A stretch of 47,246 bases of DNA from Gammaproteobacteria bacterium. Lineage in GTDB: Bacteria; Pseudomonadota; Gammaproteobacteria; Ga0077536. Of this stretch, positions 1 through 47,246 are shown piece by piece; position 1 is the first letter of the stretch, and the number at the start of each line of letters is the position of its first letter. The stretch spans positions 1 through 47,246 of the forward strand of contig JAURMM010000133.1 in the NCBI GenBank assembly GCA_030830685.1. Direction: 5' to 3'. The position numbers and the translations under genes were made by a program. The notes beneath the pieces were generated by a model. That model saw only the letters and a program-made list of their open reading frames with translations. It made no database searches and was not told the origin of the DNA.

Positions 1-1577
1 CGATTCAGCACCAGGTTCTCGATCCGCACGCCCCACTGCCCGGGACGATACAGGCCGGGCTCATTGGACGTGACCATGCCGGCTTCCATGGCCATGGTGG
101 GTTCCGGCACCGCTTTGCTGATGCTCTGCGGCCCTTCATGCACATTCAGGAAATAACCCACGCCGTGGCCTGTGCCATGGCCGTAATCGAGCCCCTCTGC
201 CCACAATGGCGCGCGCGCCAGGGCGTCGAGCATCGGGGCCAGCGTGCCACGCGGAAACCGCGCGCGACTGAGCGCCTGCATGCCTTTGAATACCAGGGTG
301 CAGTCACGTTTGATGGCAGGACTCACCTCACCGATGGCCCATACCCGAGTGATGTCCGTGGTGCCTCCCAGGTACTGCCCGCCGGAATCGATCAGCAGCA
401 GTCCGTTCCCGTCGATCACCGCATGGGATTCCGGCGTGGCGCGGTAGTGCGGCATGGCGCCATTGGCATTGAAGGCCGCAATGGTTGGAAAGCTGAGTCC
501 AACGAAATGCGGGCGCCGCGCACGTGCTGCGGTGAGGTGTTCATCGATGGTGAGCTCCGTGATGCGTTCGCGTCCGAGAGCGGATTCGAACCAGGCGTAG
601 AACTCGCACATCGCCGCCCCATCCTGCCGCATCACCTCCCGCAGGTGTGCCGCATCGGTCTCTGTCTTGCGGCTTTTCTGCAGCGTGCTCGGGTTGATGG
701 CCTCGACGACTTTGAGTTGCGGCGGCAAGGCACTGCGCAAGCCGAGGGTTACTCGGCGCGGGTCAATCAGGCAGACGGCTTTCTCGGGCAGGCGCGCGAG
801 TGCCGACGCCGCCGAGGCATAAGGGGCAAGCACAATGCCGTCTGCCGCCAGCGCCTGCATGAGTGCCGAGTCCACCTTTCCGTCACCGATGAAAAGCGTG
901 GCCGTTTCGGGGGTGATCAGCAGATGCGCCAGAAACACGGGGTTGTACTCCACGTCCGCGCCCCGGAGGTTGGTGATGAAGGCGATGTCATCCAGGGTGG
1001 AAACCAGATGATGCGTGGCGCCCCGTTGTGTCATCGCCGCGCGCACCTCGCGCAGACGTGCGCTGCGCGAAGCGGATGCCCAGGGCAACGCATGTTCGTA
1101 GACGGGTGCGGCCGGTAATCCCGGGCGGTCGGGCCAGATTGCATCCGCAAGGTCGAGGTCTGTGCGCAGTGTCATGCCGGCACGCACCAATGCCGACTCC
1201 AACGCCTGCGCGGCAGCGAGCGAGAGTGCCTGACCGTCCACACTCACCACGCTCCCGGACGCGAGTCGCGTGATCAGCCACTCCACATGGGCGCTGCTGG
1301 CCGCGGCGGTGAGTTTTTCCAGCACGATGCCCGTGCCGGCCAGTTCGCGCTCAGCCTGTACCCAGTAACGGCTGTCGGCGAACAACGCGACCTCGGAAGC
1401 TGTCACGACCAGCGTTCCCATGGAGCCTGTGAAGCCCGACAGCCATTGTCGGGTCTGCCAGCGCGCAGGCAGGTATTCGCTGAGATGCGGATCAGCACTG
1501 GTCACGACCAGTCCCTGGACACCGGCGTTGGCCATCGCCGTGCGAAGATCTTGCAGACGTTGCTGAATAGTGTGCAT
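1..1577 (-). CDS. Aminopeptidase P family (M24B Xaa-Pro aminopeptidase), 3' end runs off the window
   Basis: Not in the ORF track (no stop in window). Manual minus-strand translation of both ends: MHTIQQRLQDLRTAM...ADPHLSEYLPARWQTRQWLSGFTGSMGT...FADSRYWVQAE at the start; YGHGTGHGVGYFLNVHEGPQ, TSNEPGLYRPGQWGVRIEN near base 1. These are M24B metal-site motifs. Confidence 0.93.
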   Translation of the reverse strand, partial: MHTIQQRLQDLRTAMANAGVQGLVVTSADPHLSEYLPARWQTRQWLSGFTGSMGTLVVTASEVALFADSRYWVQAERELAGTGIVLEKLTAAASSAHVEWLITRLASGSVVSVDGQALSLAAAQALESALVRAGMTLRTDLDLADAIWPDRPGLPAAPVYEHALPWASASRSARLREVRAAMTQRGATHHLVSTLDDIAFITNLRGADVEYNPVFLAHLLITPETATLFIGDGKVDSALMQALAADGIVLAPYASAASALARLPEKAVCLIDPRRVTLGLRSALPPQLKVVEAINPSTLQKSRKTETDAAHLREVMRQDGAAMCEFYAWFESALGRERITELTIDEHLTAARARRPHFVGLSFPTIAAFNANGAMPHYRATPESHAVIDGNGLLLIDSGGQYLGGTTDITRVWAIGEVSPAIKRDCTLVFKGMQALSRARFPRGTLAPMLDALARAPLWAEGLDYGHGTGHGVGYFLNVHEGPQSISKAVPEPTMAMEAGMVTSNEPGLYRPGQWGVRIENLVLN

Positions 1578-1645
1578 GGTGGAGCGCCGAAAGAATGATC
1601 GCTACAAGCATCGCACACCAAACCCAAGGGTTACACTCGACGCGC

Positions 1646-2959
1646 ATGAACACCGAAAACGCTTCCACCGATCCCGCCGCCGAAGCTGCGCATCTGCGCG
1701 GTGTCGAGGCGCTGCGCGCGGGACGACTCGATGAGGCTGAGACCTGCCTGCAGCGTGCCCTTGCACTGGCGCCTGACAATGCGGTCTACCATTCCAATTT
1801 CAGCGTGATCCTGCGCGAACGGGGCCTGCTGGAGGCCTCACTGGCAGCCGCCGATCGCGCGGTCGATCTCGCGCCCGGCTTTGGTGGTGCCTGGTACAAC
1901 CGGGGCATTTCACTCGCCGAGCTCAGGCGTTACGAGGAGGCACTGCAGAGTTACACGCAGGCGCTCGCCATCAATAGTGATTACGCCGAGGCCTGGTTCA
2001 ATCAGGGCAGCGTCCTGCTGCGCCTTGATCGGCTGAACGAGGCGCGCGACAGCTATTCGCGCGCGGTGGCGCTGGCACCGGAAAACGCCCTCTTTCTGCA
2101 CCACCTCGGTGTATCTCTCGATGGCCTTGGCCTGTTCGGGGAGGCCTTGCAGGTCTATGAAAAGGCACTTGAACTCGCACCCGGACAGGCGACCAGCTGG
2201 TTCAACTGTGGCGTAGACCGGTTCAAGCTCGGTGATCTCGAAGGCGGTAAGGTCTGCTACGCGCGCGCGCTCGCCTGTGGCCACCCCGATCCGGATCTGG
2301 TGCGTTTCTTCATGGCCGCAGCAGAAGGCGGCTCACCCCCACCCACCGCGCCTGCGGAATATCTCAGAAATCTTTTCGACGATTATGCACCGCTATTCGA
2401 ACAACATCTGGTGGGTGTGCTCGGCTACGCCGCGCCCGAGGTGCTGTTTGAACTCCTGGGCACGCAACTGGGCCGGGATCTGGAGATTCTCGATCTCGGC
2501 TGCGGCACCGGCCCCCTGGGCCGGTTGCTGCGGCCGCATGCGCGCCGACTGGTCGGGGTTGATCTGGCACCGATGATGATTGAGAAAGCGCGCACCGGAG
2601 CGATCTATGACGAGCTGGTCCTTGCGGATGTGCGGGATTACCTCCGGGCGCGCACAGATACGCTGGATCTGGTGGTGGCCACCGATGTGTTCATCTACGT
2701 GGGTGATCTGGATGAAGTGTTCAGGGACGCTTCCCGCCTGCTCACACCCGGCGGATTGTTCGCTTTCTCGGTGGAGCAGCATCCCGAGGAAGGCTTTGCC
2801 CTGCTCTCCACTCTGCGCTATGCCCATTCCTATGCCTACTGCGTCAGTCTGGGCAGACGCCATGGCTTGCAGCTGCGCAAGGCGGAGTCCCGCCCCATCC
2901 GGCGCCACGGCGAAGGTGAAATCGCCGGCTATTACCTGGTCTTCGCCAAACCCGCGTGA
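1646..2959 (+). CDS. TPR-repeat protein fused to a class I SAM-dependent methyltransferase (COG4976-like)
   Basis: About six TPR-like repeats (e.g. AWYNRGISLAELRRYEEALQSYTQALAIN), then YLRNLFDDYAPLFEQHLV, ILDLGCGTG (SAM motif I), GVDLAPMM, DVFIYVGDL. Start re-picked at ATG 1646; the ORF track opens at 1595. Confidence 0.85.
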   Translation: MNTENASTDPAAEAAHLRGVEALRAGRLDEAETCLQRALALAPDNAVYHSNFSVILRERGLLEASLAAADRAVDLAPGFGGAWYNRGISLAELRRYEEALQSYTQALAINSDYAEAWFNQGSVLLRLDRLNEARDSYSRAVALAPENALFLHHLGVSLDGLGLFGEALQVYEKALELAPGQATSWFNCGVDRFKLGDLEGGKVCYARALACGHPDPDLVRFFMAAAEGGSPPPTAPAEYLRNLFDDYAPLFEQHLVGVLGYAAPEVLFELLGTQLGRDLEILDLGCGTGPLGRLLRPHARRLVGVDLAPMMIEKARTGAIYDELVLADVRDYLRARTDTLDLVVATDVFIYVGDLDEVFRDASRLLTPGGLFAFSVEQHPEEGFALLSTLRYAHSYAYCVSLGRRHGLQLRKAESRPIRRHGEGEIAGYYLVFAKPA

Positions 2960-3564
2960 GCGCCCGCCGGAGAGGGAGTGCCGAGCGCATGGGGAATGCC
3001 GCAGGCATCCAGCAGCGCGAGCGTCTCGGCAAGCGGCAGGCCGACCACATTGGAGTAGCTGCCCTCGATACGCGCCACCAGGGCGCCGCCCAAACCCTGG
3101 ATGCCGTAGGCACCGGCCTTGTCAGCCGGTTCGCCCGACGCCCAGTAGGCGGCAATCTCTGATTCGCTCAAGGTCCGGAACTGCACGCGCGTTTCCACCA
3201 CCTGTACCGCCAGTACCGCCAGTGTGTCCGTGGCCAGCGCAACGCCCGTGAACACGGCATGCCAGCGCCCGGACAGGCGGCGCAGGATGCGCGCGGCATC
3301 TTCGGCATCGGCAGGTTTGCCGAGGATTTCTCCGGCGCAAACCACTGTGGTATCCGCGGCCAGCACCGGGAGTGAACTACCGCTGGCTACCCGCCCCGCC
3401 CGGGCCTTCGCGCCCGCGAGCCTCGCCACATAGCTGCCCGCGGGCTCAGCCGCGTGCGGGGTCTCATCCACTTCCACATCCACCACCGCGAACGACGCGC
3501 CCAGCGTGCGCAGCAGTTCCGCGCGCCGCGGGGAACGAGAAGCCAGCAACAGATCAGGACTCAT
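2932..3564 (-). CDS. maf: Maf family nucleoside triphosphate pyrophosphatase (YhdE-type, dTTP/UTP)
   Basis: LLLASRSPRRAELL, LAADTTV, DKAGAYGIQG, SYSNVVGLPL; R/T/Q specificity residues of the YhdE subfamily; 4-nt overlap with rlmH. Confidence 0.93.
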   Translation of the reverse strand: MSPDLLLASRSPRRAELLRTLGASFAVVDVEVDETPHAAEPAGSYVARLAGAKARAGRVASGSSLPVLAADTTVVCAGEILGKPADAEDAARILRRLSGRWHAVFTGVALATDTLAVLAVQVVETRVQFRTLSESEIAAYWASGEPADKAGAYGIQGLGGALVARIEGSYSNVVGLPLAETLALLDACGIPHALGTPSPAGAHAGLAKTR

Positions 3565-4025
3565 GCGCGATGGTAGGGGTGGTGATTGAGCAAGGACCAG
3601 GCACGGTAGATCTGTTCCACCACGATCACGCGCACCATCTGATGCGGCAACGTCAGCCGGGAGAGAGACCAGACTCGCGTTGCGCGGTCACGCACGCTCT
3701 GGGCCAATCCTTCGGCGCCGCCAATCACGAGCGTTACATCGCGCCCCCCCTGCTGCCAGTCGGCAAGCTCAGTCGCGAGTTCGGCCGTGGACCATGGCTT
3801 GCCACGCTCATCCAGCGCCACCAGAAGGGCGCGTTCCGGATGCGCCTTGAACAGCGCATCTGCCTCACGCTCACGCTGCTGCTCGGCATTGGCCACGCCC
3901 TGTGCCGGCGGCAATTCACGTACCTTCAGATCCAGTCGGCCCTGCAGGCGCTTGAGGTACTCATCCGTAGCCTCGCTCGCCCACGCGGCAGGGCGCCTGC
4001 TCACGCACAGGAGCTGGAGGCGCAC
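3561..4025 (-). CDS. rlmH: 23S rRNA pseudouridine-1915 N3-methyltransferase
   Basis: VALDERGKPWST, VIGGAEGL, WSLSRLTLPHQMVRVIVVEQIYRAWSLLNHHPYHR; GTG start at 4025 with GGAG upstream gives 154 aa. Confidence 0.95.
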   Translation of the reverse strand: MRLQLLCVSRRPAAWASEATDEYLKRLQGRLDLKVRELPPAQGVANAEQQREREADALFKAHPERALLVALDERGKPWSTAELATELADWQQGGRDVTLVIGGAEGLAQSVRDRATRVWSLSRLTLPHQMVRVIVVEQIYRAWSLLNHHPYHRA

Positions 4026-4033
4026 CGCAGCGG

Positions 4034-4408
4034 CTACTCCACCGGGGCTGCCGCGTCGGCTCTCGCCTTGCGCGCACGCGGGGGGGGTGCCCAGAGTTTT
4101 TCGATCTGATAGAACTCGCGCGTTTCCGCCTGCATCACATGGCAGATGACATCCCCGAGATCGACCAGGATCCATTCGGCCGCCTGCTGTCCTTCCGTCC
4201 CGAGCGGCTTCTGCTTGAGGGCACGGGCGGCTTCGGCCACCTGATCAGACAGCGCCTTCACCTGTCGCGAAGAACCGCCGGTGGCCACCACCATGTAATC
4301 GGTCATGCTGGTGAGCTTGCGCACATCCAGCACCTTGATGTCGACGGCCTTGCCGTCATCAAGCGCTTTGGTAACCGCCTCGAGAAGGACTTTGGGTTTG
4401 ACTGGCAT
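4034..4408 (-). CDS. rsfS: Ribosome silencing factor (Iojap/YbeB)
   Basis: ALDDGKAVDIKVLDV, TDYMVVATGGSSRQV, WILVDLGDVICHVM...REFYQIEKLW; lies between nadD and rlmH. Confidence 0.95.
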   Translation of the reverse strand: MPVKPKVLLEAVTKALDDGKAVDIKVLDVRKLTSMTDYMVVATGGSSRQVKALSDQVAEAARALKQKPLGTEGQQAAEWILVDLGDVICHVMQAETREFYQIEKLWAPPPRARKARADAAAPVE

Positions 4409-4424
4409 GGGTGGAGGATGCTCC

Positions 4425-5054
4425 TCAGCGATAAAGGCGATGTTGTTCGATGTACTCCGCCACCGCAGGTGGCGTGAGTGCGGCAAGGCAGCGACCGGCG
4501 CGCACGCGCGCGCGGAGGTCCGTGGCCGAAATGGGCAGCAGGGGAATCGATTGCATGAGGATGTGTCCTGAGAGGCGTGTTTTCAATGCGTCCACTTCCT
4601 GCACCTCGGCACGTGCGAGGAGATCCTGCAGTGCCTCGTCCTGCGGCGGGGCGTAACCCGGACGGGTGGCCACCACCAGATGGGCGAACCCCAGCAACTC
4701 CTGCCAACGGTGCCAGCGCGGCAAGCCATTGAAGGCATCCTGCCCAAGGATGAAGCAGATCGCGGTGTGCGGTTCCTCCCGCCGCAAGGCTGCCAGGGTC
4801 TCGACGGTGTAGGTGATTCCGTTGCCGGCGAGCTCGCGATCATCCACCCGGAGTGCGGTCCCCTGCACCGCGGCGTAGAGCATTGCAAGCCGATCAGAAG
4901 CGCTGGCGCCTGGCTCGTCCCTGAGATTGGGCAGACGGGCCGGCAGCAGGCAAACCTCGGATAGGCCAAGCACTTCGCGACATTCGATGGCCAGTCGCAG
5001 ATGCCCGTGGTGTACGGGATCGAAAGTACCGCCCAGCACCCCGAGAGATCGCAC
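4425..5054 (-). CDS. nadD: Nicotinate-nucleotide adenylyltransferase
   Basis: GVLGGTFDPVHHGH (HxGH), TYTVETL, FILGQDAF, WHRWQEL, ISATDLR, YIEQHRLY; start placed at GTG 5054 (approximate). Confidence 0.93.
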   Translation of the reverse strand: MRSLGVLGGTFDPVHHGHLRLAIECREVLGLSEVCLLPARLPNLRDEPGASASDRLAMLYAAVQGTALRVDDRELAGNGITYTVETLAALRREEPHTAICFILGQDAFNGLPRWHRWQELLGFAHLVVATRPGYAPPQDEALQDLLARAEVQEVDALKTRLSGHILMQSIPLLPISATDLRARVRAGRCLAALTPPAVAEYIEQHRLYR

Positions 5055-5071
5055 AGGCTGACTGTCGGCGT

Positions 5072-6346
5072 TCAGCCCCTGACCTCCCCGTTCCCGAGCA
5101 CGATCCATTTCTGCGAGGTGAGTCCTTCCAGACCCACCGGGCCGCGAGCGTGGAACTTGTCGGTGCTGATACCGATCTCCGCTCCCAGCCCGTATTCGAA
5201 GCCATCCGCGAAGCGGGTGGAGGCATTCACCATGACTGAGCTGGAGTCCACCTCGCGCAGGAAACGCAGGGCATGGCTGTAGTTCTCCGTGATGATGGCC
5301 TCCGTATGCTGCGAGCCGTACTGGCGAATGTGCTGCATGGCTTCGTCCAGGGAGGACACCACGCGCACCGCGAGGATGGGTGCGAGGTATTCGGCATACC
5401 AGTCCTCTTCCGTGGCCGGCACGACCCCGGCATCCAGTGCGCGGGTGGCCGCGCACCCTCGCAACTCCACCCCGGCGGCGCGGTAGCGCGCAAAAAGTGG
5501 AGGCAGGAGGGAGGACGCAACATCGGCATGGACCAGCAGGGTTTCCATGGTGTTGCAGGTGCCGTAGCGCTGGCATTTGGCATTGAAAGCCACTTGTTCG
5601 GCCTTGGCCGGGTCAGCATCTGCATCGAGGTAGACGTGACACACGCCGTCAAGATGCTTGATCACCGGCACGCGCGCCTCCGCGGTAACGCGCTCGATGA
5701 GGCTCTTGCCGCCCCGAGGCACGATCACATCCACCCACGCGGGACTCTGCAGCAAGGCACCTACGGCTGCGCGGTCCGCAGTCTGCACCACCTGCACTGC
5801 GGCCGCGGGCAGACCTGCGGCCTCAAGGCCCCTCAGGATGCAGGCGGCGATCGCCTGGTTGGAATGCAGCGCTTCCGAGCCACCGCGCAGAATGACGGCA
5901 TTACCGGACTTGAGGCACAAGCCTGCGGCATCGGCCGTCACGTTGGGGCGGGACTCGTAGATGATGCCGACCACGCCGAGCGGCACCCGCATGCGTCCGA
6001 CCTGGATGCCGGACGGGCGACGGGCCAGATCGGTGATCGCACCCACCGGATCAGGCAGGGCTGCAATCTCGCGCAAACCCTGCGCCATGGCCGCGATGCG
6101 CGCTGGCGTCAGGGCAAGTCTGTCCCGTGCGGCGGCGTCCAGATCTGTCGCCGCATCGAGATCGCGCGCATTGGCCGCAGCAAGCGCCGCTGCCTCGGCC
6201 TCGATGACACGGGCAGTTTCGGTGAGCGCCAGGTTCTTGGCCGCGGTGGAGGCACGCGCGATTTCCACGGAGGCCGCGCGCGCGGCGCGTCCAAGCCCCT
6301 GCATATAGGCCTGGACGTCTGTGATGCTGGACTGGGATACGCTCAT
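5072..6346 (-). CDS. proA: Gamma-glutamyl phosphate reductase
   Basis: [74 protein letters not shown]. Confidence 0.97.
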
Positions 6347-7386
6347 GTCTCACCGGAAGTTGAAGGGGATTTGCCAGGCCCGGACACGCTGGCCAGGGCC
6401 AGCAGCAGGGATTCGAGATCGTCCCATACATTGCCGAGCCCGTGGCCCTTGATCAATTGATCGAGCCGGATGGCGTCCTCGAGGAGCTCGCTCAAACGGG
6501 TCACGGGATGTCGCTGCAGGGCCTGGCGCAGCAGCGGCTGTCGCGAAGGCCAGGCCTGCTGCTCCCTGAACGCCTGCTCGAGCGATGCCCCGCAGGCGCG
6601 CGCGGCAGCCACCCGGGTCAGGGTGCGCAGCTCACGCACGAGGCCGAAATTGATGAGCACGGGCTCGGTGCCCTCGGCGCGCAGGCCACGCAACACCCGC
6701 ACCGTGCGCGCGGGCTGCCCCGCGAGCGCTGCGTCCACACACTGGAAGGTGTCATAGCGCGCGGTGTCTGATACCGCCGCGATCACCGCCTCCAGGTCCA
6801 GCGAGGAGCCTTCGGCCAGCAGCGTGAGCTTGTCCACTTCCTGCGTGGCCGCGACCAGGTTGCCTTCGGTGCGCAACGCCAGGAATTCGATGGCCTCGGC
6901 GGTGAGTTCAAGACCCCGGGCGCGCGCCCGTCCGGCCAGCCAGCTGCGAAAGGCGTTTTCATCTGGCTCGCGGCACCCGACCACCACGCCCTGTCGCTCA
7001 CAGGCCTGCACCCATGCAGCCTCCTGTTGCCGACGATCGAGGGCGCCGGCCAACACCAGGAACACATCGGGTGACTGGTCGTCGCCAAGAAGATCCGCCA
7101 GGCACTCCAGGCCCTCGCGATCCGGCTTCTTGCCCGTCAGGCGGATTTCAATCAGCCGACGCTCTGCAAAGAGCGACAGCGTGCCGCTCAACCCGCGCAG
7201 GCTGGTCCAGTCCTGGCTGCTGCCATCGAACACCACCCGCTCTGCGATGCCGGCACCCCGGGCAGCGCTGCGGATCGCATCGGCGCTCTCCATGGCCTGC
7301 AGCGGTTCCGGCCCGTGCAGGAGATAGCGCGATTGCAGACCCTTGCGTGCGAGATGGTCCGGGAGCTGTTCCGGCCTAACCTGCAT
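6343..7386 (-). CDS. holA: DNA polymerase III subunit delta
   Basis: MQVRPEQL start, [35 protein letters not shown]; canonical leuS-lptE-holA position. Confidence 0.92.
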
Positions 7387-7918
7387 TCTTGCGTGCGAGG
7401 TCGAGGTCCAAGGCCTCGAGCCGGAAAATGAGGGCGCGCGCCGCATCTTTGGCCAGCTCGTAGCGAATGGTGGTTTCCACTTCTTCCGTACCGAGCAGCG
7501 CGGCTTCGTCGAACACGAAGTCCTGGGTCCAGACGATGGTCTCGGGCGGCGCAACCACGGTCCCGCCGGGTGTGCGCACCGTGAGCTCCACTTCCAGTCC
7601 GAGTTCCATCTCGCGCACCTTACCGGTCTGATCATCCACCGACAGCACGCGCCGGTCGAATCGCTCGCGGCGCAGCTCGATGACGGCCTCGGCCGCCTGG
7701 CGATCCGTGATGACGCTGACACCGCTGTAGCCAAGCTGGGTCACGAACCACGGATAGAGATATCCCCCTCCGTCGGAAACGATGAACACGCGCTTGAACG
7801 GAATCCGGCTGGGGCCGGTGCCCCGCAGATGCCACCCGCCGCAGGCGCTGAGCAGCAGGGTCGCTGCCAATACGGCGAGCAGGGCAAGGCGGAGGACTGG
7901 GCGGCCTGAATGGGTCAT
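7376..7918 (-). CDS. lptE: LPS assembly lipoprotein LptE
   Basis: Signal peptide with lipobox LLSAC followed by GGWHLRG; size and position between leuS and holA. Confidence 0.88.
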
Positions 7919-10503
7919 GCCACCACTATATTCACGAGTCGACCCGGGATCACCACCACCTTGCGCACCGTGAGGCCCTCGAGGTGGCGCGCGACCTGAG
8001 GGTCGGCCAATGCGGCTGCTTCCACACCGGCTGCGTCGAGATCCGCCGGCACCGCGAGCTCGGCGCGCTTCTTGCCGTTGACCTGAACCACGATATTGAG
8101 CTCGTCGCGCACGAGAGCGGCGCTGTCAGCCACCGGCCACGGCGCATCGAGCAGGGATCCGGGGGCGTGTCCCAACGCTTCCCACATTACCTCCGTGGTA
8201 TGCGGCACGATCGGAGCAAGCAGCAGTACGCAGGTCTCCAGACCCTCCTGTTTCACCGCCCGGGTGGCGTCATCCGCCGCCGCGGCCTTCTGCAGGGCAT
8301 TGACGAGCTCCATCACTGCCGCGATGGCCGTATTGAATTTGTAGCGGCGGCTGATGTCGTCCGTCACCTTCACGATGGTTTCATGGACGCGGCGGCGCAG
8401 CGTGCGCTGGGCTTCATCCAGACTGACTGCCGCTACCGTCGGCGCAGCACCGACCGCGACGTGCTCATGCACCAGGCGCCACAGACCACGCAGAAAGCGA
8501 GACGCCCCCTCCACCGCCGAGTCAGACCATTCGAGCGACTGCTCCGGCGGCGCGGCGAACATCGTGTAAAGACGCACGGTGTCCGCACCGTACTTGTCGA
8601 TCAGGGTCTGGGGATCGATGCCATTGTTCTTGGATTTCGACATCTTCTCCACCGGGCCTATCTGCACCGGCTGCCCATCAACGTTAGCGCGTGCTTCGAT
8701 GACGCGACCCTTCTCATCGGCGACCGTCGCCACCGCGGCAGGATTGAAGTAGGTCTTCTTGCCGTTATCAGCCTCGCGGAAATAGGTTTCCTTGCACACC
8801 ATGCCCTGGGTGAGCAGGCGGGTGAACGGCTCATCGGAAACGGCCAGGCCTGCATCGCGCATCAGCTTGTGGAAGAAGCGTGCGTACAGAAGATGCAGCA
8901 CGGCGTGCTCGATGCCGCCGATGTAGATATCCACCGGCATCCAGTAGCGCGCACGCTCATCCACCATGGCATCGGCATCGGGGCAACAGAAACGCGCGTA
9001 ATACCAGCTTGATTCAAAGAAGGTGTCGAAGGTGTCGGTCTCGCGACGGGCCGGTGCCGCCGAGCCCGGGAGGGTGGTCTCCAGAAAGGACTTCATCTTA
9101 AAGAGCGGGGATGACACACCCTCCCACGCCACGTTCTCCGGCAGCACTACCGGCAGCCGGTCGGCAGACTCGGGCACCAGTTGATCGTCTTCGCCATACA
9201 CCACCGGAATGGGGCAGCCCCAGTAACGCTGGCGCGAGACCAGCCAGTCGCGCAGCCGGTACTGGACTTCGCGCGTGGCGCGACCTTCCGCCCCCAGACG
9301 GTTGGCGATGGCATCGAAGGCGGCGGCAAAAGCGAGGCCGTCGAATTCCCCGCTGTTGCAGAGCACACCTTTGTCGGTAAAGGCAACAGCCTGCACGTCC
9401 ACGGTAGACCCGTCCTGCGGCGCGACCACCTGGCGGATGGGCAGACGGTAGAGCGTGGCAAATTCGTGATCGCGTTCATCGTGCCCGGGCACGGACATCA
9501 CAGCGCCCGTGCCGTAACTCATGAGCACGAAATTGGCGACCCAGACGGGCACATCCTCACCCGTGAGCGGATGCCGCACGGCGATGCCAAGCGGCATGCC
9601 GCGCTTCTCGAGCTTCTCGAGCACCGCCTCGGAAGTGGAGGTCTGGGCGCAGCTTGCAATGAAGGCGGCGACTTCGGCGCTTGCTTCTGCCGCGCGGCGT
9701 GCAACCGGATGTTCGGGGGCCACGGCCATGTAGGTCACGCCGTGGAGCGTGTCCGGGCGGGTGGTGAAGACTTCCAGATCACCTGAACCATCCGCCAGTG
9801 GGAACCGGATGCGCAGGCCTTCCGAACGACCAATCCAGTTGCGCTGCATGGTCTTGACCGCTTCCGGCCAGCCTTCCAACCGGTCAAGATCGGCCAGTAG
9901 CTCATCGGCATAGGCCGTGATGCGCACGAACCACTGCGGGATCTCGCGGCGTTCGACCAGCGCGCCGGAGCGCCAGCCGCGCCCATCGATGACCTGCTCG
10001 TTGGCGAGCACCGTCTGGTCGATGGGGTCCCAATTCACCACGGCCGTCTTGCGATAGACGAGGCCGCGCGCATAGAGCTGGGTAAAGAACCACTGTTCCC
10101 AGCGGTAGTAATCCGGGTCGCAGGTGGCGAGTTCCCGCGCCCAGTCGTAGCCGAAACCCAGGCGCTTCAACTGTCCGCGCATGTAATCGATGTTCGCGCG
10201 GGTCCATTTTGCCGGCGGGACGTTGTTCTCGATGGCCGCGTTCTCCGCCGGCAGGCCGAAGGCATCCCAGCCCATGGGCTGCAGCACGTTCTTGCCCAGC
10301 ATGCGCTGATAGCGGGAGATGACGTCCCCGATGGTGTAGTTGCGGACATGGCCCATGTGCAGCCGGCCACTCGGGTAGGGGAACATGCACAGGCAGTAGA
10401 ACTTTTCCCGGGAAGGGTCCTCGCGGACGGCAAAGGCCTGGGTGTCATGCCAACGCTGCTGGACGCGCGGCTCGATATCAGCCGGGTTGTATCGGTCTTC
10501 CAT
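7915..10503 (-). CDS. leuS: Leucine--tRNA ligase
   Basis: [13 protein letters not shown] (HIGH-like), [12 protein letters not shown], editing-domain VFTTRPDT and [20 protein letters not shown]; start re-picked at ATG 10503. Confidence 0.98.
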
Positions 10504-10566
10504 ACGGGTGCTGCTCAGGGTGGCCGGCGAGAATACCGCAGCGCACCCCAGCGGCGAAAGCATCGC

Positions 10567-10597
10567 AAAAAGCGCCGGCAAGGCAGACCTTGCCGGC
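10567..10597 (-). terminator. Probable intrinsic terminator after comEA
   Basis: Perfect 10-bp stem GCCGGCAAGG/CCTTGCCGGC with 4-nt loop (10574-10597), followed on the minus strand by GCTTTTT. Confidence 0.7.
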
Positions 10598-10628
10598 TAA
10601 AGCGCGCGGATGCGCGCAGGGGGGTATG

Positions 10629-10910
10629 TCAGGGCCGGGTTTTACCGACAGTCAGCCGGTCGCGGTTGCGATCCAGCGTGGCCGCACCGATGCCCTTGAT
10701 GAGGACCAGATCATCCAGCGAAGAGAAAGGTCCGTTCTCCTCGCGGTAATCGACGATGGCCTCGGCCTTGGCGGGCCCAACGCCGTCCATCGCCTCGGCG
10801 AGGGTCATGGCGTCGGCAGTGTTGATGTCTACGGGAGTCTCGGGCGCCGCCACGGCATGGACGGCGTAGCCTAGGAGCAGTGAGGCCAGAACATTGCGCA
10901 CGGATTTCAT
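10629..10910 (-). CDS. comEA: ComEA family helix-hairpin-helix DNA-binding protein
   Basis: Signal peptide, then VDINTADAMTL, GVGPAKAEAIVDYREENGPFSSLDDLVLIKGIGAATL (HhH motifs). Confidence 0.9.
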   Translation of the reverse strand: MKSVRNVLASLLLGYAVHAVAAPETPVDINTADAMTLAEAMDGVGPAKAEAIVDYREENGPFSSLDDLVLIKGIGAATLDRNRDRLTVGKTRP

Positions 10911-11074
10911 GAAGGGTCTCCATCCTTGGAACGTTGGGTTGAGGATTTGCCGGCCGCACATCCTGTGCGACCGGGAGAAACCTTAGCGCGGCGGGTGCGG
11001 GCATGGCCAGTCACGGGATCCGCCGGTGGCCGAGGGAACTGCAGGAAACTTTCCCGCGTGCGGGCGCGGCCAGC

Positions 11075-11109
11075 CTTTCACGGTTCTGTCACAATGCGGC
11101 ACCCATAAT
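11075..11109 (+). promoter_or_regulatory. Pho box plus -10 element of the phoBR promoter
   Basis: CTTTCAC-GGTT-CTGTCAC (11075-11092) has 11-bp direct-repeat spacing; CATAAT lies 11 nt downstream, immediately upstream of phoB. Confidence 0.8.
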
Positions 11110-11145
11110 CCGTGCATGCTGAGACGAACCCGCAAAGACTCGCTG

Positions 11146-11847
11146 ATGATGGCCGCGCCCAAGATTCTGATCGTCGATGACGAGGAGGCCATCCGCCAGA
11201 TGCTCGCCTTTGCCCTGCAGGGTGAGGGTTACGAGTGCAAACAGGCCGCGAACACCACCGAAGCGCAGGCGCACATGAGCCGCGAGCGCCCGGATCTCAT
11301 CCTGCTCGACTGGATGCTGCCCGGTATCAGCGGCGTTGATTTCGTGCGCCGCATCCGGCGCGACACGCGACTCAACCAGGTTCCCATCCTGATGCTGACC
11401 GCGAAGGCCGACGAGGCGGACAAGATTCGTGGGCTCGACAGCGGTGCGGACGACTACATCACCAAGCCCTTCTCCACCCGTGAAATGCTGGCGCGCGTGC
11501 GCGCCACTCTGCGCCGCAAGGGCACGGATGCCGGGGGCGAGGTGATTACGGCGGGTGCTATCCGCATCGACATGCAGACCCATCAGGTGACCATCAACGA
11601 GCAGCCACTGGAAGTCAGCCCAACCGAGTTCCGGCTGCTGCGGTTCTTCATGACGCACCCGGAGCGGGTCTATACCCGCGGGCAATTGCTGGACGCCGTC
11701 TGGGGCGACGCTTCCTATATCGAGGAACGCACCGTCGATGTGCACATCCGCCGGCTGCGCAAGCTGCTGGAACCCTTCGGGATGGAAGAGATGATCAAGA
11801 CCGTGCGCAGCGTGGGCTATCGTTTCTCACCCCAGATGCAGGCCTGA
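11146..11847 (+). CDS. phoB: Phosphate regulon response regulator PhoB
   Basis: ILIVDDE, PDLILLDWMLPG, MLTAK, GADDYITKPFS; winged-helix SPTEFRLLRFFMTHPERVYTRGQLLDAVWG...ERTVDVHIRRLRK; next to phoR. Confidence 0.95.
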   Translation: MMAAPKILIVDDEEAIRQMLAFALQGEGYECKQAANTTEAQAHMSRERPDLILLDWMLPGISGVDFVRRIRRDTRLNQVPILMLTAKADEADKIRGLDSGADDYITKPFSTREMLARVRATLRRKGTDAGGEVITAGAIRIDMQTHQVTINEQPLEVSPTEFRLLRFFMTHPERVYTRGQLLDAVWGDASYIEERTVDVHIRRLRKLLEPFGMEEMIKTVRSVGYRFSPQMQA

Positions 11848-11932
11848 CGCGCAGCACAGCCATTCCTTGCCCGTGCCGACCGGGCGATAATACCAATCCG
11901 GGCCGGGAGCGGTGAGCAGGGGGGAGCGCGGC

Positions 11933-13246
11933 ATGTTCGAAGGTGATGTGAGGCGTGTGCTGGTGACCGTGGCCTTGGCCACAGTGGCCGGTCTTGCATC
12001 CGGCCAGTTCACGCTCTGTTACCTCCTGGCCGCCCTCATTTACCTCGCCTGGCTGTACCGCAATCTTTCGCAACTCTTTCTCTGGTTGCGCAACCGCTCC
12101 ACGCTGGATGCGCCCGAGTCACCCGGGCTGTTCGAAGAAATCACGCTCGAGATCGACTACCTGAGAGAGCGCCACCGCAAGCGCAAGAGGACCCTTGCCT
12201 CCTATCTACGGCAGTTCCAGCAGGCCACGCGGGCGCTGCCCGATGCCACCATCGTGCTCGGCGAAGACGGTGAAGTGCAGTGGGCCAACGAGGCTTCGGC
12301 CCGCTACCTCGGCATTCGCTGGCCCGAGGACATGGGTCAGCGCATCACCAACCTCATCCGGCATCCCAAGGTGAGGGAGTTCGTGCTGGCCAAGCGCACC
12401 GAGAGCGCACTCGAAATCCCCTCCCCGGTCAGCCCACACCGTTTCCTCAGTATCCTGCTTGCCCCCTATGGCGAGTCGCGGTGGCTGTTCGTTGCCCGCG
12501 ACATCACCGAGCTGCACCGGGCCAATCTCATCCGCAGTGATTTCGTGGCCAACGTGTCGCACGAGTTGCGTACGCCCATCACGGTGTTCCGCGGCTACCT
12601 CGAGCTGCTGTATGAGCAGCGCGACATGGCGCCTCCGCCCTGGCTGCCGGCGCTGGAGCAACTGAATGCTCACGCCAACCGGATGCAGGAGCTGGTCGAA
12701 GAGCTTTTGTTGCTGTCACGTCTGGAGCAATCGGACCACGTGACAGACCCGGAGCCAGTGCTGGTCAGCGAGATGCTGGCCGACATTCTCAAGCAGGCGC
12801 GGATCGTGAGTGGCGCCCGGGAACATCTTTTCACGCTGGAAACCGACGCTTCCCTGCGCATCATGGGCGCGTCCAGCGAACTCAAGAGCTGCTTCACTAA
12901 CCTGGTGGTCAATGCCGTCAACTACACCCCTGCGCGCGGGGTCATCCGGGTGCGCTGGTTCGCAGATACCCGCGGTGCTCACCTGGAAGTCCAGGACAAC
13001 GGAATCGGCATCGCGGAAGAACATCTCGATCGGCTTACCGAGCGATTTTACCGGGTGGACAGTGCGCGCGCACGCGGCGACGGCGGCACCGGTCTCGGGC
13101 TTGCCATCGTCAAGCATGTGCTCATTCGCCACGGAGGGTCGCTCGATATCCGCAGCCAACTGGGTTCCGGCAGCACCTTCCGCTGTGATTTCCCTCCAGA
13201 AGCCATCGTGCCCCAGACCAGCTTGCCGCTCTCACGCCCCGCCTGA
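11933..13246 (+). CDS. phoR: Phosphate regulon sensor histidine kinase PhoR
   Basis: N-terminal TM, PAS region, H-box DFVANVSHELRTP, N-box NLVVNAVNYT, G1 VQDNGIGI, RFYRVD, G2 GGTGLGLAIVKH; ATG 11933 with GGGGAG upstream. Confidence 0.95.
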   Translation: MFEGDVRRVLVTVALATVAGLASGQFTLCYLLAALIYLAWLYRNLSQLFLWLRNRSTLDAPESPGLFEEITLEIDYLRERHRKRKRTLASYLRQFQQATRALPDATIVLGEDGEVQWANEASARYLGIRWPEDMGQRITNLIRHPKVREFVLAKRTESALEIPSPVSPHRFLSILLAPYGESRWLFVARDITELHRANLIRSDFVANVSHELRTPITVFRGYLELLYEQRDMAPPPWLPALEQLNAHANRMQELVEELLLLSRLEQSDHVTDPEPVLVSEMLADILKQARIVSGAREHLFTLETDASLRIMGASSELKSCFTNLVVNAVNYTPARGVIRVRWFADTRGAHLEVQDNGIGIAEEHLDRLTERFYRVDSARARGDGGTGLGLAIVKHVLIRHGGSLDIRSQLGSGSTFRCDFPPEAIVPQTSLPLSRPA

Positions 13247-13386
13247 GCGTTTCACATTGTTTTGCCATACCCTGAGAACGGGTTAACGGAACCTCGCCGC
13301 GCCCTCCCGCATACTGCGCTCCAACGACTAGGTTTCCAGCACGCTGGGTCTTCTGACGATCAGCGCAAGAACAACAGGACATACCC

Positions 13387-13881
13387 ATGTCAGGCCCGGC
13401 AAGACTGCTCATTCTTTTCATCCTGCTCGCGGCGTCCGTGGCCGGGCAGGCTTTCGAACCCAGGATGAGTTTTACGAACGATCCGGCGGCGGCCCGTTCG
13501 GCCGCGCGCCAGGCCGGCGACATGATCCGCTTTGCACAGCTGGAACTTGCCGTCACCCTGGATTGGAGTGATGAGAGTATTGCAGTGGTTGAGGATCTGG
13601 CAGCAGCCCTGCATGCCGACCTGCGTCGGGAACGAGGCAGCTACAGCGAGGTCCAGGCACTGGTGCGGATGCTTGGCTGTTATGTGGGCGAGGTCTATCG
13701 CCGGAACCATGGCGGTGAGTGGGGCTATGTCACAACCCGTGGGCAGCGCCGTATGGCGCTGCGAAGCGCGGATGGTTCACGAGTGCTCTGGCCCATCGAG
13801 CGCGTGACACAGCGGCTGCGCAGCAGCGGCCACAATGTGCTTGCCTACTATCAGCGCAATACGGTCCCCGCGCCGAACTGA
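13387..13881 (+). CDS. Exported hypothetical protein, possibly DUF3806-like
   Basis: Signal-peptide-like N-terminus; LDWSDESIAVVEDL...LGCYVGEVYRRNHGGEW...WPIERV resembles the G.YvGEvi..gG.W pattern; family recalled, not verified. Confidence 0.55.
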   Translation: MSGPARLLILFILLAASVAGQAFEPRMSFTNDPAAARSAARQAGDMIRFAQLELAVTLDWSDESIAVVEDLAAALHADLRRERGSYSEVQALVRMLGCYVGEVYRRNHGGEWGYVTTRGQRRMALRSADGSRVLWPIERVTQRLRSSGHNVLAYYQRNTVPAPN

Positions 13882-13894
13882 GTCTGAAGTGCGC

Positions 13895-15109
13895 TCATAC
13901 TTCCCGGGCGTGGAGCACGCCACGGGTTTCCAGCGCGCGAATCTCCTCCTCTGACTTGCCGAGCACGCTGCCGAGGATCTCGGCATTGTGCTGGCCGAGG
14001 GTGGGCGCTTCAAAGTCCTGGTTTGCCTCCATGCCCATGACGCGGATGGGCATCCCGGGGATTTCAAACTCGCCAGCCAACCGATCCGTGATCACCCGGA
14101 CCGTGCCGCGTGCGCGATGATGCGGGTGGTGTATGGTCTCTTCCACCGACAGTACCGGCGCACAGGGCACGCCGTACTGCTCCAGTTGTGCAATGGCCTC
14201 ATCCTTGCCGGAGAAGCCCGCAAGCCAGGCCTCGATCATGGCGGTGAGCGGCGCCAACCGTGACAGGCGCGTAGCATCATCCTTGTAATCCGGATGATCG
14301 ATGAGGTCCTCGCGTCCCATGGCCCGACACAGATCGGCCCAGTGATGCAGGAAGGCCATGATGGTGATGTAGCCGTCGCGCGCCTTGTAGATCCCCGCGG
14401 GACAGACATAGGAGAGGTGACGCCCTCCCCGGGTCGGCTTGAGGGCGCCGTGACTCCCACTGTACTGGTGCACGTTTACTTCGTGACAGTGGTAATAGGA
14501 GTCCAACAGCGCGATGTCCAGATGCTTGCCGCGCCCGGTGCGCGCACGGTAGAGCAAGGCAGCGGCCACGGCGAAGGCCCCGTGCACACCCGTCATCACA
14601 TCACCCACCCCGAGCAGGGGCAGCGAGGGCGCATCCTGCGGATCGCCAATCATCGATGTCACGCCTGAATAGGCTTGCGCGATGTAGTCATAGCCGGGTT
14701 TGGCAGACAACGGCCCGGACTGACCGAGCGCCGAAATCGAACAGAGGATGATGTCCGGCTTCAGCGCCTGCAGGGTCCCGAAACCAAGGCCCATCTCATC
14801 GATGACTCCCGGCTTGAAGTTCTCCACCACCACATCGCACTGCTTCACCAGATCTTTCAGCAGTGTGATGCTCTCCGGTTTGCGGAGATCGAGGCACAGG
14901 CTCTTCTTGTTAAGGCTCTGTTGCACAAAGTATAGGCTGCGCTCATTGCGAATCCTGGAGACACGGCGCGTGAGATCCCCGGCAGGTGCGGACTCAACCT
15001 TGATGACCTCTGCGCCCATTTCCGCGAACAGCCGCGTACAGGTCGGGCCGGCGAGCGCGCGGGTGAAGTCGAGAATTCGAATACCTTCGAGGATCTGCTC
15101 CTGCGCCAT
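13895..15109 (-). CDS. CaiB/BaiF family III CoA-transferase
   Basis: LEGIRILDFTRALAGP, GAEVIKVE, VVENFKPG, GYDYIAQAYSG, GDVMTG (catalytic Asp region), APTLGQHNAEIL; start re-picked at 15109. Confidence 0.92.
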   Translation of the reverse strand: MAQEQILEGIRILDFTRALAGPTCTRLFAEMGAEVIKVESAPAGDLTRRVSRIRNERSLYFVQQSLNKKSLCLDLRKPESITLLKDLVKQCDVVVENFKPGVIDEMGLGFGTLQALKPDIILCSISALGQSGPLSAKPGYDYIAQAYSGVTSMIGDPQDAPSLPLLGVGDVMTGVHGAFAVAAALLYRARTGRGKHLDIALLDSYYHCHEVNVHQYSGSHGALKPTRGGRHLSYVCPAGIYKARDGYITIMAFLHHWADLCRAMGREDLIDHPDYKDDATRLSRLAPLTAMIEAWLAGFSGKDEAIAQLEQYGVPCAPVLSVEETIHHPHHRARGTVRVITDRLAGEFEIPGMPIRVMGMEANQDFEAPTLGQHNAEILGSVLGKSEEEIRALETRGVLHAREV

Positions 15110-15135
15110 GCGGCCCCTCCTGCTGCTTGCGCGGC

Positions 15136-15543
15136 TTATTCGACGGTGATGGTGATCTGCTCGGACATCACCGGTGGCTGATGCGGCACATGCGCGAAGT
15201 CGCCCAGCAGCAACTGCAGGGTGTGCTTGCCGGGTGCCAGGTCGACGGTGGTTTCCGTCTGTCCGCCGCCGAAATGCAGATGCTTGTCGTCCTTGGGAAT
15301 GGGTTGGGTCAGATCCGGCAGCGGCGCATCCACGAGCAGGTGATGATGGCCGGTGTTCTGGACCTGGGTACCGGCAGGTGCCACACCCCAGGGCGCACGC
15401 AGACCGAACACCACGCGCACCGGACTCTTCACCGTGGCGCCATTGGCAGGAGAGACGACCCAGGCACCTGGCGTGTCGTTGGCAACCAGAGTCGCCGGCA
15501 ACAAGGCCAGCACCAGCATGACGGTCGAGCACAGGGTGCGCAT
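15136..15543 (-). CDS. DUF4399-like exported His-rich protein
   Basis: Signal peptide; SPANGATVKSPV, TGHHHLLVD, HLHFGGGQTE, LAPGKHTLQLLLGDFAH. Confidence 0.8.
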   Translation of the reverse strand: MRTLCSTVMLVLALLPATLVANDTPGAWVVSPANGATVKSPVRVVFGLRAPWGVAPAGTQVQNTGHHHLLVDAPLPDLTQPIPKDDKHLHFGGGQTETTVDLAPGKHTLQLLLGDFAHVPHQPPVMSEQITITVE

Positions 15544-15705
15544 CGCGTTTTCTCCAGGAATTGATGACAGGTCGCCCGAGCATGCCAGCAAAGCCGGCCC
15601 TTGGGAACGCGAGCGGCCCACGGGGCAACAGTAGCGGCCCGTTTGCGGGACGGCGGGCAGTCCGTAGAATCCGCCCTCCCCGGTCTCTGCGGCAGTCCTT
15701 TCCAG

Positions 15706-17706
15706 ATGCGTGAGCTCAATCCCCCACAACGCGAAGCAGTCCGCCATGTAGACGGTCCACTACTGGTGCTGGCCGGCGCGGGCAGCGGCAAGACGCGCGT
15801 CATCGCGCACAAGATAGCCCATCTCATCGCAGCCCATCAGGTGGAAGCCGATGGCATCGCCGCCATCACCTTTACCAACAAGGCCGCGAACGAAATGCAG
15901 AGTCGGGTGGCGGAGCTGCTGCCCAAGGGCTCGCGGCTCAAGCCGTGGATCTCGACCTTCCACACGCTCGGTTTGCGCATCCTGAAGGAGGAGTTCGAAT
16001 CCTGCGGGCTCAGGCCTCGCTTCACGCTTTTTGATGCCCGCGACAGCGAGGCAGCACTCGCGGATATCGCGCGGCGCAGCTTCGGTTCCACCACGTTCGA
16101 CATCGGGGCCCTGCAGCACCGTGTCTCGGCGTGGAAAAGCGCGCTGCACGAGCCAGAGACCGTGCCGCTCGAGGAGAAGTCTGACCCGCTCGGCAAGGCG
16201 GCGTTCGCCTGCTATGCCGAGTATCTGCGCACCTTGCAGGCCTTCAATGCCGTGGACTTCGATGATCTCATCCGCTTGCCCTCGCTGCTCCTGCGCAGGT
16301 CACCCGGCATGCTGCTCAAATGGCAGGCCCGGCTGCGCTGGCTGCTGGTGGACGAATACCAGGACACCAATCTTGCGCAGTATGAGCTGGTGCGCATGAT
16401 CGCGAGCGCCAAACAGCGCCTGACCGCCGTAGGCGATGACGACCAGTCGATCTATGCCTGGCGCGGTGCGCGGCCGGAAAATCTGGCAGCGCTGACGCGG
16501 GACTTTCCCACGCTCAAGGTGATCAAGCTCGAACAGAACTACCGCTCCATGGGTGTGATCCTGAAAGCGGCCAATCAGCTCATTGCGATCAATCCGCATG
16601 TCTTCGAAAAGCGCTTGTGGAGCGAGAAGGGTTTCGGGGAGCGGATACGGGTGATGGGCGCTGCCGATGAATTTTTCGAGGCCGAACTCGTCGTCAACCA
16701 TATCAATCATCAACGGGTGCTCCACAACACGCCCTTTCGCGATTTCGCCATCCTTTTCCGCAGCAACCATCAGGCGCGCGTCTTCGAAAGCGCCTTGCGC
16801 GAGCGAGGGATTCCATACGTCATTTCCGGCAGCCGTTCCTTCTTTGATGCGTCCGAAGTGAAGGATGTGCTGTGTTACCTGCGTGCGATTGCGAACCCCG
16901 GGGATGACACAGCACTGCTGCGGATCATCAATACACCGCGAAGAGGTTTGGGTGCTGCCACCGTCGAGGTGGTCGTGCAGGTAGCGTCCGAACTGCAACG
17001 CTCACTCCGCGAAACACTCGGCACAGCAGCGCTCAACTCACGTGCCGCACCCCGTGTGGCCAAGCTCCTGGAAGAGTTCGGCCGCTGGCTCGAGCATTTC
17101 GAGCGGGAAAGTGAAACGCTTTCACCGCTCGAACTCGCGAAGCAGGTGATCAGCGATGTGGGTTACGAAGACTGGCTGGAGCAATCAAGTGAAACGCCTG
17201 AGGACGCCACCCGCCGCAAGAACAATGTCTTCGAATTGCTGGACTGGATCGCGCGCCTGCTCAAGCAGAATCCCGAGCGCAGCCTGAGTGATGTGGTGGC
17301 TGCGCTCACCCTCATCGACATGCTCGATCGCAAGGACGATGAAGAGGATCGTGATGCACTCTCACTCATGACCCTGCATGCGGCCAAGGGTCTCGAGTTT
17401 CCGCAGGTGTATCTGGTCGGCTTCGAGGAAAACATCCTGCCACATCGTTCGAGCATCGATGGCGATACCATCGAGGAGGAGCGCCGACTGGCCTATGTCG
17501 GAATCACCCGCGCCCAGCAGCGGCTGACAATCTCCTGGGCGCGCACGCGCAAGCGCTACGGCAAGACAGAGGAGTGTCAGCCCTCACGCTTCCTTGAGGA
17601 GCTGCCCAAGGAGGATCTCGTGTTTGATGGTGAAGCTGGCAAGACCACCGACCGCACGGCTGCACGAGCCACCCTGGCGAGCCTCAAAGGCCTGCTGGGT
17701 TCCTGA
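15706..17706 (+). CDS. rep: ATP-dependent DNA helicase Rep (UvrD/Rep family)
   Basis: LNPPQREAV, LAGAGSGKT, AITFTNKAANEM, LVDEYQDTN, VGDDDQSIYAWRGA, LEQNYRS, MTLHAAKGLEF, EEERRLAYVGITRA; 666 aa with no long UvrD C-tail. Confidence 0.9.
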   Translation: MRELNPPQREAVRHVDGPLLVLAGAGSGKTRVIAHKIAHLIAAHQVEADGIAAITFTNKAANEMQSRVAELLPKGSRLKPWISTFHTLGLRILKEEFESCGLRPRFTLFDARDSEAALADIARRSFGSTTFDIGALQHRVSAWKSALHEPETVPLEEKSDPLGKAAFACYAEYLRTLQAFNAVDFDDLIRLPSLLLRRSPGMLLKWQARLRWLLVDEYQDTNLAQYELVRMIASAKQRLTAVGDDDQSIYAWRGARPENLAALTRDFPTLKVIKLEQNYRSMGVILKAANQLIAINPHVFEKRLWSEKGFGERIRVMGAADEFFEAELVVNHINHQRVLHNTPFRDFAILFRSNHQARVFESALRERGIPYVISGSRSFFDASEVKDVLCYLRAIANPGDDTALLRIINTPRRGLGAATVEVVVQVASELQRSLRETLGTAALNSRAAPRVAKLLEEFGRWLEHFERESETLSPLELAKQVISDVGYEDWLEQSSETPEDATRRKNNVFELLDWIARLLKQNPERSLSDVVAALTLIDMLDRKDDEEDRDALSLMTLHAAKGLEFPQVYLVGFEENILPHRSSIDGDTIEEERRLAYVGITRAQQRLTISWARTRKRYGKTEECQPSRFLEELPKEDLVFDGEAGKTTDRTAARATLASLKGLLGS

Positions 17707-17823
17707 GCGTCGGCACGACCGTGCCCACTCCCGGGCGTTCTGCTGCCTGCAGGCTGGACGCCCGCCCCCGCCAACCCCTAGCATCGAAGCTCTAACGATA
17801 CTAGCGCGAGAGGAGTCACAACG

Positions 17824-18186
17824 ATGATCGGTTATGCCACGCTCGGGACGAATGACCTGGCTCGCGCCAGCAAGTTCTACGACGCATTGCTCGCGGACAT
17901 GGGGGCCAAGCGGGTGATGGAGTCTGATCGCTACACCGTGTGGGCGGCCGGCAACGGCCCGATGCTGATGGTGTGCAAACCCTTCGATGGAGGGGCTGCA
18001 AGCCAGGGCAATGGGGTGATGGTGGCGCTGGCTGCGGGCAGCAAAGAGAAAGTGGATGCGCTCTACGCCAAGGCCATCGCGCTCGGGGCCAAGGATGAGG
18101 GCGCGGCAGGTCCGCGCGGGGACTCCTTCTACGCCGGCTACTTCCGCGACCCGGACGGCAACAAGCTCTGCTTCTTCCACATGTAG
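17824..18186 (+). CDS. VOC/glyoxalase family protein
   Basis: MIGYATLGTNDLARASKFYD, GNGVMVAL, FYAGYFRDPDGNKL; GAGGAG RBS upstream. Confidence 0.88.
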   Translation: MIGYATLGTNDLARASKFYDALLADMGAKRVMESDRYTVWAAGNGPMLMVCKPFDGGAASQGNGVMVALAAGSKEKVDALYAKAIALGAKDEGAAGPRGDSFYAGYFRDPDGNKLCFFHM

Positions 18187-18266
18187 CACTTGGTCCGCGG
18201 GAGGCTACCTTGCGGCGAGCCTCCCTTCCCCGCCATCCCGCGTCCGGCTCGGGGTGGATCAGGTGC

Positions 18267-19157
18267 TCACTCGGGCGCCTTGCCCTCGACCAGCCATTGC
18301 GCAGCACTCGGCCGCGCCTCGTCCCGCGCACCCAGGCCCGCAAAGTCGAACATGCCGGTGTCTGCCAGATGCGAAGGCGTCACGTTCTGCAGGCTGCGGA
18401 ACACGTTCTCCACCCGCCCCGGATTCGCACGCTCCCAGGCCTCGAGCATCTGCTTGATCTGTTTGCGCTGAAGATTTTCCTGTGACCCGCACAAGTTGCA
18501 GGGGATGATCGGAAACTGGCGCGCTTCTGCGTAGCGCGTGATATCGCTTTCCCGGCAATAGGCGAGCGGCCGGATGACGATGTTGTCGCCGTCATCGGAC
18601 AGCAGCTTGGGTGGCATGGCCTTGAGGCGTGAACCAAAGAACATGTTGAGGAACAAGGTCTCCACGATGTCATCCCGGTGATGACCGAGCGCGATCTTGG
18701 TGATGCCATGGTTGCGCGCGAAGGTGTAGAGAATGCCGCGCCGCAGACGGGAGCACAGGCCGCAGGTCGTCTTGCCTTCCGGTACCACGCGCTGGACCAC
18801 GCTGTAGGTATCCTGCTCCAGAATGTGGAACTCGAGCCCTGTTTCGCGCAGATACGCAGGCAGGATTTCCGGTGGATAGCCGGGCTGCTTCTGATCGAGA
18901 TGCACCGGGATGAGCTCAAAGCTCACCGGCGCTTTCTTCTGCAGGGCCAGCAGCAAGTCGAGCAGGGTGTAGGAGTCCTTGCCACCCGAGAGGCACACCA
19001 TCACGCGATCGCCAGCCTCGATCATGTTGTAGTCGGCGATGGCCTTACCCACCAGCCGGCGCAACCGCTGCTGCAGCATGCCGCGTTCAAAGCGTTCCCG
19101 CGCAGGCCGGGCGGCGCTGGTGGCGCCGGGTTTGAAAGTGAGCGGGATGGCTTCCAT
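18267..19157 (-). CDS. ttcA: tRNA 2-thiocytidine(32) synthetase
   Basis: PP-loop [33 protein letters not shown]. Confidence 0.95.
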
Positions 19158-19225
19158 GAGGCAGGGATCCGGGGAACAGGCGCGCTAAGGTACCGCAGCG
19201 CGGGCGGTGCATAAAGGCGGCAGGT

Positions 19226-19651
19226 TCAGGGGTTGGGCCGGGCTTCGAGCTTTGTCAGCTCTGCGCGGAGCTGCGCAGCCTTGGCCGGATCGCCGCCGAG
19301 GAAGCCGGGTGCCTCGGCGTAGAACTGCGCGAGGTCGCGCACCGCCTCTGCGTTCCGCGGATTCAGGGCCACCGCTTTTTCCAGCGCCTTGCGGGTGCGC
19401 TTTGCGAGCCGCACTGCTTCAAACCAGCCGGCCTGTTCGGCCTGCCGGCCATAAGCCTTGCCCAGCCAGTACGCGTAGCGATCGGTATCGGGTGATGCCG
19501 CAACCAAGGATTCCAGAATCCCGGCGGCGAGGGCGTAGTTCTTGGCCTCGAACGCGGTCACCGCCTGCGCGAAACGGACCTCCGGTGCGTCCTCGGCCAG
19601 TGCCGGGTTGGCGAGAATCAGCGACAGCACCAGCGGGAGGAGGCGCGACAT
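19226..19651 (-). CDS. Exported TPR-repeat protein
   Basis: Signal peptide MSRLLPLVLSLILANPALA; YWLGKAYG, ALEKAVALNPRNAEA, FYAEAPGFLGGD. Confidence 0.75.
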   Translation of the reverse strand: MSRLLPLVLSLILANPALAEDAPEVRFAQAVTAFEAKNYALAAGILESLVAASPDTDRYAYWLGKAYGRQAEQAGWFEAVRLAKRTRKALEKAVALNPRNAEAVRDLAQFYAEAPGFLGGDPAKAAQLRAELTKLEARPNP

Positions 19652-19668
19652 ATGACCGTCCGTGCGGG

Positions 19669-20445
19669 TCAGTCCAGCAACACGTCGCGCAGATGTCGGC
19701 GCGCTTCGCGAGCCGCGCCGGCCTCTGACAGGTAGGCATCGACCGAGCCGAATGCCTCGACCATCGATTGGAGAGCTGCTTCGATATAGCGAGGATCGGC
19801 CGCCATCACCGGCTCCACGGCCGGCCCTGCTGCCCCGTGGGTGAACAGATCGATGGGCCGACGCTGGTAGTTGGAAATCACATAGTCCTGGATGACCCAC
19901 TCGCGCGGCACATCCAGTGCCAGCAGCACGATCGCCGCCGCGATGCCCGTGCGATCCTTGCCACTCGCGCAGTGAAAGAGCAGCGGGCGCTGCCCGGGTG
20001 CGAGCAGTGCGGACAGGAAGGCGCGATATTCAGCACAATGATCGAGGGTGAGGTTGCGGTACTGGTCGATCATGGCCTGTGCCGCATCCTCCGCGCTCAT
20101 CTCGCCGGCGTTGATCGCGGTAAACATCTCCACGTTGCCACGCGGAATGAAACCGGGGTTATGCAACGCAAGCGGCAGGCTTTCCGGCAGCCTGTCCGGT
20201 GCCCGTGCCCGCTCTCCTTCCGAGCGCAGATCGACGATCGCGCGCAGCTCCAGTTCATGCAGCCGCGCGTGATCAGACGGTGAAAGATGCGCAAGGGTAT
20301 CCGAGCGATAGAGCACCCTGGCGCGCGTGCGCCGCCCATCGGCGGTGGGCAATCCGCCCATGTCGCGGACGTTGCACGCGCCTTCCAGCGGCACATGGCG
20401 GTGGGCATGGGTGGCGAGCAGGGTTTCCTTGTCAAGCATGTTCAC
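19669..20445 (-). CDS. Tyrosine/serine-phosphatase-like protein (IphP/PtpB, Y_phosphatase3 type)
   Basis: NVRDMGG, LYRSDTL, IVDLRSEGE, CX5R P-loop FHCASGKDRTG, DYVISN. Confidence 0.9.
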   Translation of the reverse strand: MNMLDKETLLATHAHRHVPLEGACNVRDMGGLPTADGRRTRARVLYRSDTLAHLSPSDHARLHELELRAIVDLRSEGERARAPDRLPESLPLALHNPGFIPRGNVEMFTAINAGEMSAEDAAQAMIDQYRNLTLDHCAEYRAFLSALLAPGQRPLLFHCASGKDRTGIAAAIVLLALDVPREWVIQDYVISNYQRRPIDLFTHGAAGPAVEPVMAADPRYIEAALQSMVEAFGSVDAYLSEAGAAREARRHLRDVLLD

Positions 20446-21020
20446 AGCAGCACGCGGGTGACGCGGCTTTCTCCCTTGGTGATGAGACGGATCGCGCCGG
20501 CCTCAGATGCGAGCACCGTGGCGGAGCAGTAATCGGGTTCAAAGACCACCAGACGCTCATGACCTTCCAGCAGGCTGATCACGGCGTTGATGACCATGAA
20601 GTGGGTAAAGACCACAGTCCCCTCAGGCAAGGCCTGCAGGGCCTGCCAAAGCCGGTCACGCCAGGTAATCACGGCGCCATCGAGTTCGCGCCAGTGCGCC
20701 ACCATGAGGTGCTCCAGCCAGGCAGGCCTGGCCGCAAAATCGGCGGGCCCCGGCACCTCCCGGAAAGCCTCGTCCACGACAATCTCTCGTTGCCAGTGGG
20801 CAGCCAAGGGCGCTGCCGTCTCGCGAGCGCGTCGCAAGGGACTGCTGCGCACCGCGAGCGGCGGCACCTCCCGCCAGGCATCAGCCAGCACACGGGCCTG
20901 TGCTGCGCCCGCGTCACTCAGGGCAGGATCACTGGCCTCGGTCCAGCGCTGGGCCGCCTCGGCATGGCGAATCAGATGAATCTGGCGGGGTGGGTTCACG
21001 ATTGCTGCAGTGTAATCCAT
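20442..21020 (-). CDS. Histidine phosphatase (phosphoglycerate mutase-like) family protein
   Basis: LIRHAEA (RHG-like), DPALSDAGAAQA, SSPLRRARETA, VVFTHFMVI; exact start uncertain. Confidence 0.85.
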   Translation of the reverse strand: MDYTAAIVNPPRQIHLIRHAEAAQRWTEASDPALSDAGAAQARVLADAWREVPPLAVRSSPLRRARETAAPLAAHWQREIVVDEAFREVPGPADFAARPAWLEHLMVAHWRELDGAVITWRDRLWQALQALPEGTVVFTHFMVINAVISLLEGHERLVVFEPDYCSATVLASEAGAIRLITKGESRVTRVLL

Positions 21021-21080
21021 TGCCTGCCGCAGACGAATTGCCTAGTGTCCGGGTTCATCCTCCCGACAGGCCAGACCATC

Positions 21081-21620
21081 ATGGGCAAACAGAAACAGAC
21101 CCTGCAGGATCTCCTCGACCGCGAAGCCATCCGTGATTTGCCGCTGCGCTACTGTGACTGCGTGTGGCGGGACAACATCCCCGCGCTGGTGAAGCTCTTC
21201 GCGCGGGACGGAGAGTTCGTGATCCGTATCGGCGATCAGGAAACTTCCGCCAAGGGACACGCCGCGCTGCTGGAGTTCTATGCACAGGGCCTTGGCATTG
21301 CGCCACGCCCTTTCATCCACAACCACGTGATCGACCATGCGGGGGGACGTGAGGCCACCGGTCGCTGTTATCTCGACCTGCGCAGTGGCAAGGAAAACAT
21401 GCGCTTCATGGGTGCCGGCCACTACGCCGACACATACGTCAAGGAAAAGGGGGAATGGAAATTCCTGCGCCGGCACTTCACGGCCTTGCGCATCGATGAG
21501 GACCCTACCGCCAAACCGGCCGCACCTGCACGCAAACCGCGGGCCGGCGTCAGCAAGCGTCCGCCCGCACGGCCAGCCTCGCGCAACGCAAGCAAGGTGC
21601 GCAAGAAAGTATCCTCGTGA
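21081..21620 (+). CDS. SnoaL/NTF2-like protein with basic C-terminal tail
   Basis: LLDREAIRDLPLRYCDCV, LFARDGEF, GHYADTYVKEKGEWKFLRR, then a 38-aa K/R/P/A-rich tail. Confidence 0.8.
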   Translation: MGKQKQTLQDLLDREAIRDLPLRYCDCVWRDNIPALVKLFARDGEFVIRIGDQETSAKGHAALLEFYAQGLGIAPRPFIHNHVIDHAGGREATGRCYLDLRSGKENMRFMGAGHYADTYVKEKGEWKFLRRHFTALRIDEDPTAKPAAPARKPRAGVSKRPPARPASRNASKVRKKVSS

Positions 21621-21673
21621 AGGATCGCTCCCTCAAGGACGCTGCTGGCTGAGGGATCTGCAATACTGCCCGG

Positions 21674-22888
21674 ATGACTTTCAGGAATCCGGGTCTCCAT
21701 CTTGGCGTAATCGCTCTCACGCTAGCGTTGGCCTATGGCATCTGGTACGCCTACAGCGTGTTCCTGGTGGCTTTGTTGCAGGATTTCGGCTGGAAACGCT
21801 CGGTTCTGGCGGGCGCTTTCTCCATCTTCGCGCTCGTACAAGGCGCGCTGAATCCGCTGCTAGGCGTGCTCTGTGATCGCCTCCGGCCTGCAAGCCTCGT
21901 CGGCCTGGGTGGTCTGTTGTTGAGCATCGCGCTCTATACCGATAGCTTCATCCGCGAACCCTGGCAGCTCTACCTCAGCTTCGGTCTGCTCACGGCTGCC
22001 GGTGTGGCGCTTTGCGGCTGGGTGCCCGCCGTGGTCATGGTGCAGCGTCGCTATGCGCATCGCCTGGGGCTTGCACTCGGCATCATCAGCGCGGGCGTTG
22101 GCGTCGGCATGGTGGTGGTCGTTCCGGTATGCCAGTGGCTCATCGATCTCCAGGGCTGGCGCCTCACGTTCCGCTGGCTGGGCACAGCGACTCTGCTCTG
22201 GGTCGTGCCCGCTGCCTTGTTTCTGTTCCGCACCGACGCGCCCCCACGCAGCCGGCGCCCTGGCAATGCGGCCGCGGACGCACGCGGACCCACCCTCTCC
22301 GAAGCTTTGCGTGCTCCGGCTTTCTGGCTGCTGTTGCTGGCTTTCTTCTGCGGCACCTACTGCTCACAGACCCTGCACGTGCACCAGGTGGCTTTCCTCG
22401 TAGATCACGGCATCTCGGCCATGCAGGCAGCGAGCGTGGTGGGCCTCGTGGGGTTCGCCAGCATTTTCGGCAAGATCGGGGGGGGCTGGCTGTCAGACAG
22501 ATTCAAGCGTGAGCGGGTGTATTGTGCGTTCGTGGCGGTGCTCGTGCTGAGCGTGGCTGCGCTCTATCTGGTGGGGATCACTTCTTCTGCGTGGGGCGTA
22601 CCCGCCTACGCGGTGATGCTGGGGCTCGGCTATTCAGCCACCGCCGCACTCATGCCGGCGATGATGAGCGATCGTTTTTCGGGGCCGCACTTCGGCACTC
22701 TGGTTGGCCTTGGTTTGCTCGCCAGCGCCACGGGCAGCGCGTCCGGCCCGTGGCTGGCGGGTTATCTGTTTGACCATCAAGGCACCTACACCGCGGCCCT
22801 GGCAGTTGCGATGGTCGTCGGCGGCATCGCCTGCGCCTGCGGCTGGCTGGTGGGACGGCCACAGGCCATCCCACGCGCAGTCAGCTGA
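21674..22888 (+). CDS. MFS transporter (OFA/MCT-like)
   Basis: About 12 hydrophobic segments; GVLCDRLRP and GGWLSDRFKR loop motifs. Confidence 0.88.
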   Translation: MTFRNPGLHLGVIALTLALAYGIWYAYSVFLVALLQDFGWKRSVLAGAFSIFALVQGALNPLLGVLCDRLRPASLVGLGGLLLSIALYTDSFIREPWQLYLSFGLLTAAGVALCGWVPAVVMVQRRYAHRLGLALGIISAGVGVGMVVVVPVCQWLIDLQGWRLTFRWLGTATLLWVVPAALFLFRTDAPPRSRRPGNAAADARGPTLSEALRAPAFWLLLLAFFCGTYCSQTLHVHQVAFLVDHGISAMQAASVVGLVGFASIFGKIGGGWLSDRFKRERVYCAFVAVLVLSVAALYLVGITSSAWGVPAYAVMLGLGYSATAALMPAMMSDRFSGPHFGTLVGLGLLASATGSASGPWLAGYLFDHQGTYTAALAVAMVVGGIACACGWLVGRPQAIPRAVS

Positions 22889-22927
22889 GCGGAGAGACTG
22901 TTCCCCTCTCCTGCGACCCGTCCCCCC

Positions 22928-23383
22928 TCAGATCTTGTCCAGTGCGATGACCGGAATCTCGCGATCGGTCTTGGCCTGGTAGTCGACGAAGGGAGGGTAC
23001 ATTTTGGCCATCTGGTCCCACAGCCGTGTGCGTTCCTCGCCGCTGGTCAGGCGCGCGCGGCAATCGTGATGCTCCGCGGCCACCTGGACATGCACCTGCG
23101 GGTCCGCCTGCAGGTTGAGGTACCAGCCGGGATGCTTGGGCGCGCCCCCTTTGGAGCCGATGATGACAAAACCCTTGTCCGTGGGACCGTAGAGAAGGGG
23201 CAGCGTCTGCGGCTCACCACTCTTGCGTCCCTTGGTGGTCAGCAACAGGGTGGGCAGCAGGCCCGGACCGCCAACCGGCGTCGAGTCCCACAGGTGGCCG
23301 TCGGCGCCATTGGTCTCCAGATAGCGACGCATGTGGTCTGCCATCCATTTGGGCATGCTTTCGGGGATTTTCACGTTGCTCAT
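22928..23383 (-). CDS. Deazaflavin (F420)-dependent nitroreductase/quinone reductase family (Ddn-like)
   Basis: LLLTTKGRKSGEPQTLPL, IGSKGGAPKHPGWYLNLQADP, YQAKTDREIPV; start re-picked at 23383. Confidence 0.88.
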   Translation of the reverse strand: MSNVKIPESMPKWMADHMRRYLETNGADGHLWDSTPVGGPGLLPTLLLTTKGRKSGEPQTLPLLYGPTDKGFVIIGSKGGAPKHPGWYLNLQADPQVHVQVAAEHHDCRARLTSGEERTRLWDQMAKMYPPFVDYQAKTDREIPVIALDKI

Positions 23384-23432
23384 GGGGTGCTGCTCCGGTA
23401 GGTGAGGCCGCATTCTGCCCGCAATCGGCGCG

Positions 23433-24152
23433 CTATTCACGCCCTCTGGTGAGCTGCTGGCGCAAATCCTCCAGCGCCACGTGACGCACGTCCTTGCCTT
23501 CCACCAGAAAGATCGCGCTTTCGCAGATGTTGTCGGCATGGTCTCCGATACGCTCGAAAGCACGTGCGGCGAGGACGGCATCCAGCACACCGCGGATGCT
23601 GCGCGGATCCTCCATCATGTAGGTGATGAGCTGGCGCATGATCGCCTCCAGCTCCTTGTCCACCTCGGGGTCTTCCTGGGCAACTTCCAGCGCCGCGTGG
23701 GAATCCATGCGTGCGAAGGCATCCAGGGCAGCACGCAGCATGCGCCGCACGTGGTGGCCCATGGCCAGGATGCCGACGTAGTAGCTGTCCTGTCCGCCGC
23801 TGCTCGCGATGCGCGCAACGATACGGGCCACTTTCTTGACCTCGTCGCCTACGCGCTCAAGGTCGGTGATGATTTTGCTGACCGCGAGCACCAGACGCAG
23901 ATCGCCCGCTGCGGGCTGGCGCCGCAGCAGGATGGCGGTGCACTCGCCATCGATGTCCACCTCCATCTCGTTCACCTTGTAATCGCTGGAGGCGATCCGC
24001 TCGGCAAGCTCCATGTCGGTTCGGGCCAGTGCTTCCAGCACCTGACTCAGGGAGTCTTCCACCAGCCCCCCCATGGTCATGACCTTGGATCGGATGTCCT
24101 CCAGTTCCTTGTCGAACTGCTGGGAAATGTGATGCGTACGGGACATGACCAT
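23433..24152 (-). CDS. phoU: Phosphate signalling protein PhoU
   Basis: HISQQFDKELE, RQPAAGDLRLV, DLERVGD, FERIGDHADNICE; alternative start at 24146. Confidence 0.96.
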   Translation of the reverse strand: MVMSRTHHISQQFDKELEDIRSKVMTMGGLVEDSLSQVLEALARTDMELAERIASSDYKVNEMEVDIDGECTAILLRRQPAAGDLRLVLAVSKIITDLERVGDEVKKVARIVARIASSGGQDSYYVGILAMGHHVRRMLRAALDAFARMDSHAALEVAQEDPEVDKELEAIMRQLITYMMEDPRSIRGVLDAVLAARAFERIGDHADNICESAIFLVEGKDVRHVALEDLRQQLTRGRE

Positions 24153-24169
24153 GGCGGTGAACCTCCTGC

Positions 24170-25045
24170 TCAGCCGTATCGGCCGGTGATGTAATCCTCG
24201 GTCTGCTTCTGGCGGGGAGTGGTGAAGAGTTTCTTCGTCTCCCCGAATTCGATCAGATCGCCCATGTACATGAAAGCGGTGTAGTCGGAAACCCGCGCCG
24301 CCTGTTGCATGTTGTGGGTCACGATGACGATGGTGTAGTTCTGCTTAAGCTCATAGACCAGCTCCTCAATCTTGAGGGTCGAGATGGGATCGAGCGCGGA
24401 CGCCGGTTCATCCAGCAACAGCACCTCGGGTTCGATGGCAATCGCGCGGGCAATCACCAGACGTTGCTGCTGCCCACCCGACAGGCCCAATGCACTGTCG
24501 TGCACGCGATCCCGGACCTCATCCCACAGCGCCGCAGCCTTGAGCGAATTCTCTACCGCCTTGTCGAGCACCCGGCGACTGTTCACGCCCTGGATGCGCA
24601 GCCCGTAGGCAACGTTCTCGTAAATGGACTTGGGAAACGGGTTGGGCTTCTGGAACACCATGCCCACCCGGCGTCGCAGATTGGCCACGTTCACCCTGGG
24701 ATCGAAAATGTCATCTCCATGGAGCTTGATGCTGCCTTCGATGCGCACATCGGAAATCAGCTCGTTCATCCGGTTGAAGCAGCGCAGCAGGGTGGATTTT
24801 CCGCAGCCACTCGGCCCGATGAACGCCGTGACGCGCTTCTCCGGGATGGCCATGCTCACACTGTTGAGCGCCCGCTTGTCACCGTAGTAAAGCGACAGCC
24901 CCTCTACCCGCAGGCACTCCCTGTCCGGCTGCTTGGCGTGCTCCTCGCGATGCGCATTGGCGGACCGGAAATCCACGCCATGGGTGAGGGTGGCCGGATG
25001 GCTGGCATCATGCTGAGGGCTCACGTTGTCAGTTGTCTGCGGCAT
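24170..25045 (-). CDS. pstB: Phosphate ABC transporter ATP-binding protein
   Basis: [59 protein letters not shown]. Confidence 0.97.
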
Positions 25046-26684
25046 GGTATTTCTCGCGCAGGCGATTACGGATCTGAATCGCCGCCAGGTTGAGGGAGAC
25101 GATGATGAGTACCAGGAGCAGTGCGGTCGCGAAGACCAGCGGGCGTGCCGCCTCCACGTTCGGGCTCTGGAAGCCTACATCATAGATATGGAATCCGAGG
25201 TGCATGAACTTGCGGTCCAGGTGCAGGAACGGGAACTCCCCGTCCAGCGGCAAGGTCGGCGCGAGTTTTACGACACCCACCATCATGAGCGGCGCCACTT
25301 CACCCGCCGCGCGAGCGACCGCGAGGATGAGGCCGGTCATCATGGCAGGAGTCGCCATGGGCAGCACGGTGCGCCAGAGGGTCTCCGCCTTCGTGGCGCC
25401 GAGGGCAAGACTGCCTTCGCGGATGGCCCGCGGGATGCGGGTGAGCCCCTCTTCCGTCGCCACGATCACGACCGGCACAGTCAGCAGGGCGAGGGTGAGC
25501 GCAGACCACAGCAGGCCGGGCGTGCCAAAGGTGGGCGCGGGAAGTTTTTCTGCAAAGAACAGGCGATCGATGTTGCCGCCCAGGAAGTATACGAAGAAAC
25601 CAAAGCCGAACACGCCATAGACGATGGAAGGGACGCCGGCCAGGTTGTTCACCGCGATACGGATGGCACTGGTGACCGGTCCGGGTTTGGCGTATTCGCG
25701 GAGATAGATCGCGGCCACCACTCCAAAGGGCGTGGCGATGAGGGACATCACCATCACCATGAGTACCGTGCCAAAAATGGCCGGGAAGACGCCGCCTTCG
25801 GTATTGGCTTCGCGCGGCTCATCGCCCACGAATTCTCCCACCTTCATCAGGTAGTGCCAGGCCTTCTCGCCCCAATGCATGTTATTGGGCTGGAAAATCC
25901 TCACCACCTTGCCGAACGGCACCACGCGCTCCTCGCCTGTCGAAGTGCGGAGCAGCAGGCTGTCGCGGTCAAAGCTCGCGTGCAGCTCGGCGATACGGGC
26001 GCTCAGTGCCTTGAAGCGGGCATCCAGCGCCTCGCGTTGTGGCAACAGCGCGCGGGCCCCGGCCTCATCACCCTGCGCACGCAGGCTGCGCTCGCGCAGC
26101 CGCAGGTCTTCGAGTCCGGCATTGATTTGCCCCATTTCCACCCGCTCAAGCTTGCGCAACTCACCGCGCATGTCCTCCACGCGCGCGAGCCTGGGCGGAA
26201 TTTCCTGCCAGGGATCCGTCGCCTGGAGGATGTCTTCCCCTTCCCGCACGGCGACGAGGTAGCCGTAGAAATTCCCCCACTCAGTGCGTTCCGCCACGAG
26301 CACGCCCGAGGGATAGTCGATGTTGCGGATTTCAGTCTCGGGGATCCACCGGAAGTCGGTGCCCCCGATGTCACGGTTGCCGACTTTCACCAGCACGCGA
26401 CGCACCACCACCATGCCCTCGGGAACGGTCCCCCCGGCTTCCCGCACACGGGTCGCTGACACGGTTTCTTCATCCACGATTTCACCCAGCAGGATCTCGG
26501 GTTCAGCTTCGCCCGCCTGCACCGTCAGCGCTGCCACCTGCTTGGGCCAGAAGTGCTCGAGCCCGTTCGCCGCAATCAGGACCAACAGTCCGAACACCAT
26601 CACGAGACTCAGGCTGACCGCACCTGCCGTGAGCCAGATCCAAGGGTTGCCACTCGCCACCCACTGCTGGAGATTCTGTTTCAT
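25029..26684 (-). CDS. pstA: Phosphate ABC transporter permease PstA (long form)
   Basis: [42 protein letters not shown]; large periplasmic insertion. Confidence 0.95.
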
Positions 26685-28939
26685 CAGAGGTTCCCGTACT
26701 TGGCGCGCAGGCGGCTGCGCACGATTTCGGCAATCGTGTTGAACAGGAAAGTGACGCCGAACAGAACGAGCGCCGCGAGAAAAAGAATGCGGTAATGCGA
26801 GCTGTTCACTTCCGATTCCGGCATTTCGACCGCGATATTCGCAGACAGCGCCCGGAAGCCCTGGAAGATGTTCAGGTCCATGATGGGCGTGTTGCCGGTG
26901 GACATGAGCACGATCATCGTCTCACCGACTGCGCGGCCGAGCCCGATCATGATGGCGGAAAAGATGCCGGGGCTTGCGGTGAGTAGCACCACCCGGGTAA
27001 CGGTCTGCCAGGGGGTGGCGCCGAGTGCCAGCGAACCGGTCGTCAACTGGCGGGGCACGCCAAACACCGCGTCCTCACTGATCGAGAAAATATTGGGGAT
27101 TACTGCAAAGCCCATGGCGATGCCCACGACTAGCGAGTTGCGCTGGTCATAGGTGATACCCCACTCCTGGGCGAGCCAGCGTGGCAGGTTGCCGCCGAAG
27201 AAGAGCTGTTCAGCGGGCTGGCTCAAGCCCATCGTGGCCCACAGCACGAGGCAGACCACCGGCACGATGATCATGGCCTCCCAACCATCCGGCACGCGAT
27301 GGCGTGTGGTCTCCGGCAGGTGCGACCACACGTAGGCCGCCAGCAGGATGGCAAGGGGCATGAGAGCCGTGGCGAGAAGCACGCCGATGAGATGACTCTC
27401 GATCAGGGGCGCCAGCCACAGCCCGGCGAGAAAGCCGAGAATCACCGTGGGCAGGGCAGCCATGATCTCGATGGAGGGTTTGACCAGCACGCGCAGGCGC
27501 GGCTGCATGAAGTAGGCCGTGTAAACCGCGCCGAAGATGGCCACCGGAATGGCAAACAGCATGGCATACACGGCAGCCTTGAGGGTACCGAAGGTCAGTG
27601 GCGTCAAGCTGAACTTCGGCTCGAAATCACTGGAGGCAGAGGATGACTGCCAGATGTATTCAGGCCCCGCGCGCCCCTCGTACCACACTTTGCCCCAGAG
27701 CGATTTCAGTGACACTTCCGGATGCTTGTTGTAGACCTCGAAAGTCTCCACCTCACCATCCGCGCCCATGAGAATCAGGGAGTCGGCATGGGGCGCGATG
27801 GCGCCCACCAGCGGCTGGTGGGCGAGAAGCCCTTCTTCCAGCAGCAAGGTGCGTTCCGCGGTTGCGTGGAAAACACCGAGGCCACCCTGGGTGTCCACCG
27901 CCAGAAAGCCCTTGCGGAAATGTTCGGGGATGATGAGCGCAACAGGCGCGGCCAAGCCTTCGAAACGACGGATCCGCGTCATGCGGTAGTTGTTCTCTTC
28001 ATCCCTGACCGGAAACCACTGCGAGACCTGCCCACTGCTGTCGCCGATGAGCAAGGAGACACCACCCGCCAGGAACTCCACGGCCGTGACCTCCTCCCCG
28101 GGCTGCAACACCTGCAGTTCCTGCAGGAGGCGCGGCGCGGTCTTGTCGCGGATGTCGAAAAAATGCATCTGGCCAGTGCGTGAGACCGCGTAGAGTTCCT
28201 GCTGGTCGGAATCGATGGCCAGATAGGCCACGGTCACAGGGAGCCTGCCCACCTCCACCTGGGTCGATTCGAGGGCGCCGTCCAGCTGGAGCAAGGACAC
28301 TGCGCGGGTATAACTCGTGAGGTAGAGGGTTCCATCCTCAGCAAGCGCGGCAATCGTCGCGCCATCGTCGCCCGCCTCGGCCGCGATATGGGTGACCCGA
28401 CGTCCCTCGGGCACCACCGCGACAGGGACCTCGCCCAAGGGCCATGCGAGGGAAGGTGAGGACACCCGACGTTGATCCTCGAAGGTTTCCACATAGGTGG
28501 GGCGTGCGATGACGGCCGTGCCGTCATCGAGCGCGAGCGCCAAGGTGCGTGCGCTGCGCGTGCTGTCATTCGCCGCCTGAAGCTGGCGCCCCGGCGGCAG
28601 CAGGGAGCCGCGAATCAGGACGCGCCCATCCTCCAGGCCATGAAATGCGTAGGAGCCGTCCGCGCCAAGCGCAAAGGCAATGTCGGCGTATTCGTTGAGG
28701 GAGAGCCTGGTGGTCGGTGAAGCCTGCTCGAAGCGTAACGCGGCCGTGTAAGTGACCTCGGCGGAGCGGAAAAGGGGAATCACCACCGCCAGCAGGTACA
28801 CGAAGATGGCCAGGATTGCGCCAATCACGGCGACGCCGCCAACGCCCATCACGAGGCCGAAGAGGCGGTCCTTCAGCATGCGGAACTTGCGCAGTCGCGC
28901 TTCAGATTGGGCGAGATCCGAAAGGGTCGGCTCAGTCAC
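26684..28939 (-). CDS. pstC: Phosphate ABC transporter permease PstC (long form with predicted beta-propeller-like insertion)
   Basis: [58 protein letters not shown]; beta-rich soluble region of about 340 aa after TM1; GTG start. Confidence 0.93.
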   Translation of the reverse strand: MTEPTLSDLAQSEARLRKFRMLKDRLFGLVMGVGGVAVIGAILAIFVYLLAVVIPLFRSAEVTYTAALRFEQASPTTRLSLNEYADIAFALGADGSYAFHGLEDGRVLIRGSLLPPGRQLQAANDSTRSARTLALALDDGTAVIARPTYVETFEDQRRVSSPSLAWPLGEVPVAVVPEGRRVTHIAAEAGDDGATIAALAEDGTLYLTSYTRAVSLLQLDGALESTQVEVGRLPVTVAYLAIDSDQQELYAVSRTGQMHFFDIRDKTAPRLLQELQVLQPGEEVTAVEFLAGGVSLLIGDSSGQVSQWFPVRDEENNYRMTRIRRFEGLAAPVALIIPEHFRKGFLAVDTQGGLGVFHATAERTLLLEEGLLAHQPLVGAIAPHADSLILMGADGEVETFEVYNKHPEVSLKSLWGKVWYEGRAGPEYIWQSSSASSDFEPKFSLTPLTFGTLKAAVYAMLFAIPVAIFGAVYTAYFMQPRLRVLVKPSIEIMAALPTVILGFLAGLWLAPLIESHLIGVLLATALMPLAILLAAYVWSHLPETTRHRVPDGWEAMIIVPVVCLVLWATMGLSQPAEQLFFGGNLPRWLAQEWGITYDQRNSLVVGIAMGFAVIPNIFSISEDAVFGVPRQLTTGSLALGATPWQTVTRVVLLTASPGIFSAIMIGLGRAVGETMIVLMSTGNTPIMDLNIFQGFRALSANIAVEMPESEVNSSHYRILFLAALVLFGVTFLFNTIAEIVRSRLRAKYGNL

Positions 28940-28968
28940 GGGCTATCCGTCTTGATTTGAACAGGTGA

Positions 28969-28992
28969 AGAACCGGGACCGCTCCCGGTTCT
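28969..28992. other. Perfect stem-loop in the pstS-pstC intergenic region
   Basis: AGAACCGGGA-CCGC-TCCCGGTTCT, 10-bp stem with no strong U-tract on the minus strand. Confidence 0.6.
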
Positions 28993-29014
28993 GCAGGTCA
29001 GAGGCAGAGGCTCG

Positions 29015-29048
29015 AGTGTGCGCGCGCATTATGACGAAGCGACGACTG
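29015..29048 (-). promoter_or_regulatory. Candidate internal Pho box plus -10 upstream of pstC
   Basis: Minus strand CAGTCGT-CGCT-TCGTCAT (each half 5/7 to CTGTCAT), 10-nt spacer, then CACACT; same geometry as the pstS promoter. Confidence 0.45.
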
Positions 29049-29079
29049 AAACACAGCCGCCGCTTCGGGGGGAGGGGTC

Positions 29080-30063
29080 TCAGTCGGCGAGTTCGGAGGC
29101 CAGGAACTTCTTGGCCACGCTGGCCGGGAGAGGAATGTAACCGTCCTTGACCACGGTGAGCTGCCCCACCTTGGAGAGCACCATCTTGAGGAACTCCCGC
29201 TCCAGGGGCGGCAGGGCCTTGCCGGGCTCCTTGTTTACGTACACGTACAGGAAGCGCGCCAGCGGGTACTTCCCGGACAGCGCGTTGGCCGGCGTGGCAT
29301 CAACCAGTTCGCCACCGGGCTTGCGTGAGAGGGGGATTATGCGCACACCGGAGGTCTTGTAGCCCTCGCCCGAGTAACCAATGCCGTTCACGGACTTGGT
29401 GATGCCCTGGACCACGGAAGCGGAGCCGGGTTGTTCGTTCACGTTGTTCTTGAAGTCGCCCTTGCAGAGAGCCACTTCCTTGAAGAAACCATAGGTTCCC
29501 GAGACCGAATTGCGACCGAAGAGCTGGATATTCTGGCCGGCCAGTTCACCCGTGAGGCCAAGGTCACCCCAGGTTTTGGGGTCCTTGCCGTGCCCGCAGA
29601 GGCGGGTCGCCGAAAAAATGGCGTCCACCTCGGGAATCGACAGACCCTGGATGGGGTTGTCCTTGTGCACGAACACGGCCAACGCGTCGACCGCCACGGG
29701 GATGGCGGTGGGCTTGTAGCCATGCTTGGCCTCGAAGGCGCCGATTTCCTCACCCTTCATGGTGCGACTCATGGGACCGAGGTTGGCGGTGCCCTCGGAC
29801 AGTGCCGGGGGTGCGGTGCTCGACCCGGCAGCCTGGATCTGCACATTCACATTGGGGTAGAGCTTCTTGAAGTCCTCGGCCCATAGGGTCATGAGATTGG
29901 CGAGGGTATCGGAGCCGATGCTGGACAGGTTGCCGGTCACGCCGCTGACCTTGTTGTAACCGACCAGGCCGGGGTCGAGCGCGTCTTCGGGGCCGGCCGC
30001 CAGGCTCGCGGGGGCCAGCAGGGCCGCCGTGAGCAGCAGCACTGCGCGATTGGGTTTCAGCAC
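29080..30063 (-). CDS. pstS: Phosphate ABC transporter substrate-binding protein
   Basis: Signal peptide; [55 protein letters not shown]. Confidence 0.95.
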
Positions 30064-30115
30064 GCCATTTCTCCTTGGATTTTGCGGGGGTTGTCTGGGG
30101 CCCGAGGCCGCGGCG

Positions 30116-30149
30116 AGTGTTGGACTGAAATATTACAGATTCGTGACAG
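30116..30149 (-). promoter_or_regulatory. Pho box plus -10 of the pstS promoter
   Basis: Minus strand CTGTCAC-GAAT-CTGTAAT (30149-30132), 10-nt spacer ATTTCAGTCC, then AACACT. Confidence 0.85.
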
Positions 30150-30151
30150 CC

Positions 30152-30994
30152 CTAGCGCAGCGCCGCCAGGTAGGCAATCCAGCCTGCATCGGCATCCGCC
30201 GACTCCACGGGCTGGTAATCGCCATCACCTTCATCGGCCTCGTCATCCCACCCCTGCCAGTACACGACGGTCCGCGTGAAGCCGGCCTCCGCCAGTACCT
30301 CCCGTATTTCCGGCAGCGTCCAGAGCCGCCAGTCATAGGTGAATGCCCTGCGCAGCAGGGAGCGGTCCGGGAACTCATAATGAATGTGACAGCGCAGATC
30401 TCCCGTCACAGGGTTGTAGCTGGCCTGGTCCCAGACATAGGTGAAACCCTTCAGTTCGCGCCGCTCCTTCAGCACCCGGAAGGCGTCATAGCCACCGAAA
30501 CAATCGAGCAGAAAGAGACCATCCTCACCCAGGGCCGCACGCGTGGAGCGGAAATAGTCGCGCAGGGCGTCCCGCGTCTTAAAGATCCAGTAACTGAAAT
30601 TCATGGCAAGGATCACATCCTGCGCAGGGGTTACAGCCTTCAGTACATTCTCATTCAACAAGGTGACCCGGCTCCGTTCGCCCTTGGGCAGGGTATTCAC
30701 ATGATGGCTGCGCCCCCAGGCGAGCACCTCCGGATCGAGATCGACCCCCACAGCGCGATTCTGACGATGCCGGCTGACCCAAGCCGTCGCCACGCTTGCG
30801 GTCCCGCAGAAATCCTCGCGCAGATAGCGTGCATTGCGCCCACGCAATTGATGGAATTCACGCTCCACGAAATCGAGCTCGGCATCGGCATCCTGCACCG
30901 AATTCTCGTACAGGCGGTGGCGGTCAGCCTTGGAGGCAAGGGTCTGCCCAGAGACCTTGCGGGTCGTGGTGCGGGGAGTGCGTGCGGCACACAT
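30152..30994 (-). CDS. Class I SAM-dependent methyltransferase of unknown substrate
   Basis: LYENSVQ, LREDFCGTA (motif I variant), GVDLDPEVLAWG, MNFSYW, AFTYDWRLWTLPEIRE. Confidence 0.8.
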   Translation of the reverse strand: MCAARTPRTTTRKVSGQTLASKADRHRLYENSVQDADAELDFVEREFHQLRGRNARYLREDFCGTASVATAWVSRHRQNRAVGVDLDPEVLAWGRSHHVNTLPKGERSRVTLLNENVLKAVTPAQDVILAMNFSYWIFKTRDALRDYFRSTRAALGEDGLFLLDCFGGYDAFRVLKERRELKGFTYVWDQASYNPVTGDLRCHIHYEFPDRSLLRRAFTYDWRLWTLPEIREVLAEAGFTRTVVYWQGWDDEADEGDGDYQPVESADADAGWIAYLAALR

Positions 30995-31115
30995 GGAATT
31001 TGATTGACCTCGCTATACTCGGGAGAAACCGGGGCTGGATATTATCAGGCAGGGCTTGTGCCATCCCATGGCGAGCGCACTGCCCCGCGAATGAATCTTG
31101 AGGGAGACTGTACCC

Positions 31116-33188
31116 GTGGATACCCGTCTGGGCGACCTGAGCGATCCGACGCTCTACATCAACCGTGAGCTGTCGTTGCTGGAGTTCAACCGGCGGGTCC
31201 TGGAGCAGGCCAAGGACGAGGGCAATCCGCTGCTGGAGCGCTTACGCTATCTCTGCATCTCCAGCAGCAATCTGGACGAGTTTTTCGAGATCCGGGTTGC
31301 CGGCCTCAAGGAGCAGGTTGCCTTCAATTCCGGGCAGATGGGCCCGGATCAACTCACGCCATCCGAACAGCTCAAACGCATCGGGGAAGTTGCACACCAG
31401 TTGGTCGCCGAGCAGTACCGGGTGCTCAATGACGTTCTGACGCCGCAGCTGGCAGACGAGGGAATCCGCTTCCTCAAGCGCAGTGAGTGGAATGTGAAGC
31501 AGGCGCAGTGGGTGAAGCGGTACTTCTACCGTGAACTGCTGCCGGTGCTGAGCCCCATCGGGCTCGATCCCTCGCACCCCTTCCCGCGCATCCTGAACAA
31601 GAGTCTCAACTTTCTCGTGTCATTGGAGGGCACCGATGCCTTCGGGCGCAACAGCGTCATCGCCATCGTGCAGGCGCCCCGCGCGCTGCCGAGAATCATC
31701 AACATTCCTGCTTCTTACGCCAGCAGTGCTCACGAATTCGTCTTTCTGTCCTCCACCATCCATGCCCATGTCGAGGATCTTTTTCCGGGCATGGAGGTCA
31801 CCGGCTGCTATCAGTTCCGTGTGACACGCAACAGCGATCTCTTCGTGGACGACGAAGACGTGGAAGATCTCCTGCACGCGCTTGAAGGCGAGCTGCACCA
31901 ACGCCGCTTTGGCGATGCAGTGCGCCTGGAAGTGGCAGTCGAGTGCCCGGACGAGATGGTTTCCCTGCTGCGCAGCGAATTCGAGTTGGGGCCGGAGGAC
32001 ATCTATCGCTGCAACGGCCCGGTGAATCTGACGCGACTCATGGCGGTGCCGGACATGATTGAGCGTCCTGAGCTGAAGTTTTCCTCATTCACGCCCTCGC
32101 GGCCGCGCCAGCTCCCGGTCGGCATCGATTTCTTCGAAGCCATGCGCCAGAACGATCTGCTGGTGCACCACCCTTACGAGTCCTTCTCACCGGTGGTGGA
32201 ACTGTTGCGCCAGGCCGCCGCTGACCCCGACGTCCTCCTGATCCGTCAGACCCTGTACCGCACAGGACCGGACTCGCCGATCGCCAGGACGCTGGTTGAG
32301 GCGGCGCGCGCGGGCAAGGAAGTCACGGTGGTCGTGGAGCTCAAGGCGCGTTTCGATGAGGAAGCCAATATCGAACTTGCCACCCGCCTGCAGGAGGCCG
32401 GGGCACACGTCGTGTATGGTGTCGTCGGTTACAAGACCCACGCCAAGATGATTCTCATCGTGCGGCGCGAGGGCAAGCAGCTGCGTCGTTATGTGCACCT
32501 CAGCACCGGAAACTACCACCCGCGTACGGCCCGCCAGTACACCGACTTCGGATTCTTCACCTGCGACAACACCGCAGGAATGGATGTACAGAAGATCTTC
32601 CACCAGCTCACCGCACCCGGTCGGGCGCTGCGCCTGAAGAAGCTGTTGCAGTCACCCTTCACGCTACACCAGAGCGTGGTGGCGATGATCGAACGCGAGG
32701 CGAGCCACGCCTCCGCCGGGCGGCCCGCGCGCATCGTCGCCAAGATGAACTCACTCATCGAGATCAATGTGATCAAGGCGCTGTATGCGGCATCCCAGGC
32801 GGGGGTGAAGATCGAGCTAATCGTGCGCGGAATCTGCGCGCTGCGTCCCGGCTTGCCCGGAATCTCGGACAACATCCGTGTCCGCTCGATCGTCGGCCGC
32901 TTTCTGGAACATTCGCGCATCTTTCATTTCCAGAACGATGATAACCCCGAGGTGTACCTCTCCAGCGCAGACTGGATGGAACGCAATTTCTTCAATCGCA
33001 TTGAAGTGTGCTTCCCTGTCGAGGACAAGCGTCTGCGCGAGAGGGTGTTGCGCGAAGGGCTTGAGATCTACCTCAACGACAACAGCCGCGCCTGGCTGCT
33101 GGATGCGGACGGGCACTATCACCGCGTGCGAGCCGGTGGCAAGCCGCGGGATGCACAGGCCCAGTTGCTGGCCAAGCTTGCGGAGTGA
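31116..33188 (+). CDS. ppk1: Polyphosphate kinase 1
   Basis: YINRELSLLEFNRRVL, SNLDEFFEIRVAGL, HHPYESF, ELKARFDEEAN, KTHAK, HLSTGNY, IVRGICAL, GRFLEHSR, SADWMERN; GTG 31116 with GAGGGAG upstream (ORF track opens at 31098). Confidence 0.98.
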   Translation: MDTRLGDLSDPTLYINRELSLLEFNRRVLEQAKDEGNPLLERLRYLCISSSNLDEFFEIRVAGLKEQVAFNSGQMGPDQLTPSEQLKRIGEVAHQLVAEQYRVLNDVLTPQLADEGIRFLKRSEWNVKQAQWVKRYFYRELLPVLSPIGLDPSHPFPRILNKSLNFLVSLEGTDAFGRNSVIAIVQAPRALPRIINIPASYASSAHEFVFLSSTIHAHVEDLFPGMEVTGCYQFRVTRNSDLFVDDEDVEDLLHALEGELHQRRFGDAVRLEVAVECPDEMVSLLRSEFELGPEDIYRCNGPVNLTRLMAVPDMIERPELKFSSFTPSRPRQLPVGIDFFEAMRQNDLLVHHPYESFSPVVELLRQAAADPDVLLIRQTLYRTGPDSPIARTLVEAARAGKEVTVVVELKARFDEEANIELATRLQEAGAHVVYGVVGYKTHAKMILIVRREGKQLRRYVHLSTGNYHPRTARQYTDFGFFTCDNTAGMDVQKIFHQLTAPGRALRLKKLLQSPFTLHQSVVAMIEREASHASAGRPARIVAKMNSLIEINVIKALYAASQAGVKIELIVRGICALRPGLPGISDNIRVRSIVGRFLEHSRIFHFQNDDNPEVYLSSADWMERNFFNRIEVCFPVEDKRLRERVLREGLEIYLNDNSRAWLLDADGHYHRVRAGGKPRDAQAQLLAKLAE

Positions 33189-33214
33189 GTGTTGTCTGAC
33201 GGGGTCTGAACAGC

Positions 33215-34789
33215 TCAGCTGGCGAGCGGTTGCGCCAAGCGCCGCACCAGCCACAGGATACGCTCGAAGATACCGGTCGCGACGAACAGCGCCTGGCGTT
33301 CTTCCTTGCCTTCGCCGGCCTGCGCGAGCAAGGCGCTGCGAATCTGCTCCATGAGATCACTGCGATCGGACGTCAGTTCGTGCAGGATTTCCTCGTTGTC
33401 CTCACCTGTGGCCAGCTGATCTGCCAGCAGGCCGAGAATCAGATGCAGTGATTCAGTCATCGAGGACGCGAGGCCCTCATGCCCCTCTTCCCGGCCCAGG
33501 GTCTCCACATACCCATGGAGTGCATCGAGCAGGGAACGCAAGGTGTCGTTGCGCCCCTGCAGCGCAAAGATGCGCGCCACCCATTCATCTGCCCCGCCCT
33601 GAGCGGTGGTCTCGGCGATGAATTCGGCGATGCGCGTACTGAGCGCGGTCGCACCCTGATGCCAAGCCTCACCTGACAGGACTTCGGCCTCCGGATCCAC
33701 TGTGAGCCTCAGAGGATCAAGCGCGCGAGGGAGCTCCCGAATCAACTCCTGCTGCTCCCGGTCTGCCAGCGTGAGCGCCGTCTCTGGATAACGTTCAGCA
33801 TCCGCATACAGGTGCCTTGGCGTGAACCGGCTCCCTGCCGCGTGAGCGCCGGCCAAACGCGCTACCAGCACCAGGGCTTTAGACTGAAAGAGTCCCCCGA
33901 CCAGTGCTCCGGCCAGTTGCAGGAGCAGGTAGAGACAAGCCACCAGGGTAGGCACCGGCACCTCAAGCTCGGCCACGCCGGCCAGCATGGCTGCCGGGTC
34001 TGGAAATGACAGCAGCCACGGCAGCACTGCCAGTACACCCAGCACCTTCACCACGCACTGCCACAGGGCCAGCTGGCGCGGCACTCCCACCAGGTGCGAG
34101 GTCACGAGCGCAACGCTCAAGCCCGAGCCCAGGCTCGCACCACAGACCAGCAGCAGCGCTTCCCGGATAGGCAACACTCCGGACAGATTCAAGGTCACCG
34201 CGAGCACGCTGACGGTAGCAGACGACTGGGCAATCAAGGTCACGATGAGACCGATCAACACCGCAATGGCCGGTGACTCCGCCGAAAACTCGAAGAATTC
34301 GATCACCCAGGGCGCGGCTCGGAGCACCACAGCGCCGTCCTTGATGAGACCGAGGCCCAGCATCAGGATGCCGAGGGCGAAGGCCAGCGTGACCAGATGC
34401 CGTGCGGTGGGATGACGGTTTACGTTGAAGAGATAGGCCAAAGCCACACAAGCGATGGCGTGCAGGCCAATCAGCCGCACATCCACGGCTGCTAGAAATA
34501 CCAGCAGCGAAGTCCCCACGCTGGCCCAGGCACTCAACGTCATGGCGCCTGCAAGCGTGAGTGCGCCGGCATCCAGCAGCCCGATGCAGATGAAGGCTGC
34601 AGCGCTGGTGCTCTGGGTCAAGGCGCCGAGCACCACGCCAGTCAGCGCGGCAGACGACGCACCGCCGGTGACTCGTCCGAGCAAGGCACGGGCGCGGCGC
34701 CCTGCCACGGCCTGCATGCCCTGGGAGAGCAGATGCAGCCCGCTTAGGAAAAGACCGAGGCCAGCAAGACTCGCGGCCGTCTGGCTCAT
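33215..34789 (-). CDS. Na+/Pi-cotransporter family (YjbB/NptA-like) membrane protein, divergent
   Basis: GLGLFLSGL, two repeats with QSTS (aa 59-62) and QSSA (aa 188-191), WASVGT and GASLGS in place of GANIGT; helical soluble C-terminal region of PhoU-like type. Confidence 0.8.
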   Translation of the reverse strand: MSQTAASLAGLGLFLSGLHLLSQGMQAVAGRRARALLGRVTGGASSAALTGVVLGALTQSTSAAAFICIGLLDAGALTLAGAMTLSAWASVGTSLLVFLAAVDVRLIGLHAIACVALAYLFNVNRHPTARHLVTLAFALGILMLGLGLIKDGAVVLRAAPWVIEFFEFSAESPAIAVLIGLIVTLIAQSSATVSVLAVTLNLSGVLPIREALLLVCGASLGSGLSVALVTSHLVGVPRQLALWQCVVKVLGVLAVLPWLLSFPDPAAMLAGVAELEVPVPTLVACLYLLLQLAGALVGGLFQSKALVLVARLAGAHAAGSRFTPRHLYADAERYPETALTLADREQQELIRELPRALDPLRLTVDPEAEVLSGEAWHQGATALSTRIAEFIAETTAQGGADEWVARIFALQGRNDTLRSLLDALHGYVETLGREEGHEGLASSMTESLHLILGLLADQLATGEDNEEILHELTSDRSDLMEQIRSALLAQAGEGKEERQALFVATGIFERILWLVRRLAQPLAS

Positions 34790-34800
34790 CGCGTGAGGCC

Positions 34801-35508
34801 TCAGTCGCGCAGCTTGCGCAGCGCGCCGAAGAGGGCGAGACCCACTATCACCAGGGCTGCCGTCACCACCGCAAGCAAGGTTGTGCGGAGTGTCTGGTAG
34901 CGCTCGAGCATCTGGCGGGAGAGCGCAGCACGCTGGCGGGTGGCGAGATCACTCAGCGCGCCGCTCAGTGCATCCAGTCGTTGCTCCAGTGCCCGATCGA
35001 CGCCTCGCACCCGGCGATCAACCAGCCTCGATTGCGCCAGCGGCAAGCTGTCCCGCGTGGTGAGGGCATCTGAAAGCGCGCGGTCATACACTGTGCTGAG
35101 CGCATCGAAGTCACGGCGCAGGGCCTCGATCTCCCGCGCATGACCGGAAAGCTGGTGAGCGGAGATTTCCCGGGAGAGCTGGCTGAGGATGGCATCCACG
35201 CGTTCACGCCGGGCATGAAACGCGGTTCTGTAATGATGGAGCTCGTCCGGTTCGGCGCCGCGCAGAAGGATGTTCTTCCATTCCTGTACCTGAATTTTGA
35301 ACTCCACCTGCGCCTGCGTGCCGAGACGCGCTGTCTCGCGCAGCCCCTCTGTTTCTTCAATGCCGCGGTTCCAGGCGCGATTCATGGACCAGATCGAAAA
35401 CAGGGACAGCAACCCCACCACCACCAGCACCCCTACCAGTGTGGTGGAAACCGAGATCAGCGCGCTGCGCAGGAGCGCGCTTCGGAGTTTGAGTGTTGGG
35501 GTGTTCAT
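34801..35508 (-). CDS. Two-TM membrane protein with chemoreceptor-type periplasmic four-helix bundle and no cytoplasmic output domain
   Basis: TM about aa 17-40 and 211-230; FKIQVQEWKNILLRG (70-84) and VDRRVRGVDR (163-172); only RKLRD follows TM2. Confidence 0.75.
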   Translation of the reverse strand: MNTPTLKLRSALLRSALISVSTTLVGVLVVVGLLSLFSIWSMNRAWNRGIEETEGLRETARLGTQAQVEFKIQVQEWKNILLRGAEPDELHHYRTAFHARRERVDAILSQLSREISAHQLSGHAREIEALRRDFDALSTVYDRALSDALTTRDSLPLAQSRLVDRRVRGVDRALEQRLDALSGALSDLATRQRAALSRQMLERYQTLRTTLLAVVTAALVIVGLALFGALRKLRD

Positions 35509-35514
35509 GGGATC

Positions 35515-35548
35515 AGCCTACAGGGTAAATGTGACCGCACGGTATCTC
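35515..35548 (-). promoter_or_regulatory. Candidate Pho half-box and -10 for the four-helix-bundle/Na-Pi genes
   Basis: Minus strand CGGTCAC (35537-35531), 10-nt spacer ATTTACCCTG, TAGGCT (35520-35515), 6 nt, then ATG; upstream half-site GAGATAC is poor. Confidence 0.35.
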
Positions 35549-35552
35549 GAAC

Positions 35553-37043
35553 TCAGCGCACGCGCAGCTTCAAGCCCGCAGCCTTGAGGAAACCGGCTTC
35601 CTGTTCGAGATCTGCAGCGACCAGTGCGTGGTCATCGAGCCACAGCTTGGGCAGGACGAGCCGCAGATTCGCACCGTCCACGGTGACGGACATCGCCGGT
35701 AATGCTTGCGCCCTGCGCGCCCTGTGCAGCACCACCGCAAGCCGCAACAGGACACTCAGGCGCCGGCAAGGTTCGCGCTCCGGTTCCGGCAGCTGGACGA
35801 GCTCGGCCTGGGGAAACTTGCGTCTGTGGGCACGCACCAGGAAACCCAGGCGCCGCTGCTCGCCACGCGAAAAACCCGGCATGTCGAGATATTGGAGAAG
35901 GTAGGCGCCGTGTTTCTGGTACTGGGAATGGGACACGCTGGAGCCAATCTCGTGCAGGCGCGCGGCCCAGCGCAGCAGCTGCCTATACGCCGGATCTGTC
36001 AGATTCCAGGCCTCGGCCGCGAACATGTACAAGGCATCAGCGGTCGCCATGACACGAGCGGTCTGGGCTGCATCCACGTGAAAGCGTTGTGCCAGTGCTT
36101 CTACCGTGTGATCACGGATGTCTTCATGCTCGATACGCCCGACGAGGTCATAGAGCACGCCCTCCCTGAGTGCGCTGGTGGAAACCTGCATCTGTTCAAT
36201 GCCAAGTTCTTCAAAGGCGGCCATCACAACGGCGAATCCGCCGGGAAACACCGCGCAGCGGTCTTCGCGGATGCCGAAGCGTGCCAGCTGGTCTACATGC
36301 CCGAAGTCGAGCAGCGCCGCCCTCAGCCGTTGGAGACCGGCGCGGGTGATGCCTTCTGCACTGAACTTGTGCAAGGCCAGGGCATCCGCCACTGCCAGCA
36401 AGGTGCCGGAGGAGCCGATGGCAGACTGCCAGCCTTCACGGCGGAATTGCTCCTCGATCGGTTCGAATTCCTGGCCGGCGGCAAGCTCTGCCGCTCGCAG
36501 GCGCTTGGTGTCGATGCCCCCGTCACTGAAAAACTGTGCGGTCATGCTCACGCATCCCATATGGAGGCTTTCCATGATGCGCGGCTCATGGCGCCGACCG
36601 AGGATGAGCTCGGTACTGCCGCCGCCGATATCCATGACGAGGCGCTGACCGGCAACCTCGGCAAGGCCGTGCGAAACACCCACGTAGATGAGACGGGCTT
36701 CCTCGATCCCGGACACGATGTCGATCGGGTGGCCCAACAGGCGTTCGGCCCGACGCAGGAAAATATCGGCGTTGCGGGCCCGGCGCAGGGCGTTGGTCCC
36801 CACCGCCCGTACCGCACCCGCCGGCAGGTGCCGCACCCGTTCGCCAAAGCGCTGCAAGCACCCTAACGCAGTCTCCATGGCGTCCGCCGTGAGACTGCCC
36901 TCGGCATCCAGACCTGCACCCAGACGGGTCACCTCCCGCAGCCTGTCCAGCACCTTGAGATGCCCGGGACGCGGCTCGGCCACCACCAGATGGAAACTGT
37001 TGGAGCCAAGGTCGATGGCCGCGATGGGATGGGATTGGGGCAT
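35553..37043 (-). CDS. ppx: Exopolyphosphatase (Ppx/GppA family)
   Basis: AAIDLGSNSFHL, RAVGTNALR, ISGIEEARL-type IVSGIEEARLIY, MDIGGGSTE, HD region LHEIG, GFSRGEQ. Confidence 0.93.
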   Translation of the reverse strand: MPQSHPIAAIDLGSNSFHLVVAEPRPGHLKVLDRLREVTRLGAGLDAEGSLTADAMETALGCLQRFGERVRHLPAGAVRAVGTNALRRARNADIFLRRAERLLGHPIDIVSGIEEARLIYVGVSHGLAEVAGQRLVMDIGGGSTELILGRRHEPRIMESLHMGCVSMTAQFFSDGGIDTKRLRAAELAAGQEFEPIEEQFRREGWQSAIGSSGTLLAVADALALHKFSAEGITRAGLQRLRAALLDFGHVDQLARFGIREDRCAVFPGGFAVVMAAFEELGIEQMQVSTSALREGVLYDLVGRIEHEDIRDHTVEALAQRFHVDAAQTARVMATADALYMFAAEAWNLTDPAYRQLLRWAARLHEIGSSVSHSQYQKHGAYLLQYLDMPGFSRGEQRRLGFLVRAHRRKFPQAELVQLPEPEREPCRRLSVLLRLAVVLHRARRAQALPAMSVTVDGANLRLVLPKLWLDDHALVAADLEQEAGFLKAAGLKLRVR

Positions 37044-37078
37044 GGGCAGGCAGTGGCCGTCAGAAGGAGCGCGGTCCG

Positions 37079-37084
37079 ATTATA
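37079..37084 (-). promoter_or_regulatory. -10 hexamer upstream of ppx
   Basis: Perfect TATAAT on the minus strand 35 nt upstream of the ppx ATG; no clear -35. Confidence 0.5.
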
Positions 37085-37118
37085 GGCCTGCGCTAACGCC
37101 TTTGCCGCACTGCGTGAG

Positions 37119-37124
37119 TATAAT
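37119..37124 (+). promoter_or_regulatory. -10 hexamer upstream of typA
   Basis: Perfect TATAAT 30 nt upstream of the typA GTG; no clear -35. Confidence 0.5.
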
Positions 37125-37154
37125 GCCGGCCCCCCGCCCCACCCGGACATCCCC

Positions 37155-38975
37155 GTGATCCAGAAGCTCCGCAATATCGCCATCATCGCGCACGTCGATC
37201 ATGGCAAGACCACACTCGTCGACCAACTGCTCCGTCAGTCCGGCACCCTCAACCAGCGCAAGGATACGGGCGAGCGCGTGATGGACAGCAATGATCTCGA
37301 GCGCGAGCGCGGGATCACGATTCTTGCCAAGAACACCGCCATCACCTGGGGCGATTACCACATCAACATCGTCGACACCCCCGGCCACGCCGATTTCGGT
37401 GGCGAGGTGGAGCGCGTGCTGTCCATGGTGGATTCGGTGCTGCTGCTGGTCGATGCGGTGGAAGGCCCGATGCCCCAGACCCGCTTCGTGACGCACAAGG
37501 CGTTCGCGCAAGGCCTGAAGCCCATCGTGGTGATCAACAAGATTGATCGACCCGGCGCACGTCCGGACTGGGTGCTGGATCAGACTTTCGATCTCTTCGA
37601 TCGCCTGGGCGCAACGGAAGAACAGCTGGATTTCCCCGTGATCTATGCCTCGGCCATGCTTGGCTATGCCAAGCACACGCCAGGCGGTTCCGAGACCGAC
37701 ATGACTGCGCTGTTCGAAGCCATCGTCGCGCACGTGCCGCCGCCGGATGTGGATACCGAGGGTCCGTTCCAGATGCAGGTCAGCTCGCTCGATTACTCGA
37801 GCTATGTGGGCGCCATCTGCATCGGCCGCATCAAGCGCGGCACCATCCGCCCGAACACCAATGTCACCATCATCGATGCACAGGGTGCCACACGTAACGA
37901 GCGCATCCTGGAGGTGCTCGGCTTCCATGGCCTCACGCGCGAGGCACGCAGCGAAGCCAGCGCCGGCGACATCGTGGCACTCACCGGCATCGAGGCACCC
38001 CGCATCTCGGACACACTGTGCCTGCCCACTGCCGTGGAAGCGCTTCCCGCACTGCTGGTGGATGAACCCACGGTGAGCATGAGTTTCGAGGTTTCTGATT
38101 CGCCGTTCGTGGGTCGTGAGGGCCAGTTCGTGACGAGCCGTCAGCTCGGTGAGCGTCTGCAGCGCGAACTGATTCACAACGTGGCCTTGCGCGTAGAGCC
38201 GACCAACGATCCGAAGGTGTTCAACGTATCAGGACGCGGCGAGCTGCATCTGGCAGTGCTCATCGAGAACATGCGGCGCGAAGGGTATGAGCTGGCAGTT
38301 GGTCGCCCGCAGGTGATCCTGAAGGAAATCGATGGCGAGATGTGCGAACCCTACGAGCAGCTCACCGTGGATGTGCCTACGGAAGCACAGGGTGCGGTGA
38401 TGGAGAAGCTGGGTTCCCGCAAAGGCACGCTCAACGACATGGTGCCGGACGGCAAAGGTCGCGTGCGCCTCGACTACTCGATTCCCTCACGGGGCCTCAT
38501 CGGTTTCCGCACCGAGTTCATGACCGCCACCTCGGGTGAAGGCCTCATCTACCACACCTTCGAGAAGTATGCGCCAGTGAAGCCAGGAAACCTCGGCGGC
38601 AGGGTGAACGGGGTGCTCATCTCGAACGGGGAAGGCAAGGCACTCGCCTACGCCCTGTTCAGCCTGCAGGAGCGCGGACGTCTGTTCGTGGGCCACGGGG
38701 ATGAAGTGTATGAAGGCATGATCATCGGCCTGCATTCACGCGACAACGATCTGGTCGTGAACCCGCTGAAGGCCAAGCAGCTGACCAACATCCGCGCCGC
38801 GGGCAGTGATGAAAATCTCCTGCTGACGCCCCCCATCCGCTTCGATCTGGAGCAGGCGCTGGAATTCATCGCGGATGACGAGCTGGTGGAAGTCACGCCG
38901 GGCGCCATCCGCGTGCGCAAGCGCATGCTGAAGGAAACCGATCGTAAGCGCGAATCCCGCCAGAAATCTGCCTGA
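37155..38975 (+). CDS. typA: Translational GTPase TypA/BipA
   Basis: [55 protein letters not shown]. Confidence 0.97.
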
Positions 38976-38987
38976 ACCACGGCCGCC

Positions 38988-39425
38988 GTGATCGCGCTCC
39001 TGCAACGGGTGACCGAAGCACGTGTCACGGTGGCAGGCGAGATCGCGGGGGCGATAGGTGCCGGCGTGCTGGCCTTCATCGGTGTGCAACCGGCGGATGA
39101 TGCCTCGAGTGCCCGTCGCCTCGTCGAACGTATCCTCGGCTACCGGATCTTCGCGGATGAAACAGGCCGCATGAACCGCGCCCTGCCGGAGGTCGCAGGC
39201 GGCCTCCTGCTGGTGCCCCAATTCACACTCGCTGCGGACACCCGCAAAGGGACTCGCGCGAGCTTCACCAGTGCAGCGCCGCCGGCGCTGGGTGAAGTGC
39301 TGTTCCAGGCCTGCGTGGACTTCGCCCGTGAACAACACCCGGTGGTGCAGACCGGTCGTTTCGGTGCCGACATGCAGGTTGCCTTGATCAATGACGGCCC
39401 GGTCACCTTCTGGCTGGAGGCCTGA
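38988..39425 (+). CDS. dtd: D-aminoacyl-tRNA deacylase
   Basis: MIALLQRVTEA, PQFTLAADTRKGTRASF, GRFGADMQVALINDGPVT (Gly-Pro motif). Confidence 0.95.
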   Translation: MIALLQRVTEARVTVAGEIAGAIGAGVLAFIGVQPADDASSARRLVERILGYRIFADETGRMNRALPEVAGGLLLVPQFTLAADTRKGTRASFTSAAPPALGEVLFQACVDFAREQHPVVQTGRFGADMQVALINDGPVTFWLEA

Positions 39426-39502
39426 GCAGAAGTGAGATTTCTGGTGGAATTCATGCGTCGCACGGGATTGGAACCTGCAGACGGCCCGGAGCACGGGCCA
39501 GC

Positions 39503-39964
39503 GTGAAACGCCTGCTGGTCGTCTGGCACTCGGCCTCGGGCGGCACCCGCCAGATGCTGGAGGCCGTGCTCGAAGGGGCACGGGATCCGGAGGCCGGCGC
39601 GGTTGAGATCATCGCTCGACCGGCCTTGTCCGCCGGGGAGGAAGACGTGCGGGCCGCGGACGGCATCCTGCTCGGCACACCCGAGAACTTCGGCTACATG
39701 TCCGGTGGACTCAAAGACTTCTTCGACCGCATCTACACCCCATGCCTGGAGCACACAGCCGGGCTGCCCTTCGGACTCTTCATCCGCGCCGGCAATGATG
39801 GGCGGGGCGCGGAACAGGCCGTGCAACGCATCGTCACCGGCCTGCGCTGGCGTCAGATAGCCCCAACCCTCATCGCCCGCGGGCCGCTGGAAGATACTGC
39901 GCTGGTCGAGGCGCGTGAACTGGGACTCGGCGTGGCGGCGGGGCTTGCCGCCGGGATCTTCTGA
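39503..39964 (+). CDS. Flavodoxin family protein
   Basis: HSASGGTRQM (FMN loop), GTPENFGYMSGGLKDFFDR, AGNDGRGA; GTG start. Confidence 0.85.
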   Translation: MKRLLVVWHSASGGTRQMLEAVLEGARDPEAGAVEIIARPALSAGEEDVRAADGILLGTPENFGYMSGGLKDFFDRIYTPCLEHTAGLPFGLFIRAGNDGRGAEQAVQRIVTGLRWRQIAPTLIARGPLEDTALVEARELGLGVAAGLAAGIF

Positions 39965-39967
39965 ATG

Positions 39968-39982
39968 CGGAAGAATCTTCCG
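39968..39982. promoter_or_regulatory. Perfect 7-1-7 dyad, possible operator upstream of the Rieske gene
   Basis: CGGAAGA-A-TCTTCCG; the loop is too short for a terminator and there is no U-tract. Confidence 0.35.
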
Positions 39983-40064
39983 GACAGTCGCGCACAGCAC
40001 TGCTGCACCTGTAATATTTCCGACCACGGCTTCTTGAACCAGGCCTTCTGAACAAGGACGCGTC

Positions 40065-41144
40065 ATGACTGCGAACAACACCGTGAGACTGCCTGCGGGC
40101 GACACAGGGGCTCCACTCCGGGATATCCGCAAAACCGGACTCGACCCCGATTTCTGGTATCCGGTTGCCCACAGCCGCGAGGTCAAGGCTGGCAAGGCGC
40201 ATGCGGCCACCTTCGCAGGGCAAGCCATCGTGCTGGTGCGCGGCAAGGACGGCCGCGTATTCGCGCTGGAAGACCGCTGCGCCCACCGTCAGGTGCCATT
40301 GCACGTGGGTGAAGTGGTTGCTGATGGCATCAAGTGCGGGTACCACGGCTGGACCTACGACACCACCGGACGCTGCGTGAGTGTGCCGTATCTCGATCAA
40401 TGCGCGAGCAAGCCCAACAGCGTGAAGGCGTATCCCTGCCGGGAAGCCTACGGCCTCGTGTTCGTGTTTCCGGGCGACGTCACCAAGGCGAACGAAGTGG
40501 CTTTCCCGGATGTTCCTTCCGCCACCAATCCCGCCTACAAGACGCGCTACCTCAACCGACGCGTGAACTGCCACTACAGCTTCATGCACGAGAATCTGAT
40601 GGACATGAATCATCAGTTCCTGCATCGCAGACTGATGGGTGGCATCAAGACGCTCTTCCTGGGCGTGCGCAGCGGCGAGAACTGGATCGAGGCCGACTAC
40701 ACCTTCAAGCGCAACGCCGGGAGGCAACCTCTCGGGGAGAAGTTCATGCTCGGCAAACGGCCGGAGGCGCAGGAAGGCGAACGGGATCTGATGACCATCC
40801 GCACCGGTTACCCCTACCAGACGCTGCGTTTCTGGACTGCGGGCAGCACTGAGCCGGCGCTCGATCTCTGGAACTGCTATATCCCGCTGGATCGCGCCCA
40901 GCGCACCAACCACACCTATGGCCTCATGATGATCCGCCGCCCGTCCATCCCTGGCCTCATCAACCTGCTGTGGCCGGCGATCGTATGGTTCACCAACGGC
41001 ATCTTTGCCGAGGACCGCTTCATCTGCGAGCTGGAGCAGGCTGCGTTCGATGCCCAGGGCGAAGATCAGAACCAGGAAATCTTCCCCGCCATCCGCGGAC
41101 TGCGCAGCGTGCTGGTCGAAAACGGCATTCCGCTGGAGGCCTGA
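40065..41144 (+). CDS. Rieske non-heme iron oxygenase alpha subunit (VanA/KshA-like architecture)
   Basis: DRCAHR...CGYHGWTY (Rieske CxH/CxxH), ENLMDMNHQFLH (mononuclear Fe DxxH...H), FAEDRFICE. Confidence 0.9.
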   Translation: MTANNTVRLPAGDTGAPLRDIRKTGLDPDFWYPVAHSREVKAGKAHAATFAGQAIVLVRGKDGRVFALEDRCAHRQVPLHVGEVVADGIKCGYHGWTYDTTGRCVSVPYLDQCASKPNSVKAYPCREAYGLVFVFPGDVTKANEVAFPDVPSATNPAYKTRYLNRRVNCHYSFMHENLMDMNHQFLHRRLMGGIKTLFLGVRSGENWIEADYTFKRNAGRQPLGEKFMLGKRPEAQEGERDLMTIRTGYPYQTLRFWTAGSTEPALDLWNCYIPLDRAQRTNHTYGLMMIRRPSIPGLINLLWPAIVWFTNGIFAEDRFICELEQAAFDAQGEDQNQEIFPAIRGLRSVLVENGIPLEA

Positions 41145-41172
41145 GTTCGCCCCGGCAGGCGGGGGTGTGCGC

Positions 41173-41802
41173 TCAGCGGCGTACGATGCCTGCCTGGGTC
41201 GCATCTGCGCGCCGGAAGTCCGGCGCCTCGAGCAAGGTCGGATCCGCGAGGAAGGCTCGCACCCAGTCCACCGTGTCCTCACCCCAGAAGAGCTCTCCCC
41301 TCGCCTCGAAGGTCGGCACGCCCCACAGCCCCCGCGCGAGTGCCTGTTCAGTGTTTCCTGCCAGCACGGACTTCACTGCCGGCTGCGCGATGCGCGCCGT
41401 GGCATCCGTCTCCCCGAGCGCAGCTGCGAGCGCCTCGAACTCGAGCTCCGGATCGCGCCCCTCAGTCCAGATGAATTCAAAGGTGCGCGCGATATCTGCC
41501 TCCCGCACGCCGCGGGCGATGATGAGGCGCAAGGCGGGCAGTGGATTGAAGGGGTGTCGGGGCGGCATCACGAATTTGATCCCGCGCTGGCGCGCCACCC
41601 ATGCGCTGTGCCGATAGGTGTGGATGCGCTTCTCTGGCAGCTCGGCTGGACCTTTCATGTCCCACGCCTTGAGCAGCCCGGCAAACAGCACCGGCACATA
41701 TTCGATCTCTGCCGCCTCGGTGAGTTCTGGCAGGCGCTTGAAGCAGAGGTAGGCGTAGGGCGAGATGACATCGAAATACCAGCGCAGCTTCACTCGCGAC
41801 AT
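41173..41802 (-). CDS. 2-hydroxychromene-2-carboxylate isomerase / kappa-class GST (DsbA-like fold)
   Basis: WYFDVISPYAY, PFNPLPALR, ARGLWGVPTF, LFWGED; ATG overlaps the upstream TGA (TGATG). Confidence 0.85.
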   Translation of the reverse strand: MSRVKLRWYFDVISPYAYLCFKRLPELTEAAEIEYVPVLFAGLLKAWDMKGPAELPEKRIHTYRHSAWVARQRGIKFVMPPRHPFNPLPALRLIIARGVREADIARTFEFIWTEGRDPELEFEALAAALGETDATARIAQPAVKSVLAGNTEQALARGLWGVPTFEARGELFWGEDTVDWVRAFLADPTLLEAPDFRRADATQAGIVRR

Positions 41803-43340
41803 CAGTGTTCTCCGGGGCGGACGGAAGAGGGATCGGCGGAGCTCACGCCGCGCCCACGCATGCACCAGGCAAGCAGCGCAGCGGCCACCAGGCCAATGCT
41901 GGCGACCGTACCGAAAAGCTCGCTCAGGGTGAAGCGTTCGTAGACTGCGGCCACCCGCCCACCGAGATAATTGCCGACTGAGGCTGCAAGAAACCAGACT
42001 CCCATGGTGAGCCCGGCGATGCGCGCAGGTGCCAGGCGCGTCATCGCGCTGAGGCCCACGGGCGAGAGACACAGTTCACCCAGTGAGTGCAGGACATAGG
42101 TCGCCACCAGCCAGAGCGGACTGACCTTGACGCCTGTGGCCGCGAGCTGCGCCGCCATGAACAACACGCCGAAGCCTGCGGCCACGAGCAGCAGCCCCAG
42201 GGCGAACTTGGTGGTTGGCGCAGGGTTACGGGATCCAAGACGCACCCAGAAGACCGCAAACACGGGGGCAAGCGAAATGATGAGCATGGGGTTCAAGGAA
42301 TGAAACCAGGTGGTCGGGAAGGCATAGCCCAACCAGTCGAGGTGGCGATCCGTGTTCCGCTCCGCGAACAGGGTGAGCGTGGAACTGCCCTGTTCGAACA
42401 ATGACCAGAACACCACGGCGCCCAGGAACAAGACCAGGATGAGTCGCAGATTGCGGCGCTCTTCCTCACTCCAACCGGGTGCGAACAACAGCCAGCCGAA
42501 GAAGAGAATCACCAGGGTTAGCAGCAAGCCACCGAACAGATTGCTCAGGTCCTGAACGGAGATGTGCCCAAGCGCCATCGCAGCGGCGAGGATGATCACC
42601 ACCCCGAGGGCGCTCGCCGAGGCATGGCGCAGCCGCCGCCATTCGCGTGGGCCCGGCGCGTGCGCGGGATGTTCACTCGCGGCAGGCAGAACTGCGCGCG
42701 CACGCTGAAAAATCACGAGACCGATGAGCATGCCGAGGGCGGCCGCACCAAAGGCGGCATGCCACGCCAACTGCGGCGAGAGGCCCGCGCCCTGCAGCCA
42801 GGCGCGGACCGGCGGTGACAGGGCAAGCCAGCCGCAGGCGAGGGGCGCGAGGAAGGCACCGATGTTGATGCCCATGTAATACAGCGAGAAACCGCTGTCG
42901 CGGCGCGGATCGCCCGGACCATAGAGCTGACCGACCAGAGTGCTGATGCTGGGCTTCAGCAGGCCCGTGCCCAGCACCAGGAACGCCATGCCGAGGTAGA
43001 GACCATCCGGCACAGGCCAGGCCATGCAGAGATGTCCGGCCAGAATCAGCAAGCCACCAGAGAGCGTGGCGCGCCGGGTACCGAGGAACCGATCGGCCAG
43101 CCAGCCGCCGGGCAGGCAGGCGAGGTACACGAGACCCGAATAAAGGCCATAGATGGCGCCGGCGCGTGCGACATCAAAACCGAGGCCACCCTCGCTGACT
43201 GCCGCCGTCATGTAGAGCACGAGCAGGCCGCGCATGCCGTAAAAGCTGAAGCGCTCCCACAGCTCAGTGTGAAAAAGCGGGCTGAGGCCCGGTGGATGGC
43301 CCCATCTACCCTGAGCAGAGCGCAGCTGGTCATCGGGCAT
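41802..43340 (-). CDS. POT/PTR family proton-dependent oligopeptide transporter
   Basis: TELWERFSFYGMR (ExxERFxYY-like), GGWLADRFLG, GTGLLKP, FSLYYMGINIGA, LGELCLSPVG. Confidence 0.93.
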   Translation of the reverse strand: MPDDQLRSAQGRWGHPPGLSPLFHTELWERFSFYGMRGLLVLYMTAAVSEGGLGFDVARAGAIYGLYSGLVYLACLPGGWLADRFLGTRRATLSGGLLILAGHLCMAWPVPDGLYLGMAFLVLGTGLLKPSISTLVGQLYGPGDPRRDSGFSLYYMGINIGAFLAPLACGWLALSPPVRAWLQGAGLSPQLAWHAAFGAAALGMLIGLVIFQRARAVLPAASEHPAHAPGPREWRRLRHASASALGVVIILAAAMALGHISVQDLSNLFGGLLLTLVILFFGWLLFAPGWSEEERRNLRLILVLFLGAVVFWSLFEQGSSTLTLFAERNTDRHLDWLGYAFPTTWFHSLNPMLIISLAPVFAVFWVRLGSRNPAPTTKFALGLLLVAAGFGVLFMAAQLAATGVKVSPLWLVATYVLHSLGELCLSPVGLSAMTRLAPARIAGLTMGVWFLAASVGNYLGGRVAAVYERFTLSELFGTVASIGLVAAALLAWCMRGRGVSSADPSSVRPGEH

Positions 43341-43492
43341 GGCGACAGTGTTCCTTGTGCGCGATCAGTGTCACACGCTAACACCCGGACGCAGCGGTGT
43401 CGAAAAGCCTGCGCTTGCAGCCGGGTGACGCCACCACGCCCCTCGGCTAAAGTGCCAGTCCCTTATCAGGCAGCCAGCATCAGGAGAGGCCC

Positions 43493-44671
43493 ATGACCGA
43501 CGCCGTGATCGTTTCCACCGCCCGCACCCCACTCTGCAAGAGCTGGCGCGGCGCCCTCAACATGACCCATGGCGCGACCATGGCGGGCCACGTGGTCAAG
43601 GCGGCAGTCGAGCGTGCGGGCATCGACCCGGGCGAAGTCGATGACGTGATCCTCGGCTGTGCCAACCCTGAAGGTGCCACCGGCTGGGACATCGCCCGCC
43701 AGGCGGCGCTGCGCGCTGGCATGCCGGTGTCCGTCTCCGGCATGACTGTGAACCGCTTCTGCTCCTCCGGCCTGCAGACCGTGGCCTTGGCTGCACAACG
43801 CATTCTCACCGGCGAAGCCGAGGTGTATGTCGCGGGTGGCGTGGAATCCATCTCCTGCGTGCAGAACGAGATGAACAAGCACATGTTCGAGGACGAGTGG
43901 CTGAAGGCCAACAAGCCCGCCGTGTACTGGCCCATGCTGCAGACGGCAGAGAATGTCGCGCAGCGCTACGGCATCGGCCGCGAGGTGCAGGATCGTTATG
44001 GGGTGGAAAGCCAGCAGAGAGCGGCCCGCGCGCGCGCCGAAGGCAAGTTCGTGGATGAAATCGTGCCCATCACCACGAAGATGAAGATCATCGACAAGGC
44101 GACCGGCCAGGAAAGCTTCCGTGAAGTCACGGCCAGCGAAGATGAAGGCATCCGCGCCGATACCACTTATGAAGGGGTTTCCGTGATCAAGCCCGCGGTT
44201 GAGGGTGGCTGCATCGCCGCCGGCAACGCCAGCCAGTTTTCGGATGGCGCAGCCGTGCAGGTCCTGATGAGCGACCGTCTCGCGGCCCAGAAAGGCCTGA
44301 AGCCGATGGGGATCTTCCGCGGTTTCGCCGTGGCCGGCTGCGAACCTGACGAGATGGGCATCGGCCCGGTGTTCGCGGTGCCCAAGCTCCTCAAGCAGAC
44401 CGGTGTGAAGGTGGAAGATATCGGGCTGTGGGAGCTCAACGAGGCTTTCGCGGTCCAGGTGATCTACTGCCGTGACAAGCTCGGTATTCCTGCCGAGCGC
44501 CTCAACGTGAACGGTGGCGCGATCGCGGTCGGACATCCCTATGGCATGACGGGCAGCCGACTGGTCGGCCATGCCCTCATCGAGGGCAAGCGTCGCGGGG
44601 TGAAGTATGTGGTGGTCACCATGTGCATCGGCACCGGCATGGGCGCCGCCGGTCTTTTCGAGGTCTGCTGA
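43493..44671 (+). CDS. Acetyl-CoA C-acyltransferase (thiolase)
   Basis: [44 protein letters not shown]; AGGAG RBS. Confidence 0.94.
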
Positions 44672-44692
44672 CCCGTCCAAGGCAGCCCCCTC

Positions 44693-44721
44693 CCCGGCGA
44701 TGGCGGCAACGCATCGCCGGG
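44693..44721 (+). terminator. Stem-loop after the thiolase gene (possible weak terminator)
   Basis: CCCGGCGATG/CATCGCCGGG 10-bp stem with 9-nt loop, followed only by TTCAAT. Confidence 0.35.
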
Positions 44722-44784
44722 TTCAATCCCGCATGAACAGCATGCATCACCACAGCCAGGGATCCAGGCTCAAAGGAAAGACTG

Positions 44785-46065
44785 ATGCCAACGGATTCAC
44801 CCGCCACAACGCACGGCACTTCAAAGGAGCCCAGCCACACTCGCATCATCATGGCCGGCCTCGTCGGCAATGTAATGGAGTGGTATGACTTTGCGGTCTA
44901 CGGCTACTTTGCTTCGGTCATTGGCCAGCTGTTCTTCCCCTCCACGGATCCCGCCGTCTCGCTGATCGCCGCATTTGGCGCCTTTGCCGCCGGCTTCCTC
45001 GTTCGTCCCTTGGGGGGTGTGGTCTTCGGCCGCATCGGCGATCTGGTGGGGCGCCGCCGGGCGCTGATGCTGTCCGTGTTGTGCATGGCAGTGCCGACCG
45101 TGCTGATAGGCCTGCTGCCGACCTATGCTTCCATCGGCATGGCGGCGCCGATCCTCATCGTCGTGCTGCGCATGGTCCAAGGCCTCTCCGTCGGCGGGGA
45201 GTACACCACGTCTGTCATTTTTCTGGTTGAACACTCACCCTCCAACCGCCGCGCCTTCAACGCGGTGTGGGGTGTCTGGGGTTCGGTTGCTGGAATCCTG
45301 CTCGGTTCGCTGATGGGTTCCATCGTCGCGGACACCTTGTCCGCGGAACAATTGAGTGCCTGGGGCTGGCGAATTCCCTTCCTGCTGGGCGCTCTGGTGG
45401 CAATCACTGGCTTGCTGGTGCGGCGCGCACTGCACGCCGAGGGCGCTCCTGCCGAGAGCAGCCAGCCGCTACGCGATACCTTTGGTCGTCATCGGGGTTC
45501 CGTACTGAGGGTCGCGCTGCTCAACATCGGCCAGGGTGTCACGTTCTATGCAGCCTTCGTGTATGCCGTCACCTACATCAAGGTCGTGGATCAGCTGCCC
45601 GAAGGCATCGCCTTCAACAACAACACGGCGGCCATGGCCTTGCTGCTGCTGTTCCTGCCGCTGGCCGCGTGGCTGGCTGATCGCATGGGCCGCAAGCCCA
45701 TGCTGATCGCCGGGTTTGCGCTGGCTGCCTTTGGTGCCTTGCCGCTGTTCCAGTTGATGCATCACAGCGACCCCATGCTCATTTTTCTCGGCGAGGTTGG
45801 CTTTGCGTTGGCCTTTGCCTGCATCGGCGGGGCGGTCGTGGTCAACGTCGAGCTTATTCCGCGCGCTGTGCGCTGCACCGGTCTCGCCATCGGTTACAAC
45901 ACGGCGATTGGTCTTTTCGGCGGAACCACACCACTCGTCGCCGCGTGGCTCATCCGGGAAACCGGCAATCCGCTCGCGCCGGCCTGGTGGGTAGCAGGGG
46001 CCGCGGGCATCAGCCTTTTGACGACCCTGTTCCTCATACCGGAAACCCGACACCAGTCACTGTGA
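44785..46065 (+). CDS. MFS transporter, metabolite:H+ symporter (ProP/MHS-like) family
   Basis: GNVMEWYDFAVYG, RPLGGVVFGRIGDLVGRR, QGLSVGGEY, LADRMGRKP, GLFGGTTP. Confidence 0.92.
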   Translation: MPTDSPATTHGTSKEPSHTRIIMAGLVGNVMEWYDFAVYGYFASVIGQLFFPSTDPAVSLIAAFGAFAAGFLVRPLGGVVFGRIGDLVGRRRALMLSVLCMAVPTVLIGLLPTYASIGMAAPILIVVLRMVQGLSVGGEYTTSVIFLVEHSPSNRRAFNAVWGVWGSVAGILLGSLMGSIVADTLSAEQLSAWGWRIPFLLGALVAITGLLVRRALHAEGAPAESSQPLRDTFGRHRGSVLRVALLNIGQGVTFYAAFVYAVTYIKVVDQLPEGIAFNNNTAAMALLLLFLPLAAWLADRMGRKPMLIAGFALAAFGALPLFQLMHHSDPMLIFLGEVGFALAFACIGGAVVVNVELIPRAVRCTGLAIGYNTAIGLFGGTTPLVAAWLIRETGNPLAPAWWVAGAAGISLLTTLFLIPETRHQSL

Positions 46066-46141
46066 TGGCAGGCAATCCGAACCCACCGTATCCTCCGGCA
46101 AGCGTGCTGGATACGGAAAACCCAAGCCCTGGAGGTTGCGC

Positions 46142-46993
46142 ATGAAGCTCGGCGTCGTCATTTTTCCGACCGACAAATCGATCCAGCCGGTGGAGCTGGC
46201 CCGCGAAGTCGAGGCCCGGGGTTTTGAGTCCCTGTGGTTTCCGGAGCACAGCCACATTCCCACCAGCCGTGAGACGCCCTGGGGTGGGCGCAAGAATGCG
46301 CCGCCGCTGCCCGAGTGCTACTGGCGCTCGCATGATCAGTTCGTGGCACTCGCAGCCGCGGCCGCCGTCACGAGCAAAATCCGGCTGTGCACCGGCATCA
46401 CGCTTGTGGCCCAGCGCGACCCCATCTGGCTGGCCAAAGAGGTGGCGAGCCTCGACATGATTTCCGGGGGACGCTTTGAACTCGGTATCGGTTACGGCTG
46501 GTGCGCGGAAGAAATGCGCAATCACGGGCTCGACTACAAGAAGCGTCGCGCCATCCTGCGCGAGAAAATCCTGCTGATGAAAGCGCTGTGGACCCAGGAT
46601 GAGGCCGAGTTCCACGGCGAGCATATCCAGTTCGAGAAAAGCTGGGCCTGGCCCAAGCCCGTGCAGCGTCCGCACCCGCCGATCATCCTGGGCGGAGGCA
46701 TCGGCCCGAGCACGGCGGCACACATCGCAGAGTTCTGTGATGGATGGATTCCCATCGCCAGCCGCTACAGCATCGAAGACGGGCGCGCCATGATCGACGA
46801 GGCCTGTCGCGCGGCGGGCAGGGATCCTGCCAGTGTCAACCTGCAGATTTTCTATCTGGGTGCGGTGGCCGCAGATGACCTTGCAAGGGACCGGGAACGT
46901 GGCGCGATTCGTGGTGTGCTACCGCTGCCCTCCGAGGGAAGGGAGAAGGTGCTACCGGTTCTGGACAGCTACGCGAAATTGCTTGGGCATTGA
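46142..46993 (+). CDS. LLM-class flavin/F420-dependent oxidoreductase (Rv2161c-like)
   Basis: GFESLWFPEHSHIP, LCTGITLVAQRDP, AKEVASLDMISGGRFELGIGYGW, PKPVQRPHPPI; ATG 46142 with GGAGG RBS. Confidence 0.87.
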   Translation: MKLGVVIFPTDKSIQPVELAREVEARGFESLWFPEHSHIPTSRETPWGGRKNAPPLPECYWRSHDQFVALAAAAAVTSKIRLCTGITLVAQRDPIWLAKEVASLDMISGGRFELGIGYGWCAEEMRNHGLDYKKRRAILREKILLMKALWTQDEAEFHGEHIQFEKSWAWPKPVQRPHPPIILGGGIGPSTAAHIAEFCDGWIPIASRYSIEDGRAMIDEACRAAGRDPASVNLQIFYLGAVAADDLARDRERGAIRGVLPLPSEGREKVLPVLDSYAKLLGH

Positions 46994-47141
46994 TCTCAGC
47001 TTCACCAGCGCGGGCCACGCCGCCGGCGTGCCATGGTGAGATGGAACCGCAGCAACACACGGGGCGTTCAGCCATGCGCCGCAACCTTACTCGAAGTAAT
47101 GCGCGCGTTCGCCGGATGCAAAAGTCGCTCGCCACCAGGCC

Positions 47142-47246
47142 TCAAACGGTGAAGACAGTGGAGCCCGTAGTCTTGCGTGCCTCGAGATCGATGTGTGCCT
47201 GCGCCGCCTCGCGCAACGGATAGGTCTGATTGATCGCAATCTTCAC
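47142..47246 (-). CDS. qor: Quinone oxidoreductase (zeta-crystallin/MDR family), C-terminal 34 aa only
   Basis: Not in the ORF track. Manual translation VKIAINQTYPLREAAQAHIDLEARKTTGSTVFTV* matches the typical Qor C-terminus. Confidence 0.78.
   Translation of the reverse strand: MKIAINQTYPLREAAQAHIDLEARKTTGSTVFTV

Follow-up and report, generated by a model that had tools for sequence, protein, structure and literature searches.

A divergent NptA/YjbB-type carrier with a candidate lysine replacement at a structural sodium site and a conserved sensor-like neighbour gene

INTRODUCTION

The closest described relatives of the carrier analysed here are the bacterial NptA/YjbB proteins of the PNaS family, among them S. 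aureus NptA and E. coli YjbB. YjbB is cited as a Pi exporter, and its overproduction is reported to lower polyphosphate (PMC7980370, citing Motomura 2011). The PhoU domain of S. aureus NptA is reported to modulate the activity of PhoPR (PMC13170248). In human SLC34A2, Asn189, Asn224, Asn462 and Asn495 are described as binding the ion Na3, which in the authors' view is most likely structural, is not transported and lies outside the Pi/Na interaction network (bioRxiv 10.64898/2026.05.25.727688). For sensor modules of the type found beside the carrier, the four-helix-bundle ligand-binding domain of P. aeruginosa CtpH binds phosphate with a KD of 22 uM (PMC4926252).

We analysed a contig of 47,246 nucleotides from a gammaproteobacterium (hereafter the window, meaning this whole stretch of DNA), in which a gene for an NptA/YjbB-type protein lies directly downstream of a gene for a stand-alone sensor-like protein. 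The literature that we searched held no description of the subfamily to which this carrier belongs or of its pairing with such a gene. The carrier is most likely a functional member of a large, divergent and uncharacterised NptA/YjbB clade (PNaS, PF02690 plus a PhoU domain). At a probability of about one half, we favour reading it, from its sequence, as a phosphate carrier whose structural Na+ would be replaced by a tethered amine, with a changed Na+ dependence and a sensor-like partner.

RESULTS

The carrier is intact and under purifying selection

The carrier gene and its C-terminal domain are placed as follows.

33215..34789, minus strand: carrier gene, 524 aa, two Na_Pi_cotrans repeats and then a C-terminal PhoU-fold domain; divergent NptA/YjbB type
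33218..33802, minus strand: PhoU-fold domain, aa ~330-524, assigned by fold similarity and undetected by Pfam PhoU

As the original prediction held, the gene encodes an intact Na/Pi cotransporter homolog. The reading frame is open throughout, begins with ATG and has a GAGG 9 nt 5' of the start codon. PF02690 (Na_Pi_cotrans) matched two stretches of the protein with 115.4 bits (gathering cut-off 29.1), and both repeats were recovered again by the genome search, in which the carrier was the sole PF02690 gene of the 91%-complete genome. The broader Na/Pi symporter subfamily model NF037997 scored 77.6 bits against a cut-off of 50, and the hypothetical equivalog TIGR00704 (Na/Pi-cotransporter II-related) scored 97.3 bits, below its cut-off of 210.1. 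Compared with orthologues of 94% and 85% identity, the carrier had a dN/dS of 0.09 (0.07 for the neighbouring ppx), which indicated that the gene is not decaying but is held by purifying selection.

The AF2 model of the carrier had a pLDDT of 90.9. Its C-terminus aligned in VIA-align with seven PhoU or PhoU-like chains (1sum, 1t72, 1xwm, 2i0m, 3kmi, 3l39 and 2iiu) with Z 15.5 to 12.8 over 164-190 residues; a search with PF01895 (PhoU) gave no match in the carrier, so that the PhoU assignment is one of fold. The VIA-wide structure matches of the carrier fell mostly on the PhoU domain. A Foldseek search against the PDB (library to April 2026, which may not contain 9z60-9z66) gave no match for the membrane core.

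The sodium-site residues are replaced and the phosphate-site core is retained

The original prediction correctly located two Q-S motifs and two altered glycine motifs, QSTS/WASVGT at residues 59-93 and QSSA/GASLGS at residues 188-222. Aligned with SLC34A2, the segments of interest are these.

34604..34615, minus strand: hairpin-1 motif QSTS, aa 59-62, aligned to Gln158-Ser161
34511..34528, minus strand: repeat-1 motif WASVGT, aa 88-93, with Ser90 at the position of the Na3 ligand Asn189 and Trp88 for the canonical Gly
34217..34228, minus strand: hairpin-2 motif QSSA, aa 188-191, aligned to Gln431-Ser434
34124..34141, minus strand: repeat-2 motif GASLGS, aa 217-222, with Ser219 at the position of the Na3 ligand Asn462 and Ser222 at that of Thr465
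34046..34060, minus strand: TM6 segment Q244-C-V-V-K248, from HMMER alignments to 9z60

In the HMMER alignments, GASLGS fell on GTNIGT and GSNIGT of solved SLC34A2a chains (9z60 and others), and in those to 9z60 Gln244 was aligned to His491 (and His220) and Lys248 to the Na3 ligand Asn495 (and Asn224). The carrier has WASVGT and GASLGS where canonical proteins have G-(A/S)-N-x-G-T with Asn in both repeats, and the helix after the repeat-2 motif reads Q244-C-V-V-K248 for the canonical H-x-x-F-N. Ser90, Ser219 and Lys248 occupy three of the four aligned asparagine positions of the Na3 site, and repeat 1 offered no polar counterpart of Asn224. That the two altered asparagine positions are ion-site residues, as first proposed, agrees with the assignment of Asn189 and Asn462 as two of the four Na3 ligands in the SLC34A2 preprint. 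Ser90 and Ser219 are encoded by AGC and Lys248 by AAG, and each of them is therefore a single base away from an Asn codon.

The replacements reach beyond Na3. Leu, Val and Phe stand at the positions of the Na1/Na2 residues Thr195, Asn196 and Thr197, and positions for Na1, Na2 and Na4 are likewise replaced. The original prediction had taken the serines as a sign of a different coupling ion or substrate, or of a sensing role. Since Na3 is, in the view of the SLC34A2 authors, a probably structural ion that is not itself carried across, the serines taken by themselves are no argument for a new coupling ion. The wider remodelling, in which Lys stands at the Asn495 position, Gln replaces His and other Na-site positions hold Leu, Val or Gly, does point to an Na+ dependence that is probably reduced or different.

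At both hairpin tips the Q-S core of the QSSS-type motif is kept, with third and fourth positions that differ from the canonical S-S (present in 46-48 of 48 canonical rows). The retained phosphate-site residues are Q59, S60, Q188, S189, G92 and T93, and five of the six side-chain phosphate donors named for SLC34A2 are Ser or Thr in the carrier (S60, S62, S189, T93 and S222), the exception being A191. The Q-S cores together with Thr93 and Ser222 suggest that phosphate or a similar oxyanion is probably still bound.

Loss of the asparagines is common in a divergent subfamily

A phmmer search of 1.84 billion representatives placed the carrier in a divergent clade (threshold E<=1e-30) of 276 clusters at 50% identity, mostly full-length; canonical PhoU-bearing proteins matched the carrier only at ~1e-16, over ~40% of the query. 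Loss of Asn at either position is common within this subfamily: among the matches listed for the 276 clusters, 42 of 149 clade representatives retain both. Neither position carried Ser in any of the 48 diverse canonical bacterial proteins or of the 119 close canonical (P0116-like) ones, which speaks against the objection, raised with the original prediction, that Ser might be common in ordinary stand-alone NptA/YjbB proteins. The canonical rows were close to invariant, with Asn90, His244 and Asn248 each in 47/48, Asn219 in 44/48 and the 88/90 pair G and N in 47/48; the complete G-N/N-H-N state was present at 33 of 38 diverse canonical loci and in 119/119 P0116-like proteins.

The subfamily has a different set of preferred residues. 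Of 253 rows, 168 have K at position 248, 26 have R and 39 have N (K or R in 194/253); position 244 is Q in 229/253, and Trp stands at position 88 in 216/250. Position 96, T in 47/48 canonical rows, is L in 219/253; position 97 is V in 225/253; and position 223, T or C in canonical rows, is G in 187. Of the hairpin residues, Q59 is retained in 240 of the 253 rows and S60 in 239, and the fourth hairpin position varies among S, N, T and A. Where the repeat-1 Asn alone is lost, 58 of 59 rows have K or R at 248. K or R is already present in 28 rows with both asparagines, which indicates that the Lys does not force Asn loss.

Charges at these positions were also paired elsewhere, in three groups: D90 with K248 in the canonical L089, D90 with R248 in P0215, and E or D at 90 with K244 and D248 in P0152, P0178, P0242, P0253 and P0255. 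Four canonical proteins have Asp219 with no basic partner, and a counterexample clade (L069, L073, L074 and L079) combines Ser90 with Asn248 and Glu244.

These counts bear on a simpler reading, in which the protein would be an ordinary Na+/phosphate symporter or YjbB-like exporter, Ser, Gln and Lys would have drifted neutrally at a structural site, and the upstream gene would be unrelated. It is in keeping with the retained phosphate-site core, with an architecture like that of NptA/YjbB, with the placing of Na3 by the SLC34A2 authors outside the Pi/Na network as a non-transported ion, and with the likeness of Ser and Asn, both small and polar and one base apart in each codon. However, neutral drift fits poorly with the near-invariance of the four positions in canonical rows, a conserved mid-membrane Lys/Arg is unlikely to be neutral, and the Na1, Na2 and Na4 positions are replaced as well. 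We regard this reading as unlikely.

Ser/Ser arose repeatedly

To follow the order of changes we used a FastTree tree of 298 rows, with long root branches and many rows of odd composition. On this tree 7 changes are needed to account for the 33 Ser/Ser rows, and supported branches force at least 4 of them, so that the symmetric Asn-to-Ser change that the original prediction had treated as one event is several. With the tree rooted on canonical proteins and states written for positions 88, 90/219-244, 248, the order was GN/N-HN, GN/N-QN, WN/N-QN, WN/x-QK and WS/x-QK. The association of K/R248 with Asn loss stems from few evolutionary events: only 3 independent contrasts lay on supported branches, and the sign test, which had no power, gave p = 1.

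A sensor-like gene precedes the carrier at most loci

The second gene of the pair lies directly upstream of the carrier.

34801..35508, minus strand: sensor-like gene, 235 aa, TM / four-helix-bundle / TM, stand-alone and without an output domain

Its stop codon lies 11 nt ahead of the carrier start, and its dN/dS was 0.19-0.20. The AF2 model (pLDDT 93.1) has helices at 3-83, 87-117, 121-149, 157-167 and 172-234, which fit the topology of an antiparallel bundle. A Pfam search of the sensor protein matched no family; PF12729 (4HB_MCP_1) matched 2 of 56 sensor-family members, weakly (best E 0.17). No solved sequence relative was found, and Foldseek with the model returned nothing at E<=0.001, with Vc1313, QseE, NarQ and TorS among the weak rows only. 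Protein-atlas neighbours of the protein carry 4HB_MCP_1, TarH or CHASE3.

In 18 of 19 examined loci the sensor domain forms the N-terminal part of a longer open reading frame, and all 9 of the longer frames checked carry MCP, histidine-kinase or GGDEF domains. An exact look-up of four MCP-like proteins bearing the domain returned no named record. The neighbour of the carrier is thus, as first described, an orphan receptor domain that lacks an output.

We assembled 58 loci from a 22-row alignment with two search patterns, one of which demanded S or G at the repeat-1 Asn; because of this pattern the set over-represents forms lacking Asn. The sensor gene was directly upstream of the carrier on the same strand at 40 of 54 evaluable loci, in rows of 30-100% identity, which argues against an unrelated neighbour; it also precedes the carrier in G317. 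The carriers preceded by it had the Asn states S/S (7 loci), S/N (16), G/N (11), N/S (2) and N/C (1), and 4 evaluable S/S loci lacked the gene. On these counts and on the tree we rejected Ser/Ser as the marker of a clade that owns the sensor gene, the co-occurrence that the original prediction had looked for.

The pairing raises the possibility of a sensor or "transceptor" in place of a carrier, whose core would bind phosphate without moving it and which, with the bundle protein and PhoU, would report to PhoR/PhoB or to polyphosphate enzymes. The domain that feeds HAMP-MCP, histidine-kinase and GGDEF outputs elsewhere suits such a role, as do the degraded Na sites, the position of both genes inside a phosphate gene cluster and the reported action of the S. 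aureus NptA PhoU domain on PhoPR (PMC13170248). Yet the hairpin Q-S cores, Gly92, Thr93 and the two-repeat scaffold are under strong purifying selection, as in a working carrier, and the genes next to the pair include no conserved output or kinase gene. The 91%-complete genome yielded no Pit-type carrier and has the present gene as its sole PF02690 gene, which leaves room for a real low-affinity carrier. A purely sensory role therefore appears quite unlikely, and we retain the phosphate carrier with a tethered amine as the preferred reading.

The pair lies among phosphate genes in this lineage

In the window the pair is flanked by genes of polyphosphate and phosphate metabolism.

35553..37043, minus strand: ppx (exopolyphosphatase), Ppx-GppA 254.5 bits, 44 nt upstream of the sensor gene
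31098..33188, plus strand: ppk (polyphosphate kinase 1), four PP_kinase domains matched, convergent with the carrier
23433..30063, minus strand: pstS, pstC-like, pstA-like, pstB and phoU in a row (PBP_like_2, BPD_transp_1 twice, ABC_tran, PhoU)

The stop codons of ppk and the carrier are 26 nt apart, so that ppx and ppk enclose the pair in this lineage, with pstSCAB-phoU nearby. This setting is confined to relatives of 85-100% identity. At 15 other loci the pair had no phosphate genes in its flanks except one CYTH gene, and in congeners ppk directly adjoins ppx and the pair is absent (5/5).

A promoter/terminator scan of 32900-37400 stayed at chance level and speaks neither for nor against a single ppx-sensor-carrier transcript. 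In two aquatic metatranscriptome runs from two studies, contigs of 151-256 nt with 0-4 differences mapped to the carrier gene, the 5' end of the sensor gene and ppx, although DNA carry-over is possible; among the short contigs of these two runs none bridged two genes.

Another substrate (sulfate, arsenate, phosphite, pyrophosphate or an organic phosphate), with selectivity retuned by the motif changes, would suit the variable fourth hairpin position, where the carrier has Ala for Ser434, and the lack of a phosphate-gene neighbourhood outside this lineage, but it is improbable in view of the five phosphate donors kept as Ser/Thr; the PhoU fold of the C-terminal domain and the pst, ppk and ppx genes around the pair also point to phosphate.

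DISCUSSION

We propose that the central Asn cluster was rebuilt in the clade around the carrier, with the TM6 Asn giving way to Lys/Arg (Lys248) and the neighbouring His to Gln. Judged by alignment to the published description, the Lys248 amine would occupy the place of Na3, and the two GxNxGT asparagines would thereby have become dispensable and given way on many occasions to Ser, Gly, Cys or Ala. Ser90 and Ser219 would then be one end state of this repeated replacement.

The carrier most likely works jointly with the four-helix-bundle membrane protein encoded upstream, through a presumed contact, and the PhoU-fold domain would serve as its own regulatory domain. We infer the substrate, the direction of transport and the coupling: the location behind ppx and beside ppk and pstSCAB-phoU would fit movement of phosphate released from polyphosphate, possibly its export, as proposed for E. 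coli YjbB. A bolder extension, which we consider doubtful, is a two-subunit, ligand-controlled phosphate valve in which the output-less periplasmic receptor would gate a carrier freed of its structural Na+ by Lys248, with PhoU sensing the cytoplasm and the whole sited behind ppx for release or uptake on an outside signal. Such coupling of a receptor to a transporter, if true, would be one not described for the PNaS family.

According to the first SLC34 structures, the asparagines of GxNIGT belong to a central Na+ site, and the clade appears to be a natural experiment in which that site was removed: it apparently swapped one ligand for Lys/Arg and later lost the other asparagines repeatedly. 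Whether the Lys stands in for the ion bears on the function of Na3 in SLC34 carriers, which are of medical importance, and on the ions required by a widespread, unstudied group of bacterial phosphate carriers. That the carrier is so often paired with a receptor domain lacking an output suggests periplasmic regulation of a secondary carrier, and the ppx-ppk placement gives a way into the question of how bacteria get rid of the phosphate that polyphosphate sets free.

The carrier shares with NptA and YjbB the two inverted Na_Pi_cotrans repeats, the Q-S hairpin motifs, the C-terminal PhoU-fold domain, a length of ~520-560 aa and a link to polyphosphate genes. In contrast to them, it has W-x-S for G-x-N in repeat 1, Ser for Asn in repeat 2, Q...K for H..FN in TM6, and S-L-L and G-L-S for the T-T-x-T stretches; its PhoU domain is invisible to Pfam, it falls short of the TIGR00704 cut-off, and a sensor-domain gene is conserved upstream.

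With vertebrate SLC34A2 (NaPi-IIb, 9z60-9z66) the carrier has in common a homologous core repeat (profile E = 3.3e-18), the hairpin tips that bind phosphate and the Thr/Ser that follows G-x-x-x-G. It differs in having Ser90, Ser219 and Lys248 for three of the four Na3 asparagines and Gln for His491, and it has a PhoU-fold domain added and no large extracellular domain.

In some Na+-independent transporters the side chain of a Lys or Arg replaces a bound Na+, as do Lys158 of ApcT and Arg262 of CaiT. Like these, the carrier has a conserved mid-membrane basic residue where relatives coordinate Na+, but theirs is the LeuT fold, the ion that would be replaced in the carrier is thought to be structural, and Lys248 is placed by alignment only.

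The sensor protein, finally, has the TM / four-helix-bundle / TM module of chemoreceptor domains such as that of CtpH and has homologues at the N-termini of MCPs, histidine kinases and GGDEF proteins. Unlike the chemoreceptors it has neither HAMP nor a signalling domain, and its likeness to CtpH is one of architecture.

The carrier gene is intact and carries Ser in both repeats

The carrier ORF (window 33215–34789, minus strand) is uninterrupted and encodes 524 aa from an ATG start, with GAGG 9 bases 5' of the start. Its motifs lie exactly where the original prediction located them, and the replacement of the GANIGT Asn by Ser in both repeats of an intact frame was confirmed:

aa 59–62, QSTS
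aa 88–93, WASVGT
aa 188–191, QSSA
aa 217–222, GASLGS

Ser90 and Ser219 are both encoded by AGC and Lys248 by AAG, each one base away from an Asn codon. Compared with orthologues 94% and 85% identical, the carrier has a dN/dS of 0.09, near that of ppx (0.07), indicating that it is a working gene. Pfam Na_Pi_cotrans matched twice (115.4 bits; cut-off 29.1), and the carrier scored 77.6 against the 50 needed for the broad NCBIfam Na/Pi symporter model and 97.3 against the 210.1 needed for the TIGR00704 equivalog. The AF2 model (99 aligned sequences) had a mean pLDDT of 90.9. Residues 330–524, in a protein with no Pfam PhoU match, resembled seven PhoU or PhoU-like chains (Z 15.5–12.8, 164–190 residues aligned), well over unrelated helical rows; this PhoU-like fold gives the carrier an architecture of the NptA/YjbB type.

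Loss of Asn is usual within the carrier's own clade

Searching 1.84 billion cluster representatives gave 5704 proteins with E ≤ 0.001, of which 276 reached E ≤ 1e-30. Among the matches listed (150 of the 276) most were full-length, at 520–560 aa; canonical PhoU-bearing proteins matched only at ~1e-16, covering ~40% of the query. Motif columns were read from an alignment of 262 retrieved proteins and the query, with 13 rows excluded (10 canonical and 3 gapped at the motifs). Among the matches listed, the 149 representatives at 50% identity had Asn in both repeats in 42 cases, in repeat 1 only in 70, in repeat 2 only in 15 and in neither in 22; only 3 of the 149, the query included, were Ser/Ser.

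As a canonical baseline we took 38 loci, comprising the 30 best hits to PF02690 from 301 genomes in the phylum and 8 from the nine canonical-type loci (L009–L017) of the window genome's relatives (one gave no usable ORF), together with 119 close relatives of the canonical protein P0116. The G-N/N/H/N state (residues 88 and 90, 219, 244 and 248) was found in 33/38 loci and 119/119 P0116-like proteins; the exceptions had Asp in repeat 2 (3 loci), Gln for His (1) or Asp90 with Lys248 (1). We also examined whether Ser is common at these positions in ordinary YjbB/NptA proteins, which would have counted against the original prediction, and found it at either Asn position in 0/38 loci and 0/119 P0116-like proteins. 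Thus, Ser is absent from the sampled ordinary proteins; within the carrier's own clade, losing Asn is the norm.

Na3 ligands are altered at three of four positions

According to a 2026 preprint (10.64898/2026.05.25.727688), phosphate in SLC34A2 is liganded by Ser residues of both QSSS motifs with Thr192 and Thr465, and Na3 by symmetric pairs, Asn189 with Asn224 in repeat 1 and Asn462 with Asn495 in repeat 2; Na3 is placed off the translocation path and called "most likely" structural. Counting residues along HMMER alignments to 9z60_A set Ser90 on Asn189 of GTNIGT and Ser219 on Asn462 of GSNIGT, so the motif Asn positions, predicted to be ion-coordination sites, fall on Na3 ligands as the preprint names them. 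At the H-x-x-F-N motif (His220/Asn224 and His491/Asn495), the same alignments set Gln244 on His and Lys248 on Asn. Of the four Na3 ligands, three are thus changed, with Ser at two positions and Lys at the third. Lys248 would be the key substitute for the Na3 ion.

Signature positions in 48 diverse canonical and 253 subfamily rows (human SLC34A2 residues in brackets)
88: canonical G in all sampled; subfamily W 216/250
94 (Ser193): canonical T 48/48; subfamily S 137, A 60 of 253
96 (Thr195): canonical T 47/48; subfamily L 219/253
97 (Asn196): canonical G 32, A 13, S 2, T 1 of 48; subfamily V 225/253
222 (Thr465): canonical T 44/48; subfamily S 209/253
223 (Thr466): canonical T 33, C 14 of 48; subfamily G 187/253
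225 (Thr468): canonical T 45/48; subfamily S 154, A 41 of 253
244 (His491): canonical H 47/48; subfamily Q 229/253
248 (Asn495): canonical N 47/48; subfamily K 168, R 26, N 39, D 9 of 253

A separate tally of 119 P0116-like rows agreed on the Asn counts. Q59, S60, G92, T93, Q188 and S189 are retained in the subfamily.

Ser/Ser arose repeatedly

A FastTree phylogeny of 298 rows (full-length ORFs from the loci and proteins of 480–640 aa, excluding fragments and three longer proteins) was rooted on nine canonical rows. From the root outward, the states at 88, 90/219-244, 248 ran GN/N-HN, GN/N-QN, WN/N-QN, WN/x-QK and WS/x-QK, an order that is a reading rather than proof because branches near the root are long and many rows have an odd composition. 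In a 107-row clade (support 100), every row shown lacked Asn90 (S, G or P) and carried K/R248. Ser/Ser occurred in 33 rows, mixed among S/N and G/N rows, and required 7 changes on this tree, of which supported branches force 4 or more, which is at odds with one symmetric event. The original observation was correct and the residues matter; what did not stand is the special status of the symmetric Ser/Ser, which is one result among others of a remodelling of the Na3 site across the clade.

K/R248 was present in 58/59 rows with Asn219 but not Asn90 and in 30/40 rows lacking both, and Asn90 in 37/39 rows with Asn248. This association is without statistical support because supported branches provide only 3 independent contrasts, and it has counter-cases: one clade has Ser90, Asn248 and Glu244, and K/R248 is already present in 28 N/N rows. 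An acidic residue at 90 was accompanied by a nearby basic residue in three groups, namely canonical L089 (D90 + K248), P0215 (D90 + R248) and P0152, P0178, P0242, P0253 and P0255 (E/D90 + K244 + D248); the counter-case is Asp219 without a basic partner in four canonical proteins. The L089 locus (G136:C98) is of canonical NptA-like type; its repeat 1 reads GADIGT, Lys occupies the TM6 Asn position, and this Asp-Lys pair at the Na3 positions is of independent origin. P0242, P0253 and P0255 (816–870 aa) are subfamily members that combine the charge-swapped residues with an ~300-aa N-terminal extension.

The sensor gene accompanies a broad part of the clade

The sensor ORF (window 34801–35508, minus strand; 235 aa) ends 11 nt ahead of the carrier gene. 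Its model (pLDDT 93.1) shows a TM helix, a four-helix bundle and a second TM helix. Searches found no Pfam family and, by sequence, no relative of solved structure; they did find ~100 stand-alone relatives of 210–250 aa with the motifs FKxQVQEWKNILLRG and D..RGxDR. A sensor profile matched 44 among the 301 genomes. In 18/19 loci examined the domain formed the N-terminus of a longer open frame, and 9/9 such frames checked by Pfam had MCP, histidine-kinase or GGDEF domains (HAMP in 7/9); in the 19th the copy stands alone, with a subfamily carrier gene after it. This homology to receptor N-termini identifies the sensor as a receptor domain without output, in agreement with the predicted adjacent orphan receptor domain.

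Carrier loci numbered 61, with 58 from a metagenome scan whose patterns favour Asn-less forms and three from genomes. The sensor gene lay directly upstream on the same strand in 40/54 with sufficient upstream DNA. Loci with and without it numbered 7 and 4 for S/S, 16 and 4 for S/N, 11 and 0 for G/N, 2 and 0 for N/S, 1 and 0 for N/C, and 3 and 6 for other or unknown states. Having the sensor gene is thus a trait of a wide section of the clade rather than of Ser/Ser, the variant that the original prediction proposed to check for a clade co-occurring with the four-helix-bundle gene.

The subfamily carrier (WG/H, Q, K) at L056:1-5611 lacks the sensor gene; it comes directly after CheA-like and CheB-like genes, and its open frame runs ~190 aa upstream of the first repeat. 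HATPase_c_2 and GPP34 genes adjoin the pair at two distantly related loci (L037:5590-7178 and L063:935-2382) and may be recurring neighbours.

The pair is a movable unit in a phosphate setting

23433–30063 (−), phoU, pstB, pstA, pstC, pstS
25029–28939 (−), two unusually long Pst permease genes (751 and 551 aa), with BPD_transp_1 confined to the C-terminal parts
30132–30149 (−), Pho-box-like direct repeat CTGTCACGAATCTGTAAT, 69 nt 5' of the pstS-like start
30152–30994 (−), 280-aa SAM-methyltransferase-like gene between pstS and ppk; same place in L019, 93% identity
22001–24000 and 42001–46000, strong AT-skew excursions (−0.21, +0.25, −0.13; 2-kb windows)

Past the pst row come the methyltransferase gene and ppk, on which the carrier, sensor and ppx genes converge. 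The Pho-box-like CTGTCACGAATCTGTAAT has 2 mismatches to the consensus and ranks first among 7 matches in the window at ≤3 mismatches (3.5 expected by chance); upstream of ppx, no site of this kind was found. No other PF02690 gene or Pit-type carrier was found in the window's genome (91% complete). The ppk-carrier-sensor-ppx arrangement was seen only in relatives of 85–100% identity; in 5/5 other congeners ppk and ppx are directly convergent with nothing between, and one of these has its 56%-identical pair elsewhere. In 15 other loci no phosphate genes flanked the pair, one CYTH gene excepted. Sensor and carrier genes make up a movable two-gene unit that, in this lineage, came to lie behind ppx.

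Discussion

No description of the carrier subfamily or of the sensor-carrier pairing was found in the literature searched. We give a probability of about 0.5 to a phosphate carrier in which a tethered amine would replace the structural Na+, with altered Na+ dependence and a sensor-like partner working with the carrier. An ordinary symporter is unlikely, a sensor or transceptor slightly less probable still, and transport of another substrate quite improbable.

For the preferred phosphate carrier, analogies come from two relatives: YjbB is cited as a promoter of phosphate export that lowers polyphosphate (PMC7980370), and in S. aureus NptA the PhoU domain modulates PhoPR and probably also import (PMC13170248). 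Such roles would fit phosphate homeostasis, a fit rather than proof for the carrier. Compared with SLC34A2, as described in the preprint, the carrier's subfamily retains the phosphate-binding tips, whereas residues assigned there to Na1, Na2, Na3 and Na4 have been substituted.

Follow-up and report, generated by a model that had tools for sequence, protein, structure and literature searches.

An output-less CtpH-type sensor domain encoded beside secondary phosphate transporters: a candidate phosphate-sensing regulatory subunit

The periplasmic domain with which the Pseudomonas aeruginosa chemoreceptor CtpH binds inorganic phosphate (Pi) also occurs, across several bacterial phyla, as the main part of a small membrane protein that ends directly after its second transmembrane helix and is in nearly all cases encoded immediately upstream of a phosphate transporter gene. 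One such protein, of 235 aa and here termed the sensor, is encoded in the window analysed, a stretch of 47,246 nt of DNA from a gammaproteobacterium (GCA_030830685.1, JAURMM010000133.1:1-47246). Its comparison with homologous proteins and loci suggests that it probably serves, though by no means certainly, as a Pi-binding regulatory subunit of the adjacent transporter.

A CtpH-type sensor protein that ends after TM2

The sensor gene and the parts of its product that bear on the argument are the following, in coordinates of the window.

34801..35508, minus strand: output-less CtpH-type sensor gene, an ORF with an ATG start and 235 codons for amino acids
35389..35460, minus strand: TM1, aa ~17-40, placed by hydropathy, alignment and short-versus-long conservation
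35257..35301, minus strand: motif 1, aa 70-84, running from F70 to G84 (FKIQVQEWKNILLRG), a candidate ligand site at the membrane-distal end of helix 1
34993..35022, minus strand: motif 2, aa 163-172, VDRRVRGVDR from V163 to R172, a candidate ligand site in a short helix and turn before helix 4
34816..34884, minus strand: TM2, aa ~209-231, followed by RKLRD only, placed by hydropathy and by the alignment to CtpH

The protein consists of TM1, a periplasmic four-helix bundle (4HB) of ~170 aa, TM2 and five further residues before the stop codon, with a C-terminus that reads ...GALRKLRD. An initial annotation, made by a model from the DNA sequence, had described TM1, a helical periplasmic region, TM2 and RKLRD-stop, and this description is borne out by the ORF, by hydropathy and by an AF2 model. 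Two hydrophobic segments are present (aa 11-45 and 205-233; Kyte-Doolittle 19-residue windows >1.6), and the charge of the N-terminal tail (three K/R and no D/E), together with the C-terminal tail RKLRD, fits an N-in/C-in topology with ~170 residues outside. The AF2 model, which was computed from an alignment of 70 sequences and has a mean pLDDT of 94.7, contains helices at residues 3-83, 87-117, 121-149, 157-167 (short) and 172-234, of which the first corresponds to TM1 plus helix 1 and the last to helix 4 plus TM2. A Foldseek search of the PDB with this model gave no match reaching E 1e-3, the closest geometries, all at E >1e-3 and taken as support only, being those of 4HB receptor domains, namely Vc1313-LBD (TM 0.77, rmsd 3.7 Å), a NarQ sensor-TM fragment and PcaY, and a PDB sequence profile search with the sensor family returned designed coiled coils and TM noise only.

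No HAMP, MCPsignal, HisKA or GGDEF domain was found in the sensor with Pfam and NCBIfam, which gave noise only (E 0.002 or weaker, far under cut-offs); PF00672 (HAMP) and PF00015 (MCP signalling) are absent even at E up to 1, and neither 4HB_MCP_1 (PF12729) nor TarH (PF02203) of Pfam matches the protein. The initial statement that no HAMP, MCP, kinase or GGDEF domain follows TM2 is in agreement with these searches and with the end of the protein five residues past TM2. The sensor, having neither HAMP nor signalling domain, is not an MCP, and the label "methyl-accepting chemotaxis protein", which is given to homologues in some sources, is wrong for the stand-alone form.

CtpH (PA2561) is a Pi chemoreceptor whose ligand-binding domain (LBD, aa 60-214) has KD values of 22 uM (Pi) and 31 uM (PPi) and is triggered by Pi to dimerise (PMC4926252). 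The sequence of PA2561 was taken from the printed Supplementary Fig. S1 of Rico-Jimenez et al. 2016 (PMC4926252) as a machine-read PDF, in which small errors are possible and one O was taken as Q, and with this sequence BLASTP aligns the sensor to the CtpH N-terminus over 178 aa, from helix 1 up to and including TM2, with 31% identity (E 1e-10), while hhalign aligns a profile of 70 sensor-family members to CtpH with a probability of 99.5% (E 4e-22). Both motifs are present within the Pi-binding LBD of CtpH, as FRGQVQEWKNVLLRG and DQAVTGIDR, and the signature F-[KR]-x-QVQEWKN-x-LLRG plus D-x-x-V-x-G-x-DR is found in the sensor at aa 70-84 and 164-172. The likeness to CtpH that the initial annotation had proposed is therefore real, and the motifs do occur in four-helix-bundle sensors of MCPs, as had also been claimed, both in the CtpH LBD and in MCP-fused relatives. 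On the combined evidence of homology, motifs and predicted fold, the sensor is a member of the CtpH-type sensor-domain family.

Sensor and CtpH share TM1, the four-helix bundle, TM2 and both signature motifs, with K71 of the sensor replaced by Arg and R168 by Thr in CtpH. The alignment continues through TM2 to LWLVNRN of CtpH, the HAMP domain of which begins at aa 236, and the sensor ends where HAMP helix AS1 starts in CtpH. Hence in CtpH a HAMP and an MCP signalling domain follow, with output to chemotaxis, whereas the sensor stops five residues past TM2 and its gene is paired with that of a transporter. No Pfam model matches the CtpH LBD itself, and in a Pfam scan of 70 sensor-family members no model covers the family, only one of the 70 reaching E 0.01 for 4HB_MCP_1. 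This absence of Pfam models for LBD and family alike is the reason why the sensor looks like an orphan.

The stand-alone form is itself a large family. A word-indexed search returned 107 proteins, ~85 of them of 210-245 aa, with identities from 93% down to ~28%; homologue clusters of the sensor with lengths of 212-245 aa number >100 (E 1e-128 to 1e-13) and extend across several phyla; and an exhaustive search of 1.84 billion cluster representatives gave 1,434 matches at E <=1e-3 and 310 at E <=1e-10. Among the best 150 cluster representatives, 120 are <=300 aa and 28 are >=480 aa. The initial annotation had left to be checked whether full-length homologues also stop right after TM2, and they do, since in every one of the 70 stand-alone members aligned the chain ends no more than a few residues past it, and 120 of the 150 representatives just mentioned are short. 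Because the homologues end in this way, the sensor represents a family and not a truncation. Comparison of the sensor gene with that of its closest relative (locus L010) gives a dN/dS of 0.20 (dS 0.62).

Seven columns are invariant in the 70 members (K71, E76, W77, L81, R83, D164 and D171), and within motif 2 the conservation of G169 and R172 is 90% or higher. The long relatives comprise MCPs, histidine kinases, some of them hybrid, and one PAS-GGDEF cyclase, with HAMP following TM2 in most of those sampled. To judge from this domain composition, the CtpH-type domain is a genuine sensor module of signal-transduction proteins and occurs, in addition, with no output attached. When 187 non-redundant short relatives are aligned with 57 long (MCP/HK/GGDEF-fused) ones, F70, K71, Q73-N79, L81-G84, Y93, F97, Y141, D164, V167, G169, D171 and R172 are equally conserved in the two groups, the motif residues being 74-100% conserved (most >=90%) in both, and all conserved positions fall in the membrane-distal third of the bundle as delimited by the AF2 helix boundaries. 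This is the part of the bundle in which 4HB receptors such as Tar bind their ligands. The equal conservation of the motifs argues that the stand-alone and fused forms bind the same ligand. As CtpH is the only family member with a measured ligand that was found in the literature, the motifs could also be structural rather than Pi-contacting. A further conserved stretch, LFSIWSMNRA at the periplasmic end of TM1, is shared by the clade of stand-alone proteins to which the 235-aa sensor belongs, and L36 and F37 are conserved in stand-alone members only; being largely a trait of the sensor's own clade, this TM1-end motif is weak evidence of an interface.

The adjacent phosphate transporter, its gene neighbourhood and expression

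The genes and spacers on either side of the sensor gene are as follows.

34790..34800, minus strand: sensor-transporter spacer of 11 nt, between the sensor stop codon (34801-34803) and the transporter ATG (34789)
33215..34789, minus strand: partner gene, encoding a 524-aa Na/Pi-cotransporter-family protein with two repeats of Pfam PF02690 and a ~180-aa C-terminal helical domain
35509..35552, minus strand: ppx-sensor spacer of 44 nt, covered over 39 nt by a metatranscriptome contig
35553..37043, minus strand: ppx (exopolyphosphatase), co-oriented and upstream, with Pfam Ppx-GppA (E 1.8e-75) and Ppx-GppA_III
31098..33188, plus strand: ppk1 (polyphosphate kinase 1), facing the transporter gene in convergent orientation, with all four PP_kinase Pfam domains

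The next gene does begin 11 nt on, as had been noted at the outset, and by its domain content it is predicted to encode a member of the Na/Pi cotransporter family (PF02690 at E 2.6e-33 in 2 stretches; NCBIfam Na_Pi_symport at 77.6 bits versus a cut-off of 50; QSxS and G-x-x-x-G-T/S motifs at aa 59, 88, 188 and 217). A PhoU identity was considered for its C-terminal part and dropped: Pfam finds no PhoU (PF01895) in aa 310-524 even at E 10, an hhalign alignment with an NptA-PhoU protein stops at residue 346, where the PhoU domain of the latter starts, and the Foldseek hints of such a fold (1sum, TM 0.55; 3kmi, TM 0.66) are weak, both with E >0.1. Asn-to-Ser changes in the repeat motifs were likewise discarded as a mark of the sensor-linked transporter clade, about half of which keeps Asn.

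The association of the two genes is conserved. In the six distinct contexts obtained by protein-identity look-up, a Na_Pi_cotrans gene for a protein of 525-552 aa lies directly downstream in 6/6, with gaps of 6 nt in four, 2 nt in one and 122 nt in one, and in the contexts looked up no kinase or receptor gene is conserved beside the pair, the transporter being the sole conserved neighbour. When one genome per species was scanned for the pattern QEWKN[IVL]LL, >600 stretches matched, 576 of which are relatives, and the best 80 of these loci, which were kept, divide cleanly into those with short ORFs (212-290 aa) and those with long ORFs (539-852 aa). Of the 32 short genes among them, 28 are followed by a Na/Pi-type gene, which in three cases stood at a contig end and was found by six-frame search, and three by a gene or gene fragment of the PiT/PHO4 type (E 3e-98, 6e-99 and, for the fragment at locus L023, 6.5e-26), these PiT-linked genes coming from Syntrophales or deltaproteobacterial MAGs; downstream of the remaining one (L046) no transporter gene is present. 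In the best 80 loci, no long gene has a phosphate-transporter neighbour. Spacers between sensor and transporter genes at homologous loci are mostly 3 to 32 nt or a 4-nt overlap, with two of ~100-120 nt. The carriers include members of the Alpha-, Beta- and Gammaproteobacteria, Verrucomicrobiota, Lentisphaerota and Thermodesulfobacteriota, and two of them are cultured, Azospirillum sp. TSO22-1 and Teichococcus deserti M3. That the function has to do with phosphate itself is argued most strongly by the pairing with Pi transporters of two unrelated folds. The candidate for the partner membrane protein is the Pi transporter encoded immediately downstream, contact between the two being suggested by synteny, homology, site conservation and the Pho boxes described below.

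In a tree of the periplasmic region, CtpH lies within one clade together with 31 Pseudomonadaceae MCPs (support 100), so that the CtpH orthologues form a Pseudomonadaceae clade of their own, whereas the 235-aa sensor lies in a clade of 20 proteins (support 98) that is almost entirely composed of short, Na/Pi-linked members. The PiT-linked short proteins form a separate clade (support 99) among MCPs of Burkholderiales and Rhodocyclales, and from this nesting it follows that the output-less state arose at least twice. The partner transporters constitute one clade (support 100), apart from the classical NptA-PhoU proteins, and their tree recovers most of the groupings of the sensor tree, by which the sensor-transporter pair appears to have been inherited largely as a unit. 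That the transporter clade always carries the sensor was considered and rejected, because three more distant members nested within it, at 31-35% identity, lack a sensor gene in the 3 kb around them. These come from Sphingomonas, Roseomonas and a metagenome and are each placed singly inside the partner clade, a scatter which indicates that the sensor has been lost or moved several times and that the transporter does not strictly need it.

The position of the two genes behind ppx and next to ppk1 ties the sensor-transporter module to polyphosphate turnover. At L010, the closest relative, ORFs of matching size, order and strand are found, including one that corresponds to ppx in length and position, as judged from the ORFs themselves. 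A link to phosphate supply is also suggested by Pho-box-like repeats (TGTCA-N6-TGTCA, >=9/10, within 200 nt upstream of the short gene), such as CTGTCATCCAACCGTCAT, CTGTCACGCGTATGTCAT and CTGTCATGAAACTGTCAC. They are found upstream in 11 of 37 loci versus 8 of 1174 control windows (0.7%) of the same loci, an enrichment with a binomial p of 1e-15 when the loci are counted as independent, the 11 positives representing ~7 lineages. The two-gene module thus appears to be in the Pho regulon in many lineages. In the window, the scan gave no full Pho box in the 44-nt gap upstream of the sensor gene or upstream of ppx; at the same two places no sigma-70 promoter was found, and the gap also has no terminator match. 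At one homologous locus, pstA/pstB-like genes are present as well, together with a gene for an alkaline phosphatase.

DNA of the window was found in estuary and marine metagenomes, and contigs on the sensor gene were obtained from two estuarine metatranscriptomes. One of these contigs, of 204 nt, is identical to the sensor gene at 35180-35382, and the other, of 151 nt, matches 35397-35547 with 1 mismatch and reaches across the start codon and 39 nt into the gap that separates the gene from ppx. The contigs show that the sensor gene is transcribed, which is modest evidence as RNA runs may include some DNA, and transcription probably takes place together with or just after ppx. A leaderless mRNA, which was considered for the sensor gene, is contradicted by the RNA contig that covers the gap.

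Proposed mechanism and alternative explanations

As a regulatory subunit of the transporter, the sensor would be a bitopic N-in/C-in inner-membrane protein that exposes a CtpH-type bundle to the periplasm and has no cytoplasmic signalling domain. Pi, and possibly PPi, would bind to the membrane-distal site formed by F-K-x-QVQEWKN-x-LLRG and D-x-x-V-R-G-x-DR, as in the CtpH-LBD, and the resulting dimerisation (as in the CtpH-LBD) or shift of TM2 (as in Tar/NarQ) would be passed on via the two TM helices to the transporter, whose activity, in uptake or in release, would thereby be tuned to external Pi. The sensor would in this way correspond, on the periplasmic side, to the accessory regulators of PhoU type in the cytoplasm. 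For the sensor protein itself, we infer Pi binding, transporter contact and the direction of regulation from the comparisons set out above.

A first alternative, which is unlikely but the most serious of those considered, is that the sensor is a tethered substrate-capture subunit, likened to a membrane-anchored solute-binding protein, whose bundle binds Pi and hands it over or raises its local concentration, with no allosteric effect on the transporter. The homology to the CtpH LBD, the conserved tip site and the pairing with two families of Pi transporter are all consistent with such a role, and the Pho boxes suggest use under Pi scarcity. Four-helix-bundle receptor domains, such as those of Tar and NarX/NarQ, are known, however, as signal transducers and not as delivery proteins. 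The conserved site is also predicted from the AF2 helices to lie at the membrane-distal tip of the bundle, far from the entry of the transporter, and sensor-less transporters of the same clade exist. Moreover, the KD of CtpH for Pi, at 22 uM (PMC4926252), is modest for scavenging.

The sensor could also be a co-sensor, which by itself or jointly with the transporter reports external Pi or the flux through the transporter to a kinase such as PhoR, or which forms heterodimers with full-length receptors having this domain and modulates them. This is again unlikely, and ranks behind substrate capture. Pairs of transporter and sensor that sense jointly are known, DctA-DcuS and LysP-CadC being examples, and heterodimers are conceivable given that this domain also stands at the front of MCPs, histidine kinases and diguanylate cyclases. 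Known accessory proteins of Pi transporters do act on PhoR (PMC13170248). The conserved surroundings of the pair in the contexts looked up speak against a co-sensor, however, as they include the transporter and no gene for a kinase or receptor.

Third in order, and improbable, is a structural or assembly subunit that is independent of any ligand, that is, a stabiliser or chaperone of the transporter in which the motifs serve the folding of the bundle only. Synteny and co-inheritance would fit any obligate subunit, and Pi as a ligand of the stand-alone form is a prediction. From a subunit of this kind, however, neither a pairing with two unrelated transporter folds nor the retention of exactly those residues that are conserved in signalling receptors, including the Pi-binding CtpH, would be expected, and the transporter clade tolerates the loss of the sensor. 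Finally, a pseudogene left by truncation of a gene for a chemoreceptor or kinase, to which an end point exactly at the TM2/HAMP boundary of fused relatives might point, can be dismissed as having a negligible probability, since stand-alone homologues across several phyla end at the same point, dN/dS is 0.20, the gene 11 nt on is the transporter and not a HAMP/MCP remnant, and the sensor gene is transcribed.

Regulation of the transporter by the sensor can be extended to the family as a whole, in a proposal that is put forward tentatively and with rather less confidence than that for the sensor of the window. Accordingly worded, there may be a widespread group of ligand-gated secondary phosphate transporters in which a chemoreceptor-type periplasmic domain, freed of its output at least twice, would act as an extracellular Pi-sensing allosteric subunit. 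Its partners would be Na/Pi transporters in Pseudomonadota, Verrucomicrobiota and Lentisphaerota and PiT transporters in Syntrophales, and it would be an outward counterpart of PhoU that senses external phosphate at the transporter.

Relation to known systems and significance

The closest functional parallels are the accessory regulators of the PhoU family, namely PhoU with PstSCAB, PitR with PitA and the NptA-fused PhoU domain, which are each linked to a single transporter family (PMC13170248). Like these, the sensor is a small accessory that is genetically tied to a Pi transporter and is thought to regulate Pi homeostasis. It differs in that the PhoU-family regulators are cytoplasmic and have the PhoU fold, whereas the sensor is membrane-anchored, faces the periplasm and is devoid of a PhoU domain, PF01895 not being found in it by Pfam. 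The sensor is therefore not a PhoU-family member, although it may work likewise as an accessory to a Pi transporter. The partner transporter in turn differs from the NptA/YjbB type in having no detectable C-terminal PhoU domain. With the sensors Tar and NarX-NarQ, the sensor has its predicted fold and topology in common, and its candidate site, near the distal part of helix 1 and the start of helix 4, corresponds to the usual ligand site of a 4HB domain; it differs from them in having no significant TarH or 4HB_MCP_1 match and no HAMP or output domain.

For the pairs DctA-DcuS, LysP-CadC and BceAB-BceS, communication inside the membrane is assumed between a transporter and a sensor located there. 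The sensor in those pairs has an output domain and is informed by the transporter. In the 235-aa sensor, which has no output, information can flow only to the partner, unlike in pairs of the DctA-DcuS type. In the open-access literature, no description was found of the CtpH-type domain family or its motif, of its output-less form or of a link to transporters, and CtpH is the only protein found there that is reported to use a receptor domain for binding Pi.

The question of how bacteria sense phosphate outside the cell is an old one. To our knowledge, PhoR has no real periplasmic sensor, and the accessory regulators known to us (PhoU, PitR and NptA's PhoU domain) are all cytoplasmic. The CtpH-type domain defines a large family that includes MCPs, kinases and cyclases as well as an output-less form tied to Pi transporters of two unrelated folds, and what is new here is the occurrence of a known receptor domain in a new architecture and in a new functional partnership. 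If the sensor gates or regulates its transporter, this would be a new mode of transporter control, brought about by a recycled receptor domain, and it would offer a simple system of two proteins for following, with transport as the read-out, how a four-helix bundle signals across the membrane. The family also gives a ligand prediction, Pi or PPi, for hundreds of unannotated receptors, and the module may be of relevance to the cycling of phosphate and polyphosphate in estuarine and freshwater bacteria.

Transporters linked to the sensor gene

The partner transporter, a Na/Pi-cotransporter-family protein encoded 11 nt downstream of the stand-alone CtpH-type sensor gene (window 33215-34789, minus strand), carries Ser where Asn is usual in each of its two repeat motifs (WASVGT and GASLGS). 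The Asn-to-Ser change was rejected as a hallmark of the sensor-linked clade because the position is variable, roughly half of 30 sensor-linked transporters having kept the Asn. The protein ends in a domain that is conserved within the clade:

33215-33750, minus strand: C-terminal helical cytoplasmic domain of the partner transporter (aa ~347-524)

R484, R510 and W513 of this domain are invariant within the clade. PhoU was not detected in it by Pfam or hhalign, and the sole hint is that its fold weakly resembles 1sum and 3kmi. It could be a PhoU-like domain that has diverged strongly, or a domain of another kind.

Among the compared loci (L-numbers), the Na/Pi-type gene is in some cases replaced by a PiT/PHO4-family gene located 2 to 14 nt after the stand-alone sensor gene:

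L030:3935-5703, Syntrophales MAG: sensor and PiT/PHO4 pair, PF01384 match (E about 1e-98)
L031:1518-3370, Syntrophales MAG: sensor and PiT/PHO4 pair, PF01384 match (E about 1e-98)
L023:82-1245: sensor and PHO4 pair, the PHO4 gene being fragmentary

Na/Pi transporters of the same clade from a Sphingomonas sp. (L090), Roseomonas sp. WA12 (L091) and a metagenome contig (L092) have no sensor gene within 3 kb, and a gene-free stretch of 250-340 nt lies upstream of each. A PBP_like_2 (PstS-like) gene is found near the transporter in L090.

Odd placements and neighboring genes

The label 'MAG: Klebsiella pneumoniae' carried by L053 (CAMAXW010000010.1) looks doubtful, because its sensor clusters with members from Burkholderiaceae and Sterolibacterium, and its transporter groups with a pair of proteobacterial MAGs that are unclassified. 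A 555-aa long relative from Parvibium lacunae KMB9 (L038:3986-5653) is placed, by a very long branch, within the clade that contains the window protein and is otherwise made up of stand-alone proteins; this could reflect re-fusion or a placement artefact.

Beyond ppx, two further window ORFs were read from their sequences:

37155-38975, plus strand: reads like a TypA/BipA-type GTPase, from a 10-residue stretch near the N-terminus
38988-39425, plus strand: reads like a small D-aminoacyl-tRNA-deacylase-like protein

In L010, the closest relative of the window locus, a divergent ORF is likewise present upstream of the ppx-position ORF, and it has the same length (606 aa) as the GTPase-like ORF.

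Transcription of the sensor gene

A 151-nt RNA-run contig covers window 35397-35547 with 1 mismatch and spans nearly the whole ppx-sensor gap (35509-35552), which speaks against the idea that a leaderless mRNA begins at the ATG of the sensor gene. Textbook-like Pho boxes, consisting of two TGTCA half-sites 11 bp apart, are present upstream of the sensor start in L001, L004, L012, L014, L016, L017, L020, L051, L068 and L087; manual inspection, made for L014 alone, places the box about 45-60 nt upstream. These sites suggest that PhoB would control the sensor-transporter two-gene module in the lineages that bear them.
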